The notes: a model not told the origin generated them from the sequence alone. 64,000 bases of DNA from an uncultured archaeon (GCA_964570195.1 CAZMWU010000001.1:7433-71432), one strand, 5' to 3'. Shown: positions 1-64,000, counted from the stretch's first letter. Program-made: numbers and translations.

Positions 1-11
1 AATCCAAATTT

Positions 12-2444
12 ATGAAAATAATCATTAACGATCCGTCACGAGTGCCCGAAATTCGCGATATGTTGCAAAAAGAAAAACTCGTAGATGACGTCTACGAAGC
101 AGATATACTATTCAAATACAGATTCATGGCCGATAAAGGTATTTCTGGATTCAAGCGATTCAGGGTTTCTGGTACGCAAACCAGAACAAAGACAGTAAAA
201 ACCGATATTACCATGGATGTCAATGAGATACAAGAAATGGAGAGTTTAGAAAACAGCAATTTAAAATACGTATCGATAGATATAGAAACTATATCCAATG
301 AAGGAGCACCAGATCCAAAAAAGGACATAATCGGAATAATCAGCATGTCTTTTCACCCAGATTATAATTCAGAAAAATCCCTAATTTTGGTATCAAAACC
401 ATCCATAAAAAACAGTAAAGATGTTAAATTTTTTTCAAATGAGAAGGAAATGTTAAAGGAATTTCTCAAGATATTGGAAAATTACGATCCTGATGTCATT
501 ATAGGTTACAACATAAATAATTTTGACTTACCATACATACTTTCACGATTACGGGAGAATGATTTGTCAACTATGTTAGGACGGTGTAATCAGAAACCGT
601 CAATCTCAAGAAAAATCGGGGCGTACTATAAAAATACAATAACTGGCAGAATAATAGCCGATGCTTACGACCTCATTAAAGAGTCTATAAGAAAAGGGAA
701 TTTACGCTTAAAAAGACTTGGTCTCGGTGATGTTTCACGTGAACTATTAAACGATCAGAAGATTGACATAGCTCATAGCGAGATATTTGGTCATTGGCAT
801 GGTGACGATAGTCAATTAACAAAGCTGATTAGTTATGCAAAGAAAGATTCTGAGCTTGCTTTAAGACTGATATTGGAAAAAGGTTTACTCGACAAATTTT
901 TTGAACTAAGCAAGGTATCTGGGTTACTTTTACAAGATTGTTTAGATGGCGGTGAAGCACAAAGAGTGGAAAATCTCTTACTAAGAGAGTTTAATAAAAA
1001 CGACTACGTGTTACCATGCAAACCGTCTGAAAGTACATATGGAAAACAAGATAACCAAGAGTTAAAAGGTGCTCTTGTGTTAGAACCGAAAATAGGGCTC
1101 CACACAGATACGACAGTTTATCTTGACTTTAAATCAATGTACCCGTCAATCTTTATAGCGTATAACATTTGCCCAACCACACTTGTTAAAGACAAGTCAA
1201 ATGCAGTTGAAACTATTAAAACACCATATGGCACCGAATTTGTTTCTAAGAGTGTAAGAAAAGGGATACTTCCCACTATACTAATGTACCTAATTCAGGA
1301 ACGAGATAAAGTAAGATACGAAGAAAGACGAAGTTCCGATAAAAATGTAAAACGTTTGCTCGAAGCAAAACAACTCGCATTGAAAATCATGACTAACGCA
1401 TTCTATGGATATACAGGATATCTTAGAGCTAGGCTATACGTTATTGACATCGCAAATACTATAACTGGATGTGGTAGGTTTCTAATTAACCAAACTAGAG
1501 ATATCATAGAAACCAAATCCGAGTACGAAGTCGTCTACGGCGACACAGACTCTATAATGGTTAAAGTTAAAACCAAAGATCTCGACACAGCATATGAAAC
1601 CGGTAGAAAGTTAGAATCTCTGGTCAATTCCGAACTTACAGGAATTGTACAAATGAAGATAGAAAAAGTATTCAAAACCCTATTAATTCTTTCGAAAAAA
1701 CGTTATGTTGGATTAAGTTATGAAAAGTCAAATGGCAATTGGAAAGAAGAAATGGTAATGAAGGGCATAGAGACTGTACGGAGGGATTGGTGCGATGCCA
1801 CAACAAAAATATTATTTGAGGTTCTTAATATCTTACTAAAGGAACAGAATCCGAAAAAGGCATTTGGATATGTCAAAGAATATTTAATGAATCTTGAAAA
1901 AAATGAAGTTTCAATCGAGGATTTGATTATAACAAAAAGCATTTCTAAATCTATAGCGGCGTATAAAGGAATTCAACCTCATGTCGAACTTGTTAAGAAA
2001 CTAAGAAAAAGAAATGGTGAGGCACCAGGCGTAGGCGATAGAGTGAGTTTTGTAATAGTTAAAGGAATGCAACTTCTTTCAGAAAGAGCAGAGGATCCCG
2101 ACTATGTTAAAAAAAACAAATTACAAATAGATGATAAATATTATGTTGAAAACCAGATACTACCACCTTTAGAAAGGGTCTTTGAAGTCATCGGTATAAG
2201 TAAAACAGAATTGCTTGGAATAGGCAGACAAACTCTTCTGAAGGAGATTTTTAAAAACGGCAATAAAACAAACGGAACTGTTTTGAAAGAGAGTCTAGAC
2301 TCATTTGATGGATTTCTATGTAAAAAATGCAACAAATTCTATAGAAGAGTTCCTTTAATCAATCAGTGTTTTGAGTGTGGCGGAGAAATATTATTTTCCT
2401 CAGATAAAAAGATGGCTCATATTGTACAATTAAAGGGTCAATAG
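12..2444 (+). CDS. polB: Family-B DNA polymerase. It is possibly 5'-truncated by the window edge; there is no in-frame stop upstream of position 12.
   Basis: Exo motifs DIETIS and YNINNFDLPYI; polymerase motifs KxxxNAFYGYTGY and YGDTDS; C-terminal Cys4 zinc ribbon CKKCN...CFECGG. Confidence 0.9.
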   Translation: MKIIINDPSRVPEIRDMLQKEKLVDDVYEADILFKYRFMADKGISGFKRFRVSGTQTRTKTVKTDITMDVNEIQEMESLENSNLKYVSIDIETISNEGAPDPKKDIIGIISMSFHPDYNSEKSLILVSKPSIKNSKDVKFFSNEKEMLKEFLKILENYDPDVIIGYNINNFDLPYILSRLRENDLSTMLGRCNQKPSISRKIGAYYKNTITGRIIADAYDLIKESIRKGNLRLKRLGLGDVSRELLNDQKIDIAHSEIFGHWHGDDSQLTKLISYAKKDSELALRLILEKGLLDKFFELSKVSGLLLQDCLDGGEAQRVENLLLREFNKNDYVLPCKPSESTYGKQDNQELKGALVLEPKIGLHTDTTVYLDFKSMYPSIFIAYNICPTTLVKDKSNAVETIKTPYGTEFVSKSVRKGILPTILMYLIQERDKVRYEERRSSDKNVKRLLEAKQLALKIMTNAFYGYTGYLRARLYVIDIANTITGCGRFLINQTRDIIETKSEYEVVYGDTDSIMVKVKTKDLDTAYETGRKLESLVNSELTGIVQMKIEKVFKTLLILSKKRYVGLSYEKSNGNWKEEMVMKGIETVRRDWCDATTKILFEVLNILLKEQNPKKAFGYVKEYLMNLEKNEVSIEDLIITKSISKSIAAYKGIQPHVELVKKLRKRNGEAPGVGDRVSFVIVKGMQLLSERAEDPDYVKKNKLQIDDKYYVENQILPPLERVFEVIGISKTELLGIGRQTLLKEIFKNGNKTNGTVLKESLDSFDGFLCKKCNKFYRRVPLINQCFECGGEILFSSDKKMAHIVQLKGQ

Positions 2445-3524
2445 TGATTTTTCCCCTACTATTAATTTAGTAGTTTTTGGAACTCTCTCTTCAAGATTTA
2501 AAATTTTTACTTGGCGACCTATTAAGCTGTCTGATAACCGTTTATTGCAATCTATGTGTACATTATCAAATATAATACAATTTTCTATTTCACCGCTCTT
2601 TATTATCGTTCCATCACCAATTGATGTATAAGGGCCTATATAAACTCCCTTTTCGATTTCGCAGTTCTTACCTATTACTACAGGGCCTCTTATTGTAGCC
2701 CCGCTTCTGACTGTCGTTTTCTCGTCTATGAACACATTCCCTATTATATACGCACCGTCTTCTACTGTACCTAAAATATTTGGTTTTATGTCGTGTAATA
2801 TAAGTCGATTTGCCTCTAATAAATCATCTGGTGTACCAGTGTCTTTCCACCAATCATCAACAAATACATGTTTTACTTCATGCCCATCTTCAATCATCTT
2901 TTGCAAAGCGTCAGTAATTTCCAATTCATTTCTTGCAGATGGAGTTAACTTTTCTATCACGTTGAATATCTTTTCATTTAAAAAATAGATGCCAGTAATG
3001 ACTAAATTACTTTTAGGTTCGCTGGGTTTTTCAATAAGCCTTTTAATTTTATCACCATCGAGCTCTACAACACCATATAACCTAGGGTCTTTTACTTTTG
3101 TAAGATGTATTAAAGCATCGTAATTATGTTCCAAAAAAAGATTCAGAGAATTTTTGATACCACCTTTTAAAAAGTTGTCACCAAGGTACAATACGAACTT
3201 ATCACCAGCAATGAACTGTTTCGATATTTTAACTGCGTGTGCTATTCCCAAAGGTTCAGGTTGTTCTATATATGTTATGTTTATACCATATCTGGAACCG
3301 TCACCAAGCAATTCCTTTATTCCTTCTTTCACAGGTCCCAAGACAATTCCCACATCTTTTATACCAGCTTCAATGATGTCTTCAATAGCGTATAAAATCA
3401 TGGGCTTATTCCCTAAAGGTAATACATGCTTATTTGTAGTATATGTTAAAGGTCGTAATCTTGTTCCGTGACCACCAGCTAATAATAATGCTTTCATTGT
3501 ACCATGCTCTAACATGCTAATCAA
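2430..3524 (-). CDS. Sugar-1-phosphate nucleotidyltransferase (glucose-1-phosphate thymidylyltransferase-like) with a C-terminal left-handed beta-helix domain. The real start is probably the internal ATG giving MKALLLAGG, near 3497.
   Basis: Motif LAGGHGTRLRPLT (GxGTRLxPLT); C-terminal hexapeptide repeats (IGxxxxIxxxxxIG pattern). Confidence 0.85.
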   Translation of the reverse strand: MISMLEHGTMKALLLAGGHGTRLRPLTYTTNKHVLPLGNKPMILYAIEDIIEAGIKDVGIVLGPVKEGIKELLGDGSRYGINITYIEQPEPLGIAHAVKISKQFIAGDKFVLYLGDNFLKGGIKNSLNLFLEHNYDALIHLTKVKDPRLYGVVELDGDKIKRLIEKPSEPKSNLVITGIYFLNEKIFNVIEKLTPSARNELEITDALQKMIEDGHEVKHVFVDDWWKDTGTPDDLLEANRLILHDIKPNILGTVEDGAYIIGNVFIDEKTTVRSGATIRGPVVIGKNCEIEKGVYIGPYTSIGDGTIIKSGEIENCIIFDNVHIDCNKRLSDSLIGRQVKILNLEERVPKTTKLIVGEKSLLTL

Positions 3525-3616
3525 ATGTTAAATATTTAAATTCTTTGCCACACACAGAACAAACAACAATTATTTCACAACATATTACGGATTGTTGGAT
3601 ATCGAAATTCGTTACA

Positions 3617-3631
3617 GTGAAATAATTTCAC
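3617..3631. promoter_or_regulatory. Perfect palindrome GTGAAAT-A-ATTTCAC in the promoter region of the nucleotidyltransferase gene.
   Basis: 7-bp inverted arms with a 1-nt spacer; an extra ATTTCAC half-site at 3572-3578. Confidence 0.3.
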
Positions 3632-3686
3632 ACCCAGTGTTTGTATTCACCATTTTGTAATTAGAAAATAAACTCTGGGTCGAATA

Positions 3687-4130
3687 CTAAACATTTTCAC
3701 CTAGAAATTCTATTATTTTTTCATCTATTCTGCATTCTGGCGAATTGTATCTTTTAAATTTATGAGTTCTGACCGCTTTAATACAATTTTCTAAATTGTC
3801 GATGGATTTACAATTAATTAAGTATCCAAGTCTATGCAATTCATTTGCTAAATCCGGGTTATGTACTATAGACGGATTTTCTAGACATATTAATTTCTTC
3901 TTATGTCCCAATACCTCAAAGATAGTACCTGCACCGTGATGTGATATTACAATATCAGCCTTTTTATAAAACTTATGAAGAGGGGCGTGAAACCTAAACC
4001 ATTTAATATTTCGAGGCCTATATTTACTTTCTCCTATCTGAGCGACAACTGGCTCTTTTAGTCTATGCGATATTTCGTCTATTTTTTTAATTAGCTCATC
4101 AAATTTCCATCCAGCGATTACAAATATCAT
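3687..4130 (-). CDS. Alg13-like glycosyltransferase catalytic subunit (GT28 C-terminal domain).
   Basis: About 150 aa with an HHGAGT motif; 4-bp overlap with the upstream Alg14-like gene. Confidence 0.55.
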   Translation of the reverse strand: MIFVIAGWKFDELIKKIDEISHRLKEPVVAQIGESKYRPRNIKWFRFHAPLHKFYKKADIVISHHGAGTIFEVLGHKKKLICLENPSIVHNPDLANELHRLGYLINCKSIDNLENCIKAVRTHKFKRYNSPECRIDEKIIEFLGENV

Positions 4131-4594
4131 AATAATCTCCCAGCATATACAGCTTTAGGATAAACTTTTTTTAACGGTTCCCATTGGACAAAAAATAAAT
4201 CTGCTATTTTGTATATCAACTTGCCTGATAGTGACGGGTTTCTAACTCTAGACCAACTTTCTATAAAAATAATTTTTTTACCCAGTAGCTTACCCAGATA
4301 ACAAAATGGTATTGGTACATTTGAACCAGGACTAACAATCGCATCTGGATTTTCTCTTAATAATATCATCAATGCCTTAAATAAAATTATAGGATAACTA
4401 CACAGAGTCCTAATATTTTTAGGACCTGTAAATGGCATACTAATGAATTTTACTCTATATCCTTTAAGCAAAGTTTTCGAAACATCTGTATAATGCGTTA
4501 CAAATACCAAATCGAATTTTGACTTTAACTTTTCGGCCAATAATAAACTTTGCGTTAGGTGTCCACCTCGTGTAGTTGCTATCATTATTTTCAT
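4127..4594 (-). CDS. Alg14-like membrane-anchoring subunit of an Alg13/14-type UDP-GlcNAc transferase.
   Basis: About 155 aa with a Rossmann-like N-terminus; ATGA-coupled to the Alg13-like gene. Confidence 0.5.
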   Translation of the reverse strand: MKIMIATTRGGHLTQSLLLAEKLKSKFDLVFVTHYTDVSKTLLKGYRVKFISMPFTGPKNIRTLCSYPIILFKALMILLRENPDAIVSPGSNVPIPFCYLGKLLGKKIIFIESWSRVRNPSLSGKLIYKIADLFFVQWEPLKKVYPKAVYAGRLL

Positions 4595-4662
4595 AAAGCA
4601 TCTGTTTTATCTATAACTTAAAAAGCCTTAAATAGTTCACACCTTTAATATTTTTTGATAGA

Positions 4663-5601
4663 ATGAAAAGAGTCGGTGTAATAGGGGCTGGTAAATGGGG
4701 AATGAACCATATCAGAATATATAAAACACTTCTTCATGAAGTTGAATTCGTTGGTATTTCAGACATTGACCAAGAAAAAAAGTCTATAGCAGATAAGCTC
4801 GAAATAGCATTTTTTCATGACTATAGCGATTTAGTTAAAAATGTTGATGCCGTAAGCATAGTAGCACCTACAAACATACATTACAAACTTGTTAGAGAGT
4901 GCCTGACAAAAAATACACATGTTTTAGTTGAAAAACCATTAGTCTTTACCTCTAAAGAGGCCGAAGAATTAGTGAAATTGGCTAAAGATAAGAGTCTGGT
5001 ATTACATGTAGGATATCTTTTTAGATTTAACCCAGTAGTACCAAAACTGAAAGAATTATTACCCTCAATAGGAGAAATAAGAGCCGTAAATGCCAGATAT
5101 ATACAACCGAATAAACAACGAAACGATTCAGGCGTAGTGTTTAATCTTTCCGTACATTTGGTAGATATTTTAAATTTCATTCTCCCTCAGAAACCAACAA
5201 AAGTTTTATGTAAAAAAACAAATAAACTCGACATTAATTTCGAAGATTCCGCAACTATTATTTTACGGTATGATAAATTTCATGCCGCATTAGAATTAAG
5301 TTGTGAGCATCCTGAAAAACAGCGTGACATGTTCATACTAGGAACTAAAGGGGCGTTATATGCAGATTTCAAAGAGCAAATTTTAATTAAATATACAGCT
5401 CCCCAGATATCTGGCGATGAATGGAAAAGTGAATTCATTTCAATTGAAAAAAAAGAGCCTCTTAGAGAAGAGATCATTAATTTCTTAAAGTCACTAGAAA
5501 ATGAAGAAGCACGTAAGTTAGGGGAAGAAGAAATTTATACAACACGTATATGTGAAAAAGCTCTAGAATCCGCAAACTCGGAACTGGAATTGGAAATATG
5601 A
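4663..5601 (+). CDS. Gfo/Idh/MocA-family NAD-dependent oxidoreductase (WbpB-like UDP-GlcNAc(A) 3-dehydrogenase candidate).
   Basis: N-terminal GVIGAGKWG Rossmann motif and EKP motif; first gene of an ATGA-coupled operon with an acetyltransferase and an aminotransferase. Confidence 0.8.
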   Translation: MKRVGVIGAGKWGMNHIRIYKTLLHEVEFVGISDIDQEKKSIADKLEIAFFHDYSDLVKNVDAVSIVAPTNIHYKLVRECLTKNTHVLVEKPLVFTSKEAEELVKLAKDKSLVLHVGYLFRFNPVVPKLKELLPSIGEIRAVNARYIQPNKQRNDSGVVFNLSVHLVDILNFILPQKPTKVLCKKTNKLDINFEDSATIILRYDKFHAALELSCEHPEKQRDMFILGTKGALYADFKEQILIKYTAPQISGDEWKSEFISIEKKEPLREEIINFLKSLENEEARKLGEEEIYTTRICEKALESANSELELEI

Positions 5602-6239
5602 ACAATTCAAAAATATATGAAAATGTAGAACTTGGTAAAAATGTAGAAATAGAAGATTTTGTTATAATAGGTAAACCACCAACAAGAAGTGTACCGAATC
5701 TCCAAAAAACTAAAATCGGCGATAATTCAATCATACGTTCTTTTACTATAATTTATGCTGGGAATAAGATAGGAGCGAACTTTAAAACAGGTAATGGTGT
5801 AGTAATAAGAGAAAGCAACGAAATAGGGGACAATGTCAGCATTGGTATAGGTAGTGAAATAGCATACAATGTTAAAATAGGAAATGATGTCAAGTTACAC
5901 TCTGATGTGCATGTGTTTGAAAATACCGTTATAGAGGATAATTGTAGAATCAATCCTGGTGTATATTTTTTAAATTCGAAATACCCCTATTCACCAGGTG
6001 AGAAAGAACGTCTGAAAGGATGCATAATTAAAAAAGGTGCTGTTATAGCAGCTAGAGCAATAATAATGCCAGGTGTGACAGTTGGAAGTTATTCTCTAGT
6101 CGGTGCAGGTTCCCTAGTTACAAAAGATATACCACCATTTAAAGTAGTCGTCGGGAGACCAGCAAAAATTATTAAAGATATCCGTGAAATAAAGTTTTCA
6201 GACGGATCTAGAGTATACAGTAATGTTCCGGATGGTTAA
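5598..6239 (+). CDS. Hexapeptide-repeat N-acetyltransferase (WbpD/PglD-like).
   Basis: Tandem [LIV]G hexapeptide repeats throughout the 213 aa; located between the dehydrogenase and the aminotransferase. Confidence 0.75.
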   Translation: MNNSKIYENVELGKNVEIEDFVIIGKPPTRSVPNLQKTKIGDNSIIRSFTIIYAGNKIGANFKTGNGVVIRESNEIGDNVSIGIGSEIAYNVKIGNDVKLHSDVHVFENTVIEDNCRINPGVYFLNSKYPYSPGEKERLKGCIIKKGAVIAARAIIMPGVTVGSYSLVGAGSLVTKDIPPFKVVVGRPAKIIKDIREIKFSDGSRVYSNVPDG

Positions 6240-7356
6240 AATGGAAGTACCGCTTGTTAATTTAAAAGCGCAATATTTGCGATTAAAAGTTGAAATTGAC
6301 CAAGCTATACAAGACGTTATTAACAGTTCTCAATTTTTGAGAGGAGATGCCCTAGAAGAATTCGAAAAGAACTTTGCAAACTTTTGCGGATCTAAATTTG
6401 CAGTTGGATGTAGTTCTGGTACAACTGCATTAGAACTAGCACTCCGTACAACAAAAATAAAACCTTATGATGAGGTAATAACAGTTCCAAATACGTTTAC
6501 AGCTACAGCAGCCTCTATTAGCCATGTAGGAGCTGTACCGAAATTTGTAGATATTGATGGAAAAACATTCAATATAGACGTCAATAAAATAGAAGATGCC
6601 ATTTCTACAAAAACTAAAGCAATTTTACCAGTTCATCTTTATGGTCAACCGTGTGACATGAAACAAATTAAAAGGATTGCAGATAACTACGATTTAATTA
6701 TTATCGAAGATTGCGCTCAAGCAAATGGAGCAGAGTATAATGGTAAACGTCTACCTATATCTGATATAGGGTGTTTCAGTTTTTTTCCAGCCAAAAATTT
6801 GGGTGCATTCGGAGATGCAGGATGCATAGTGACTAACAATGAGGATGTTGCTTCTGTAACTTCAATGCTTTTAGATCACGGACGGGCTAAAAACAAGAAA
6901 TATGAACATGATTTATTGGGATTCAATTACAGAATGGCAAATATACAAGCAGCAGTACTTAATGTGAAATTAAAATTTTTACACAGTTTTAATAAAAAAA
7001 GAAGAGAAAATGCAAAACTGTATAATGATCTTTTGTATAAATTAGACGGAATTGTAATTCCTTTTGAAGCAGAAAATTCAAAACACGTTTATTATGTATA
7101 TACTGTAAAAGTAAAGAAACGTGATGAACTTGCTACCTTTTTAAAGAATAACGGAATAACAACACAAATTTATTATCCAATTCCCTTGCATCTGCAATTA
7201 GCCTATAAAGGTCTAAATTACAAAAGAGGAGATTTTCCAATTTCGGAAAAAGTTTCCGAGGAGATCTTAAGCCTACCAATGTGTCCTGAATTGAAAGAAG
7301 ATCAAATCCGATATGTAGTAGACAAAATAAAAATGTTCTTTTCAGACAATGTGTAG
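6223..7356 (+). CDS. DegT/DnrJ/EryC1/StrS-family PLP-dependent sugar aminotransferase (WbpE-like).
   Basis: Motifs DIGCFSFFPAKNLGAFGDAG (PLP lysine region) and LHLQ; 377 aa. Confidence 0.85.
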   Translation: MFRMVKMEVPLVNLKAQYLRLKVEIDQAIQDVINSSQFLRGDALEEFEKNFANFCGSKFAVGCSSGTTALELALRTTKIKPYDEVITVPNTFTATAASISHVGAVPKFVDIDGKTFNIDVNKIEDAISTKTKAILPVHLYGQPCDMKQIKRIADNYDLIIIEDCAQANGAEYNGKRLPISDIGCFSFFPAKNLGAFGDAGCIVTNNEDVASVTSMLLDHGRAKNKKYEHDLLGFNYRMANIQAAVLNVKLKFLHSFNKKRRENAKLYNDLLYKLDGIVIPFEAENSKHVYYVYTVKVKKRDELATFLKNNGITTQIYYPIPLHLQLAYKGLNYKRGDFPISEKVSEEILSLPMCPELKEDQIRYVVDKIKMFFSDNV

Positions 7357-7364
7357 CAATAGCT

Positions 7365-7376
7365 TTTTATATATAA
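7365..7376 (+). promoter_or_regulatory. Archaeal TATA box (ttttatatataa) about 27-36 bp upstream of the 7402 start.
   Basis: AT-rich TATA-like octamer at the canonical archaeal distance from the start. Confidence 0.45.
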
Positions 7377-7401
7377 TTAACCTCAAGTATTACGTGATGT
7401 T

Positions 7402-8307
7402 TTGGCTATAGTAAGTATAATAGGTTCCGGTTATGTAGGGTCTTCGATAGGAAAATCTCTGTTAAATAAAGGAAATAAAATTATCTTTTATGATATAAAA
7501 GAATCAGTAATTAATAATTTAAAAAACAATGGTTATAACACTACTAACGATATAAAACAAGCAATTGAAGAATCTGATATATCATTTTTATGTGTACCAA
7601 CTCCAACGAAAGATGGAAAAATTGATTTAAGTTTCTTGAAATCCGCTGTAGAAGCAATAGGAACCCAGTTGAAAATTAAATCTAAATACCATTTAATTGT
7701 TGTTAAAAGTACTGTTGTACCAACAACTACAGAAACCTTTGTAAAATCTCTTCTCGAGAAAACATCAGGTAGAACTTGTGGTAAGAACTTTGGGCTATGT
7801 TCAAATCCAGAGTTTCTAACTCAAGTAAATAAAAATACTACCGATCCGGACTTGAAGGCATGGTATGAAGTTAATCAAGACGGAATAAAAACTTTTGAAG
7901 ATAAATTTATTATTGGTGAATATGATAAAAAATCAGGTGATGTCCTAGAGGAGATGTTCAAAAAATTCAGCGTTCCTGTTTTTAGAACAGATTTAAAAAC
8001 AGCTGAAATGGTAAAATACGCACATAATCTCAAGTTAGCCAATAAGATTTCTTATTGGAATGAAATTTTTCTGATATGTAATAAACTAGGTATAGACTCA
8101 AAAAAAGTTGCCGAAATAGTTAGTTCAGATTCAAGAATCGGAAAATACGGTATTGTCCATGGAAAGGCATTCGGAGGTACGTGCTTACCCAAAGACTTGG
8201 AATCATTTATAACTTTTGCAAAAGAAAATAATCTGAACCCAAAGCTTTTACAAGCCGTATTAGAAATAAATAAACAAATGTTTAAAAAATATGGAGTTAG
8301 AGAATAA
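7402..8307 (+). CDS. UDP-glucose/GDP-mannose dehydrogenase-family protein (WbpA-like). It is unusually short at 301 aa and the C-terminal UDP-binding domain appears absent. It uses a TTG start.
   Basis: N-terminal IIGSGYVGSS NAD fold; catalytic GGTCLPKD cysteine motif; TATA ttttatatata 27-36 bp upstream. Confidence 0.6.
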   Translation: MAIVSIIGSGYVGSSIGKSLLNKGNKIIFYDIKESVINNLKNNGYNTTNDIKQAIEESDISFLCVPTPTKDGKIDLSFLKSAVEAIGTQLKIKSKYHLIVVKSTVVPTTTETFVKSLLEKTSGRTCGKNFGLCSNPEFLTQVNKNTTDPDLKAWYEVNQDGIKTFEDKFIIGEYDKKSGDVLEEMFKKFSVPVFRTDLKTAEMVKYAHNLKLANKISYWNEIFLICNKLGIDSKKVAEIVSSDSRIGKYGIVHGKAFGGTCLPKDLESFITFAKENNLNPKLLQAVLEINKQMFKKYGVRE

Positions 8308-8360
8308 AGTGATGATCCTAAATATACTAAAATTTACTAAATTAAACGATTCATAAAGGC

Positions 8361-9773
8361 TTGACTAAAATGAAAAGAAGGGTTCTAATTATAGGATTAG
8401 ATGGTGCCAGTTTAGATATAATAAATAAGGGGATCGAAAATAATATTTTACCGAATTTCAAAACCATGATAGAAAATGGTATATGTGGAAACCTAAGAAG
8501 TACAATGCCTCCCAAATCTGCTGTAGCATGGTCGTCATTCATGACTGGAAAAAATCCTGGAAAACATGGCGTGTTTGATTGGACTAGATTCAATTCAAAT
8601 TATGAAACTGAAATGTTGAATGGTGGTAATATCATGTGTGACACTATATGGAAACTATTAGGACTTGAAGGGAAATTTTCCATATTAGTAAATATACCAT
8701 TTACTTATCCTCCTGAAAAAATAAATGGAATTGTATTTACTGGCATTGAAACACCGGGAAGTAAACCGGCATTTCACCCTGAAAATTTAGAAATTCCAAT
8801 TGAATTGATGTATGATATAAAACTAGAAGAATTCAATGAAGTGAAAAATATAACAACATTATTAAATATGCTGAAACATGACATTAAAACCAAGTTTGAC
8901 TTGTTCCGATACTTGATTCATAAATATGAATGGGATTTATCAATGATTGCCTTCTACGAAACTGATTATATACAACATAAAGTGCAGTATCATAGAGAGA
9001 AGATATTAGAACTATACAAATATATTGATGAATTGATAGGTGAAATCATAGATACATTGACTGATGATGATATTCTTATTGTGTTGTCAGACCACGGTGG
9101 AGGCAATATTAAGAAGGTATTTCATTTAAACACATGGTTGAAACAAAAAGAACTTCTAGTTACAAAAAAACTGAACTCAGGTTTATTTAGAACAGAATTT
9201 ACAAAAGAAAATATATATAATATTCTTTCGAAGTTAAAACTTCTTCCGATAGGTCTATGGATTTATAAGAAATTCAATATCAGAATACCAGTTACAAACG
9301 CAGAAATCGATTTTAATCAAAGTAAGGCATTTAGTCAATCTTCACTAGGAGTAAGTAGAGGAATAATAATAAATGAAAACTCTCATAAGGAAGAAATAAA
9401 AGCTCTTATTAAAGACGGCTTGTTAGAAATCAAAGACCCCGATAATAAACAAAAAATAATAGAGCATGTTTATGATAGGGAAGAAATATATAGTGGATCG
9501 CATGTAAATGATGCCCCAGATTTGATTGTAATTACAAAAAATTCAGAATATTCAATAAGCAATAGAATGTATGGTAATATGTTGCTTTCAAAACCAACCC
9601 ATTCTCAGATGGGAGCACATACAATGGACGGAGTTCTCATTATTTATAATAAAAAAAATAATAAAAAGAAAATACTTGAAAATGCAAATATTCTGGATAT
9701 GGCACCTACCATATTGAGTTTATTTGACGTCCCAGTTCCGACGGATATGGACGGGACAAAACTTGAAATATAG
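8361..9773 (+). CDS. Alkaline-phosphatase-superfamily protein of the type I phosphodiesterase/nucleotide pyrophosphatase-like family.
   Basis: N-terminal VLIIGLDGASLD metal-binding motif; later SDHGG motif. Confidence 0.55.
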   Translation: MTKMKRRVLIIGLDGASLDIINKGIENNILPNFKTMIENGICGNLRSTMPPKSAVAWSSFMTGKNPGKHGVFDWTRFNSNYETEMLNGGNIMCDTIWKLLGLEGKFSILVNIPFTYPPEKINGIVFTGIETPGSKPAFHPENLEIPIELMYDIKLEEFNEVKNITTLLNMLKHDIKTKFDLFRYLIHKYEWDLSMIAFYETDYIQHKVQYHREKILELYKYIDELIGEIIDTLTDDDILIVLSDHGGGNIKKVFHLNTWLKQKELLVTKKLNSGLFRTEFTKENIYNILSKLKLLPIGLWIYKKFNIRIPVTNAEIDFNQSKAFSQSSLGVSRGIIINENSHKEEIKALIKDGLLEIKDPDNKQKIIEHVYDREEIYSGSHVNDAPDLIVITKNSEYSISNRMYGNMLLSKPTHSQMGAHTMDGVLIIYNKKNNKKKILENANILDMAPTILSLFDVPVPTDMDGTKLEI

Positions 9774-9813
9774 AAAAACGACACCATTTCATATATAACC
9801 AAATTCACTGAGT

Positions 9814-9833
9814 CTTTTTTAATTTTATTTTCG
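9814..9833 (+). terminator. T-rich tract (cttttttaattttattttcg) in the convergent intergenic region.
   Basis: Oligo-T stretch downstream of the 9773 stop; archaeal intrinsic termination occurs at T tracts. Confidence 0.3.
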
Positions 9834-9944
9834 TTATACTTTAATAACTTTTCTTCTTACATTTTTTTAAACTTGTGGTAGTTTCATTAAAAAATGAATC
9901 ACACATTCAAACACAGAATCAAAACCCATTCCAACTTCCAGTCT

Positions 9945-11078
9945 CTAAAATATTTTATTATCCAATTCATCTAATTTTGTTATTAACTCTTTCTTTAATT
10001 TCGTGAATATATTTATTTCCTTTCCAAATAAATTATTTTTCTCAGACGGGTCATTAAGGATATTATATAACTCATAAGTATTTTTATCTTTATTAAATAT
10101 AAGTTTCCAATCACCTTCTATAATACAAAAAATGTTATGTTCACTTTTTGATATTTTTTCTTTATTTATCCTTCCAGTTTCACAAAACACTTTTCTATTT
10201 TTATTTTCTGTACCAGATATAAAACTCATAAGGGATATACCATCTAACGGTTCATAGGAATCATCGATTTTTATATTCAATAAATCTAATACAGTGGGCA
10301 ATACATCTACACTTCTTACCATATATTTAATTTCTTCAGAATATGATTTAGGTAAACATATCACACAAAAAGTGTTGATAGTATAATTATATAGATAACA
10401 ACCATACATTTTCTCACCAAATTTCTCCCCATTACTAGTTCCATGGTCCGATAAAAGTATCACAATAGTATTATTTCTAAGATTTAATTCATTAATAGAA
10501 GAAAATACTGTTTTTATATAATTATCAGCCTCTTGTATGTATTGATTATATTCTTTTATGTTATCCTCAAATCTGTCGAAGTATTCCTTACTAAAATCAT
10601 TATATTTTTTCCCTATATGCTTACCAGTATTTCGATGAATATGTGCAGGTTGCAAATGTAGAAAAAACTTCCCCTTTTTTGCGACTTCTTCAATAAGTTT
10701 TATTGAACTTTTATCTATATCATCTTTATTTTCATCATAAACATGTATTTTATCAAAACCTTGATGAGGTATTATTGAATCATTGTAGATTTCTGCTGTC
10801 GTATAATACCCTTCATCATGTAAATACTCTGTAATTGTTTTACAAACATCTTTTTTAAATTTAAACATATTAAAGTAAGAATTTACCCCATTCTTCGATG
10901 GGTATATTCCAGAAAAAATAGCATGCATAGAAGCTATGGTATATGGTGTTGCAGTAATCATATTTGAGAAGAAATAATTATTCTTCGCAATAGAATAAAG
11001 GAAAGGACATAATTTTATTCTATCTCTCCTTAAACCATCAATAGTGATCAAAATAATATTGTAATCTACCGAACTCAT
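9945..11078 (-). CDS. Sulfatase-fold (alkaline phosphatase superfamily) enzyme. It lacks the canonical C/S-x-P-x-R formylglycine motif.
   Basis: Motifs ILITIDGLRRD and LLSDHGTSNGE; the corresponding site reads TATPYTIAS with no CxPxR. Confidence 0.55.
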   Translation of the reverse strand: MSSVDYNIILITIDGLRRDRIKLCPFLYSIAKNNYFFSNMITATPYTIASMHAIFSGIYPSKNGVNSYFNMFKFKKDVCKTITEYLHDEGYYTTAEIYNDSIIPHQGFDKIHVYDENKDDIDKSSIKLIEEVAKKGKFFLHLQPAHIHRNTGKHIGKKYNDFSKEYFDRFEDNIKEYNQYIQEADNYIKTVFSSINELNLRNNTIVILLSDHGTSNGEKFGEKMYGCYLYNYTINTFCVICLPKSYSEEIKYMVRSVDVLPTVLDLLNIKIDDSYEPLDGISLMSFISGTENKNRKVFCETGRINKEKISKSEHNIFCIIEGDWKLIFNKDKNTYELYNILNDPSEKNNLFGKEINIFTKLKKELITKLDELDNKIF

Positions 11079-11079
11079 T

Positions 11080-11733
11080 TTAACCCATTTTTTGTAATAT
11101 TAAAAATATTCTTTCTCTAGCATTAACAGGATAATCTGAAAATATCTTCTTTTCTTTTATTATTTTGAAATTCTTTTTTAGAATCTTATATTTTGAGTTC
11201 CATGTTCCTTCAAGTATATCTGATGCTTGACTTTCAAAGAACAGATACCCATCTTTCACCATCAATGAAGATATTTTTTTAATATAATCCATAAAAGATA
11301 ACTTAGACAAGCCATCTGCAACATCATCAGCCGCAAAAGAAAAAACTACTTCATATGTTTTTCTAGTTTCATATTTTTCAAATCCTATTGGATGAAAATC
11401 AACATTTTTTATTTTTAAATATGTTTTAACTTCATTACCTATAGCTACTAAAAAAGGATTTATTTCTATACCATCAATAGAATTGACATCTGGTGATAAT
11501 TTCAAGTCTATAAAACCACAGTTACATCCAATATCTAAAATGTTGTAATGTTTTTTCATATTCTTTTTTAATTCATATTCTTTAATTCTAGCTTCTGTAT
11601 TTCTTTGACCTTTAATTTTAAGTTCATCAAATGATTGATATAAATCGCCTAATCCGTAGATTAAATAATTCCATCCTTTTTTTTGTTGTTCTAAGTGGAA
11701 TTTTATTTTTTTAAGTAATTCTTCATTGTTCAT
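11080..11733 (-). CDS. Class I SAM-dependent methyltransferase.
   Basis: ILDIGCNCGFIDLK motif I. Confidence 0.5.
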   Translation of the reverse strand: MNNEELLKKIKFHLEQQKKGWNYLIYGLGDLYQSFDELKIKGQRNTEARIKEYELKKNMKKHYNILDIGCNCGFIDLKLSPDVNSIDGIEINPFLVAIGNEVKTYLKIKNVDFHPIGFEKYETRKTYEVVFSFAADDVADGLSKLSFMDYIKKISSLMVKDGYLFFESQASDILEGTWNSKYKILKKNFKIIKEKKIFSDYPVNARERIFLILQKMG

Positions 11734-11865
11734 TTTTCCACCCTCTAGAAGAGACTTTCCTTACATGAAATTTATATACATTTTCTTTAATGAAAATCTT
11801 AATCAAGGTATCCTAAACTTCGAAGCCTTTTCTTAACTTTATCTTCCTCTTCTAATAGGGACTCA

Positions 11866-12075
11866 TCATCCTTTGTATTTTCTACCATTACCACTCACCT
11901 CAAACCATGGTATTTCTCTTATTTCTTTTATTTTAATACCACTTTGATGTCGTATAAGTAAATATTCTCCATAACATTCTTCATGATCGCTTGTACTTAT
12001 AGTTTTCCCTTTCAAAATTGGCAATAGTTCTTTAACATAGTCCAATACTAATACAAGGTTTCTCTCATAAAACAT
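11866..12075 (-). CDS. Small hypothetical protein (69 aa).
   Basis: ORF only; no recognisable motif. Confidence 0.2.
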   Translation of the reverse strand: MFYERNLVLVLDYVKELLPILKGKTISTSDHEECYGEYLLIRHQSGIKIKEIREIPWFEVSGNGRKYKG

Positions 12076-12182
12076 TTCAGATGCACGCTTATAAATAATT
12101 ATACAAAAAGTTTAAACACCTTTCTCAATACTAACGTTAATACATCTAGGAGATAGTTTTTACTTTCTAATTCTAGCAATCA

Positions 12183-12716
12183 TTAATCTAATTTAATAGC
12201 TTCTAGTCTTACACGTCTGTAAGACATTCTTCTATTTAATACTCTAAATAATAAATTACTGAAAAATCTTATCACATCTTTAATAGTGTTCATACTAATG
12301 GGTTCTTTATAATATGTTAAATTGCATTTTTTGAAACCGGCCGATTCTGCAAGATTTCTCAAATGAGGAAGTTCAAATAACATATAATGTTTATCTTCAA
12401 CACCCTTTTTTATAACATCATATTTTAATGCATGCTCTTTCAGAAAAGTCCATGCCCAATAGTGTGCGTTATCTGTGATTGAACTTAAATGGCCTCCATT
12501 TTTCAATACCCTATGCATTTCTTTTAATGCGAATCCAGGATTAGTTAAATGCTCTAACAAATTTTTTGAATAAACAACATCGAAATAATTACTTCTAAAT
12601 GGCAGTTTTTCTGCATCTATATTGCATTTTACAACTTCTTTTCGTGAAGGGTATAAATCAACAAAATGTGTTCCATAAGTATCATCTCCACAGCCAACAT
12701 TAAGAATTCTAGCCAT
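12183..12716 (-). CDS. Class I SAM-dependent methyltransferase (type 11-like).
   Basis: ILNVGCGDDTYG motif I and LKNGGHL motif. Confidence 0.6.
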   Translation of the reverse strand: MARILNVGCGDDTYGTHFVDLYPSRKEVVKCNIDAEKLPFRSNYFDVVYSKNLLEHLTNPGFALKEMHRVLKNGGHLSSITDNAHYWAWTFLKEHALKYDVIKKGVEDKHYMLFELPHLRNLAESAGFKKCNLTYYKEPISMNTIKDVIRFFSNLLFRVLNRRMSYRRVRLEAIKLD

Positions 12717-12805
12717 AACATATTTAACAGACTCTTTTAAATTAATAGATATTTCTTAAACTTGTAGAAACGACAAAATATAAAGCATTTAACTGTTTCA
12801 TATAA

Positions 12806-13957
12806 ATGAAATTCATGAAAATAGTTCATATAACTAAAGGGTATCCACCTAGTGTAGGTGGAATAGAGCAATATACTTATGATATAGCAAACGCTTTAAA
12901 TAATGACAACGATGTTTTTATTTTGGATACTAATTCGAATTTATTCTCTATCGAGAAAGTCAATAAAATTAAAGTAATTAGAACCAAGAAGTTTTTCGAT
13001 TTTTTACATGCGCCTATTAATTTACCATTCTTTCATATACTTAACCAAATACGACCTGACATTATTCACATTCATATACCAAATCCTTTAAATGAGTTTT
13101 ATTTATTAATATACCTTTTACTTAAGGGGAAGAAGACAGTTATAGCGACTTATCATGCAGATATACCCGATTATACTTTTTTACATAAGCTTCTCTCATT
13201 TTTACGATTATTTTACATGATTCCACTTATGAAGTTTTTTGATACTATAATTGCAACTAGTAAAAATTATACTGAAGTCTCTACTCTTTTGAAAAAATTC
13301 AAAGAGAAAACCAAGGTTATACCAATCGGATCAGATACTAATCTAAAAACAGTCTCCACCAATAAATTAAAAATGAAATATAAAATTAAAAATGAAAAAA
13401 TCGTTCTTTTTGTAGGAAGATTCTCTACTTATAAAGGTCTAGAATATCTGGTCTACTCAATTCCAAAAGTAATAAAATCATATCAAAATGTAAAATTTAT
13501 TTTGAGCGGGGATGGTGAAAGATTAGGTGAATTGAAACAACTGGCTGAGAAATTACACATCGAGGATAAAATTATTTTCACAGGTAAAGTAGATTATAAG
13601 ATAAGAAATACCTTTTATAAGATTTGTAATATGTTTGTTTTACCCAGCATTAACTTAGGAGAAGCCTTTGGAATTTCTTTGTTGGAAGCAATGAACTTCG
13701 GTAAACCGTTAATAACCACTAACGTAAAGGGAAGTGGCATGAATTCAATAAATAAACAATTTATTACCGGTTTAGTTGTTGAACCTAGGAATTCAACACA
13801 GTTAGCGTCTTCGATAGTCAAACTTCTGAAGGATGATAAGCTTTGCATAAAACTAGGAAATAATTCTAAAAAAAGATTTTTGAGTTATTTTACCAAAGAT
13901 AAAATGATAACAACAACTTTAAAATTATACAAGTCTATGGTCAAACAGAGTAAATAA
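12806..13957 (+). CDS. GT4-family (GT-B fold) glycosyltransferase.
   Basis: C-terminal EAFGISLLEAM motif (the E-x7-E region). Confidence 0.75.
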   Translation: MKFMKIVHITKGYPPSVGGIEQYTYDIANALNNDNDVFILDTNSNLFSIEKVNKIKVIRTKKFFDFLHAPINLPFFHILNQIRPDIIHIHIPNPLNEFYLLIYLLLKGKKTVIATYHADIPDYTFLHKLLSFLRLFYMIPLMKFFDTIIATSKNYTEVSTLLKKFKEKTKVIPIGSDTNLKTVSTNKLKMKYKIKNEKIVLFVGRFSTYKGLEYLVYSIPKVIKSYQNVKFILSGDGERLGELKQLAEKLHIEDKIIFTGKVDYKIRNTFYKICNMFVLPSINLGEAFGISLLEAMNFGKPLITTNVKGSGMNSINKQFITGLVVEPRNSTQLASSIVKLLKDDKLCIKLGNNSKKRFLSYFTKDKMITTTLKLYKSMVKQSK

Positions 13958-13961
13958 AATT

Positions 13962-15593
13962 CTAATTATTTGTAGTGTTTTGTATTACTTTAAATATTGA
14001 GATTTCTCTTACTTCTTCACCATTTCTGTAAGAAAAAACATGTTGTTCGAATGTTTTTATCGGTTCTAAGTATAGTATTGAGTTATTCAATATATATACA
14101 TACTCAGCCCTGTCGACAATATAAGCAATGTTTTTACTTAGAATATAATTCTCAATGTTATGAACTTTTCTCGCTTCTAGAGCTTCAGGATTCATAACAC
14201 CATCAAGATTTATAATGTCATGATTTGGTGTGTAATATTGATAAACGCCTGTGTTGAATGCACCTATAATTACATCAGACGGAATATTATCAGTTATGAA
14301 GTTTGCAGCTTCCCATTTCAGTTTTTCTTCTGGACCGTTACCTCTATTATAATGTACTACACCACCGTTAACAAAAGCTACCACCATACCACCAATTAAA
14401 ACAAAGGTCAACAGACTTCCAATATTCGCAGGTTTTACTATTTGACCTAATCTAATAATCATTATAGATACAATAATTGTCATCAGAAAACTTGTGTAAA
14501 GTGAATACCAATCTCTTAAAGCAAATTGATAAAACCAGTAAAATGAAAAGTAAGCAATAGTAGATATAATTAAGAAATTCAGCCTATTTAACAGTTTAGG
14601 TAAAAACTTATCTCTTTTCACAAGAAGTAGAACTGCTGGAATTACCAATGCTAAAAATACTATTATTATGCCTTGCATGGTAGTATGTGCACTTCGCAAG
14701 AAAAATCTCGCTACAAATCCCATTGTCTGATAAATCGGTGGTTTAATGAGGTCCAAATAAGGTTTCTCGGTCAATGTATGACCAGCCACAGCATTTAGAT
14801 GCACAGCTTCACCACTTATAGGTATAATTCTGCCTAACTCAATAAAATTCCATAATAACCACGGCAAAGCAACTAGAGAAGCTGTAATAATTATAGCTAT
14901 TAAATCAGGTTGTCTTGCTAAATTAACTAAATTATTTATTTTAAAATTTTTATTAGAGAGTTTTCTTAAAATAATAGCCACAACTACACCAAATCCGACA
15001 AAAACACCGTCCAGTCTGCTTAAAAAAACAAACCCGAGTAGTAATCCAATTAAAATAGCCTGTTTAATAGAAAAGTTAGTTATTTTTTCTTTCGCCAACA
15101 AGTAGTAAGTTAGTAAAGATAAAAAAAATATCTGAAGAGCCACTTCTAATCCTATAAACGATACAAAAAAAACTTGAGGGTTAAAAAGCCAAATAAATGC
15201 TGCTAAGAGACCTGCCTTTTTATTATAGAGTTTACTTACAATTGAATATAAAATTATAGATGTGGATACAGTTAAAAAAGCTATTACAACCAGAGAGATG
15301 TAAATGGGTATGTTAATTCCAAATCCATAAAATATCTTAAAAATCGGTATTAGTATAGCAAGATTATAGAGTGGGTGAAACCCATTTGTTGGTATGTTTT
15401 CATTGAAAACTATACCTTTACCATCTATTATATTTTGTGTTATTGAATAGGCATAATAAGTATCGTCAAGTAGAAATTTGCTTAAAAGAATGTCTATAGG
15501 TTGAAAAACCATTAATAACATAAACGTTAGAGCCAATACAGTAAACGTAATCAATATCCTTTCGTATAAACCAATTCTCAAATGTAATATCAT
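13962..15593 (-). CDS. Polytopic integral membrane protein, possibly a GT-C-fold glycosyltransferase or oligosaccharide polymerase.
   Basis: At least 10 predicted TM helices followed by a C-terminal soluble domain; glycosylation-island context. Confidence 0.35.
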   Translation of the reverse strand: MILHLRIGLYERILITFTVLALTFMLLMVFQPIDILLSKFLLDDTYYAYSITQNIIDGKGIVFNENIPTNGFHPLYNLAILIPIFKIFYGFGINIPIYISLVVIAFLTVSTSIILYSIVSKLYNKKAGLLAAFIWLFNPQVFFVSFIGLEVALQIFFLSLLTYYLLAKEKITNFSIKQAILIGLLLGFVFLSRLDGVFVGFGVVVAIILRKLSNKNFKINNLVNLARQPDLIAIIITASLVALPWLLWNFIELGRIIPISGEAVHLNAVAGHTLTEKPYLDLIKPPIYQTMGFVARFFLRSAHTTMQGIIIVFLALVIPAVLLLVKRDKFLPKLLNRLNFLIISTIAYFSFYWFYQFALRDWYSLYTSFLMTIIVSIMIIRLGQIVKPANIGSLLTFVLIGGMVVAFVNGGVVHYNRGNGPEEKLKWEAANFITDNIPSDVIIGAFNTGVYQYYTPNHDIINLDGVMNPEALEARKVHNIENYILSKNIAYIVDRAEYVYILNNSILYLEPIKTFEQHVFSYRNGEEVREISIFKVIQNTTNN

Positions 15594-15657
15594 CTAGATC
15601 CCATGAGAATAGTATGAAAATAGATATAAATTAGTCTTCTATATTAATCTAACCAAA

Positions 15658-16593
15658 ATGTCAATTTTTAAAACTAGAAACATTTTTATTCTTTTTGTCT
15701 TATCAATTATTGCCTTTTCCATAATGGTGTTTATCGGAGATTATAATGAAATTATCAAACAATTATCTAAAGTCAACATAGTTGTTTTGTTTATCATGAT
15801 TCTATTGACATTCGGTAATCAACTATTAAGATTTTTAAAATGGCAACTATTTTTAAACGTATTAGCTATACGTGTAAACTTCATTCAATCTTTTATGATC
15901 TTTCTTTCTGGATTTTCTATGGGATTAACACCAGGAAAAATAGGTGAAACGGTAAAATCATATTTATTATATAAAAAATATAATACAGATATCAGCAGAT
16001 CGGTTCCAATAATTTTGGTAGAAAGATTAACTGATTTAATTGGATTAATTATTTTATCTTTATTGGGGTTTTATTTCTTATTCTCGTCATTCTATTATAT
16101 CGTATTTATAATGCTTATTTTAATTGGAGCAATTTTATTAACCACTAATAAAAATGTCTTCAATAAATTAGAAAATGTATTATCTAGAATAAATTTAATT
16201 AAAAAATACTTAAGTAGTATCAAAATATTTCATAATAGCCTCAAAACATTATTGTCACCTAAAAGTATGGTACTATCAATTGCTTTATCTATAGTTTCAT
16301 GGAGCTTAGAAGGAGTTGCACTGTATTTCTTAATAAGTAGTTTAGGTATTGATGTTAATATTCTGTCAATAGTTTCTGTATATTCATTTTCCAGTATAGT
16401 TGGAGCCTTGGCAATTATACCTGGAGGCATTGGGGTTACCGAGGGCAGTTTGCTTTCATTATTACTGTTATTAAACATTCCTCTAAGTATAGCAAGTTTA
16501 TCTACTATAATAATACGATTAACAACATTATGGTTTGGCATAACCATAGGTATGAGTAGTTTATTCATTGCCTTTCGAAAGCAGCTTAAATAG
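15658..16593 (+). CDS. Flippase-like (lysyl-phosphatidylglycerol-synthase TM-region-like) membrane protein.
   Basis: 311 aa, about 8 TM helices; the family is commonly adjacent to GT2 dolichol-phosphate glycosyltransferases. Confidence 0.4.
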   Translation: MSIFKTRNIFILFVLSIIAFSIMVFIGDYNEIIKQLSKVNIVVLFIMILLTFGNQLLRFLKWQLFLNVLAIRVNFIQSFMIFLSGFSMGLTPGKIGETVKSYLLYKKYNTDISRSVPIILVERLTDLIGLIILSLLGFYFLFSSFYYIVFIMLILIGAILLTTNKNVFNKLENVLSRINLIKKYLSSIKIFHNSLKTLLSPKSMVLSIALSIVSWSLEGVALYFLISSLGIDVNILSIVSVYSFSSIVGALAIIPGGIGVTEGSLLSLLLLLNIPLSIASLSTIIIRLTTLWFGITIGMSSLFIAFRKQLK

Positions 16594-16599
16594 CATACA

Positions 16600-17295
16600 T
16601 TAATTTAATATATCCTTCTTTGACATCACGAACACATGGAATGCAGTTTTACAATACAGAAAATTTCTTAAGAATGTATTTGAAGAATACCCTTCTTGCC
16701 GTTTTCTCCATAAACCATCAACCTCTTTTATACTACACCCTAACCTTATTGGTTTTAGAATAGTTTCTAATAAGAATGGATGTTTTAATTCTTCCCAATT
16801 TATCTTTTTTATTAAACTGCTTCTAAATATTCTATATCCGTATGTCAAATCTGTTAGATTTATTTTATACATCTTTTGCAACATGATTTGAAAAATCTTA
16901 TTCAGTAACAATTTAAATATCCCATATCCTTTAAAACTATTTTTTCTGCGCCATCTACTTACAGTAACAATATCGTAGTCTTTTATGTATTTTATCATTT
17001 TTGGTAAAATTTTTGGGTCAGTTTCCAAATCACTAGCCATTAATACAGTATATTTTTGTGAACTCTTTTCAAAGCCGTTCCTTATCGCACCACCAAGAAA
17101 TGGTAGAGTCTGTGCAATAATCTTTATTTTGCTATTTACAGCAAGTTCATTAGAAATTATTTTACTTTCCTTAGTCGTTTTTTCTTTATCTATTATTATA
17201 AGTATTTCTTTGATTTCTTTGATTTTAAGTAAATAGTCAACAGTTTTAATTAGAGAATTAGTTTCATTGATAACTGGTAATAATACTGATAGCAT
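16600..17295 (-). CDS. GT2-family glycosyltransferase (dolichyl-phosphate sugar synthase-like).
   Basis: N-terminal SVLLPVINE and MASDLETDP (DxD-like) motifs; 231 aa. Confidence 0.7.
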   Translation of the reverse strand: MLSVLLPVINETNSLIKTVDYLLKIKEIKEILIIIDKEKTTKESKIISNELAVNSKIKIIAQTLPFLGGAIRNGFEKSSQKYTVLMASDLETDPKILPKMIKYIKDYDIVTVSRWRRKNSFKGYGIFKLLLNKIFQIMLQKMYKINLTDLTYGYRIFRSSLIKKINWEELKHPFLLETILKPIRLGCSIKEVDGLWRKRQEGYSSNTFLRNFLYCKTAFHVFVMSKKDILN

Positions 17296-17302
17296 TTCAA
17301 TC

Positions 17303-18355
17303 TCACTTTTTAATTGACTCTAACCATATATTATAACCTTCTTTGACATCTTTGAAGTTATCTGACAACTTATTTATTAGTTCCATAGTGCAATCAAAAT
17401 AGTTATTTCCAGTAAGTTCAATGTTTCGCAGCTCACTTATAAAAGCTGGTGTTCTTTCCATCCCATCAATCTCATCTTTCAAGTCTTTAATGGTGTCATG
17501 CGGATTTCTTTGTTGCACTACAATAGGATAACCGTATGATACGGAATGTCCAAGATGGTCAGCAATTTTTTTTACAATAAAACTTGCCCATATATCATCG
17601 TATCTTTTTTGACTAGGATTGAGGAAAAATGCTGGTATGGCTTCTCTAGCAATGGCAGTATTTTGTGTATTAAATGGACACCATGTACTTTCCGATAAGG
17701 CAAATTTTTTGCCAAACGATTCTTTAAATTTCGTAACATTAAGTTCACCAAAATTTAACCATGAAATTGCATCCGTGTCAGGAGACTTTGTCCACAAACC
17801 AGCATTTACTATTATTTTTGATTGTTTCGTTGATATATTTACATTAGTCGATTTACGTTGGTTAATAGGGTATCCTCTATGAAAAAAATGTCTATTTTTT
17901 TCTTCCTCCAAAGTTTCACAAACATTATACCATCCATGATCAGTAGAGATGTGTTTTAATTCAACTATATTTCCTACTATTGAATGGTGTTTTAAATAAT
18001 CTTCTTCCCCAACTAGATTATCATCGTCGATTGTGATTATTATATCCGAATTTAGATTATAAGCAAATAATACTGCAAAATTTCTTCTTTGAATGCAATT
18101 AAATGGTATATAGTTATAAAGTTCTGTGTTGATTTTTTCTTGCTCAACCAAATCTAAATAAAATGTTTTATAACTATATGTAGATTCTAGGGTTTTACAA
18201 AAATCGATTATTTCAACAGGAGTTTTCTTATCACCTGCTATAACAAAAATTACATCGTTCCAACCAAATTTTTTAAAATTCGATGCATATTCATTTAACA
18301 AATAAGGTATGTTTATAGTAGTAGTTATCACTGCTATTTTCATAATTTTTGCCAA
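17303..18355 (-). CDS. Hypothetical nucleotide-sugar-dependent glycosyltransferase-like protein.
   Basis: N-terminal Rossmann-like IAVITTTINIP and an IIITIDDDN acidic motif; assigned by context only. Confidence 0.3.
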   Translation of the reverse strand: MAKIMKIAVITTTINIPYLLNEYASNFKKFGWNDVIFVIAGDKKTPVEIIDFCKTLESTYSYKTFYLDLVEQEKINTELYNYIPFNCIQRRNFAVLFAYNLNSDIIITIDDDNLVGEEDYLKHHSIVGNIVELKHISTDHGWYNVCETLEEEKNRHFFHRGYPINQRKSTNVNISTKQSKIIVNAGLWTKSPDTDAISWLNFGELNVTKFKESFGKKFALSESTWCPFNTQNTAIAREAIPAFFLNPSQKRYDDIWASFIVKKIADHLGHSVSYGYPIVVQQRNPHDTIKDLKDEIDGMERTPAFISELRNIELTGNNYFDCTMELINKLSDNFKDVKEGYNIWLESIKK

Positions 18356-18446
18356 CGTTCACTATCAAGACCTTATTTATTTAACTTTATAAATTTATTT
18401 TAATACTTTCTTAAGACAGATTTGATAATGTTTTTAATATAGCATT

Positions 18447-19985
18447 GTGAGTAATTTGGTAAATAACAAGCATCCGATAAGAACAAAGCTAATTTCCAAT
18501 ACAATTTTTATCGCTCTTGAATGGATTTTTACAACTGTCTTTTCATTCCTTTACTGGTTTATAATTGGAAAGTCACTATTTCCAGATGATTTAGGTAAAA
18601 TTACCATTTTTATTAATTTAACAGTAATGATTTCGGCGTTTTTACCACTAGGTACAGGATACGCTCTTAATAAACTTATACCAGAATACATCGGACGAAA
18701 TCAATTAGGTAAGATAACATCTGCTATTAGGTTTACGTTAAAATTAATTATGATTACCACTTTAATCACAGCAGCTATTATAATAGCATCATCCAACGTA
18801 ATTTCGAATATTTTAAAAATACCACAATTTTTGGTTTTTCTATTACCTATAAGTTTATTTTTCTATGCTATTTTCAACCACCAGTCAAATATAATGCTAG
18901 GATTTCAAGATACTAAAAAATTAGCTATAACATCTACGATTGGAATTATGTTAAAAGTTTTAATTACTACCGTTTTGATTTTTTTCAACATTAAATTTTT
19001 AGGTCCAATAATAGGTTTTATAGTATCTTCTTTCTTTATGTTTTTAACTCGAATTAATTACCTATTTTATAATAAAAACCCCATCAGAATTAACGGCAAA
19101 AATATTTTAATAACTTTTGGACTATCTGCACTTTCATTGAAAATAGCTTTTCTTTTACTAAATAGTAGTCCAGCATTAATTTTAGCTTTGTTTCATAGTC
19201 CAGAGGTAGTTGGTATATTTGGTGTAGCAATGTTACTATCAAGTCAACTTAGTATAATACCATTAATATTTTCTTCTGCGTTGTTTCCAATAACATCATT
19301 GCTCTCTATAAAGAGAAACAACAAAAAACAACAAACATATCTTATAAATCTAATACTTAGATATTCACTTCTTGTTTCAATACCAATTCTCACTTTTATT
19401 ATACTATTCTCTGGAAAATTGATTGTATTTATTTCTCAAGTTTCGTATTTACCTGGTAAACCATTAATTCCAATTTTGGCTTTTGGTTCTTTGTTACTCG
19501 GCACATCTTTTATATTTATAAGAAGTCTCTATGCCATAGGTAAGCCCGAAATCCAGCAAAATTTGATGATATTCACATCGCTCGTCTATATAATTCTTTC
19601 CTTCCCTTTAACTTATTTATTTTCTGCTTTAGGGATTTCAATCGCTTATTTCATCTCTTCCTTAATTTTATTTGGTGCAGGTTTTATCTATCTACGAAAG
19701 ATTCTAAGATTTAGCATACCTTTTAAAAATACAATAAAACTTATTTTCGCCAACATTATTTCGTTAGGTGTTTTATTCATTTTATCAAAATTTGCACCAA
19801 ACATTACTATTGGATTCCTTTACACGATTCTAACTGGTGTATTTTATTTATTTCTATTATTATTTCTTCGATTTTATACTAAAGATGACATAATTTTGGC
19901 GAGAGGTTTGATTAAATATATCCCTTTCGGGAAAAAAGTAATAACAAATATCATAAATTCACTTTCTAAATTTATTGAGAAATAG
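18447..19985 (+). CDS. Wzx-like oligosaccharide flippase (MOP superfamily). GTG start.
   Basis: 512 aa with about 12-14 TM helices; position between a GT gene and the AglH-like gene. Confidence 0.6.
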   Translation: MSNLVNNKHPIRTKLISNTIFIALEWIFTTVFSFLYWFIIGKSLFPDDLGKITIFINLTVMISAFLPLGTGYALNKLIPEYIGRNQLGKITSAIRFTLKLIMITTLITAAIIIASSNVISNILKIPQFLVFLLPISLFFYAIFNHQSNIMLGFQDTKKLAITSTIGIMLKVLITTVLIFFNIKFLGPIIGFIVSSFFMFLTRINYLFYNKNPIRINGKNILITFGLSALSLKIAFLLLNSSPALILALFHSPEVVGIFGVAMLLSSQLSIIPLIFSSALFPITSLLSIKRNNKKQQTYLINLILRYSLLVSIPILTFIILFSGKLIVFISQVSYLPGKPLIPILAFGSLLLGTSFIFIRSLYAIGKPEIQQNLMIFTSLVYIILSFPLTYLFSALGISIAYFISSLILFGAGFIYLRKILRFSIPFKNTIKLIFANIISLGVLFILSKFAPNITIGFLYTILTGVFYLFLLLFLRFYTKDDIILARGLIKYIPFGKKVITNIINSLSKFIEK

Positions 19986-19988
19986 TTC

Positions 19989-21005
19989 TCATATGAAATG
20001 AAAATAAATAAGATAAAACCCGATGAGTGATACAACTATTTGCATTAAAATCAGAGTTAATGTGATTTGTTTCTCAGTCAACGTCTTTATGTTCATGATT
20101 AAATGTGTTATACTGTAGATTTTTTTACCATATGGTGCATAAAGTTTTCCATCCGATTTTAATAACCCTAAACTACTAGCTTTAAATTTGGATTTCATTT
20201 TTAAGAGAAATTCTACGATGAAAGGCGTAATTAGAATGATACCAAGTTTTTCCATATTACCCGCGATTACTCCACCAGCAACTAACGCCCCAAGAAGATA
20301 AGTTAATGAGTCACCTGGCAAGATTTTTGCTGGATACCAGTTGTATATTATAAACCCAATCAAAGATACAGCAGCAACTAAAAATAGAATAGCTATATTA
20401 CTTTGATTTAAAAAGGCAAAAATGCCAAGTGTCAGCATGTAAACTATTCCCATACCAGATTCCGATCCATTAAATCCCCCCAACATATTGATAGCATTGC
20501 TTGCGCCGATAAACCCAATAGGTATCAACAACAAGGGGTACAATATACCGAAATCAATGATTCCAAAAAATGGCAAATTTACTGTTGAATCACCTACGCT
20601 AATTACCATTAACGGTATGGCTGCAGGTAAAGTGAGCAGTGGTTTAAGCCATTGAGGAAGTCCAACACGAATATCTCTTTTTTTCGATTCGTATCGTATT
20701 ACATTCAAATCATCAAGCAGACCAATTAATGTGACTATCAGAACAGACGACATTATTGCAAATAAATACAAAATAGCGTTTGATATTCCCACCAAAAAAG
20801 TTGTTAAGCCGATGTAAGTTAAAAGACCTCCTAAAATACCAGAAGATACAGCTAACCCCCCAGAAGATGGTAATATTGGTTTATTTTTTTTATGTTGATC
20901 TATACCTACTACACCAGTTCTACGTAAAAATTTAATTAGGAATGGAATAGCAAAGAAGGTTGTAAAAAAGGAAACGATTAAAGAACTTAAAACAATTAAA
21001 TCCAT
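19989..21005 (-). CDS. UDP-HexNAc:dolichyl-phosphate HexNAc-1-phosphate transferase (MraY/WecA/AglH family).
   Basis: Polytopic protein with IGLLDDLNV (DDxxD) and NAINMLGGFNG motifs. Confidence 0.75.
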   Translation of the reverse strand: MDLIVLSSLIVSFFTTFFAIPFLIKFLRRTGVVGIDQHKKNKPILPSSGGLAVSSGILGGLLTYIGLTTFLVGISNAILYLFAIMSSVLIVTLIGLLDDLNVIRYESKKRDIRVGLPQWLKPLLTLPAAIPLMVISVGDSTVNLPFFGIIDFGILYPLLLIPIGFIGASNAINMLGGFNGSESGMGIVYMLTLGIFAFLNQSNIAILFLVAAVSLIGFIIYNWYPAKILPGDSLTYLLGALVAGGVIAGNMEKLGIILITPFIVEFLLKMKSKFKASSLGLLKSDGKLYAPYGKKIYSITHLIMNIKTLTEKQITLTLILMQIVVSLIGFYLIYFHFI

Positions 21006-21025
21006 TTAAACAACCAACCCGTTCA

Positions 21026-22636
21026 TTATTGATTATTGTATATAACTTCATAAATTATATTACCGTCGCATCCGCCCTGTTGGATGCACTGTTCCAATGG
21101 AGGTCCATTCTCATAAACTTTTTTGAATATTTCTGGATTATTTTCTAAAAGTCTCACGAAATCAAATGAATAACTTTCTTGTGACGGTTGTTGACTCAGG
21201 CTGAATTTTTGAATAAAAAGATGTGTTATACCATGCATTTCCGACACGTCTCTTATAGATTCAGGATCATTGTTTAGTCGAATATCTGCCCATGCACTAC
21301 TTACGGTTCTTTGACAACTATACGCAGCTCTAGTACCCCAGAACGTCATTAATACAATATTCTCATCAAGATTTTCTTTCACCCAGTTACAAGACTCGAA
21401 AAATAAAGGAGAAAATGTCTTAACCTGTCCCATTACCGCTAACTTGTTAGTAATATTTTGGTAACCGAAAACCAATATTATCATTACAATAACTAAGCCC
21501 AAATATTTCTGATATTTTTGTAAAAGTGTATATAACTCACCCCAATACCGTGAACTTACAATAGCTATTATTGTTGCCCATGGAAGTAGTTGTCTTGCCG
21601 CATCTTCTGACCTTGACCTTATTTGGTACATTGCAATTAACCCAAGAATTAACATTACTATTAAAATCGGGGTAACCTTATCACGTTTCTTAATAAGTAT
21701 AATCAACCCACCAATAAGTCCTATAAGAATAAGCCATATGTTACCATATGTGAAAATTATAAAGTTCTGAAGTCCAAACCTTAGTAAGTCTAGTTCTGTG
21801 CCACCAGCTAAAGTTCTAGTTTCAAATTTATATTTTTCTTCAAAATTTCTGATTTCGCAACCACTTTCATCAAATAGAGGCAATTGTTGGCATTGGGGTG
21901 TCCCATAATAGTACAAATTTCTCAAAAAAAATGGCGCCGAAACAATTAAAACAATCGTACCATAGATTAGATAATTTTTAAGGCTATCACGAAATCTTTT
22001 TTCTTTGAATGAAGTATATAAAAACATTGCAGCTAAGAATGCAAAGATCATTATACCTGCATGTTTAGTTAATATTGCAAGACCAGCAAACAAAGCTGAT
22101 AGCACAAAATATTTTCTATTTTCCTCCTTTACAGCAATCGAAAAAGTTAAAATAAATAGACTAATATAAAGTACGAATAACATTTCATCGAAAGACAAGA
22201 CAGAATATGTTATGAAAGAAGGGAAAGTAATTAATAAAAGAGTTGCAATTAACCCAACTTCCCGATTAAATAATTTTTTTGCCGTTAAAAATACAGAAAT
22301 TCCAATTAAAGAGGCTATAAATGGTGGAAATAGTTTGAAAATAATTTCATGTGTTCCCAGAACGAAAAGGAACCCTGCCTCTAAAATATTAAACAATGGT
22401 GGTCTGGCGTAGTGTGCTTTGTAAACTTTTGTAACTCCGAATGGAACCCACTGAGGATATTCTACATTTCCAGCTATGTACCTAGCTATTTCAGCGTGAA
22501 AACCCTCATCACCAAAAGTTATATTCGTTTTAAGAGAAACATTAGCCTCCAGAATAAAAAGCAATCCGATTAAAATCAACAATAACAAAAACAAATATTG
22601 CGAGGTTAGTCCAATTTTCGTTTTATCACCCATCAA
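21026..22636 (-). CDS. GT-C-fold glycosyltransferase (GT39/ArnT/PMT-like, dolichyl-phosphate-sugar dependent).
   Basis: 536 aa; N-terminal TM helix followed by a loop containing DEGFHAE (a DE-type motif); about 11 TM helices and a C-terminal soluble domain. Confidence 0.55.
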   Translation of the reverse strand: MMGDKTKIGLTSQYLFLLLLILIGLLFILEANVSLKTNITFGDEGFHAEIARYIAGNVEYPQWVPFGVTKVYKAHYARPPLFNILEAGFLFVLGTHEIIFKLFPPFIASLIGISVFLTAKKLFNREVGLIATLLLITFPSFITYSVLSFDEMLFVLYISLFILTFSIAVKEENRKYFVLSALFAGLAILTKHAGIMIFAFLAAMFLYTSFKEKRFRDSLKNYLIYGTIVLIVSAPFFLRNLYYYGTPQCQQLPLFDESGCEIRNFEEKYKFETRTLAGGTELDLLRFGLQNFIIFTYGNIWLILIGLIGGLIILIKKRDKVTPILIVMLILGLIAMYQIRSRSEDAARQLLPWATIIAIVSSRYWGELYTLLQKYQKYLGLVIVMIILVFGYQNITNKLAVMGQVKTFSPLFFESCNWVKENLDENIVLMTFWGTRAAYSCQRTVSSAWADIRLNNDPESIRDVSEMHGITHLFIQKFSLSQQPSQESYSFDFVRLLENNPEIFKKVYENGPPLEQCIQQGGCDGNIIYEVIYNNQ

Positions 22637-23601
22637 GTTATCCCTAATATTCTTTCTTGATGCTTTATGACTTTTTCTAGACCTTCTTTTAACGAGATTT
22701 TTTGTCTCCAGCCCATATTTGTTAAGCGACTTATGTCGGAATAGCGAGTCATTACACCAAAGGGTTTATCTTGTAAAGTTCTAATTTCTGGGTTATATCC
22801 TTTAATTTCACACATTATTTTAGCAGCCTCAATGAAAGAAGTCGGTTTACTAGAACCTATGTTTACGGCTGAACCGTCAGTAATAGTATCAATGACCAGC
22901 ATCATAGCATCTATAACATCAGATATATACACAAAGTCTCTCTTTTGATTTCCCGGACCCCATATAATTAATGGGTCTTCTTTCTTAACAACTCTTTGAG
23001 CGATTGCTGGTATAGGATAACTCGCATCTTGATCATGACCATATCCTGAAAATGGTCTAATAATAGATACATCTAAATTATAGTGCTTGACAAGTAACTT
23101 GCACAGATACTCACCTGTCAGCTTGCTCCACCCATAAGTCATATCGGGCATCTTTAAGTTATCGAAATCTATATGATTTTCCTTAAGATTCAAATAGTCT
23201 TTTTCACCCTGTAATTTTATTGGATATGCAGCACTTGAACTGGCATAAAGAAACTTCCCGACCTTTTCTTTATTTTCTGCTACCCAATTGAGAAAAATAG
23301 AGTCAATCGCTAGATCTGTCGCAACCTTTATAGGATTACCCTCTATAAGTGATCTGCCTCCAACAATAGAAGCCAAGTGAAACACGTATTTGAAAGATGG
23401 GAAATCTGGATTACCTTTGAAAAGTTTTATAACATCTTCATTTATAAACTGGTAATTGTTCCCAGTAAGCCACTCATCCGGGAATTTTCCTACTGACAGA
23501 TCGTCAACTATGTAGACAAAAAAGCCCCTTTCTATAAGCCTGTTAACTAGGTGTCTACCTACAAAGCCACATCCTCCAGTTACTAGTACATTTTCAGTCA
23601 T
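22633..23601 (-). CDS. NAD-dependent sugar epimerase/dehydratase (extended SDR).
   Basis: VLVTGGCGFVGRHL motif; YGWSK catalytic Yx3K. Confidence 0.8.
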   Translation of the reverse strand: MTENVLVTGGCGFVGRHLVNRLIERGFFVYIVDDLSVGKFPDEWLTGNNYQFINEDVIKLFKGNPDFPSFKYVFHLASIVGGRSLIEGNPIKVATDLAIDSIFLNWVAENKEKVGKFLYASSSAAYPIKLQGEKDYLNLKENHIDFDNLKMPDMTYGWSKLTGEYLCKLLVKHYNLDVSIIRPFSGYGHDQDASYPIPAIAQRVVKKEDPLIIWGPGNQKRDFVYISDVIDAMMLVIDTITDGSAVNIGSSKPTSFIEAAKIMCEIKGYNPEIRTLQDKPFGVMTRYSDISRLTNMGWRQKISLKEGLEKVIKHQERILGIT

Positions 23602-23732
23602 ATAGCACTTGTATGAATACTTTATATTAATATTTAAATTTTCACTTCTTTCTCATATATTCACAAATAGGAGTTAGAGAGGCTCCCGTAACAAAAACAA
23701 CGCTTATGCAACATTAGAAAAGTCAAATTATT

Positions 23733-24986
23733 TTGAAATTTAAATCTGTTACTATTACTATAACTTATACTATGAAATGTCAAGTATGCTCAAGTGAGAA
23801 CTTATACAATGTCTTAGATTTGGGGCATCAACCACCAAGTGACGATTTTTTGACAGAAGAGAGATTAAACGAAGAGGAAGTTTTTTATCCATTAAAAGTA
23901 ATTTATTGCGAAGATTGTAAACTCGTCCAACTTAACTATGAAATTGACCCAAATGTTGTTTTTAGAGAAAACTATGTTTACATGTCGTCTTCAAACAAAA
24001 TTTTTATTCAGCACGCACATTCCCTAGTAGATAGGTTAGTACATGAATTCAAGCTAACTGAAAATGATTTTGTAATAGATATAGGATCCAATGACGGTAC
24101 TTTACTCGAGGCGTATAACCCATATAAAATAAAAATTCTTGGTACAGATCCGTCAAGTGTAGCCAAAGTGGCAATTGGAAAGGGTATTCCTACAATAAAC
24201 GCATTCTTCAATGAGGAACTAGCAGAAACAATTATTAAAGAACATGGTAAAGCAAAGATTATTACTGGTCTAAATGTTTTCGCACATGTAAAGGAATTAA
24301 AATCATTACTTAATGGAGTTAATGTGCTTTTAGAAGATTCAGGAACTTTTATAACAGAATCTCATTACCTTTTGGACATGATTGAGAAACTACAATATGA
24401 TGAAATATACCATGAACACTTGAGGTACTATTCCATAGAATCACTTATTAATTTGTTCAAGCGATTTAACATGGACGTATTTCATGCCGAGCGTACTAAT
24501 AATCAGGGCGGATCAATAATTGTATTCGCTTGCAAAAAAGGTCAAAAAAATATATCAGATTCTGTTTCGTCAATTCTTGAAGTTGAAAAAGATTACAATT
24601 TAAATTCTCATAAAACTTTCGACAACTTTAGAGAAAGAGTCAATGAAATTAAAATGAAACTGCGTAACATGTTGTATGAAATCAAAGCGAATGGTAATAT
24701 CATAGTAGGGATTGGAGCACCTGCAAAAGGCACAACTTTATTGAATTTCTGTAAAATCGATTCAAATATCCTTGACTATTTAGTGGAGACCAACCAATTT
24801 AAAGTTGGTAAATATTCACCAGGTATGCATATCAAAATCCTAGATGAGTCCACCTTAATAAAAGACCAACCTGAATATGCGTTAATGTTACCATGGAATA
24901 TTAAGGACAATATAATACCTAAATTACGCGAGAAAGGTTATATCGGAAAAATAATTATACCAAATCCCGAACCTACTATTGAGTAA
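23733..24986 (+). CDS. Sugar C-methyltransferase family protein. It has an N-terminal Zn ribbon, a class I SAM methyltransferase domain and a C-methyltransferase C-terminal domain.
   Basis: CQVCSSENLY...CEDC zinc-binding N-terminus; VIDIGSNDG motif I; about 415 aa, typical of the TylC3/NovU-type family. Confidence 0.65.
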   Translation: MKFKSVTITITYTMKCQVCSSENLYNVLDLGHQPPSDDFLTEERLNEEEVFYPLKVIYCEDCKLVQLNYEIDPNVVFRENYVYMSSSNKIFIQHAHSLVDRLVHEFKLTENDFVIDIGSNDGTLLEAYNPYKIKILGTDPSSVAKVAIGKGIPTINAFFNEELAETIIKEHGKAKIITGLNVFAHVKELKSLLNGVNVLLEDSGTFITESHYLLDMIEKLQYDEIYHEHLRYYSIESLINLFKRFNMDVFHAERTNNQGGSIIVFACKKGQKNISDSVSSILEVEKDYNLNSHKTFDNFRERVNEIKMKLRNMLYEIKANGNIIVGIGAPAKGTTLLNFCKIDSNILDYLVETNQFKVGKYSPGMHIKILDESTLIKDQPEYALMLPWNIKDNIIPKLREKGYIGKIIIPNPEPTIE

Positions 24987-24990
24987 AACT

Positions 24991-25806
24991 TTATAATGTT
25001 TTTTTATAAGCAATCCAATATAGCTTATCTATATTTTCTATTTCATAATTATACTTTTCAAGTATAGCTTCGCACTTTTTAACATGTTCTTCATCCCACG
25101 CCTCAAAAATTATTTTTGCATTACCCTCCTTTAAAACATTTTCCATCCCTTCCAATACCTGAGGTTCAGCACCCTCCACATCAATTTTAATAAAATCAAA
25201 GTTCTTTATCTTTAGTTCTTCTGCTATATTATCTACAGTATCGGCGTTAACTTTTATGTAGTTGTTTGAGACTTTAACAGAAGATGCTAGAACAGGTTGA
25301 TTTTCATGTGAAAAGAGTTTTAATGGTTCTTTTTTATTCCAGGCTGCGACTTTGATCGGAATAACATTTTCACACTTATTGAGTTTCATATTTTTAATTA
25401 AAATGTCAAAATTTTTGGGATGTGGTTCAATTGAGACTACCATGCCTTCTTTCCTGATTTGATTACTTATCATAACAGTATACTTTCCTACATTTGCACC
25501 TATGTCTAAAAACATTCCTTTATTGATTGATTTGAAGTATTTTCTTAGATTGGATTCAAATCGTTCCGAAATTATATCCAAGTTAACATTATCCTTACAA
25601 AAGAAAAGTCCGTCTGAGTTTTTAACAATAAATCCAGAAAAGAACAAACTAGGATGCACTATTAATTTTTTTGCAATAATGAAACTTACACGATTTATAG
25701 GATATAATAGTAAGAATAAAAAATTATGTAAAAATATCTTTACCTTGTCTTTTAGCATATAGCCATCTTTAAAGCGTGTAATAAAAATATAAAATCGTTT
25801 TAACAT
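24991..25806 (-). CDS. FkbM-family methyltransferase.
   Basis: FLDIGANVGKYT motif. Confidence 0.65.
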   Translation of the reverse strand: MLKRFYIFITRFKDGYMLKDKVKIFLHNFLFLLLYPINRVSFIIAKKLIVHPSLFFSGFIVKNSDGLFFCKDNVNLDIISERFESNLRKYFKSINKGMFLDIGANVGKYTVMISNQIRKEGMVVSIEPHPKNFDILIKNMKLNKCENVIPIKVAAWNKKEPLKLFSHENQPVLASSVKVSNNYIKVNADTVDNIAEELKIKNFDFIKIDVEGAEPQVLEGMENVLKEGNAKIIFEAWDEEHVKKCEAILEKYNYEIENIDKLYWIAYKKTL

Positions 25807-25810
25807 TCTA

Positions 25811-26548
25811 TCACTCAGGTCTATCGATTGAGGTTATTTCACCATTTTTAACTGATACACTACCACCATTCGGTACATTTAATTTCCCTGTCAAAATATC
25901 TCTCACAATATTAGCAATAACTTCAGGTGATTGTTGACTTTCAGCATCATTAAAAAGTTCATCTCTCATCCGTGTGTTCACACCAGCAGGACATATTGAA
26001 ACACAAGATACGTTGGTATTTAATTCCTTTACCTCTTTTCCAATGGCTGCAGTCAAACCCTGTAATGCAAATTTACTTGCAGAATAAATAGGCAGTATAG
26101 GATTGCTTTTTTTACCTGCACCTGAAGACATGTTTATAATTATCCCGCTGTCTTGCTTTTTCATTACAGGCAGAATTTCCCTGACAAAATAAAATATAGA
26201 ATCGACATTGGTTTTGAAAATATTTTCATATTCCTCGTCTGTCACATCTTCAATGTATTTTGTCTTGTTCGTCCAACCGGCACTATTTACTAGTATATCT
26301 ATCCTACCATATGTGGTTATAATATCATCTAAAAATTTCTCTATCTGTTTCTTTTCTTTTACATCAACCACATAATATTCGCATTTACCATTATCGGATA
26401 TAATCGCTTTACAGACACCCTTCAAATTGTCTTCGTTCCGAGCACATATAATAACCTGAGCACCTTCCTTAGCCAATACTTCCGCTATGGATTTGCCAAT
26501 ACCTGTGCTACCTCCTGTTATTATAGCGATTTTTTGCTCTAGTTTCAT
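25811..26548 (-). CDS. Short-chain dehydrogenase/reductase (SDR).
   Basis: TGGSTGIGKS cofactor motif; YSASK catalytic motif. Confidence 0.85.
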   Translation of the reverse strand: MKLEQKIAIITGGSTGIGKSIAEVLAKEGAQVIICARNEDNLKGVCKAIISDNGKCEYYVVDVKEKKQIEKFLDDIITTYGRIDILVNSAGWTNKTKYIEDVTDEEYENIFKTNVDSIFYFVREILPVMKKQDSGIIINMSSGAGKKSNPILPIYSASKFALQGLTAAIGKEVKELNTNVSCVSICPAGVNTRMRDELFNDAESQQSPEVIANIVRDILTGKLNVPNGGSVSVKNGEITSIDRPE

Positions 26549-26608
26549 GTAAATCTACAATTACTATATAAATATAAAATTAATTGTTACAATAATTAGA
26601 GGCATTAC

Positions 26609-26992
26609 ATGTATAAAACAACAAAAATTTCACCAGTCTTTACCGATGAAAGAGGTACTATTAGTGATATACTTGAAACCACAATAAATCATATAGGTCT
26701 GATAACTTCGAAAAAAGGATCTATTAGAGGTAAACATTACCATAAAAAATCTACACAATACATCTTTGTTATTAGCGGAAAATTAGAGTCTTTTACAAAA
26801 GATATGAATGTAGAAAATTCGAAGGTAGAATCACATATACTGGTTCCAGGTGATTTGGAAACAGTATCGCCAATGTTAGCTCACGCCCATAAGGCGCTTG
26901 AAGATTCAGTTTTTCTTAACTTCACTACAGAATCACGAAAAGAGAGTGGTTATGAAGACGATACAATTAGAGTAGAGATGAATTTAGAATGA
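26609..26992 (+). CDS. Small cupin-fold protein (FdtA/WxcM-like sugar 3,4-ketoisomerase or RmlC-like epimerase candidate).
   Basis: 127 aa; GKHYHKK...YIFVISG cupin motif; ATGA-coupled to the downstream epimerase/dehydratase. Confidence 0.4.
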   Translation: MYKTTKISPVFTDERGTISDILETTINHIGLITSKKGSIRGKHYHKKSTQYIFVISGKLESFTKDMNVENSKVESHILVPGDLETVSPMLAHAHKALEDSVFLNFTTESRKESGYEDDTIRVEMNLE

Positions 26993-27924
26993 ACTGGGAA
27001 GGTAAAAAAGTAGTTGTAACCGGCGGCGCTGGGTTTGTAGGTTCTCATCTGGCTGAGAAGTTAGTTAATTTAGGGGCCGATGTGACGATAGCAGATATGA
27101 TAGCTAAATCAACCACTATTAACCTTGAGGAGATTAAGAACAGAATAAAAATAGTCGATATAGATATATCAAAAAAAGATGATTTTAATAAACTTGAAAA
27201 TGATCAAGACTATTTATTTCATTTGGGAGCCGTTAGTCAACCTCGTACATGTCAAGAAAACCCTGAACTAGCCTTTAATGTTAACGTTGTAGGAACCTTA
27301 AACACATTAAACTTCGCCACAAAAAGTAATGTTAAAAAATTCATTTTTTCTTCTTCTGTACTTCTTTATGGAACACCAAAATATCTCCCGATAGACGAGA
27401 ACCATCCTTTGGATTTGTCGAATAATTTTTATAGCTTGACCAAAAAAATAGGAGAAGACCTTTGCGACTATTATAGTACTGTAAAGAACTTACCGGCAAT
27501 TTATTTAAGATTTTCTAATATGTTCGGTCCCAAACAAGCTTCAGACTATATAATACCAACCATAATTATTCAAGCTATCAAGGATAAAAAGATAGAGGTT
27601 TGGAACGATCAATTTGTAAGAGATTTTACATTCATTTCAGATACGATAGACGCACTTATCACATCTGTGGAAAGTGACTTTATAGGAGGTCCTGTCAACA
27701 TAAGTTCTGGTAGCAAGATAAAGATAGCTGAAGTAGCTACTAATATAGCCGGTTATACGAACGCCACAATAAGTTCATTAAATAAAAGCCTATCTTCACC
27801 TCTAATTTTACATTGTGCTAATGATTTGGCGAAAAAGACATTAGGATGGTCTCCAAATGTGTCTTTCGAAGAAGGTTTGAAAGCAACCTTTGATTGGTAT
27901 AAAAATAATTTGCACAGATTTTAA
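26989..27924 (+). CDS. NAD-dependent sugar epimerase/dehydratase (extended SDR).
   Basis: VVVTGGAGFVGSHL motif; YSLTK Yx3K. Confidence 0.8.
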   Translation: MNWEGKKVVVTGGAGFVGSHLAEKLVNLGADVTIADMIAKSTTINLEEIKNRIKIVDIDISKKDDFNKLENDQDYLFHLGAVSQPRTCQENPELAFNVNVVGTLNTLNFATKSNVKKFIFSSSVLLYGTPKYLPIDENHPLDLSNNFYSLTKKIGEDLCDYYSTVKNLPAIYLRFSNMFGPKQASDYIIPTIIIQAIKDKKIEVWNDQFVRDFTFISDTIDALITSVESDFIGGPVNISSGSKIKIAEVATNIAGYTNATISSLNKSLSSPLILHCANDLAKKTLGWSPNVSFEEGLKATFDWYKNNLHRF

Positions 27925-27953
27925 TTAATTTAATCCAACATCAAATAAGCTGT

Positions 27954-29066
27954 TCATAATTTCGAGTCTGGTATTGTGGAATGATTATAGGTTCTGGCAA
28001 CGTCTTCGTACACCCTTAAATGATGTTCTGCCACAGCTTTCCAATTCGCTAATTCTCTAAATTTATTTATTCCAGGAATATACGAATGATAGTTTTTAAA
28101 TATCTCTTTTATACCCTCAGCTATTTGTTCAGGGTTTTTGGTCTCAACTACAACACCACAGTTGAATTCTTCTACCGTTTCACTTATAGGTCCGGTTCTT
28201 GTAACAACTACAGGTATCCTGTATGCGAATGCTTCATTCAATGCTGCAGATTGGTATGGTGCCCATAGATAAGGTAGAACGACAATATCCGCTTTCCTAT
28301 ATAACTCGGACTTTTCCTCTTCGGTTATCCAACCAAACTCAAGTGTAATGTTCTTCAAGTCGTTTTTTCTAATTTCATTCTCAAGCATCCTTACATATGA
28401 TGGATTTATTACTAGTCCTTTTATGAAGAGTTTAAAATCTGGAAGCAACTTCATTGCCTTTATCAAATATTCCAATCCCTTTTCTGGAGCTATTGCACCT
28501 TGAAATAGTATGTTTTTACCCCCTTGTTTTTCAATATCAACAGGGTTCAGTCCATAATAAATCCATTCAGCATCAATCCCACTCTTTAATAAGATCTTTC
28601 TATGAGCCTTGGCGTATACAATTATCTTAGTAGCCCTTTTAATCACCATTTTTTCGAACCATTTAACTATGATGTCTTTAATATTTCTGGATGATGTGTG
28701 CAATTCATTTAACGTCACAACTACAGGGATACCGAGATTTAGTGCATTTATGAGTCTCATGTTCGCAATCAAAGTTTTGAAATATGCAAGAGGTTTGAAT
28801 ATACTTTTTTGATCCAAATGTCTACCACTAGCTATATATTGGACGTGTAAGACATCTATGTTTTCTTTTTTTATTATACCAGCAATATCTTTCATGAAAT
28901 TCTTCGTTAATGCGACTTTGTAATTGCATTCCGAATTTCCTAAACCAATTTTTACTATTTCACATTTTCCTTTCAGATTTTCTGTAATATTTTCTAAAAA
29001 AAGTACAATCCCTCCTTGTTCTGGCGGAAATCTGCCAAAAAAACCCACTTTAATCATATTTTTCAC
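27954..29066 (-). CDS. GT4-family glycosyltransferase.
   Basis: 370 aa GT-B fold with an ExxxxxxxE-type C-terminal region. Confidence 0.65.
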   Translation of the reverse strand: MKNMIKVGFFGRFPPEQGGIVLFLENITENLKGKCEIVKIGLGNSECNYKVALTKNFMKDIAGIIKKENIDVLHVQYIASGRHLDQKSIFKPLAYFKTLIANMRLINALNLGIPVVVTLNELHTSSRNIKDIIVKWFEKMVIKRATKIIVYAKAHRKILLKSGIDAEWIYYGLNPVDIEKQGGKNILFQGAIAPEKGLEYLIKAMKLLPDFKLFIKGLVINPSYVRMLENEIRKNDLKNITLEFGWITEEEKSELYRKADIVVLPYLWAPYQSAALNEAFAYRIPVVVTRTGPISETVEEFNCGVVVETKNPEQIAEGIKEIFKNYHSYIPGINKFRELANWKAVAEHHLRVYEDVARTYNHSTIPDSKL

Positions 29067-29092
29067 ACGCAGGTTTTATATGCACAAAATAG

Positions 29093-29971
29093 TTATTTCT
29101 CCTCATCGAGAAAATGTTTATAATAATCCTTTTTAGTGCTTCTTATAATTTCACAATCTATCAAGGCCTTCTCCAAAACAGCCTTCATACCATTTTCAAT
29201 GAAAAGAGGATCAAAGTCATTTAAATAACAATACGCTACAAACATTTCTCTCGCAAAGAAATTATTAAACCATGCGTGTATAGTCGATGAAATTAATTTG
29301 TTTATAGCAATCTTCTTATCCAACTTTTCCACACCAGTTCCCCATTCTAGGAAATATGTTTTCTCAAGATTGGCAGTCTTTTCTACTTTCAACATTTTTG
29401 ATAAATCAATTCTCAAATTTGGATCGACGTACAGATAAAGTGGCGGCAATTTAGAAATGATGTATTTTGCAAATAGTTTTGCTTTGTTCATCGGAGATAG
29501 TCTTAGATTTTCGACATTTTTTGAATGAAAATAGATACCAGCCTTTTCTGGAAAAGAAAATATACGGCCGTTTTTTGCTAAAATTACTGTATCATCCCCC
29601 AAAACGCCGAAATTTCTTCTAGCCAAACCGAATACTGTCGACGATTTTCCCATTTCAGACCAAGCAGATATCAAAAATCCTTTACCGTTTTTCGTTATGC
29701 CACCAGAATGTATTAATGTGCAACCCTTTTCCAAAAGTTTAATTTCAAGAAGAATGTCTATTATTACAGCTATGCCGAAAAAACTTCGTGTGAATTTTGT
29801 GAAATAAAATTTCGTCTTCTTCTTTTTCAAATCCTTAATCAAAATTTTTTGCACTGATCTGCCGTAAGCTGTGTAGTCAAGAAATAATGTGTCATTTCCC
29901 CCCCGAAATTTCAGACCCAGCTTGTCGTACTTGTCTTCATCAAAATCGATATCGGTTTCTCTTATTTCCAA
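29093..29971 (-). CDS. HPr-kinase C-terminal-domain-like P-loop protein (hypothetical kinase/phosphotransferase). TTG start; the open frame continues about 120 nt upstream without ATG or GTG.
   Basis: LIHSGGITKNGKGFLISAWSEMGKSST matches the HprK-type P-loop region (H-x-S/A...GxSGxGKS). Confidence 0.4.
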   Translation of the reverse strand: MEIRETDIDFDEDKYDKLGLKFRGGNDTLFLDYTAYGRSVQKILIKDLKKKKTKFYFTKFTRSFFGIAVIIDILLEIKLLEKGCTLIHSGGITKNGKGFLISAWSEMGKSSTVFGLARRNFGVLGDDTVILAKNGRIFSFPEKAGIYFHSKNVENLRLSPMNKAKLFAKYIISKLPPLYLYVDPNLRIDLSKMLKVEKTANLEKTYFLEWGTGVEKLDKKIAINKLISSTIHAWFNNFFAREMFVAYCYLNDFDPLFIENGMKAVLEKALIDCEIIRSTKKDYYKHFLDEEK

Positions 29972-30172
29972 ATCTATGCTCTTAGGTTTACCTATGAAAT
30001 ATTCAGGTAAGATGTCGACGTTCGAATCTATGCCGACAATATCGTGAATGTTGTAAATTGGTATTTTATCACCGCTTCTCCAAAGATGAATTTAATTTAT
30101 CGGTTTTTATTGTTATCTTAACATTAAGATGGCTATTTAAAAGTTACCATTGTAATATAACCAAGTGATCCT

Positions 30173-31174
30173 GTGGATAAATTAAGGTTTGCTATAGTCG
30201 GCTGCGGTAAGATGGGAAGCAGGAGAATAAATGTACTTAAAAACCATCCTGAGGCGAAAATAGTTGCTTTAGTAGACACAAATGAAGAAAAGGTTAAAAT
30301 TTTATCTACCGAACTAGGATGCGAATATTATGTGGATTATAAGGAAGCTTTTAAAAGAACTGATATAGACTGTGTTATTGTAGCCACTCCAAATAAGTTT
30401 CATGCTCCAATTACTATTGCTGGCTTGGAAAGCGGTAAACACGTGTGGTGCGAAAAACCTCTTGCTAGAAACCCTGTCGAAGCTAGGTCTATGGTTGACG
30501 CGGCAATAAGAACCAAAAATTTCCTTAAAACAGGGTCCAATATGAGATATTTCCCAAATTTTGTAAAGGCCAAAGAATTGGTTGACGGTCTTGGTATAGG
30601 TAGTTTGCTCTTTTTAAGAGGGTGGATAGGAAATAATGGACAACAACTAGAAGGCTGGTTTAAGGATATAGAACTCACTGGCGGTGGAACATATCTTGAC
30701 AATGGTTGTCATATGTTAGATCTTGTGAGATGGTTTCTTGGGGATGCTGAAAACTGTATAGGGCATGCATGGTCTAAACACTGGTCCAGTATGATAAACT
30801 CTGAAGATAATGCATTTGGTGTATACAAGTTTGCCAACGGGGGTAGCGCATTTGTCCACTCATCGTGGACAGACTGGAATGGATATGCTTATATAGAGAT
30901 TTATGGTACAACAGGGTTTATAATCGTCGATAGCAGAGGTCAAAACAATAAAACAATTTTTGGTGACAATAAAGGCGTTATACACGAATTTGATTTCGGC
31001 AATCTTCCTGTACAATCTTACAAACTAGAAGTCGACGACTATATCAAAGCGATAAAAGAAGGTAGACAACCAGTGGCTACAGGATACGATGGATTGCGTG
31101 CTGTGCAGATGGCTTGTGCGGTTTACGAGTCATCTAAAAATGACGGGAAAAGCGTAAAAATAGATTCTTTATAG
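30173..31174 (+). CDS. Gfo/Idh/MocA-family oxidoreductase.
   Basis: IVGCGKMG Rossmann motif, EKP motif and the C-terminal alpha/beta domain. Confidence 0.8.
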   Translation: MDKLRFAIVGCGKMGSRRINVLKNHPEAKIVALVDTNEEKVKILSTELGCEYYVDYKEAFKRTDIDCVIVATPNKFHAPITIAGLESGKHVWCEKPLARNPVEARSMVDAAIRTKNFLKTGSNMRYFPNFVKAKELVDGLGIGSLLFLRGWIGNNGQQLEGWFKDIELTGGGTYLDNGCHMLDLVRWFLGDAENCIGHAWSKHWSSMINSEDNAFGVYKFANGGSAFVHSSWTDWNGYAYIEIYGTTGFIIVDSRGQNNKTIFGDNKGVIHEFDFGNLPVQSYKLEVDDYIKAIKEGRQPVATGYDGLRAVQMACAVYESSKNDGKSVKIDSL

Positions 31175-31187
31175 TCTATTAATTATT

Positions 31188-31799
31188 GTGAAACAAATGA
31201 AAGAAACCCCTATTTTCGATTGGGATTCTGAATGGATGACTTTTAAAGGACTTAATTTTTTTGGCAGGTTACTTTATAATGATATTGAAAAAACTTTAAA
31301 CTCATTTTTGAAACAAAATAATTTAAATAAAAATATTACTGTTCTTGATTTCGGTTGCGGAAAAGGCACTACACTAAATATTTTCAGAAAACTAGGTTAC
31401 AGGAACTCGATCGGTACAGACACAAGCAAATTTGCTTTAGAGTTGTGTAACAAGCTTTATGGATTCAAACTTGGCAAAGACGTTTTTCTGTCTAATGACA
31501 AGCATGTCAATCAAAAATTTGATCTTGTTATAGCAGATGGGTTAATGGAACTATATAAAAACATAGCAAACATATCCAAAGAAATCAGCAAAAAAACGAG
31601 AAAATATATTGTTCTTATAGAACCTAACAGGTTTTCATTTATGCATAATCTAAAAAGACTATTGGGGAGAAACTCTAAAATGTATTCACATCGTCTAGGT
31701 GAAATAAAATATATCTTCAAAAATATTGGATTTGAGACTATTCGCGTAGGAAATTGTAACTTTAGTGAACATTGGGTAATATTTCTTGAAAGGAAATGA
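31188..31799 (+). CDS. Class I SAM-dependent methyltransferase.
   Basis: VLDFGCGKGTT motif I. Confidence 0.55.
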   Translation: MKQMKETPIFDWDSEWMTFKGLNFFGRLLYNDIEKTLNSFLKQNNLNKNITVLDFGCGKGTTLNIFRKLGYRNSIGTDTSKFALELCNKLYGFKLGKDVFLSNDKHVNQKFDLVIADGLMELYKNIANISKEISKKTRKYIVLIEPNRFSFMHNLKRLLGRNSKMYSHRLGEIKYIFKNIGFETIRVGNCNFSEHWVIFLERK

Positions 31800-32895
31800 T
31801 TTAATGAAAATAGCTCTAGTCAATAATAGTCATCCATTCTCTGGAATGGGTAAATACGCATTTAATCTGTTAAATTCTTACATGCGACAAAAAAAATCTG
31901 TAGAAATGTTTTATCTTGAAACTCCGGATAATAAAATCAAATCCCTAAACGGGGTTAATAAAATCCAAAGAAATTTAGGTTCGATTGAATTGAATAAAAC
32001 CCTTTTACCTTATTTTATCTTCCCCAAAAAAATACCAGAAGGTTACAATGTCTACCACGCTACAAATCAGTTTCTTGCGAGACTGGCGTTATACAAACCT
32101 CGTTGCGTGATAACGCATCATGATATACGACCAATTATATTGTCACATGATCTTAAAATGTGGATGGTCGGCAGAGTTTTAAGATATTTGTTGAAATCGT
32201 ATAAAAAAGCACATAAAATAATAGCAATAGCAGATGTTATAAAGGAGGATTTACTCAAGTTAAAAATCATTCCCGAAGAAAAAATTACTATTGTATATCA
32301 CGGATACGATAAAGGTTTATACAAACCCATGTCAAAAAAATCAGCTAGGAAAAAATTGGGATTGCCACAAGATATCAAGATATTATTGAATGTAGGTGCA
32401 GAAGAACCAATTAAGAATATACCTCTTTTGTTGGAGGCTACACGGATAATTCAAAAAGTTGAAAAAGTCTTGTTGGTAAGAGTTGGTGGAGGTATTACTT
32501 CTGGTGGTTATTGGAAAACGTCAGAATCCCTTAAAACAGGGATTGACATTAAAGAGTTTAAGAATGTATCAGAAAAGGATATGCCACTCATCTATAATGC
32601 GGCTGATGTTTTCATCGCACCATATACATATGATGAAGGTTTCATGTTTCCACCTTTAGAATCCATGGCGTGCGGTGTACCAACTGTGCTATCTAATCTT
32701 AAAACATTTGAACAGGGAAGTATAAGGGCGCCAAACGATCCACAGGGACTTGCTGAAGTAGTTTTAAAAATATTAAACAATTCTTTATTACATAGGAAAC
32801 TATCTAGAAAGGCTCTTAAAATGGCTGAAAGATTTTCAATGGAAACCCACCTTAAAAATACTTATCGGGTTTATGAAGAGGTAAGTAAGAAGTGA
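31786..32895 (+). CDS. GT4-family glycosyltransferase.
   Basis: ESMACGVPTVLSN motif. Confidence 0.7.
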   Translation: MKGNDLMKIALVNNSHPFSGMGKYAFNLLNSYMRQKKSVEMFYLETPDNKIKSLNGVNKIQRNLGSIELNKTLLPYFIFPKKIPEGYNVYHATNQFLARLALYKPRCVITHHDIRPIILSHDLKMWMVGRVLRYLLKSYKKAHKIIAIADVIKEDLLKLKIIPEEKITIVYHGYDKGLYKPMSKKSARKKLGLPQDIKILLNVGAEEPIKNIPLLLEATRIIQKVEKVLLVRVGGGITSGGYWKTSESLKTGIDIKEFKNVSEKDMPLIYNAADVFIAPYTYDEGFMFPPLESMACGVPTVLSNLKTFEQGSIRAPNDPQGLAEVVLKILNNSLLHRKLSRKALKMAERFSMETHLKNTYRVYEEVSKK

Positions 32896-32899
32896 TTTA

Positions 32900-34003
32900 A
32901 TGATATCAATAGGAGAGCCAGCACTTGATAATGAAGAATTGGAGAATGTAACTAATGCAATCAAAACAAATTGGATATCAGGTCGTGGCGAATACATTTC
33001 TGAATTTGAAGAAAAGTTCAGTAGATTCTGTAATGCAAGTTTTGGTGTTGCCACTTGTAATGGAACTGCTGCAATACACCTCGCACTAGCAAGTATTGGT
33101 ATTAAAAGCGGAGACGAAGTTATCACTCCAACATTTACTACTGTAGCATCAACCAATCCAATACTCCAATGTGGAGGGAGACCTATGTTTATAGACTCTG
33201 ACAATTCGACATGGAATATCGACCCGAATAAAATAGAAGAAAAAATAACTAAAGCCACAAAGGCCATAATGGTTGTGCATCTTTATGGACACCCGTGCGA
33301 CATGGATCCTATCATGAAAATAGCAAACGATCATAATCTTTTAGTAATAGAAGATGCGGCCGAAGCTCACGGAGCTGAGTATAAAGGAAAGAAAGTTGGA
33401 ACTATAGGAGATATAGGGTGTTTCTCCTTCTTTTCCAATAAGATAATTACTACCGGTGAAGGTGGTATGATAATCACGAATAATAAAGAATTGGCAGAGA
33501 CAGCCGCAAATTTAAGAGACCTTGCCTATGGAAAAGGTGATAAGAAATTTCACCATGAGAAAATCGGTTTTAATTACAGAATGACAAACTTACAAGCTGC
33601 TATAGGGGTTGCCCAGATGGATAAAATAGAAAAATTCATTGATATAAGGAGAAAAAATGCAAAAATATACGGTTCTTTACTGAAAGACATCGAGGGTATA
33701 ACACTGCCACCGGAAATGCCATGGGCTAAAAATGTCTATTGGATGTATACTATATTAATTGAAAAATTGTTTGGTCTCGACAGAGACAATCTGATTAAAT
33801 TATTGAAAGAAATGGGGATAGATACAAGACCAACTTTTTATCCTGTACATTTACAACCAATATACCAACAATTATTCGGTAGCCAAAAACTGCCTGTGGC
33901 AGAAGAACTGAGTATCAAGGGTATAAATTTGCCCTCTGGCAATACCTTAACAAAAGAACAAATAGAGTTTGTTTGTGAAAGTATAAAACAATTTAAAAAT
34001 TAA
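32900..34003 (+). CDS. DegT/DnrJ/EryC1/StrS-family PLP-dependent sugar aminotransferase.
   Basis: DIGCFSFFSNKIITTGEGG motif; paralog of 6223-7356. Confidence 0.85.
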   Translation: MISIGEPALDNEELENVTNAIKTNWISGRGEYISEFEEKFSRFCNASFGVATCNGTAAIHLALASIGIKSGDEVITPTFTTVASTNPILQCGGRPMFIDSDNSTWNIDPNKIEEKITKATKAIMVVHLYGHPCDMDPIMKIANDHNLLVIEDAAEAHGAEYKGKKVGTIGDIGCFSFFSNKIITTGEGGMIITNNKELAETAANLRDLAYGKGDKKFHHEKIGFNYRMTNLQAAIGVAQMDKIEKFIDIRRKNAKIYGSLLKDIEGITLPPEMPWAKNVYWMYTILIEKLFGLDRDNLIKLLKEMGIDTRPTFYPVHLQPIYQQLFGSQKLPVAEELSIKGINLPSGNTLTKEQIEFVCESIKQFKN

Positions 34004-34007
34004 AATT

Positions 34008-34928
34008 TTAGAACAGTCTTCTTAATGCATATTCTAGTGCAAATCTTGCAGCAAAACTAATTCCTTTATATCCCAGTTCTGTAGGTAATCTGCCGTCGTT
34101 CAAGGCACTTCTTATTTGGTCACCATTAGAAAAAACGATAAATCCAACATGTTCCCATGCGTCTCTTGCTTTTGTCCATTCTCCTCCTTCACGAAACCAT
34201 TCAGAATCTTGTCTAATGCGAGTTTCAAATACGATATCCGTATTACCAAAATTGCTCGCATCTGTTACAATACCAACTAGTTCTTTATTTACAATATCTT
34301 TTGGTTTAACATCTGTTTCTTCATACAGTTCTCTATCCACACCTTTAAACAAACTACGTGTACCTATGCAATAAGATGGAGTCTTTAGTCGCTTAATTAT
34401 ATAATCAAGATTTCTACTTTCCCAATTCGGTATAGCGTCTTCGAAACCAGCAACTAGATGCAAAAACAATGGTAATCCCATCATTTTACCATCTTTTCTG
34501 TATGCGGCTCTTATTGGTAGAGCTAGTTTACTATCACTTGTTATTAATATGTTAGCTGGGCCGACAGGCAGTGAGAAAAAAGCTTTGGGATCACCAAAGT
34601 ATCTTTTACCAAATTCCATTTTTCTACTAACTTCATAACTGTCTTTTGGTATATCATACCAGCTTACAATCCCTAATTGTAACTTTAATTTCCCATCTTC
34701 TCGGATTTGATGGCCTCTATAAGTAACTTTAAGATCACCTGGCGTCATTTGTCCTACAGTCAATAATTCAACAAGTCTATTTGACCAGATATCAAACGAT
34801 AAAACTGGCGACTGTTTTCTAACACACGTAACTTCATCTCTAGAATATGCTCTCAAATCTTCCCATCTGCGTTCAGGGAGCCAGATATATGTTTTTTGCA
34901 ATAATCCTTTTTCTTCCAGTTCGAACAT
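34008..34928 (-). CDS. Hypothetical protein (306 aa). It is Arg/Trp-richer than its neighbours.
   Basis: ORF only; the composition differs from the Lys/Ile/Asn-rich island genes. Confidence 0.3.
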   Translation of the reverse strand: MFELEEKGLLQKTYIWLPERRWEDLRAYSRDEVTCVRKQSPVLSFDIWSNRLVELLTVGQMTPGDLKVTYRGHQIREDGKLKLQLGIVSWYDIPKDSYEVSRKMEFGKRYFGDPKAFFSLPVGPANILITSDSKLALPIRAAYRKDGKMMGLPLFLHLVAGFEDAIPNWESRNLDYIIKRLKTPSYCIGTRSLFKGVDRELYEETDVKPKDIVNKELVGIVTDASNFGNTDIVFETRIRQDSEWFREGGEWTKARDAWEHVGFIVFSNGDQIRSALNDGRLPTELGYKGISFAARFALEYALRRLF

Positions 34929-35044
34929 ATCGATAGTAGCTCTACTAAATTTTATAAATCAATCAGATAGAATATTGTAAAACTCTATAATTTGTTAGTA
35001 TATAAATCTTTCTGCTTTAATAAAAATGTAACCAAACTGATACT

Positions 35045-35773
35045 ATGAATTTTGATGAAATACGAGAGATAGCGAAAGCAGCAATAACTCCAGAATACGG
35101 TGCATATTACATTGCTAGTAACCTCAACTGGCTGAGATACGAAAAACAACTAAATGAACTAGTTAGATTCATACCGAAAAATTCCAAGATTTTGGATATA
35201 GGATGTGGATTAGGGATGACAGTTTCTATGATAAAAGCAAGTGTACCTGATTCAGAAGTTATAGGCATAGACATAACTCAAAAATCTACATGGGAAGCTT
35301 ATGAAAAACAATTTAATGTAAAATATTTTGTTGACGACGCGCTAAACCTACAATTTAATGATGAGGAATTTGACATCGTGGTTTCATTTGGTGTTATAGA
35401 ACATGTAACAGATGATAAAAAGTTTATCAAAGAAAACCTGAGGATTTTGAAAAGTGGAGGAATGGGATTTATTTTAAACATACCTAATAGGTATTCAATG
35501 AACGAATATCTGGCCAAGAGATTAGGTCTTAATTCACATGATATAAGATATAATATGCAACAAATTCAACATATTCTACATTCAGCCAGAATAAAAAATT
35601 TCGTTATAAAGAGAAGATTTCTAATACCAGCCCAAGTAAATAGAATCAACTATTCTTTAGGAGAACTTTTTAATAAGTTCTATATTGAATTAGACTTTCT
35701 TGATAGAGTGTTAAGTAAATTACCAACTGGAGTTTTTTCACAAGTATTTGATGTATTTTACAAGAAGGATTAA
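35045..35773 (+). CDS. Class I SAM-dependent methyltransferase.
   Basis: ILDIGCGLGMT motif I; immediately upstream of and abutting aglB. Confidence 0.65.
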   Translation: MNFDEIREIAKAAITPEYGAYYIASNLNWLRYEKQLNELVRFIPKNSKILDIGCGLGMTVSMIKASVPDSEVIGIDITQKSTWEAYEKQFNVKYFVDDALNLQFNDEEFDIVVSFGVIEHVTDDKKFIKENLRILKSGGMGFILNIPNRYSMNEYLAKRLGLNSHDIRYNMQQIQHILHSARIKNFVIKRRFLIPAQVNRINYSLGELFNKFYIELDFLDRVLSKLPTGVFSQVFDVFYKKD

Positions 35774-37912
35774 ATGTTAGAGAATTACAACAATTTGAAA
35801 AGTGTACTTCCCACGATTATCAAAACTATATTAATATTACTGGGTCTAGCTTCTATAATTTTTCTAGGAGTTTATATAAGAAGTAGTACCCTTAGCTCAC
35901 CAACTGTTTTAGATTATGATCCTTGGTATTTTTATCGATATGCAGAAGATATTGTTGAGAATGGATATAAACTATTTAAATGGGACGGATTGACTTACTA
36001 TCCACCAGGACGCCCTACAGATATTTACTTAGGATGGTCTTATACAATTGCAATTTTTTATAAAATATTACATTCAATTTTTGATAACATAACTCTAATG
36101 CAAGTAGCTAAATTAGCACCATTAATAATGGTAGGTATAACACCTGTATTTGCCTTCTTATTAGGTAGATTACTTTCAAACTCCTTAGGAGGGTTATTAA
36201 CAGCTTTATTTTCTGTGATTGCACCCACTTTCATAGGTGTATCTATGGCAGGTTATTCAGATTCTGATGTTGTTACAGTCTTTTACATGATTTTATCCAC
36301 ATTAACGATAATTGCAACAATAAGATACTCAAAAAATATACTGCTCTCAATACCCCTTTACTTTTTATCCGTCATTAGCGTTTTGTTATTTACTTTTAGT
36401 TGGAGTGCAGGTTGGCTACCTTTAATTTTGTTCATGGCATTTATACCTTCATTCATAACCTTCAGGATTTTTGAAGAAGTGATTCATCAAAGAAAATTAA
36501 AAATCAACATTAAAAGTGCACTGGCAGATACGAAACATGTGATAATTCCTCTTCTTATCATATTTCTGATAACAAACATTGTAGGATATTATCTCGGTTT
36601 TAGAACAATGTTCCACTCTTTACTAGGTGGATTAGCATTCGCTGGAATAGGTGGAGAAAGATTAATAGTCAACATTTCTGTTGCAGAACTCCAGACAGTC
36701 AATGTATTCACCAAAGAAGGGTTCCTGGCCATTGCACAACGTGTTGGTATGCTGTCTACAATAATGGCGCTTATAGGGATACCATTATTAGCGATTTATA
36801 AACTTTTTAGAAAGGAAAAAATCAATTTCGTTGAGATATTTTTATTTTTATGGACACTAGTCTCGTTTTACTTTATAATCAAAGGCATAAGGTTCTCACT
36901 ACTGTTCTCCATTTCTGCTTCACTTTCTACGGGTTATGTAATTGGTAATTTATATAACTACCTTAGGCATGTAAATATTTTGATATTTTCTACAATATTT
37001 GCAGTATTGGGCGTTTTTATTTTCGTAGCAATATCGAATTCAATACAAGTTGGATTTGCATCTGGCGGATTGGTAATAGGTCAAAATTGGTATGATGCAT
37101 TAGATTGGCTTAAACAAAATGCTGATAAAGATTCTTTGGTTGCAACGTGGTGGGATCCAGGTCATATCATTACAGGTTATACAGGATTAAAAGTTCACGC
37201 AGATGGGGCGCATTGTGGTGATGCATGTATACCATACAATCATAACACAAGGATAAGAGATATGGGTAGACTGATGACAACAGACAACGAAACAGAATCT
37301 ATAGAAATAATCCAAAAATATACACATTTGACTGATGAACAATGTGATACAATAAGAAAAACGTTTGGAGATATAGTTCCAAAAGACGCGTGTAAAGACG
37401 TCACAGAAACATATATTTTGGCAACCAGCGATTTGATAGGTAAATATTTCTGGATGAGTTGCTTTGGTAGTTTTGATATGAACTTATGGAAAGAAACTAA
37501 AGGTGACGAATGGAGATGCGATGGAAAAAATTTTGCTCAAGTACCGTTTTCTAATTTCGATCGACAAGGTTTACCGATATATTCGCAAGGTGGTCTTACG
37601 ATTACGCTGCTTCAGAACGGTACCGATTTATTAGCTGTACTCAATGCACCTGGGCAAGGCGTCCGTAATAGAGTAGTAAGTGACATAGTGTTTTATCAAA
37701 ATGGTCAGAGAATGCACTCCAAATCCTACTTTAATAATTCGGTAGATGGTATGGTCTGGATAGACCCAAGCTTTAGACTAATTTTATTCATGGATCCTAC
37801 AATAAGGGATTCTGTATTTACTAAAATGTTCTTTTTTGACGGTGAAGGTCTAGAAAACTTTGAGCTTATGTACCAGAACACAGAAGTCAAAATATATAAA
37901 GCGAAAATTTAG
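35774..37912 (+). CDS. aglB: AglB/STT3 oligosaccharyltransferase.
   Basis: 712 aa; N-terminal multi-TM domain with DxD-type loops; C-terminal soluble domain with WWDPGH, a variant of the WWDYG signature. Confidence 0.8.
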   Translation: MLENYNNLKSVLPTIIKTILILLGLASIIFLGVYIRSSTLSSPTVLDYDPWYFYRYAEDIVENGYKLFKWDGLTYYPPGRPTDIYLGWSYTIAIFYKILHSIFDNITLMQVAKLAPLIMVGITPVFAFLLGRLLSNSLGGLLTALFSVIAPTFIGVSMAGYSDSDVVTVFYMILSTLTIIATIRYSKNILLSIPLYFLSVISVLLFTFSWSAGWLPLILFMAFIPSFITFRIFEEVIHQRKLKINIKSALADTKHVIIPLLIIFLITNIVGYYLGFRTMFHSLLGGLAFAGIGGERLIVNISVAELQTVNVFTKEGFLAIAQRVGMLSTIMALIGIPLLAIYKLFRKEKINFVEIFLFLWTLVSFYFIIKGIRFSLLFSISASLSTGYVIGNLYNYLRHVNILIFSTIFAVLGVFIFVAISNSIQVGFASGGLVIGQNWYDALDWLKQNADKDSLVATWWDPGHIITGYTGLKVHADGAHCGDACIPYNHNTRIRDMGRLMTTDNETESIEIIQKYTHLTDEQCDTIRKTFGDIVPKDACKDVTETYILATSDLIGKYFWMSCFGSFDMNLWKETKGDEWRCDGKNFAQVPFSNFDRQGLPIYSQGGLTITLLQNGTDLLAVLNAPGQGVRNRVVSDIVFYQNGQRMHSKSYFNNSVDGMVWIDPSFRLILFMDPTIRDSVFTKMFFFDGEGLENFELMYQNTEVKIYKAKI

Positions 37913-37918
37913 TGATTT

Positions 37919-38167
37919 ATGATGAAATTACCTTTTTTAAAACTCAAAGGAAAAGACAGACTAGAAACCATGGAAAACTATTCTATATTATTTATTTTCA
38001 TAGGTGCCATGATTCTTTCAGTCGGAATAGGTCTTAATATAATTAGTACACGAGGCCCAAGTGCAATTTTGTCTATGTTCGGTGCTTTAATCAGTTTTAT
38101 TTCAACGATTGTCTTGATTGTTGTTTGGAGTCTGAAAGAATTTAAAAAAGAATCCAGTGAAAAATAA
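37919..38167 (+). CDS. Small membrane protein (82 aa).
   Basis: Two predicted TM helices; ORF only. Confidence 0.25.
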   Translation: MMKLPFLKLKGKDRLETMENYSILFIFIGAMILSVGIGLNIISTRGPSAILSMFGALISFISTIVLIVVWSLKEFKKESSEK

Positions 38168-38169
38168 GG

Positions 38170-38178
38170 TTTTATATT
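38170..38178 (+). promoter_or_regulatory. TATA box (ttttatatt) about 25 bp upstream of the histone start codon. The transcript is likely leaderless.
   Basis: Position relative to the ATG at 38199. Confidence 0.45.
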
Positions 38179-38198
38179 AAGAAACAATAATCTTAGTT

Positions 38199-38405
38199 AT
38201 GATAAATATCTTACCAAGACTCCCTTTTGAGAGAATTCTTAAAAAAGTAGGTGCCAAAAGAGTATCTCAAGATGCTCTAGACGAATTCGCAATGATAATG
38301 GAGGAAAAACTTATGACCATCGCAAAAGAAGCTACGGCATTAGCAAAACATGCCGGCAGAAAAACACTTATAGACGATGATATCAGATTATCTAGAAACA
38401 AATAA
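38199..38405 (+). CDS. Archaeal histone (HMfB family).
   Basis: 68 aa histone fold with the ...AKHAGRKTLIDDDIRL motif; TATA ttttatatt about 25 bp upstream. Confidence 0.85.
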   Translation: MINILPRLPFERILKKVGAKRVSQDALDEFAMIMEEKLMTIAKEATALAKHAGRKTLIDDDIRLSRNK

Positions 38406-38407
38406 CA

Positions 38408-38424
38408 TATATTTTAAATTAAAT
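38408..38424 (+). promoter_or_regulatory. TATA-like element (atattttaaattaaata) upstream of the RPA-like/radA operon.
   Basis: Lies 15-30 bp upstream of the ATG at 38439. Confidence 0.35.
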
Positions 38425-38438
38425 AACATAATCAATGC

Positions 38439-39452
38439 ATGGATTTCGACATTCTTGTCGCAGAATTAGAGAATAAAACTAGCCTTAAAAAAGATGATAT
38501 ATTAAATCTCGTTAATAAGAAATACTTGGAAATGAAGGATTTGATAACGAAGGAAGGTGCTGTATACTTGATAGCTAGAGAGTTTGATGTAAACCTACCA
38601 GAAAATTCAAGTGGGAGAGTTCCCATCCGGAATATCATGCCTGGGATGAGAAACGTGAATATAATTGGCAGGATTTTCAAAATATCTAAAATCAATGAAT
38701 TCATCAAGTCAAACGGAATTGCAGGAAGAGTGGCCAACATTTTTGTCGGTGACAATACAGGATTTGTTAGAGTCCCACTGTGGGACGAGCAAGTTAAATT
38801 GTTGGAAGATAGTACTATCTCCATTGGGGATGCGATACGGGTAAGCAACGGAATTGCTCGAGAGAATGCATTCGGCGATGTGGAGATTGCTTTAGGTAAG
38901 TTCGGCGCAATAAATGCTATAGAAGATTATGTAGAATTACCATCGGCAGAGGATTTACTAAAAATGTCTTTTAACATCTCCCCAGAGAGGGCACTTATAT
39001 CAAATATAGTATCAGGTGGTAATTTCGAAATAAAAGGAGCTGTTGTACAGATTTTCAAAGGGAATTTTATATTCAGTGTGTGTCCGATGTGCGACAACAA
39101 GGTTGAAGGTAATAACTGCATTGAACATGGTGATGTGAATCCTAGCCATAAACTGGTTCTTTCATTCGTTCTCGATGATAGTACTGATGATTTAAGATGT
39201 GTTTTATTTAGAGAAATCGCAGAGAGGGCGTGTAATGTAACACCAGAAGAGTTAACCGAACTCAACCTAGAAGAAAGATACCAACTATTATGTAACAAAC
39301 TTCTTGGCAGAGAACTGATATTATCAGGAAAGGTTAAAAAAAACAAATTATATGACAGATTGGAAATGATGGTAGGCGACTTTAAATCTATAAATCCTTT
39401 AGAAGAGAGTAAGAAATTAGTCGACGAATTGGAATTAATGGTTGGTGCTTAG
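38439..39452 (+). CDS. RPA-like single-stranded-DNA-binding protein with OB folds and a zinc ribbon.
   Basis: CPMCDNK...CIEHG zinc-ribbon motif between OB-like segments; located immediately upstream of radA. Confidence 0.5.
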   Translation: MDFDILVAELENKTSLKKDDILNLVNKKYLEMKDLITKEGAVYLIAREFDVNLPENSSGRVPIRNIMPGMRNVNIIGRIFKISKINEFIKSNGIAGRVANIFVGDNTGFVRVPLWDEQVKLLEDSTISIGDAIRVSNGIARENAFGDVEIALGKFGAINAIEDYVELPSAEDLLKMSFNISPERALISNIVSGGNFEIKGAVVQIFKGNFIFSVCPMCDNKVEGNNCIEHGDVNPSHKLVLSFVLDDSTDDLRCVLFREIAERACNVTPEELTELNLEERYQLLCNKLLGRELILSGKVKKNKLYDRLEMMVGDFKSINPLEESKKLVDELELMVGA

Positions 39453-40403
39453 TTGGCAAAAAAAACTGAAATAAACCTAGGAGATATACCTGGTATAGGC
39501 GAGAAAACCATCGAGAAACTAAAGGGTATAGGATATGCCGATCCTATGGTCATTGCTGTTTCGTCGCCTACAGAATTGGCTAATATTGCAGAAATAGGAG
39601 AACCCACTGCGGCGAAAATAATAAGCGCAATAAGAGAAAAACTTGACATCGGTTATGAAACTGCCGACAAAATTCTTGAAAAGAGAACAAGTGTAGCAAA
39701 AATAACAACCGGAAGCAGTAATTTGGATAACCTCTTAGGAGGTGGCGTAGAAACGCAAGCCATCACAGAAGCTTATGGTCAGTACGGCTCCGGTAAAAGC
39801 CAATTAGCTTTCCAATTAGCTGTGTCGGTTCAGTTGCCGAAAGACAAAGGTGGATTAGATGGATCATGCCTTTTTATAGATACAGAAAACACATTCAGAC
39901 CGGAGAGAATTGTTCAAATTGCCAGAGCGATGAAACTAGAGCCAGAAAAGGTTTTAAGAAACATCTATGTCGCTAGGGCATTCAACACAGAGCATCAGAT
40001 ATTGCTGGTGGAAAAAGCACCAGAGATGATAGAGGAGAAAAAGATTAAATTGGTAATCGTGGATTCTCTAACTTCACATTTCAGATCAGATTTCGTCGGC
40101 AGAGGCGAACTGGCAGGAAGACAACAAAAATTAAACCGCCATCTGCACCAACTTCTCCGTCTGGCAGACGCTTATAATCTCGCGATTTATATCACAAACC
40201 AAGTTATGTCAGATCCTGCAATGCTTTTTGGAGACCCGACTCGTCCTGTCGGCGGGAATATTCTGGGGCACATGTCTACATACCGTCTTTACTTACGAAG
40301 AGGAAAGGAAGGGACAAGAATTTGTAAAGTTATTGATGCTCCAAATCTACAAGAAGGTGAAGCTGTTTTTAGGATTACTGAAAATGGACTAGCAAATACC
40401 TAA
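39453..40403 (+). CDS. radA: RadA recombinase.
   Basis: N-terminal HhH (IPGIGEKT); Walker [10 protein letters not shown]; Walker B LVIVDSL. Confidence 0.9.
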
Positions 40404-40942
40404 TTTATAAAGTTTACTATCGAACCGAAAAATTGGACGAATATCATGGAATTTATTATACTATTTCCTATCACATAGGGCAACTCTTTACCAAACCTTT
40501 CATTCTCGCCAATAAATGTGAAAACCAGACTTAGTAAATTTATCCCAACAATGAAAGACACCCCTAAAGGTCCAATTATTCCGGCTCCCAAAACACCCGA
40601 GAGCACACCTAATAAAATATATTCAGGTATCACCCATGCTAAATAAGCTCCGATGTAATAGCGTCCTACTATAAAATGGGGCAATAGAATAGCAGATGCG
40701 TATATACCGCCAACCACAGGGCCGTATACCACTCCTACGAGCATGGTCGATAATGTGACCAATTCTATCCCGATGTATTTCAACGGTTGCAAAAATCCGA
40801 GTAGTACAGCCACTAGAATAGTTGTCAGAATTATGATCAAAAAGAAGAAAACTTTCTCTAGGAATATAAGCAGTATAGCCAGTAACAAAGCTACAGATCC
40901 AATTGCATAAATTCTCCAATTCATTCTCGGTAGATTTATCAT
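40400..40942 (-). CDS. Hypothetical polytopic membrane protein.
   Basis: 180 aa with about 5 TM helices. Confidence 0.3.
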
Positions 40943-40973
40943 TATTTAAATATTCGAGAACAGCTTTTAATTC

Positions 40974-41609
40974 ATGCAGGTTTTGTACCAAGGTGCAGAA
41001 AGTCGCATATATCTTGACATGTTTGATGGACAAGAGGTAATAATTAAAGAAAGAGTGGTCAAAGGTTATAGAATAAAACAATTAGACGAAGAATTGAGGA
41101 AATTGCGTACCAGAAAAGAAGTCAAATTACTGACAGAAATTAGGAAACTTGGGATACCCACGCCCAAAATTTTCAGCGTCGATGAAAATAACCACAAGAT
41201 AATAATGGAAAATATCACAGGAAATAGGCTAAAGGAATATCTTAATTCAGCTACAGTCGATGCCGTAAAACAGGTTTGTCTCCAACTTGGGAAGCAAATA
41301 GGAAAATTGCATTCAAATAATATAGTGCATGGAGATTTGACGACTTCTAACATGATTCTGAAGGACAATCAGATATATTTTATCGACCTTAGTCTCGGAG
41401 AGTTTACACGGCGAATAGAGGACAAAGCTGTGGATATGAGACTGTTAAAAGAGGCATTAAAGTCAACACATTTCAAGATTTTTGATGAAGCGTGGGGCAA
41501 TATTCTGGTTGGATATAAGGAAGTGTACAAAGATGTTGGTGCAGTGATCACCCAACTAAAAGAAATTGAGAAAAGAGCAAGATATGCAAATAGAGAAAAT
41601 CCTTTATAA
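40974..41609 (+). CDS. KEOPS-complex Bud32/PRPK small kinase.
   Basis: IVHGDLTTSNMIL catalytic loop; IYFIDLSLGE (DFG-like); 211 aa. Confidence 0.8.
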   Translation: MQVLYQGAESRIYLDMFDGQEVIIKERVVKGYRIKQLDEELRKLRTRKEVKLLTEIRKLGIPTPKIFSVDENNHKIIMENITGNRLKEYLNSATVDAVKQVCLQLGKQIGKLHSNNIVHGDLTTSNMILKDNQIYFIDLSLGEFTRRIEDKAVDMRLLKEALKSTHFKIFDEAWGNILVGYKEVYKDVGAVITQLKEIEKRARYANRENPL

Positions 41610-41640
41610 ATCTAAAGAAATATAAGTTTTTCTAAAACAA

Positions 41641-42117
41641 TTGAATAGTGAAATCATGGCAAGAGTGTACTCGGGTAAAAAAGGGAAATCAGCTAGTCAC
41701 AGGCCTCCGTTTAAGTCTGTGCCAAATTGGGTAAAGCACAACAAGGAAGACGTTGAGAAGCTTGTGGTCGATTTGGCCAAGCAAAAATACACGTCAGCAA
41801 TGATAGGTACAATTTTAAGGGATTCTCATGGAATCCCTGATGCGACAGTGATCACTAATAAATCAGTAAGTAAGATAATGCGTGAAAATAAATCATATCC
41901 GGAATTTCCCGAAGATTTGATGTTTTTGTTGAGGAAAGCTGTAGAATTACGGAAGCATATGGCGACCAACAGGAAAGACAAGCATTCTCAGCGAGGTTTG
42001 GAGAATCTAGAGTCAAAAATAAGGCGGTTATCTAAATATTATGTAAGGACAGGAAAACTGCCTAAGACATGGAACTACAACCCAGAACAAGCCCGGTTGA
42101 TTGTAGAGAGATGGTGA
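41641..42117 (+). CDS. rps15: Ribosomal protein S15P/S13e (uS15). The real start is probably the internal ATG giving [12 protein letters not shown].
   Basis: N-terminal MARxxxGKKGKSxSxRP and the C-terminal S15 helical domain. Confidence 0.8.
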
Positions 42118-42122
42118 AGTAA

Positions 42123-42683
42123 ATGGTAGTCAAACTAAAAGGCAAGCAATGGTTCATGATTTTATCCCCAAAATATTTTGGTGAAAGAGAGATAGCCAAG
42201 ACAATATCAAGTACAGCAGAATCTTTGATAGGCAAGACAGTCAACCTCAGTGCTGTCGAATTGACAAATGACATCAACAAATATTATCTAAAATTAAAAT
42301 TCAAAATAAATTCAGTCAACGGTGATAAAGCATTTACTCAATTTTATGGCTCAGAATGTTTGCAGGATTATATATCTAGGATGGTTCTTCATAGGGTCAG
42401 GAGAATAGATTCGATACAGGACCTCGCAACTACCGACGGGATGAAGATACGCGTCAAAGGATTGACAATAGTTTCAAAAAAAGTTAAAAGTAGCATAGCA
42501 ATCAAGATAAGGGAGTTTGTATTGGAATTGATAAAGAAACAGGTAGAAGACTCCACTCTTGAGGAATTTCTGCAGAAAATGTTATCGAACGAACTTAAAA
42601 ATAAAATTCTCAGAGAAGGAAGAAGTATATACCCTATAAGAAATTTTGAAGTCAGAAAGATAGACGTTATCCAAGGCCATTAA
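42123..42683 (+). CDS. rps3ae: Ribosomal protein S3Ae (eS1).
   Basis: KGKQWFMILSPKYFGE N-terminal signature. Confidence 0.75.
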   Translation: MVVKLKGKQWFMILSPKYFGEREIAKTISSTAESLIGKTVNLSAVELTNDINKYYLKLKFKINSVNGDKAFTQFYGSECLQDYISRMVLHRVRRIDSIQDLATTDGMKIRVKGLTIVSKKVKSSIAIKIREFVLELIKKQVEDSTLEEFLQKMLSNELKNKILREGRSIYPIRNFEVRKIDVIQGH

Positions 42684-43839
42684 TCCAAGGTATACCAAAC
42701 AGATTGAACAGAAGAAGGCCAATCAATAAAATACTTGTCAGATTTATAATCAAAGTTCCTTTGTCTTTGAATATTTTTGTGAATATCTCGCCAAAAAACA
42801 ATCCGCCATCCAATGGTTTCACAGGCAAAAGATTCACAATGCCTACACCTGCGCTTATCATGAATAGCCAATTTAGGAATGACATCACAACAAAAAATGT
42901 TTTTAGGAAAGCTGACGGTACAATACCATTCAATCCAAATATATTATATTCGTAAGAATTCCGTATACTAACCCCAGCATATGACCTGTTTTGTATTTCG
43001 GGGTGTTCTTCCAGCACCAGTTTGTAGCTTCCTTTACCGGTTGTAATCAGAATCTCATCACCAGCTTTTGTGTTGTTCAGTGCTTTCACAAAATCTAATG
43101 TACTTTTAATTTCCACATCGTTAATTTTTTGTATGGTTCCTTCAAGATTCACCTTGTCTGCTGGTGAATCTTCACTTACAGAATCTATTACCACCCCCGA
43201 CGTGTCTGTGGCAGTACCGAATGCAAACACTCCAGAAATGAAGATTCCAATGGCTATAAGAGCAACAACAAAATTAGCGAAACTACCCGCAGCAAATATT
43301 CTTAATTTTTTCAAAATAGACAATCTTTTTATCCTATTGTTGTCAGGGTCGACGAATGCGCCTATCGGCAATAGCAACAGCATTAGTATGCCGTAATTCT
43401 TTACAGGAACCTTTTCCAACCTAATGAAAACAGCATGCATAGTTTCATGCGTAACGGCTATGATGAATATCGCAATCAGCCAATACCAAAATGGCACAGA
43501 AAATACAGGTCCCGGTATCTGATACCCACCCGCAGTTGGTAAAACCAAACCAAATGTTTGTTGTAATTTTACTGTTAAAACAATCAAAAGAATTGTCCCA
43601 GCGATACCAGTCAATACTCCTAATCCTACACCAATATTCCCCATTCTTGTTATGAATTTAGGATATCGCTTAACCAGCTTGTCAATCAGTTCCAAACCTT
43701 TCGTCCATCTTCTGACGATTATTCCATAGTGAAAATTAATGTTCTTCCTGTCTTTCAGTAACAGACTACCAATGACAGCGACAAATATCAGTAGAGACAA
43801 TATTTCAAAATTTACCATAACATCATTATTCTGTTTCAA
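42667..43839 (-). CDS. Site-2 protease (M50 family) with a PDZ domain.
   Basis: HETMHAV (HExxH) in a TM helix; PDZ-like middle region; NLLPVKPLDGG (the LDG motif). Confidence 0.8.
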   Translation of the reverse strand: MKQNNDVMVNFEILSLLIFVAVIGSLLLKDRKNINFHYGIIVRRWTKGLELIDKLVKRYPKFITRMGNIGVGLGVLTGIAGTILLIVLTVKLQQTFGLVLPTAGGYQIPGPVFSVPFWYWLIAIFIIAVTHETMHAVFIRLEKVPVKNYGILMLLLLPIGAFVDPDNNRIKRLSILKKLRIFAAGSFANFVVALIAIGIFISGVFAFGTATDTSGVVIDSVSEDSPADKVNLEGTIQKINDVEIKSTLDFVKALNNTKAGDEILITTGKGSYKLVLEEHPEIQNRSYAGVSIRNSYEYNIFGLNGIVPSAFLKTFFVVMSFLNWLFMISAGVGIVNLLPVKPLDGGLFFGEIFTKIFKDKGTLIINLTSILLIGLLLFNLFGIPWINGLG

Positions 43840-43857
43840 TGCTTTTTAACTTTCTAA

Positions 43858-43943
43858 TGCAGGGGGTGAGATTCGAACTCACGAAGGTACTAAACCATCG
43901 ACCCCTGAAGCCGACGCAATTGACCAGACTATGCGACCCCTGC
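43858..43943 (-). tRNA. tRNA-Leu(CAG), class II with a long variable arm. No CCA is encoded.
   Basis: Minus-strand read GCAGGGG-T-CGCA...TGCG-T-CGGCT-TTCAGGG-GTCGA-long variable arm-GTGAG-TTCGAAT-CTCAC-CCCCTGC-A. The 7-bp acceptor stem and the T arm are perfect. Anticodon CAG. Confidence 0.8.
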
Positions 43944-43957
43944 AAATCAATACGGAT

Positions 43958-43972
43958 TTCTATATAATTTAA
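43958..43972 (-). promoter_or_regulatory. TATA-like element upstream of tRNA-Leu on the minus strand.
   Basis: Minus-strand ttatatag-like element about 20-27 bp 5' of the mature tRNA end at 43943. Confidence 0.35.
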
Positions 43973-43986
43973 AATTTATTTAGAAA

Positions 43987-44283
43987 TTAAGAAACAGCTA
44001 CACCGACTTTTTCTCGAGTCTCATCCAATAATGATTCTTCATTTGCTACACAAAGTAGTGAACCTATAGGATATTTCCACAGAATAGGCGGTGGAGTTTT
44101 TGTAGTATGATTTTGTGGATCCAAGAACAAATAGGGTTGCAATGTTCTATCCCCAGTGTAAGTCCCCACACCATAAAAACTACCTCTTTTTGTTCGACCG
44201 TCATTTAAAGTAATAAGAATTTGAGCACCAAGTGGAATTCTATCAATGATTAGAGCTACTTTACGTGTATGTTGATACCCCAT
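43987..44283 (-). CDS. Hypothetical small protein (98 aa).
   Basis: ORF only. Confidence 0.3.
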   Translation of the reverse strand: MGYQHTRKVALIIDRIPLGAQILITLNDGRTKRGSFYGVGTYTGDRTLQPYLFLDPQNHTTKTPPPILWKYPIGSLLCVANEESLLDETREKVGVAVS

Positions 44284-44313
44284 AAAATTTCTATTATTGT
44301 TTTATTCTTACAA

Positions 44314-45153
44314 CTATTTAAAATTTACATCCATAACAATCTTCCACATCTTATTTCCATAAGGTAAAACTTTCCTCTTCTCTACGGCTTTCACACTTTT
44401 GTTAGATTTTTTACCAATAGACATAACTAATTTCTCTGCTTCAGAGAATAAGGATTTTTCATTCCCTATGGTGTAAAAATGAATAACACCTTTTTTATTA
44501 GCCATTTTAAATGCATTGTCCAAGTATTTTTCTGCTCCGATTGCCATAGGCATGACTATTCTATCAAACTTTACATCAAAATTCAAATTTTTGACATCAC
44601 CGTTTATCAAAACAATCTTATGTGCTAGTTTATTTATTCGAACATTCTCTTGCGCATAGCGATGAGCACCTGGATTTATTTCGATGCAATATACCTTGTT
44701 AACTTCGGGTCGTTTTTTAGCAATACATATGGCATATGGTGCAACACCACTAAACATGACTAGAACATTCTCGCCGGATTTTACCTGTGATGCGATTCTC
44801 TGCCTTTCGGTAGCTTCTCTTGGCGAGAAGAAAACTTTTTGAGGATCCAATTTCAACAAATAACCATGTTCTTTATGCACAACTTCTGTATCTTTCTCAC
44901 CCGCTATTAACTCCAACTCTTCTAACCTGTACGTTCCTTTCCTTCCGGATACTTTGTTCAAAACAGACTTAACATTTTTATTTAGTTTCATTAGAGCTTC
45001 AGCAATGAGTTTCTTTTTGTTTTTCAACTCTTCAGGTATATCAATTACAGCAACAGCTTTCTCTTCAGATCCTATAACATCATAGCTTCTTGGAACCAAC
45101 TCCAACTCTTCATCGGTTAATTCACCTTGCAGCAAATCCGCAATCGGTCTCAT
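44314..45153 (-). CDS. Trm5/Taw2 (Met-10+) family tRNA methyltransferase.
   Basis: VLVMFSGVAPYAI motif (DxFAGVGPF type); class I SAM fold; 279 aa. Confidence 0.7.
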   Translation of the reverse strand: MRPIADLLQGELTDEELELVPRSYDVIGSEEKAVAVIDIPEELKNKKKLIAEALMKLNKNVKSVLNKVSGRKGTYRLEELELIAGEKDTEVVHKEHGYLLKLDPQKVFFSPREATERQRIASQVKSGENVLVMFSGVAPYAICIAKKRPEVNKVYCIEINPGAHRYAQENVRINKLAHKIVLINGDVKNLNFDVKFDRIVMPMAIGAEKYLDNAFKMANKKGVIHFYTIGNEKSLFSEAEKLVMSIGKKSNKSVKAVEKRKVLPYGNKMWKIVMDVNFK

Positions 45154-45518
45154 GGAATAATAATGTCAATTAACTTTAAAATCAGTTGGCCAATGAAATT
45201 GGAAGTCCAATTGAAGGAATCTATTGCAAGTTTTGCGCCTAGTTTCAAAAATCGGAAGTCAAAATGGTCACTAGGAAAGAAAGTCTTTGTTCCGAAATAA
45301 TAGAGCAGACTAATGATAAATAAAGTTGCGAAAAATCTGCCGACAAGTCCACCAACAAATTTCAGGGTGGGGTTTTCTGAATAGATGTATAAAATCAATC
45401 CTGGAAGGGCCAGTATAAGATACAGTGGCAACTCAGCACCAAATATATAAAATGTTATTATAACGCCAACCACACCAAACAAAAACCACACTAAATACTG
45501 GATAGCTACTTCCCGCAT
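45150..45518 (-). CDS. Small membrane protein (122 aa).
   Basis: 3-4 TM helices; ATGA-coupled to the Trm5-like gene. Confidence 0.3.
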   Translation of the reverse strand: MREVAIQYLVWFLFGVVGVIITFYIFGAELPLYLILALPGLILYIYSENPTLKFVGGLVGRFFATLFIISLLYYFGTKTFFPSDHFDFRFLKLGAKLAIDSFNWTSNFIGQLILKLIDIIIP

Positions 45519-45588
45519 AGTTTATCATTTTCTATTATAAGAATAAGAAATCTTGGTTCTTTTGTGAAATATATAATAAAGGACAATA

Positions 45589-45927
45589 ATGCTTATATAT
45601 TGTCACTCTAAGGTAGTAAATATGAGTGCTATAACAGCTTATGCAAATCGAAGAAACGTATTTGATACAGGAAGTCTTGATCCTTATTTACAGCAAGCGC
45701 AACCTAGAAAGCCGATAATTCCTGAATGGGCGACTAATCAAGTAGATAAGTATGCAACTCGTACTGCAACTGCAACCTCTTTAGCTACCGCAGGATATGC
45801 TCTGGGAAGCGGTTTAACATTAGGAGCTGCTGCAACTGGTCTTATTGGTTTGGGTATATTCGGTTTTCTATTCGGTGGGTTAGCTAGAGCTGGTTATAAC
45901 CTACTTAGACACTACAAGATTTTTTAA
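45589..45927 (+). CDS. Hypothetical Gly/Ala/Thr-rich protein with a C-terminal hydrophobic segment. The likely start is the ATG at 45622 (MSAIT), with a TATA at about 45593-45600.
   Basis: Composition atypical for this genome; ...GLIGLGIFGFLFGGLARAG C-terminal TM segment. Confidence 0.3.
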   Translation: MLIYCHSKVVNMSAITAYANRRNVFDTGSLDPYLQQAQPRKPIIPEWATNQVDKYATRTATATSLATAGYALGSGLTLGAAATGLIGLGIFGFLFGGLARAGYNLLRHYKIF

Positions 45928-45957
45928 ATTTCATAAATGCTTTCATGAGATGATAAA

Positions 45958-46464
45958 ATGGTAATGCAACAAATCCAGAATTTAGAACCGTGGGCTAGAA
46001 GAACTTTGGGAACAGGCTTAGGCACAGGCCTAGCGAAAACAATTATGTCCTCTCAAGATGGATTTAGACATGCTGTAAGAGAAGGAGGTGAACTTGCTAT
46101 TTTAGGCGGGTTTACAGGGTACTTATTTCCTTACATAGTAAACGGTGTGAGAACTGTTTATAATAACACTTATGAAGCTTTTAGAACCCCCCAAACACTT
46201 GGAACTGTATCGCGCTCGGTTACGAGAAATTGGAATTTACTTAGGACAACAACATCTGGGTATTTAGTCGAAACAATTTATTCATTAGTGAACACACCAC
46301 AAATAGGAGAAATAAATGATTTTAGAAATCATTTGGTAACCCATGGATGGAGAGGTGCTGTCATAGGCTTAGGTATTTCTTCACTCCCGCTAGTTGCTTA
46401 TGGCGTTAGACGACAAATCGTAGAGCGTGCTTACAATTTCGGTCGTACACGTGGTTGGTGGTAA
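45958..46464 (+). CDS. Hypothetical Gly/Arg/Thr-rich protein (168 aa).
   Basis: ORF only; composition atypical. Confidence 0.3.
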   Translation: MVMQQIQNLEPWARRTLGTGLGTGLAKTIMSSQDGFRHAVREGGELAILGGFTGYLFPYIVNGVRTVYNNTYEAFRTPQTLGTVSRSVTRNWNLLRTTTSGYLVETIYSLVNTPQIGEINDFRNHLVTHGWRGAVIGLGISSLPLVAYGVRRQIVERAYNFGRTRGWW

Positions 46465-46493
46465 GTTTTATTTTTATACTCTAAATTCTGTTT

Positions 46494-47246
46494 ATGAGTT
46501 TAACGTTGATTGGTTTAGGTCTATTCGATGAAAAGGATTTATCATTAAGAGCTATAGAAGAATCTAAAAAATCTGATAGAGTCTACATCGAGCTCTACAC
46601 AAGCAAATGGTATGGTGATTTGAATAATTTAGAAAAGTTAATTGGCAAAAAAATAATTGAATTAAGAAGAAAAGATTTGGAAGAAAATTCTGGAAAAATC
46701 ACAAAAGAATCTAAAAATGGCAAAGTTATAATTTTTGTCCAAGGTGATCCCCTAGTTCAGACTACACATGCATCTCTACTCTTAGAAGCGAGAAAACTTG
46801 GAATAGAAACAAAAATTATACATAATTCTTCTATCTTGTCTGCAATCGGAGAAACTGGTTTGCATGCTCAGAAATTCGGTCCTTATGTTACAATACCGTT
46901 CCCAGAAAAAACTAAAGGCAAACTACCAGAATCTGTCTTCGAAGTTATTAGAGAAAATAAAAAAAGAGGATTGCACACATTATGTCTTTTGGATGTGATA
47001 GCCGAAGAAAACAAATATATGCTAGTCAACGAAGGTTTGGACATTCTATTACAAGGAGAAGTAACTGATAAAGACGAGCAAGTTATCATTTTTGCTAAAT
47101 CAGGTAGTGGAGACCCTAAAATAGTTTTCGATAAAGCCAGCAATTTAGTTACGAGTGATATATCGGATATACCGGCTGTAATAATAATTCCAGGAAAGCT
47201 TCATTTCACAGAAAAAGAATATTTAGAATTGATTAAAAATGGTTAG
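46494..47246 (+). CDS. dph5: Diphthine synthase.
   Basis: N-terminal LIGLGLFDEKDLSLRAIE...VYIELYTS tetrapyrrole-methylase-fold signature. Confidence 0.85.
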   Translation: MSLTLIGLGLFDEKDLSLRAIEESKKSDRVYIELYTSKWYGDLNNLEKLIGKKIIELRRKDLEENSGKITKESKNGKVIIFVQGDPLVQTTHASLLLEARKLGIETKIIHNSSILSAIGETGLHAQKFGPYVTIPFPEKTKGKLPESVFEVIRENKKRGLHTLCLLDVIAEENKYMLVNEGLDILLQGEVTDKDEQVIIFAKSGSGDPKIVFDKASNLVTSDISDIPAVIIIPGKLHFTEKEYLELIKNG

Positions 47247-47817
47247 ATTAACAGCATTCTCATTGGTTTGGTTATTGTTCTTTTTCATACCTCTGTTTTT
47301 AAGCATCTATGATAACAGAATGTTTTTCCTACCAATAGTATTTCTTATGTCTGAAGTATGGAGGGTATGGACTCATTTCATTGGTGGTGAATGGGTACCA
47401 ACACCGCAAAGGATTGTTGACAAAATGTTGAAAATAGCTAAAGTCAATAAGAACGATACTGTTTATGATTTGGGTTCGGGTGATGGTAAAATCGTTTTAG
47501 CTGCAGCGAAGGTCGGTTCAAAAAGCATAGGCGTGGAAATAGATCCTATAAGAGTTTTGATCAGCAGAATTAAAATAAAATTATCTAGGTTAGACAAACT
47601 GACAGAGGTTGTTCGAAAAAATATATTCGAGACTAATATAAAAGATGCCGATGTTATTACATTGTTTTTGTTACCCAAAACTATGGAAAAACTAGAGAAC
47701 AAGTTAAGAAAAGAACTAAGAAAAGGAGCGAGAGTAGTTTCTTACAGATTTGTTTTTAAGAATTGGAAACCTGTGAAGATAGATGGAGAAAATAAGATTT
47801 ACCTGTACAAAGTTTAA
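47239..47817 (+). CDS. Small SAM-dependent methyltransferase with an N-terminal TM anchor.
   Basis: VYDLGSGDGKIVLAAAKVG motif I; N-terminal hydrophobic helices. Confidence 0.55.
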   Translation: MVRLTAFSLVWLLFFFIPLFLSIYDNRMFFLPIVFLMSEVWRVWTHFIGGEWVPTPQRIVDKMLKIAKVNKNDTVYDLGSGDGKIVLAAAKVGSKSIGVEIDPIRVLISRIKIKLSRLDKLTEVVRKNIFETNIKDADVITLFLLPKTMEKLENKLRKELRKGARVVSYRFVFKNWKPVKIDGENKIYLYKV

Positions 47818-48416
47818 GCTCTAGCGGTAGCTAAAGCTGATCTGTAGTTCTGTGCTCCTCTTAAAAATGAGTCAATCATACCAGCTAAATTCCTGACGAT
47901 GTATGAAGGATTAATTAGAGATTTTTCTCCATGGTCGCTAGCCATTTGCTTTGCACCAGCTCTATAAAGTCCATATCCGTCTTTAGTCTTTCCCTGAATT
48001 CTTTCAGTGTAAAATGATGCTACACCCTCTACTACCGGCTTTAACAATACCAAACCTAGTATCCCATATCTTTCTAAACCTCTTGAATATGCTTTTATGC
48101 TACCAGTCTGGTTTTGCACATCATGAACTACCTCATGCACACCAGCTTCTTCTCCGAATTCAGGATCACTTTCTAAAGTACTAGCATTTAGAGTGAGTAC
48201 TTGATCGTCAGGGGAATACATACCGCCTATATGAGGATCCAACCTTTCAATAGAATACTTTCTGACGCTAGGTCTCCTGCCAAAATAACTTCTCACTTTT
48301 CTGATTCCGCTGGCCAAATAATTGAGACCCCTGCTAACAATATTTGGGTTGATACCTCTGTAATCTATTGGTGCATCCAATTCTTCTTCCATGCTTCTTA
48401 TACCTTCGTCGCTCAT
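47814..48416 (-). CDS. Hypothetical protein with an HExxH motif (possible zincin-like metallopeptidase).
   Basis: HEVVHDV motif; Arg/Gly-rich composition. Confidence 0.3.
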   Translation of the reverse strand: MSDEGIRSMEEELDAPIDYRGINPNIVSRGLNYLASGIRKVRSYFGRRPSVRKYSIERLDPHIGGMYSPDDQVLTLNASTLESDPEFGEEAGVHEVVHDVQNQTGSIKAYSRGLERYGILGLVLLKPVVEGVASFYTERIQGKTKDGYGLYRAGAKQMASDHGEKSLINPSYIVRNLAGMIDSFLRGAQNYRSALATARA

Positions 48417-48491
48417 ATTTACTATCTCTTATTCAGCTCATTTAAAGATATGTGTATACACTGAGAAGTAGTGACAGTGAGAAGCTATTTA

Positions 48492-49109
48492 TTACGGTTT
48501 TCTACCAAACAAGAAAACTATCAAAGCAAGCCCCGTCACCAGAAAAATTATCGACAATGTAGTTATGTCCAAACCACCAATCGAGCTAAATAGTTGAGTA
48601 GGTGCTATCTTTAATCCTGGAAATATCGCAGTCCCACCACTTGATATGAAGACACCAACAACTATCAATGCAACGAAAGCCAGAAGCAACCACAATACGT
48701 TGCCCTTAAAAATGTCGTTCCACATATCTGGAAGAATTCCCCCTATCATAGATACAAGAACTATCAAGACAATAAAAGTCAGAATTACTGCTACAGCTCC
48801 TCCAAAAAACTGGGCTAAAAATTGACTGAACGTTATGCCGGCAGGAGTGTAAACCATGATAAATCCAGCAGCCGTCAAAGCTACCACAACAGCAATTCCC
48901 CTTTGTTCACCAAATAATTTTGTTCTAGTCAACAGTCCAAAGAAAACAGCGAAAACTATAATAAAAGGAAGATAAAATTCAAAAACACCAATCTCCTTAA
49001 GTGTGCTTACCACATCTTGAAACCCTTGAGATAATGCAACTGAAGAAAATATCAAAACACTAAAAACAAAACCCAAACCAACTTTAGAAATATCGGCTCT
49101 CATTTTCAA
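48492..49109 (-). CDS. Paralogous polytopic membrane protein, family member 1 of 4.
   Basis: Shared N-terminal motif with its neighbours: EIG[VF]FEFYLPFIIVF...LLTRTKLFGE. Confidence 0.5.
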   Translation of the reverse strand: MKMRADISKVGLGFVFSVLIFSSVALSQGFQDVVSTLKEIGVFEFYLPFIIVFAVFFGLLTRTKLFGEQRGIAVVVALTAAGFIMVYTPAGITFSQFLAQFFGGAVAVILTFIVLIVLVSMIGGILPDMWNDIFKGNVLWLLLAFVALIVVGVFISSGGTAIFPGLKIAPTQLFSSIGGLDITTLSIIFLVTGLALIVFLFGRKP

Positions 49110-49144
49110 CTAACTCATATTTATTTTCCAAAGATTTAAACATG

Positions 49145-49684
49145 TCACTTGGCCGCTCGGACTATCACAGCTATAATTCCCACCAACGCTATCAACGCCA
49201 CCACAGACAATACCAGGTCTGATGAAAAGCTTATTCCTATTCCTTTCGGAAACAAAACTGTAGCAAGCCCACTAGAAACCAAAATCACACCCCCCACAAT
49301 CAGTGCGACAACAATAACTCCCCCCCAGAAAACCGGTGCTTTCATCCTATCACCCAAATTTTTGGCCAAATCTGGCGGGAAGAACATCCCAGCTAAAACC
49401 AATGCTATCAATACAATCAAAGATACGCTGAATCCTTGGACGAAGAATGCCGATAGCTTCGTCTCTATGTCAATCCCTAGAATTATCGGCGCAGCCCATA
49501 CGAACAAGCTGATGACAAAAGCAACAATAGCATTAACAGCGACATTCTTTTCAGGTTCCCCAAACAATTGCGCTCTTCTCAAGCCGCCATAGATTATCGC
49601 TGCCGTCAGAATGAACGGCAATAAGAAATTGAAAAATCCCAGTCCCTGCAGTTTCAATATTGCTATTTCAAAAACTGTAGGCAT
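49145..49684 (-). CDS. Paralogous polytopic membrane protein, family member 2 of 4.
   Basis: LGFFNFLLPFILTAAIIYGGLRRAQLFGE motif. Confidence 0.5.
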   Translation of the reverse strand: MPTVFEIAILKLQGLGFFNFLLPFILTAAIIYGGLRRAQLFGEPEKNVAVNAIVAFVISLFVWAAPIILGIDIETKLSAFFVQGFSVSLIVLIALVLAGMFFPPDLAKNLGDRMKAPVFWGGVIVVALIVGGVILVSSGLATVLFPKGIGISFSSDLVLSVVALIALVGIIAVIVRAAK

Positions 49685-50235
49685 TACTTGACCTCCTTAC
49701 CCATAGACATCGAGACAATCAATAATATGATAAGTATTACAAAAATAGCAACTGTTACTGTCATCAGTTCGGCAGGTACTTTAATTGCTTTGAGCAGACT
49801 TTTGAAAGGATTTCCGATAATTGAGAATAGTCCGGCAGACACAGCAAAAGCTATAGTAGCCCATACAATCCATGCAGCCGGTCCGCCGCCTTTAAAAACA
49901 TCAGGCAATTTTTCAATTATGTTCGGGTAGAAGAAACTAGCTATAAGGAATGCTACCAAAACAACCACTAAAACTATGGCGCCCTGCGTTAAAAATGCTG
50001 TCAGTGCAGGTACTATGCTTGTTCCCAAGATTACCGGTACACCGAAAACAAACATCCCGGCAACAACAGAAATGATCCCATGAATTACAACCGATTCACC
50101 AAGGACCTTTGTTTTCCTCAACACTGCATAAAGTACTGTCGTGAACAATATGAAAGGCAGTAAGAAATTATAGAATCCTATCTCAACTAGCCTCTCAACG
50201 GCAACCTGAAAGATGTTAACCATTCTATCTTTCAA
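49684..50235 (-). CDS. Paralogous polytopic membrane protein, family member 3 of 4.
   Basis: IGFYNFLLPFILFTTVLYAVLRKTKVLGE motif. Confidence 0.5.
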   Translation of the reverse strand: MKDRMVNIFQVAVERLVEIGFYNFLLPFILFTTVLYAVLRKTKVLGESVVIHGIISVVAGMFVFGVPVILGTSIVPALTAFLTQGAIVLVVVLVAFLIASFFYPNIIEKLPDVFKGGGPAAWIVWATIAFAVSAGLFSIIGNPFKSLLKAIKVPAELMTVTVAIFVILIILLIVSMSMGKEVK

Positions 50236-50268
50236 TAATTTGTTTTAGTAAAAATTTAAACATGGTAG

Positions 50269-50778
50269 TTACCTTTTGTACTTAACCCTCAAATAATCTT
50301 CGAGTTGTTTAATTTCATCATCTTTCTGTTTAAGCTGTTTAAGCAAGTCCATTTTTTTTCCTGTGCTTACAAAGACACCGCCAGAATAGTATTTCTTTAG
50401 CAACTTTGCTCTTTCTTCTGTTAAAGATTTTAATTTCTGTTCGTTACCCTGCAAACTTTTAGCTATGTTTGCACCTTTTCCGATTAATGCCCAAAAGAAC
50501 AGGACTGTAATTCCGCCCAAGGAGATAACAGTCCCAGCAACTCCTATCTGAAACAAATAAGATGCAAGGAACTGAAAAATACCACCAGGGTTTATAGCAT
50601 AAATCATTACCGTAAGTCCAAGTGAAACCAGAACGTAAACAAAAGGATTGTCACCTAAAACTTTCGTTTTTTTGATTGCAAACAGGAGCACAGTAAAAAT
50701 TATCAGAAAAGGAATCACGAAAGTTATCAACATGTTCGTTAAATTCGGTGAAAGAAGATTCTCTATGGGAAAAGCCAT
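50269..50778 (-). CDS. Paralogous membrane protein, family member 4 of 4, with a C-terminal coiled-coil tail.
   Basis: ITFVIPFLIIFTVLLFAIKKTKVLGD motif; K/E/L-rich C-terminal heptads. Confidence 0.45.
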   Translation of the reverse strand: MAFPIENLLSPNLTNMLITFVIPFLIIFTVLLFAIKKTKVLGDNPFVYVLVSLGLTVMIYAINPGGIFQFLASYLFQIGVAGTVISLGGITVLFFWALIGKGANIAKSLQGNEQKLKSLTEERAKLLKKYYSGGVFVSTGKKMDLLKQLKQKDDEIKQLEDYLRVKYKR

Positions 50779-50809
50779 ATTATCTAACTATAATTTGCTT
50801 TAGTAAAAC

Positions 50810-51553
50810 TTAAGCGTCTCTCTTCAGTCTCTGCACCAAGTCAGTCAATGCTCTGACAGATTCTATCAATGCCGGTAACGTCTCCTTGAAAGCTTTCTCC
50901 AGGCCGCCAATTCTCGTATCGATATCACCAACACCTTCTTTGAAAATCTCTATCTTGCTTAAAATCTGCGTCTGTTCAGCATTCCTCAAATTCATTATTT
51001 CGCTTATCCTGTCGCCAACTTCCTCAATTCTTCTTTCAATCTCCTGGGCCTTGACAGAGAATTCTGTCATCTTCTGGTTTATCTCACCCATTCTCGCCTG
51101 CACAACATAGTCGACATATTCCTCAGTAGGATAATTCTGTTGGCTACCCTGGTAATATTCTTGAGGCAATGAGGTTTCTGGTAGCTGTGGTGTTTGTTGC
51201 TGTTGCTTTGGTATGATTTCCTCCAATGTAGGCAAAGCAGACTCGCTTCTAGGAGGTTCTGTCGGCATTCCTTCTGTCGGGCTGGTTGCAGCGAACTTCA
51301 AAGCTTGCGTCAATCCATTATCAATCTCTTCAGGCGAGTAGCCTTCTTTCCTCAGAACATCAATTACTTCCACTTCAGAAAAACCTCTCCCAGTCAGATC
51401 CCTCACCCTTTCAACGGGTATAGAGCCTTTTCCTTTAGCCAAAGGATTCTTCAAAAAGGGTAAAGCCATTATTCCACTATAATTAATTCCCTTTTTAATT
51501 AATATAATCCCAAGCTTTGTATACAAACATGAAGACAAGACTGGTAATCGCAA
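50810..51553 (-). CDS. Hypothetical protein with a small N-terminal helical domain, a Pro/Gln-rich linker and a C-terminal coiled coil. The likely start is the internal ATG giving MALPFLK.
   Basis: Low-complexity QQQTPQLPE linker followed by heptad-like E/R/I repeats. Confidence 0.35.
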   Translation of the reverse strand: MRLPVLSSCLYTKLGIILIKKGINYSGIMALPFLKNPLAKGKGSIPVERVRDLTGRGFSEVEVIDVLRKEGYSPEEIDNGLTQALKFAATSPTEGMPTEPPRSESALPTLEEIIPKQQQQTPQLPETSLPQEYYQGSQQNYPTEEYVDYVVQARMGEINQKMTEFSVKAQEIERRIEEVGDRISEIMNLRNAEQTQILSKIEIFKEGVGDIDTRIGGLEKAFKETLPALIESVRALTDLVQRLKRDA

Positions 51554-51939
51554 TAATTTTGTTTTTTGCTATTGTAGCGTCTTATTACTTGTCGCCGAGG
51601 CTAAGCGGCAATTCAAGTGCAGTTGATGAAAATAGAATTGTGGAAGTGGAAATGGCCATAACACACGGTGGCTATATGCCTAATAATATAACAGTAAACC
51701 TAGGAGATAAGGTCAGAATTTTAGCAATAACAACCGACCCTTCACATAGCCATGGAATAACTATCAATGAATTAAAAATTAATAAAGTAGTTTCGAAAAC
51801 ATCACCCTCTGACCCTGAAATAATAGAATTCATTGCAGGTAAATCGGGAATATTTGAAATCTATTGCAAAAGCTGTTCTGACGGTCCAATTGGTTCCCAT
51901 CCATGGTTGAAAGGTACATTGGAAATTTTATCTGATTAA
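51517..51939 (+). CDS. Small membrane-anchored or secreted cupredoxin-like beta-sandwich protein.
   Basis: N-terminal TM helix or signal; NITVNLGDKVRI...H.H...C..C....H pattern typical of the cupredoxin fold; the metal site is non-canonical. Confidence 0.35.
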   Translation: MYTNMKTRLVIAIILFFAIVASYYLSPRLSGNSSAVDENRIVEVEMAITHGGYMPNNITVNLGDKVRILAITTDPSHSHGITINELKINKVVSKTSPSDPEIIEFIAGKSGIFEIYCKSCSDGPIGSHPWLKGTLEILSD

Positions 51940-52364
51940 GTCTTTTTGTTCTTTGGGGTTCTGTAATCAAACATCTTTTCTACTTCGTCTCTTGTTACAA
52001 ACTTGGCAGTAATAGGATTTATCAAGTCTATGAAAGTCTCTATTTGTTTCAATTCCCTTTTCGTCGCAGTCTTGGACAATTCTTTGCTCAATCTTAAAAT
52101 CTCGCCTTCTATGCTCAAGAGCTTCTCCGACACAGACACAATTTTATTGTTTATTTTTTCGAGCGACAGCTTCAGGTCATTTAATTGGGTTAGCGTATTT
52201 TCTTGCAGGGACTCCAATGAACTTTCCAATCTGTCAATTCTCTGCTCTATAATTCTGATTCTTCTTGTATCTTCGTTTATTCTTTTGACGAGCTCTGTTG
52301 TTACTTTTGTAACATCTTCTTCATGCCTCTCGAAAGGCAATGTTGGTAGGGATGGTAAGGCCAT
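51936..52364 (-). CDS. Hypothetical coiled-coil protein (142 aa).
   Basis: Continuous heptad-like pattern; divergent from the pilus ATPase gene. Confidence 0.35.
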   Translation of the reverse strand: MALPSLPTLPFERHEEDVTKVTTELVKRINEDTRRIRIIEQRIDRLESSLESLQENTLTQLNDLKLSLEKINNKIVSVSEKLLSIEGEILRLSKELSKTATKRELKQIETFIDLINPITAKFVTRDEVEKMFDYRTPKNKKT

Positions 52365-52409
52365 TATAAAAGATTTGTTTAACTACGCAAATAAATTAAA
52401 TAGGGTGAA

Positions 52410-54650
52410 TTGTTGGCTGTTGAATACGAAGTTGTCGATGGGGCTCTGAGGATAAATTGCATCAACTGGGCGATTGCCCCAAGCATAGAAGATTCCGATG
52501 CGACTATGGCAATTGTGATTGACACGCTGTTGCGAGCAAGGGATGCTGACAGGGTTGTTCTGATAGAAACTCGCGAGAACGAGTATGATGCAGAACAGAC
52601 AAAAATGCTACGCGAGATAGCAGATGCTTACAATCGGATTCTGAATATCGACAAGACAATAAGTCTGCAAAACTTTGGTCCATCACAATGCGAAAAACTT
52701 TTTCCGAAAAGATTAGCAGATTTGCAATTTTTGGTTTTAGAAATCCTGCGAAAGGATCCTATCGGCGCTTATTTGCGGACAGTTAAGATGGTAAACGCAA
52801 ACAAAGTCTTGGAAGGGACTGCTCCGTTAGAACAAAAAATTTGTTTCACACATTATTTGGACAATGCATTAATTCCAATCAAAAATATTCTTGAGGGATG
52901 CACGCTGATTCAGAAGGCTTTGCCTATTTTGCAAAATTACCAGATTGGTAGCAGGGACGTATATCGCGAAATATTTTCACCAACTGTCAGGCCCAACTTC
53001 ATGTTGACAAGATTTATGCTGGCAATTCCAAAGGGGGCGAGGATGGTTGGCAAATATTCTCTTGTTGGTGCTGAAGTCGAGATATACAAACTGCCAACAA
53101 AAGTGCGACATCTGTATCATATAACCCCGAAAGAATTTATTCTAAGTGACGAAAAATACACAATATTGGATTCTGCTAGGAGATATTTGGCTGCGCACAG
53201 ACCAACAGAAGCCGAAGCAGTCGAACCAGAAAAATCAAGGGAACTTTTTAAAAATTTGGGAAGAGATTTGGTAAGAGACGTATCAAGAAGCATGAATGTG
53301 AATTTGACCGCAGCTGAAATAGAGGAACTGGCAATAATATTGTCGAGATATACTGCAGGTTATGGTATTTTAGAGCTTTTACTATCCGACGAAAAAATTC
53401 AGGATATTTTTGTCAACGCTCCCATCGGTACAACTCCTATTTACATAAATCATTCAGATTTCGAAGAATGTGAAACAAATTTAATGCCTACGAGTGAAGA
53501 CGCAGAATCATGGGCAACAAGATTTAGATTGTATTCAGGCAGACCACTTGACGAATCTAACCCAGTTTTGGACACAGAGTTATTGGTTCCTGGTGGAAGG
53601 GCGAGAGTTGCAGCCATAACAAAAAGCCTGTCACCAGAAGGCCTTGCATTTGCATTCAGAAGACATAGAGAAAAACCATGGACTTTCCCCCTGTTCATTA
53701 AAAATAGAATGTTTGATTCTCTTTATGCAGGGTTGATGAGTTTCATTATAGATGGTGGCAGAGCTCTACTTGTTGCGGGTGGAAGAGGATCCGGAAAAAC
53801 TTCTGTTCTGAATGCCCTAATGCTAGAAATAATGCCCAAATTCAGAATCATCACAACCGAGGATACACTTGAAATTGCTGTTCCGGAAATGCGAAAGCTT
53901 GGCTTCAACATTGAAAGGATGAAATCACGTTCTGTAATTACGAAAGTAGAAACAGAGTTGCCGGCAGACGAAGCGTTAAGAACCGCATTGAGATTGGGCG
54001 ATTCCGTTTTGATTATAGGCGAGGTACGTTCTGTAGAGTCACTTGCTTTATTTGAAGCCATGAGAATTGGTGCGATGGCTAATGTAGTTGCAGGTACGAT
54101 ACATGGTGAATCTGCATACGGTGTTTATGACAGGGTTGTTCACGACCTTGGTGTCCCACCGACGAGCTTCAAAGCTTTGGATTTAATCACAATTTGTAAT
54201 CAATTAAAATCTCCAGATGGTTTGCACAAATTCAGGCGTGTAACGGAATTGACCGAAGTCAGGAAACAATGGAAAAATGATCCTTTGGATGAAGGAGGTT
54301 TTGTCAATTTAATGGAGTATTCTGCAAAGGAAGACAAGCTCAAGCCTACTGACACTTTGATTGACGGCGAGTCGCAGGTGTTGAATGAAATCGCTAGAAG
54401 AGTTAGGGAGTGGCGTGGCCAATGGGACGCCGTCTGGGACAACATTCTGTTAAGAACGAAGATAAAGGAGACAATGGTTAATTTTGCAGCCAACTTGGGC
54501 AAGGACAATATTCTTGAGGCAGAACATGTTGTTGAATCAAATGCCATGTTCCATCTTATTTCAGAGCAGGTTCGCCAAGAGGTTGGTGCACTGGATTCGA
54601 AGATGATATACGACAAATGGTTGGAGTGGTTTAAGAAAAGAATTGGTTAA
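52410..54650 (+). CDS. Type IV pilus/archaellum-type secretion ATPase (PilB/GspE/FlaI/TadA/VirB11 superfamily) with a long N-terminal extension. TTG start.
   Basis: Walker A VAGGRGSGKTSVLNAL; TTEDTLEIA; Walker B-like LIIGEVRSVE; His-box GTIHGES. Confidence 0.8.
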   Translation: MLAVEYEVVDGALRINCINWAIAPSIEDSDATMAIVIDTLLRARDADRVVLIETRENEYDAEQTKMLREIADAYNRILNIDKTISLQNFGPSQCEKLFPKRLADLQFLVLEILRKDPIGAYLRTVKMVNANKVLEGTAPLEQKICFTHYLDNALIPIKNILEGCTLIQKALPILQNYQIGSRDVYREIFSPTVRPNFMLTRFMLAIPKGARMVGKYSLVGAEVEIYKLPTKVRHLYHITPKEFILSDEKYTILDSARRYLAAHRPTEAEAVEPEKSRELFKNLGRDLVRDVSRSMNVNLTAAEIEELAIILSRYTAGYGILELLLSDEKIQDIFVNAPIGTTPIYINHSDFEECETNLMPTSEDAESWATRFRLYSGRPLDESNPVLDTELLVPGGRARVAAITKSLSPEGLAFAFRRHREKPWTFPLFIKNRMFDSLYAGLMSFIIDGGRALLVAGGRGSGKTSVLNALMLEIMPKFRIITTEDTLEIAVPEMRKLGFNIERMKSRSVITKVETELPADEALRTALRLGDSVLIIGEVRSVESLALFEAMRIGAMANVVAGTIHGESAYGVYDRVVHDLGVPPTSFKALDLITICNQLKSPDGLHKFRRVTELTEVRKQWKNDPLDEGGFVNLMEYSAKEDKLKPTDTLIDGESQVLNEIARRVREWRGQWDAVWDNILLRTKIKETMVNFAANLGKDNILEAEHVVESNAMFHLISEQVRQEVGALDSKMIYDKWLEWFKKRIG

Positions 54651-54668
54651 GGAAATCAAATAATAATT

Positions 54669-55034
54669 ATGATGAAAGGCGTAGCTATACCATATGTGAT
54701 AGCATTAATTCTTGGTGTGGTTGTGATTGGAATCCTAGGCTACTGGTTTGTTTCATATGGTGGCAGTGCGATTGGAACTGGTACACAGGCTGAATGTGAT
54801 GCATCGGATTTTAATTATTGTAAAGGATTTGTAAAAACATGGGACACAAAATGTGGAGAGCCAAATTGTGGTGAAATTAGCCCAGCAAAATGTGGCAACA
54901 CTATAAAAGAAGAAGAGGAACAGTGTGATCCACCTGGTTCTACTGAAATTAAAGATATCAAAGGTGTAGGTAAATGTACCTATAATTGTGGTGACAATTG
55001 TAAAGTTGTTAGTATATCTTGCAAGCCACCATAG
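54669..55034 (+). CDS. Pilin-like protein with a class-III signal peptide and a Cys-rich C-terminal domain (paralog 1).
   Basis: MMKG|VAIPYVIALILGVVVIG fits the [KR][GA]|hydrophobic consensus; 12 Cys in the C-terminal 75 aa. Confidence 0.55.
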   Translation: MMKGVAIPYVIALILGVVVIGILGYWFVSYGGSAIGTGTQAECDASDFNYCKGFVKTWDTKCGEPNCGEISPAKCGNTIKEEEEQCDPPGSTEIKDIKGVGKCTYNCGDNCKVVSISCKPP

Positions 55035-55065
55035 CGATTATCTTTATAAAAGCTAAATATAAATT

Positions 55066-55344
55066 ATGAAAGCAGTTGCCATACCTTATGTCATCGCACT
55101 TATTCTAGGAATAATGGTTGTTGGCATTCTTGCATACTGGCTTATTAATCAAGCTGGTAAAACAACAGCCCAAGGAGCTAGTGCAGAATGCCAAGGAAAG
55201 ATATTTTCATACTGCTTAGCATGGGATGCCCAAGGGAAGAAGTGTAGCGATGGCCAACCATCTTCTTTTGATTGGGGAAATAAATGTACTAAACCCAGTG
55301 ATTTCAAGATAGATAATTGTAAGTCCCTAGGCATTTGTACTTGA
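55066..55344 (+). CDS. Pilin-like protein with a class-III signal peptide and a Cys-rich domain (paralog 2).
   Basis: MKA|VAIPYVIALILGIMVVG N-terminus; 6 Cys. Confidence 0.55.
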   Translation: MKAVAIPYVIALILGIMVVGILAYWLINQAGKTTAQGASAECQGKIFSYCLAWDAQGKKCSDGQPSSFDWGNKCTKPSDFKIDNCKSLGICT

Positions 55345-55395
55345 GCATTTGAAGATATTTCATAAATCTTTAGTTATAGAAATCAAATAATAATT

Positions 55396-55707
55396 ATGAG
55401 AAAAGCAGTTGCCATACCTTATGTCATAGCCCTGATTATCGGAGTCGTGGTAGTCGCAGTTCTAGCTTACTGGTTTATTTCTTCTGCAGGTAAAGGTAGC
55501 AGCATCGGGACAGAGGCAGAGTGCACAGCAAGAAAGGTCGAATACTGTACCACACAAGTTACTGACGTTTGGAATAAATTTAAACAAGTCTGCGGCAATG
55601 ACGAATGGTCAAAAGCCGGATCATGCTACAATTTTTGCTCAAGCATAGTTCCGAGTTGGAAATCTACAAATAGTCAAGGTGGATCCTGTGCCCAATCCAC
55701 TCCTTAA
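55396..55707 (+). CDS. Pilin-like protein with a class-III signal peptide and a Cys-rich domain (paralog 3).
   Basis: MRKA|VAIPYVIALIIGVVVVA N-terminus; 7 Cys. The 20 nt up to and including the start codon, gaaatcaaataataattatg, are identical to those of paralog 1. Confidence 0.55.
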   Translation: MRKAVAIPYVIALIIGVVVVAVLAYWFISSAGKGSSIGTEAECTARKVEYCTTQVTDVWNKFKQVCGNDEWSKAGSCYNFCSSIVPSWKSTNSQGGSCAQSTP

Positions 55708-55773
55708 GAATCCTCGGAATGAATTAAAGAAATAAGTATAATCTTAATCTCTCCGCACGCTAAATTCTAACTA

Positions 55774-57738
55774 ATGCCAATAATTTCCCGCGAGTATGAG
55801 AAATTCCTTAGAGAGGAACAGTTAGCCAAGAAACTCACTTTCTACGAAAGATCATGCCGGTTATCAGAAAAAATTCTACCACTGTCACCACCATTTAAAG
55901 GTCTCAAAGAAAAATATAAAGAATCAATTGAATTCTCACACCTCAAGATAACACCAAAAGGTGCATTTTCCCTCTCGCTTATAACAACATTGTTAATTTT
56001 CATCGTTTCTCTAATAGCATTAGTAATATTGAATTCGTTCACTTCCTCTTCACTTATCCTCTCATCTATCCTGTCTTTAATAACATTTTACTTTTTTGTT
56101 GTCTATCCCAATCACCACGCAACTGTATTCAGAATCAATGCATCATCAGAAATGGTACTTGCAACAATCTACATGAGCATCTCAATGCATATATCACCTA
56201 ATTTGGAAAATGCGATTAAATTTGCTTCAAATAATTTGAAGGGGTCACTGTCAGTAGATTTGCGTGAATTATTGTGGGATGTGTACACTAGGAAATATGA
56301 TAAAATTGAGGATGCTTTAGATTCCTTTATTGTAAAATGGAAAAAAGACAATAAAGAGTTCGCAGAGTCGTTGTATCTTATTAAAAATTCCGGTGCAGAA
56401 TCTCAAGAAAAACGAGAAAGATTTTTGGATGAAGCAGTCTCTGTTATGTTAGATGGCACTAAAGAAAGAATGCGATTATACTCGCGCCAGCTAAAAGAAC
56501 CGGTCACAATTTTAAACGCCCTAGGGATTCTCTTGCCTATAATAGGCTTGGTTTTCTTTCCAATAATCAGTCTATTCTTGCCGGAATTAATCCAGCCTAT
56601 TTTTCTTGTAGTGGGTTATGATTTCTTTCTTCCTCTAATAGTCTTCCTTTTCATGAATAGTTATCTGGAAAAAAGACCCTACAGTTTACATCAGCCAGAT
56701 TTGAGTAAACATCCCGATTTTTCTACTGTCAAATTTTATGAAAAACCATATACTATACCACTGTTAGTTTCCTTGCCGTTGATTGCAATAGGCTTGGTTA
56801 ATATAATAGGAAAAAAGGACCTTTTTAGTTTCGGTCTACTTGTATACTCGATGTTAATCACATTAGGTTTGTTTATCGGGATTGCTACTTATTCTGCACT
56901 GTCTGTCAAAAGGAAGCTGAAAATAAGAAAAGAAATTGCAAGCATAGAAAGCGAATTCGCTGAGACATTATTTCAGTTGGGTAGCATGATACTGCGAGGA
57001 ACACCATTAGAAACAGCTTTAAGAAGAGTTAAAGAAGACATTAAGAATCTGAAAATTGCGCAATTCTTCGATAAAATATTATACAATATAGAAACATTTG
57101 GTTTGACATTCGAAAATGCTGTCTTCGACAAGACATACGGCGCAATAAATTATTATCCGTCTAATATAGTCGAATCTGCGATGCATGTAATAGTCGAGAC
57201 TTCAAAAAAAGGAATGCAAAGCGCATCCAAATCAATGATAATCATCTCCAAATACCTGAAAGATATGCATGAGGTAGAAGAAGATTTAAAAAATATGTTG
57301 GAAGAAGTGACATCAACAATGAATATACAGAGTATTCTCCTTGCTCCTTTGAGTGCAGGCGTTGTAGTCACTATTGCTGTTATAATGACGAGGCTTTTAG
57401 TTAATCTGGGGGAGACTTTAACTTCCGTTTATTCAGAGGTAGGTTCGGCTCTAGGCCCTGCTGGTGATATAGGTACAGGAGTCATATCGTCAATAGTCAA
57501 TTTAAGTGCGATCATACCAATTCACGGTTTTCAATTAATTGTTGGCGTATATATTGTTGAGATTGTGACCATTATCGCGATTACACTGAGCACAATTACA
57601 AACGGTGACGAGGGTTTAATGAAAAGGTTGACGATATCAAAACATCTCACTTACAGTTGTATCGTGTATTTCATAACTTTGTTATCCACATACTTTTTAT
57701 TCACCTCGGTTATTTCAATAGAGAAGTTAATAATCTGA
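55774..57738 (+). CDS. FlaJ/TadC/PilC-like polytopic platform protein of a type IV pilus-like system.
   Basis: 654 aa; two blocks of TM helices separated by cytoplasmic helical domains; located between the ATPase and the pilin-like genes. Confidence 0.55.
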   Translation: MPIISREYEKFLREEQLAKKLTFYERSCRLSEKILPLSPPFKGLKEKYKESIEFSHLKITPKGAFSLSLITTLLIFIVSLIALVILNSFTSSSLILSSILSLITFYFFVVYPNHHATVFRINASSEMVLATIYMSISMHISPNLENAIKFASNNLKGSLSVDLRELLWDVYTRKYDKIEDALDSFIVKWKKDNKEFAESLYLIKNSGAESQEKRERFLDEAVSVMLDGTKERMRLYSRQLKEPVTILNALGILLPIIGLVFFPIISLFLPELIQPIFLVVGYDFFLPLIVFLFMNSYLEKRPYSLHQPDLSKHPDFSTVKFYEKPYTIPLLVSLPLIAIGLVNIIGKKDLFSFGLLVYSMLITLGLFIGIATYSALSVKRKLKIRKEIASIESEFAETLFQLGSMILRGTPLETALRRVKEDIKNLKIAQFFDKILYNIETFGLTFENAVFDKTYGAINYYPSNIVESAMHVIVETSKKGMQSASKSMIIISKYLKDMHEVEEDLKNMLEEVTSTMNIQSILLAPLSAGVVVTIAVIMTRLLVNLGETLTSVYSEVGSALGPAGDIGTGVISSIVNLSAIIPIHGFQLIVGVYIVEIVTIIAITLSTITNGDEGLMKRLTISKHLTYSCIVYFITLLSTYFLFTSVISIEKLII

Positions 57739-57754
57739 AAATCAAAATTAGATT

Positions 57755-57868
57755 ATGAGGAAAGCTGTTATTTCTGTTTCTTTATGGTTTATTGTCACGC
57801 TGATCATGGTTTTAATTATTATAATGGCGGCTTTTACCATAGTGCAGAAAGGAATGTTGGTTAAATGA
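57755..57868 (+). CDS. Unannotated 37-aa micro-ORF encoding a pilin-like single-TM peptide (MRKAVISVSLWFIVTLIMVLIIIMAAFTIVQKGMLVK). It is below the length cutoff of the ORF track.
   Basis: The N-terminus MRKA|V matches the neighbouring class-III signal paralogs; ATGA overlap with the next gene. Confidence 0.3.
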   Translation: MRKAVISVSLWFIVTLIMVLIIIMAAFTIVQKGMLVK

Positions 57869-58224
57869 GAAAAGCAATCGGAATGGCATTGCAAATTTTA
57901 ATCGGGGTTATATTCATGATACTTGGTCTGATTGTTGTCTGGTCTTTTACTGAAAAGGTATCCGGATTTTCCCTTGGACTTCTTCTAGGCACAACAGCTA
58001 AAAATGCTTACTGTGGAATAGCAGGTAGTCCTGTCAAAGGAGGTATTTCGGGAGGTGCACTCGGTTTGGCTGTAGGCGGAGGTATATGTGCGGCAGGGGT
58101 GGTAGGTGCTTTCTTTACAGGGGGAATATCTCTCTCTGCTTGTGTCTTAGGTGCTAAAATAGGAGCTGGGATTGCTGTTGGGGCTGGGATAGCGGGTGCC
58201 GCATACTCGGCAACTGCATGCTAG
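57865..58224 (+). CDS. Small Gly-zipper membrane protein with a class-III-like N-terminus.
   Basis: MRKA|IGMALQILIGVIFMILG followed by GxxxG/AxxxG repeats (GGISGGALGLAVGGGICAAGVVGAFF). Confidence 0.4.
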   Translation: MRKAIGMALQILIGVIFMILGLIVVWSFTEKVSGFSLGLLLGTTAKNAYCGIAGSPVKGGISGGALGLAVGGGICAAGVVGAFFTGGISLSACVLGAKIGAGIAVGAGIAGAAYSATAC

Positions 58225-58264
58225 TAATCAAGTTATTTATCGTCTTTTAACCTAATTACAATCA

Positions 58265-59248
58265 ATGTCCAAAGCCATGGCTATTGAAGGTGTGGGAAAG
58301 ATTTTCATTATGATAGCTGTTCTTGTTGTCGGTATTGCCTTTCTGGTGAAAGCTCTAGGGATTGACCCTTTCGGATGGCTAGAAAAGAAGTTTGAGGGCA
58401 TCGATGTGCCAGAAACAGGCAAGGCCTTGCATGTTAGAATGGATGTGGATGCAAAACTTAAAGATGTATTTTCGTTCCATTTATTATCCGATAACGAAAT
58501 GCGGAAACACCATACAGATGAAGAGGGTAGTAGCTCTTATTATAGCCTATATTTTCAAATCGAATCAGATAAAGTAAAAAATCCGCTTGTCCTTGGAAAT
58601 TGTGTATTGTTAGTAACCGAGGAAGAAAAATCATCTTTTGGTATTGCTGGTGGAGCCGACAAATCTTATGTCTACTACATCAAATCCGGCACAATGATTC
58701 AAGATGATGACAAGCCCTGCCAATTTTTGGGACAATGCCTCTCTGACAAAAACTGGGATTATAAAAAATTAGTCGACAAGGGATATGGCTGTATTTCTGA
58801 TCAGGTGAGAGACGAAAATCCCAGTTGCGATAAATGTAAAAAAGCTGCAGCTCCATCTTACGATTGTATAGGTCCCTTTAGTGTTGTTAACTGTGCCGGT
58901 CAGGTTCTTCCAGGTCCCTTTGGTGATTGGCAAAAGAGTCCACCATGTGACAGCGATCACACGGTGATAAAAAATTTCGAATTCTCTGACGATATATTAA
59001 TATCCGATAGATGTGCAGAAGATGATCCAAGTGAATGCAATTTGCTAAATTATAGAGAAGTCGAAGGAAAAAGCATATTTGAAAGTAAAAGATTTATTGG
59101 CAGCAAAGTTAAATATGGCATCATCTGTGGCAATGACGGGTACTGGCATACCTGTAAACAAAACATCGAAGGAGAAGTTCCAACCCCAGATGGCACATAT
59201 ACATGTGACAGCAAGTTAGGTGGTGCAGTTTTCTATTGGAAAAAATAA
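58265..59248 (+). CDS. Secreted or membrane-anchored Cys-rich protein (327 aa) with a class-III-like N-terminus.
   Basis: MSKA|MAIEGVGKIFIMIAVLVVGIAF; about 20 Cys, including CDKCKK and CxxxC-type pairs. Confidence 0.45.
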   Translation: MSKAMAIEGVGKIFIMIAVLVVGIAFLVKALGIDPFGWLEKKFEGIDVPETGKALHVRMDVDAKLKDVFSFHLLSDNEMRKHHTDEEGSSSYYSLYFQIESDKVKNPLVLGNCVLLVTEEEKSSFGIAGGADKSYVYYIKSGTMIQDDDKPCQFLGQCLSDKNWDYKKLVDKGYGCISDQVRDENPSCDKCKKAAAPSYDCIGPFSVVNCAGQVLPGPFGDWQKSPPCDSDHTVIKNFEFSDDILISDRCAEDDPSECNLLNYREVEGKSIFESKRFIGSKVKYGIICGNDGYWHTCKQNIEGEVPTPDGTYTCDSKLGGAVFYWKK

Positions 59249-59260
59249 TCTGTGAAATAA

Positions 59261-61054
59261 ATGAGAATGCCTAGGATACCCCTGCATTTGGCATTGGCTT
59301 TAGCGCTTGGCACAGGAATAGTAGGTTATTCACTACCTAATCATTCAAGAGTTTACCAATTCTTAAGAGATACACCATCAACAGCCCGAGAATATGGTAG
59401 AGAACTGTGGGAAGCACTACCTTTCACAGAAAAAGAAGCATATCCTATAACCTCACCAGTTAGCTATACATCAACTAAGGAAGAAAAATTTACATCAATC
59501 GCACGCAGGTATTCTGGGTCATCTCCTCTGGCTATGACAAAAGATAAGAATTCAGGAGTGTTATTGCCAGGGCAAACAATAACAATAAACCCAATCACAA
59601 CTGTGATTCACGTACCTCCTGAAATATGGACGATGGCATACGGCGACCCCAGAAATGTTCCGTATATTAGAAAGATAGTGAAACGAGGCGACGAACCTGA
59701 TAAAATTTCTGTAAAAATAGAAGATGTGATTACAGGAGATTTGGGGTTGGGGCGTCCTGAAGATGTAGCCGTTGTTAGCATAATTGGACAGTTAGGTGAG
59801 AGTAGAAGCCCCTTATTATTAATCGGACGAAATGGGAAGGTGGTTTCCGTACCTTTTAGCAGGGGAGAGTATGGCAGTGGATATGTTGGGGCAATAATAA
59901 ATACAACGGATGTAACTGGCGACAATAGTCCAGAAATTATTGTTCAAGAAAGGGACATGGATTCTAATCCATGGATTCACCCAAGATTATTGCATATTTT
60001 TCGACGAAATGAAAAAGGAGATTTTCAAAACCACCCCACTTATGCAGCAGGCATTACATTAATAGAGGATGCAGACGGAAACAACATCCCTGATATATTT
60101 TCTGCTTGGTGGATACCTGCACCAGAGTTTGGTGTTAAAATCAACAGAGGACTTACATACGACCCCAAAACACTAAACATTTTAAGAACTGAATGGGTTC
60201 CAAACCCACATCCAGGAGGTTTTCTGAGCCTGACGCGAGATGAGTATAACGCACCTGAAAACATAAAAGTAGCACTGGCTACAGATTTTTTAATCAATAA
60301 CCCCAACTATCCTGAAATTTCCCGCGAGATTGAGCAGGGGCTGATAACAACATCTTCTCAATTATCTGAGATACTCAAATCATCACAACGTTCTCTTATA
60401 GATAGGATAGGATCTAATGCTTATACGCAAGCTGCAACTTTTGCAGGTAGACTAGAAATTAACAAAGGAGAAATTCTAACTTCATTGCTTTCTCCAAATC
60501 CCGAGCAAGCTATTGAGGTCGCAGAGCAGGTTCTAAGGACGTCAGACCGCCATATTATCGATTTGGCTCTTAGGGAAGCGGGGGAGGATCTTTATGTAGT
60601 CGACCTAGAAACAGATTTGGCACGACCTCTTTGGGAATATCTATCAGATGTTAGTGCGGAACGGGGTGAATTGAATGTCAGGGTTGGCGTGGAACCCCTT
60701 GCAGCATATCTTTTAACAGCATACTTGAACAATGTTGTGCCATGGGCAATCGATCAGCCGGCAGCCCTCCTTCTAACACGGGATATAGCATTGATGCCAG
60801 GAAACAGTTATGTAACAGTCAGATTAAGGCCTGACGAGAGAGGCGATTTAAAGTTATCCGGAGGATTTGAAACCGGTGAAAACGTAAGGAGATTAAATAA
60901 TGCAGTGAACTCTTATGTAATGGATAAACAACCTGAACTCGATAGATTTGAAGAGAAAATTAGGTCGGGTACTGGCATAAGGAGCATGCTGCAGACATGG
61001 GGAGAAATAGGGTTGGATACAATCGAACAACTAAGAAGACGGTTAAAAGAATAA
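59261..61054 (+). CDS. Large secreted hypothetical protein (597 aa).
   Basis: N-terminal signal-like MRMPRIPLHLALALALGTGIVG; Arg/Gly/Pro-richer composition than its neighbours. Confidence 0.4.
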   Translation: MRMPRIPLHLALALALGTGIVGYSLPNHSRVYQFLRDTPSTAREYGRELWEALPFTEKEAYPITSPVSYTSTKEEKFTSIARRYSGSSPLAMTKDKNSGVLLPGQTITINPITTVIHVPPEIWTMAYGDPRNVPYIRKIVKRGDEPDKISVKIEDVITGDLGLGRPEDVAVVSIIGQLGESRSPLLLIGRNGKVVSVPFSRGEYGSGYVGAIINTTDVTGDNSPEIIVQERDMDSNPWIHPRLLHIFRRNEKGDFQNHPTYAAGITLIEDADGNNIPDIFSAWWIPAPEFGVKINRGLTYDPKTLNILRTEWVPNPHPGGFLSLTRDEYNAPENIKVALATDFLINNPNYPEISREIEQGLITTSSQLSEILKSSQRSLIDRIGSNAYTQAATFAGRLEINKGEILTSLLSPNPEQAIEVAEQVLRTSDRHIIDLALREAGEDLYVVDLETDLARPLWEYLSDVSAERGELNVRVGVEPLAAYLLTAYLNNVVPWAIDQPAALLLTRDIALMPGNSYVTVRLRPDERGDLKLSGGFETGENVRRLNNAVNSYVMDKQPELDRFEEKIRSGTGIRSMLQTWGEIGLDTIEQLRRRLKE

Positions 61055-61102
61055 TCAACAAATTAGATATTTAAATACTCGCCAAAACAAATATAAAGTT
61101 AA

Positions 61103-61426
61103 GTGAAATTAATGAAAGCTGTCGCGGTTCCTTATATCATAGCTATTCTTCTTGGTGTTGGTGTCATCGGGTTAGTAGGTTATTGGTTATTTGTTTCCGG
61201 AGGTCAGTTCGGCGGCGGAGCCGCATCTCAACAATGCAGGACAGATTTTCTACAAACCTGCCAGAGCTGGGCGGCTGGTGGATATTTAGCAGATAACCCT
61301 GCTGATAATGGTGTTTTTAAGCACGCAGATGATAATGTTTGCATGAAGCAAGTGACAGGTAAAACCGACATGGACGATGCCACTAAAGCCATATACAGGT
61401 CTTCCTGTACAGTGGCTGGTGCTTAA
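61103..61426 (+). CDS. Pilin-like protein with a class-III signal peptide and a Cys-containing domain (paralog 4).
   Basis: MKLMKA|VAVPYIIAILLGVGVIG N-terminus. Confidence 0.5.
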   Translation: MKLMKAVAVPYIIAILLGVGVIGLVGYWLFVSGGQFGGGAASQQCRTDFLQTCQSWAAGGYLADNPADNGVFKHADDNVCMKQVTGKTDMDDATKAIYRSSCTVAGA

Positions 61427-61451
61427 TTTCTATATTTTCTAAATCTATTAT

Positions 61452-61742
61452 ATGTCCAAAGCCGTTGCAACGCAAGCTGTTTTCCTGGTGGGCGTCATCG
61501 CCATTCTATTTTTCTTCATAACCGCTATTTTCTTCGGCTGGATTAAAGGAACTAAAATAGTTACCACTCAAGCTACATGTGTAGTGAAGCAAAGGAGCTA
61601 TTGCAGTGAATGGTCTGTAGCAGGAAAGGAGCCTGACTGGTGGGGAGAAAGGGAGCCTAAGAATTGTGAGAGCGCGGACTTTCAAATAACCAAACCTAGT
61701 TGTAACGACTGTAAGAAGATATACTCTGCTATGAGATGCTAA
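61452..61742 (+). CDS. Pilin-like protein with a class-III signal peptide and a Cys-rich domain (paralog 5).
   Basis: MSKA|VATQAVFLVGVIAILFFF N-terminus; 7 Cys. Confidence 0.5.
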   Translation: MSKAVATQAVFLVGVIAILFFFITAIFFGWIKGTKIVTTQATCVVKQRSYCSEWSVAGKEPDWWGEREPKNCESADFQITKPSCNDCKKIYSAMRC

Positions 61743-61769
61743 TAATTTATCAGAAAACAAAATAATCTT

Positions 61770-62141
61770 ATGTTGAAAGGCTCCGCCGCCACAAACGCCC
61801 TTACCATTGTAGGTGTGGGACTTGTGAGCGTAATAATGTTTGCCCAAGTCCCTGACATGGTAAAAGATATAAGATTGGTTTTGTCGAAAGATTCTGTCAT
61901 AGCAAAATCGGCAGAGATAGCAGATTTGTTAACTCGCACAGCATCAGTGCCAGGGGACATCAAAATTACCCATAAACTATCCGATGAAGTTTCTTACACC
62001 ATTTCGATTAAAAACGGTTATGTAAATATCAGCACTGAAAACGATTGGGCGGTGTCAAAGACATTTTCGAATGTGGAATTCGAGTCAGAAAATGTAAAGT
62101 CACTCCTGATAACAAAAACTAGTATCATAAAGGTTGAATGA
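61770..62141 (+). CDS. Pilin-like protein (class-III-like N-terminus, no Cys-rich domain).
   Basis: MLKG|SAATNALTIVGVGLVSVIMF N-terminus. Confidence 0.4.
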   Translation: MLKGSAATNALTIVGVGLVSVIMFAQVPDMVKDIRLVLSKDSVIAKSAEIADLLTRTASVPGDIKITHKLSDEVSYTISIKNGYVNISTENDWAVSKTFSNVEFESENVKSLLITKTSIIKVE

Positions 62142-62769
62142 TATGAAAAAAGGGCAACAATCGGCAGAGATATTATTCTCAGTTACCATTGCTGTGCTTC
62201 TTGCAGGAATCCTTTTACCAGCGATTCCTCTTGGTCAAGCAACTAAAATAGCTCCAGAAGTGCAAGCCAAGGAATTTGAAAACAAGGCGATTATTTTAGC
62301 AAATTCCTTTTTGGACAATCCGGATTTAATTTATTCTGATTCTTACGGTTCTTATCATGGGATGTTCGATACAACAAATTTCGAAAATATTTTTTATGAA
62401 AGCGATTCTGATTCAGCCTTGTACACATGCAAGCCAAATCTAAGCAATTGCAAACTACCGACTTATCCAGAGACTTTCGCATTGGTGATAGTTGTTGATA
62501 TAGAAAACGATAATGGGTGGTTCACCGGTACACACAGGTTGACTGGTTCAGAGTCACAAGTTACCAATATAATTTCATGTTTCCAAAATAGAGTAACCAT
62601 AAATTATCCCGACTTGTTCAAGGCTGGCTCTTATACAGCCGAAGTTTTAGAATTAGACAATTGTAATTTACACAGATATTCGCATCTTAATTTAGTTTTT
62701 CCTGTCTCACTCAGATATTCAGACGGCAGGATTAACAAGGGCGTACTAAAAGTTCTGGTGGTCGAATGA
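62134..62769 (+). CDS. Pilin-like protein with a bacterial-type-IV-pilin-like N-terminus.
   Basis: MNDMKKG|QQSAEILFSVTIAVLLAGIL, with Gly at -1 and Glu at +5. Confidence 0.45.
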   Translation: MNDMKKGQQSAEILFSVTIAVLLAGILLPAIPLGQATKIAPEVQAKEFENKAIILANSFLDNPDLIYSDSYGSYHGMFDTTNFENIFYESDSDSALYTCKPNLSNCKLPTYPETFALVIVVDIENDNGWFTGTHRLTGSESQVTNIISCFQNRVTINYPDLFKAGSYTAEVLELDNCNLHRYSHLNLVFPVSLRYSDGRINKGVLKVLVVE

Positions 62770-63200
62770 AATCGCAATCCATACTTGACATACCTTTGAT
62801 GGGAACAATAGCAATAATAATTATTCCATTGTCTATAATACTTCCCCCCACCATAATTAAAATGACACTCGACAAAGAAATTGTATATACCTTCGAATAT
62901 GAAAAGACACAGTATACTTTACTTGCATTGCTGTCGTCTACCTATAATGGCAATCATTTATACGAAATAATCGCGAACAATATCGACAACCCCGAGAATT
63001 TAGAATTTTTAAAAGATGATATTAACAAACTTGTAGAATCCAAGTGTTATACCATCCAAGTCGGCGACGGAAACGAGTTCGCTCCTATAGTCGAGAGCGG
63101 CAGTTGCAACAAAAAATACACTTTCACTACAATAATTACACTTCCCTATAGCCCTGATTCTAAATCACGTGTAAAATTGTTGAGGATTGATGTAGGATGA
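62766..63200 (+). CDS. Small protein with an N-terminal TM helix (possible minor pilin).
   Basis: MKSQSILDIPLMGTIAIIIIPLSIIL N-terminus; ATGA-coupled in the pilin operon. Confidence 0.3.
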   Translation: MKSQSILDIPLMGTIAIIIIPLSIILPPTIIKMTLDKEIVYTFEYEKTQYTLLALLSSTYNGNHLYEIIANNIDNPENLEFLKDDINKLVESKCYTIQVGDGNEFAPIVESGSCNKKYTFTTIITLPYSPDSKSRVKLLRIDVG

Positions 63201-64000
63201 AATCGGTAGTTAACGCAGCAGTAACTGCGGTAGTAGGAGTGTTGGTTGTTATTGGAGTTACGTCACTTGCTCTTGTAAACCAATCCCATGCCTTAACAAA
63301 GGGTGTTAACGAGAGAAACATAGTCGAATCGATAAACCAAATGGAACTGATTAAAAAGGCCATCCATCAATCCGCAATAGACTCTATTTACCAGGAAGCA
63401 TACACACTTGCAAAATATGGCGGATACGGGGATTACAACGGTGAATGCGACTCAAAGCTGATAGAGGGTTACCAGATGGAATTGCCATACTGGAAAGCCT
63501 TTGGAAATAATTGTTTTCCGACACCTTCAGTAAAATTTGAATCCGAGCTGAAAGACACAATATTTGAAAAGTTCGGACAATATCTAGGTTCCATTAAAGA
63601 CAAGTTTAGTTCAGAGTTGACTATACCGAAATATCTAGGCGGGGGCAATGAGAACTGCCCTGCAAGTTACACTTATTCAAAAGAGGAAAAAACATGCATA
63701 TGCGATTTTAGCGAAGAAGAGGAAGAACTTTGTTATCTTGGCATACAATATTACACATCTGTCAAAATTTTTGACGATTTGACAATTGTCCATCTACCTG
63801 CTACCGACAAAATGAAATTCGCAAATGAGAAGTTAGAACTCACGGACGATATAACTCTGTTGAAAACAGTCAAAATACTTTTAGGGAAATTAATTGACAT
63901 CGGTGAAGAAAATTTTGTCAATAAGGATCCTGTTTCTTCTTCAATTGAAAATGCAAACCAGAAAATGAATAGTGTCGCCTATCCTGGAGCAACAAAAGAT
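63198..64000 (+). CDS. Pilin-like Cys-containing protein, 3'-truncated by the window end. It is not in the ORF track.
   Basis: ATG at 63198 and an open frame to position 64000 with no stop; N-terminus MKSVVNAAVTAVVGVLVVIGVTSLALV. Confidence 0.4.

Follow-up and report, generated by a model that had tools for sequence, protein, structure and literature searches.

A 37-codon open reading frame (micro-ORF) in an archaeal type IV pilus (T4P) locus is almost certainly a genuine protein-coding gene. It represents a small-protein family that has not been described previously and that was found only in Aenigmarchaeota-type T4P loci, in which the gene always lies between the gene for a TadC-like platform protein and that for a two-cysteine mini-pilin of 58 to 75 amino acids. 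The sequence features point, with a probability of roughly one-half, to a product that would act alongside the platform, where the base of the pilus is embedded in the membrane, as a low-abundance, headless minor pilin or pseudopilin.

The window, which is the whole 64-kb stretch of DNA that was analyzed, is a piece of an Aenigmarchaeota (DPANN) chromosome that bears a T4P locus (Table 1). The locus contains a FlaI/TadA-like ATPase, a TadC-like platform protein, and at least 10 proteins with class-III-type N termini, in each of which a hydrophobic helix comes after a short basic leader that ends in K-G/A. The ATPase matched the NCBIfam models for FlaI (2.6e-38) and TadA (1.6e-35), in both cases under the equivalog cutoff. 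The platform protein was 100% identical to a protein of an NCBI Candidatus Aenigmarchaeota MAG, and its homologs were named TadB or carried PF00482. Pfam and NCBIfam scans of the locus proteins gave no match outside the ATPase and the platform. Four paralogous Cys-rich pilins of about 100 amino acids begin with K[GA]↓VAIPYVIALILG...GYW (the arrow marks the putative cleavage site), and the three of them encoded upstream of the platform gene have the N terminus M(R/M)K[GA]↓VAIPYVIALI(L/I)G.... Similar pilins were also carried by the further loci inspected, and the H-domain, K[GA]↓VA[IV]PY[IV]IA[IL]xLG...GYW, was nearly invariant among 27 pilins from 15 loci with one to four copies each. The large Cys-rich protein of 327 amino acids is a candidate adhesin or minor pilin; the protein at the same position in locus L072 carried Laminin_G_3. 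The four class-III-type proteins at the end of the locus (61452-63200) are presumed minor pilins, and the whole gene series from 61103 to 63200 recurred in L013, L016, L028, and L030. The divergent module upstream of the ATPase gene was found in the same arrangement in those four loci and in L058, L072, and L075. The remainder of the window is ordinary chromosome, with PolB, a glycosylation cluster that includes two STT3-like genes, RPA, RadA, ribosomal proteins, and a tRNA-Leu. No prepilin peptidase gene was found in the 64-kb window by transmembrane (TM) helix count, GxGD motif, or Pfam match; the candidates considered turned out to be an LPG-synthase-like protein, a GT4, and an STT3.

Table 1. 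Features of the T4P locus and of the micro-ORF region, in window coordinates
Feature	Position	Strand	Remarks
Divergent module	48492..52364	-	Coiled-coil protein of 142 aa, 247-aa protein, four paralogous polytopic membrane proteins of 169-205 aa
FlaI/TadA-like secretion ATPase, 746 aa	52410..54650	+	Pfam T2SSE, E 6e-17
Three paralogous canonical pilins, ~100 aa	54669-55034, 55066-55344, 55396-55707 (span 54669..55707)	+	Cys-rich heads
TadC/FlaJ-like membrane platform protein, 654 aa	55774..57738	+	Weak T2SSF match, E 0.0032
Spacer from platform stop to micro-ORF start	57739..57754	+	16 nt, A-rich
Micro-ORF	57755..57868	+	37 sense codons, product MRKAVISVSLWFIVTLIMVLIIIMAAFTIVQKGMLVK; stop TGA 57866-57868
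Micro-ORF, putative class III signal	57755-57766	+	MRKA
Micro-ORF, hydrophobic helix	57767-57844	+	V5-V30
Micro-ORF, short tail	57845-57865	+	QKGMLVK
Second small class-III-type protein, 119 aa	57865..58224	+	MRKA, TM helix, amphipathic segment, Cys50 and Cys119
Gly-rich insertion of the 119-aa protein	58015-58218	+	About residues 51-118, between Cys50 and Cys119
Large Cys-rich class-III-type protein, 327 aa	58265..59248	+	MSKA↓MAIEG...; orthologs of 291-826 aa
597-aa protein	59261..61054	+	N-terminal hydrophobic segment; no family match
Fourth canonical pilin	61103-61426 (in 61103..63200)	+	From its N terminus
Four further class-III-type proteins	61452-61742, 61770-62141, 62134-62769, 62766-63200	+	From their N termini; without Pfam match

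The original prediction had described an unannotated frame opened by the ATG at 57755 and joined by an ATGA overlap to a 119-amino-acid ORF, and both the coordinates and the sequence of this arrangement were confirmed: the 3′ end of the micro-ORF and the start of the 119-amino-acid ORF (ATG 57865-57867) have the ATGA in common. The MRKA start is likewise common to neighboring genes, namely, the ORFs at 55396 (MRKAVAIPYV...) and 57865 (MRKAIGMAL...). An exact look-up of the 37-amino-acid product returned no gene on record, and the public Logan contig L002, which is identical across the stretch, has no gene call in the micro-ORF interval; as far as could be checked, the frame is thus unannotated. 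Orthologs in other MAGs were called “hypothetical protein” by NCBI and JGI. The AF2 model of the product was a single continuous helix of residues 2 to 36 (pLDDT 87).

Taken alone, the micro-ORF is not beyond chance. The probability of 37 stop-free codons is about 0.067 at the local base composition, and 5 of the 84 off-frame ATGs in four big neighboring genes opened ORFs of at least 37 codons; the significance of the frame comes from its conservation in relatives. A platform profile retrieved 60 loci from GTDB species representatives, and 26 of these were usable, meaning that the platform identity was at least 45% and that the contig ran on past the platform gene. All 26 had an ORF of 35 to 59 amino acids with one hydrophobic helix directly 3′ of the platform gene, its start lying anywhere from 13 nt upstream to 29 nt downstream of the platform stop. 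Such an ORF was likewise present after the platform gene in L055 and L058 (platform identity, 33%); the halobacterial loci L059 to L062 (about 22%) are uninformative about micro-ORFs because of their distance and their high GC content. Nine metagenome loci carried the micro-ORF at the same position, and in six further loci it had been called independently by the JGI gene callers. It is absent from the 742-kb chromosome CP070804 but present on the contigs of 786 to 791 kb to which L007 and L011 belong. L069, which is the nearest relative whose second gene is likewise Gly-rich, keeps an ORF of 37 amino acids, MRKGVINAGLWIVIMIIIILFVLMAAFKLVGSVLKGG. Absence of the frame from related genomes, or its interruption there, had been named in the original prediction as what would speak against it. 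Neither was seen: beside the platform gene of other archaeal genomes, the frame was unbroken in every usable locus, and it was open in all 40-plus related loci, at saturated synonymous divergence.

Purifying selection acts on the micro-ORF, and conservation extends to its position, its frame, and its length class. In the group of the ten closest loci, synonymous sites are saturated (pS, 0.82) and pN was 0.35; the pooled pN/pS of 18 closer pairs was 0.32. The closest relatives have kept the spacer that precedes the micro-ORF in both length and sequence, with a gap of 16 nt in the window, L003, L004, L005, L007, and L010. In 13 loci, the start of the micro-ORF overlaps the platform stop as ATGA, mostly preceded by G-rich stretches. 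The distance from the micro-ORF to the second gene ranged from -4 to +45 nt among loci. With ATGA overlaps or gaps of 0 to 25 nt, the micro-ORF appears to be translationally coupled to its neighbors. A reading of the micro-ORF and the 119-amino-acid ORF as one frameshifted gene was rejected; each has its own start, K-G/A site, and helix, and the spacing between them varies.

These data bear on whether the micro-ORF might be nonfunctional, either as a chance ORF in the spacer or as a uORF whose translation would only set the expression of the next gene. A length that is improbable only at the 6 to 7% level in the local composition, the missing record of a product for this genome, and an ATGA overlap that would permit coupling all agree with such a reading, which is nevertheless very improbable given an open frame in 40-plus loci despite saturated synonymous divergence, a pN/pS of about 0.3, and the preservation of motif, helix, and length class. 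Furthermore, a gap of 10 to 45 nt precedes the next gene in many loci, and Rfam scans of the whole window and of the section 57600-58300 showed no RNA family at the micro-ORF site.

A profile built from the window copy and database members was compared with 1.84 billion representative proteins (E < 1e-3) and gave 43 matches (clusters) in this representative library. All 43 were 34 to 73 amino acids long, indicating a dedicated micro-protein family rather than the N terminus of a larger protein. Homology to a protein of 142 to 165 amino acids with the motif DQPRFLFW, which occupies the same position in deeper clades, was not supported, as the full-library search contained no match longer than 73 amino acids. 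The window peptide had no Pfam match at E ≤0.1, and 51 family members compared with Pfam at E values up to 10 gave scattered single-TM noise, including Flp1_like, SecE, and viral TM proteins; these weak matches, which were below threshold and mostly to unrelated single-TM families, were discarded as evidence of membership. The family profile had no match among PDB sequences even at an E value of 10.

In 81 of the 82 distinct family members, the pair [KR][GAS] (K in 78; G in 68, A in 11, and S in 2) stands ahead of a hydrophobic helix of 18 to 25 residues. In alignments made without anchoring, A4 showed an invariant lysine and a glycine conserved at 90% or more, and in the larger A5 only lysine exceeded 90%. 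The class-III-type site and the single TM helix that had been claimed for the window copy were borne out at the level of the family, in which [KR][GA] are the two best-conserved residues. The leader before the site varies from 2 to more than 14 amino acids among the 82 members, and the predicted mature length is 28 to 44 amino acids, with a median of 40. In most members, the site is followed by the consensus D-V-[DEN]-R-[YF]-phi-phi-W, a hydrophobic run of 18 residues, and [FY]-Y-x-G, and the longer forms end in an amphipathic tail. This tail has been lost in the window clade (36 to 38 amino acids). L069 and the window copy have also dropped one residue as well as the +5 aromatic, and the D-V-x-R-Y motif is gone from the window copy.

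Conservation of the coding sequence was low compared with that of the machine genes. At equal distance, the micro-ORF and the second and third genes were 33 to 46% identical, versus 68 to 85% for the platform, and the helix of the micro-ORF was 35 to 46% identical where the platform kept 68 to 85%. The micro-ORF evolves as fast as the downstream pilin-like genes, unlike the slowly evolving ATPase and platform.

The 119-amino-acid neighbor had been called a glycine-zipper protein. That description fits its composition, with 26 glycines, 8 GxxxG motifs, and 28 [GAS]xxx[GAS] motifs, but it does not fit its orthologs, which are two-cysteine proteins of 58 to 75 amino acids with a K-G/A site, a TM helix, and an amphipathic segment. 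These mini-pilins share G[LF]K..[FIL]C and a C-terminal Cys, the cysteines being conserved in the family, and the Gly-rich stretch was present only in the versions of the window, L008, and L069. By its sequence, the 119-amino-acid protein is best described as a diverged two-cysteine mini-pilin with a lineage-specific Gly-rich insertion. It had no Pfam match at E ≤0.1, failing to reach the threshold of Gly-zipper_Omp (PF13488), and a homology search with it returned only itself; the L008 ortholog gave a subthreshold Gly-zipper_Omp match (E 0.0036; 17.6 bits versus a cutoff of 25 bits). A single-sequence AF2 model of moderate confidence (pLDDT 66) placed helices at residues 2 to 49, 57 to 85, and 90 to 117, an arrangement of one long helix at the N terminus and a hairpin formed by two others. 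In hhalign comparisons, the micro family matched the mini-pilin N terminus with a probability of 73 to 89% (P from 3e-5 to 2.5e-6) and the canonical pilin N terminus with 28%, against 4.8% for a reversed control; TM composition inflates these scores. Similarity to pilin N termini is weak. An origin of the micro-ORF and the mini-pilin gene by tandem duplication is plausible.

In the headless minor pilin reading, the peptide would insert N-in via its helix, and its leader (MRKA in the window copy) would be cut off by the prepilin peptidase of the genome. The headless helix left after cleavage, of about 33 residues here and about 40 in most relatives, where it would carry a short amphipathic tail, would lie beside the platform protein and might, for example, prime, seat, or terminate the subunit stack. 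Class III sites were judged by the features given in PMC4371748, in which the archaeal prepilin-peptidase site has G, A, or S at -1 and a charged residue at -2, ahead of the H-domain. The window copy reads M-R-K-A↓V and has a hydrophobic H-domain of about 20 residues that begins straight after K-A, whereas in most relatives the hydrophobic run begins at +6. The micro-ORF is associated in the genome with a T4P ATPase and platform gene, and the latter lies directly upstream in every locus. Only seven residues lie beyond the helix of the micro-ORF product, and the globular, usually beta-rich domain that follows the N-terminal helix in archaeal pilins is lacking. The best-conserved residues of the family, K(-2) and G/A(-1), correspond to the site of an archaeal prepilin peptidase of the PibD/FlaK type, and cleavage there is putative. 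A leader free to vary in length is what would be expected of a discarded part. The conservation of the site, the pilin-like pace of evolution, and a best profile match to the class-III neighbor together favor a processed pilin-type protein.

Known archaeal minor pilins offer both likenesses and differences. As with the minor pilins MMP0528, MMP0903, and MMP1283 of M. maripaludis (PMC3875500, PMC4858521), the family is encoded in a T4P locus with an ATPase and a platform, has a short charged leader ending in K-G/A and followed by a hydrophobic helix, occurs beside several such genes per locus, and evolves fast in sequence. MMP1283 is a minor pilin, essential for piliation, of a group with mature proteins of 54 to 63 amino acids (PMC3875500). 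The family differs in that its members have 34 to 59 encoded amino acids (predicted mature, 28 to 44) against 54 to 63 for the smallest characterized mature proteins, in the lack of a head domain, in the four or five polar residues that follow the site in most members, and in a fixed position directly after the platform gene. A headless mature peptide of 28 to 44 amino acids is shorter than any characterized pilin. Compared with EppA substrates, the family also lacks the +1 Gln and +5 Glu, and its processing is a prediction. The loci resemble the “dark matter” T4P loci of DPANN archaea described by Makarova, Wolf, and Koonin (PMC6393860), in which, in the passages of that review found by term search, a recognizable ATPase and TadC accompany many unrecognizable signal-bearing proteins inferred to be pilins. 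Those same passages mention neither genes of fewer than 60 codons nor the micro family.

Small single-TM accessory subunits such as KdpF, CydX, and AcrZ are encoded in the operons of membrane machines. The micro-ORF product resembles them in having fewer than 50 amino acids and one helix, in being coupled to a partner gene, and in belonging to a class that is routinely missed by annotation. By this analogy, a possible but tentative alternative is that the product is an uncleaved bitopic accessory subunit, an intact single-pass protein that would bind the platform and stabilize or tune assembly, with the K-G-D-V-E-R-Y juxtamembrane stretch perhaps in contact with the ATPase. The ATGA shared with the platform stop in 13 loci and the fixed 16-nt spacer of the window clade imply low, platform-like expression of the micro-ORF and, for an accessory subunit, would mean co-translation at platform-like stoichiometry. 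In most members, the putative site is separated from the hydrophobic run by four or five polar or charged residues (D-V-[DEN]-R-Y). Conserved charges between the KG pair and the helix would be odd at a buried pilin N terminus; the D-V-[DEN]-R-Y stretch is unusual for archaeal pilins and might instead serve an uncleaved protein as a juxtamembrane contact motif on the cytoplasmic side. A single helix without an exposed domain and the lack of a prepilin peptidase gene in the 64-kb window also agree with an accessory subunit.

Several observations weigh against an accessory subunit. Positive charge is what a generic N-in anchor requires, and a near-invariant Gly or Ala after Lys would not be called for; a conserved K-G/A prepilin-type site distinguishes the micro family from KdpF, CydX, and AcrZ; binding to the platform is itself a prediction. 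The micro-ORF evolves 2 to 3 times faster than the platform, at a pilin-like rate, and its best profile match is the N terminus of the neighboring class-III protein. The platform gene of L064 and L071 is followed by an inserted VapBC-like toxin-antitoxin pair, and the micro-ORF stands intact before the next gene; the platform 3′ end and the spacer are duplicated there, and the copy stays with the micro-ORF. After this insertion, the micro-ORF has thus stayed with the downstream mini-pilin gene and not with the platform gene.

The size of the product had also led to the suggestion that it might be the actual major filament subunit, in the manner of the Flp pilins of 40 to 60 amino acids that polymerize into bacterial Tad (type IVc) pili. 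Use as the main fiber subunit is unlikely: the pilins of about 100 amino acids fit that part better, the helix of the micro-ORF evolves fast, its gene is coupled to that of the platform, and a cleaved helix of 33 residues without a surface part could form the core of a filament but not its surface. Conservation of the H-domain marks the major pilins in Haloferax volcanii (PMC4371748). With an H-domain that hardly varies from locus to locus, the four paralogs of about 100 amino acids are likely major pilins and the better candidates for the main subunit.

The likeness to Flp/Fap pilins (PF04964; Flp1_like, PF16982) consists of the size class of the long-form relatives and of a common layout, in which a leader ending in G is followed by a few polar residues with an aromatic, a hydrophobic helix, and a short tail. 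The processing motif of Flp is G↓XXXXEY. The family consensus has a different register, G↓D-V-x-R-Y, with an aromatic at +5 and no invariant Glu, against G↓x-x-x-x-E-Y, and its gene is neither the first in the locus nor stand-alone. In the stricter form of this idea, the micro product, alone or with the two-cysteine mini-pilin, would form the pilus shaft, and the Cys-rich proteins of about 100 amino acids would be decorations or belong to a second fiber. Long-form relatives with about 40 predicted mature amino acids, a helix, GG, and an amphipathic tail are consistent with this, as is a layout resembling that of short Epd/Tad pilins. The Tad machinery is of archaeal ancestry and has been proposed to derive from an Epd-like system with short major pilins (PMC6668835), and the major pilin of M. 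maripaludis has 62 amino acids when mature (PMC3875500). Weak Flp1_like (PF16982) matches occurred in 4 of the 51 members (best E, 0.0019). These matches are regarded as noise because subthreshold matches were mostly to unrelated single-TM families; none reached the Pfam threshold, and the one shown individually had 11.2 bits against a cutoff of 33.5 bits. No Flp Pfam match thus stands behind the proposed likeness, and no PDB sequence was matched. In addition, the window copy (A↓VISVSLW) does not contain the G↓xxxxEY motif, and the family consensus departs from it in register. Loss of the tail in the window clade would leave 33 residues, almost all of them hydrophobic; the gene is coupled to that of a low-copy machine component; and the locus carries one to four canonical pilins whose H-domain is invariant. 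A shaft made of the micro product is accordingly quite improbable. Somewhat less remote, but still doubtful, is that the family provides type IV filaments with their smallest subunit yet seen, a headless archaeal pilin of the Flp kind with 28 to 44 mature residues that, together with the adjacent two-cysteine mini-pilin of 60 amino acids, would build a filament in Aenigmarchaeota or be essential for priming one.

DPANN archaea live attached to hosts, and a peptide as small and as hydrophobic as this one might be a membrane-active effector, similar to a holin, toxin, or bacteriocin, that is exported or aimed at the host cell of the episymbiont. A membrane-active peptide had been offered as the second possible function of the micro-ORF, and it is hardly credible in light of the data. 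The gene occurs at one fixed position only, inside the T4P operon; a pattern of immunity, processing, and export genes is absent; no similarity to known toxin families was found; and the conserved residues lie at the N-terminal site, in prepilin fashion.

A position-fixed family of headless, pilin-like proteins of fewer than 60 amino acids, mostly unannotated and without a Pfam model, is thus new. Standard annotation mostly misses it; the gene is uncalled in this genome and called sporadically elsewhere. DPANN archaea rely on contact between cells, and most of what their T4P loci encode is “dark matter.” The discovery of the gene is solid and useful for DPANN surface biology; its mechanism is inferred. 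If the product is processed, it would push the minimum size of pilin-like proteins lower and provide a very simple substrate and model for a bare alpha1-N helix in a type IV machine, in priming, seating, or capping. If it is unprocessed, it would be the first candidate for a small accessory subunit of an archaeal TadC/FlaJ-type platform, and if the family were the smallest filament subunit, it would be the archaeal counterpart of minimal Flp pilins and set a new size limit for T4P subunits. Either way, it offers a concrete and inexpensive target: a peptide of 37 to 40 amino acids, a two-residue site, and one partner gene.

The Gly-rich "zipper" of the mini-pilin encoded by the second gene is a lineage-specific insertion. 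It was present only in the window and in two related T4P loci, L008 and L069, and the three sequences showed substantial divergence from one another. The mini-pilin gene also appears prone to tandem duplication, because the lineage of another related locus, L072, carries a pair of adjacent small genes (71 and 67 aa; L072:5136-5551) after the micro-ORF instead of the usual one. The third gene encodes a Cys-rich protein that begins with MSKA|MAIEG..., and its length ranges from 291 to 826 aa across relatives; in L072, the protein at this position contains a Laminin_G_3 domain, which makes the third-gene product a candidate tip adhesin.

In two loci, L064 (3268-4015) and L071 (260-1000), an inserted VapBC-type toxin-antitoxin pair (AbrB/SpoVT-like plus PIN) separates the platform gene from the micro-ORF. 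A second copy of the platform-gene end (~20 nt) and of the 16-nt spacer stands just 5' of the micro-ORF, which resembles the duplication of a target site or junction. The sole micro-ORF family member that lacks the K-G/A site was found at L029:3046-3206; the presence of ATGATGAAGG directly upstream of it, out of frame, points to a frameshift at the true start or to an assembly error there. Different occupants of the post-platform slot were observed in the deeper Aenigmarchaeota clades (L032-L038, L049, and L057; L040-L056), namely, either a 142- to 165-aa protein with the N-terminus M..DQPRFLFWLV or a class-III-type giant of 836 to 1153 aa. The start of the smaller protein locally resembles the D-V-D-R-F-I-V-W of the micro-ORF; a full-library profile search gave no link between the 142-aa family and the micro-ORF family.

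Features of the window outside the micro-ORF
Feature	Position	Strand	Remark
Gly-rich "zipper" segment	58015-58218 (inside 57865-58224)	+	between two family-conserved Cys of the 60-75-aa mini-pilin
Third gene	58265-59248	+	
Divergently transcribed module	48492-52364	-	accompanies T4P locus in distant relatives
Large surface-glycosylation cluster	2430-37912	both	
STT3/AglB-like gene 1	21026-22636	-	in glycosylation cluster
STT3/AglB-like gene 2	35774-37912	+	in glycosylation cluster
tRNA-Leu(CAG)	43857-43944	-	88 nt; ARAGORN

The surface-glycosylation cluster further includes GT4 (AglH-like), a flippase-like Polysacc_synt/MatE protein, PMT_2 proteins, and an LPG_synthase_TM protein. The tRNA-Leu(CAG) was missed by the Rfam "gathering" run over the whole window and scored 46.6 bits, against a cut-off of 29, when its 200-nt stretch alone was searched; the miss is a filter artefact of the tool and not a property of the tRNA.

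The divergent module is kept with the T4P locus in L013, L016, L028, L030, L058, L072, and L075. Its members are a ~140-aa coiled-coil protein, a 230- to 270-aa protein with the conserved N-terminus "GRGYVPTDRVREL..GFSE..ID.LR.EGFSPDEID", and two to four paralogous polytopic membrane proteins of 170 to 205 aa. None of these proteins had a Pfam match, and for this reason they are possibly further unrecognised components of the machine.
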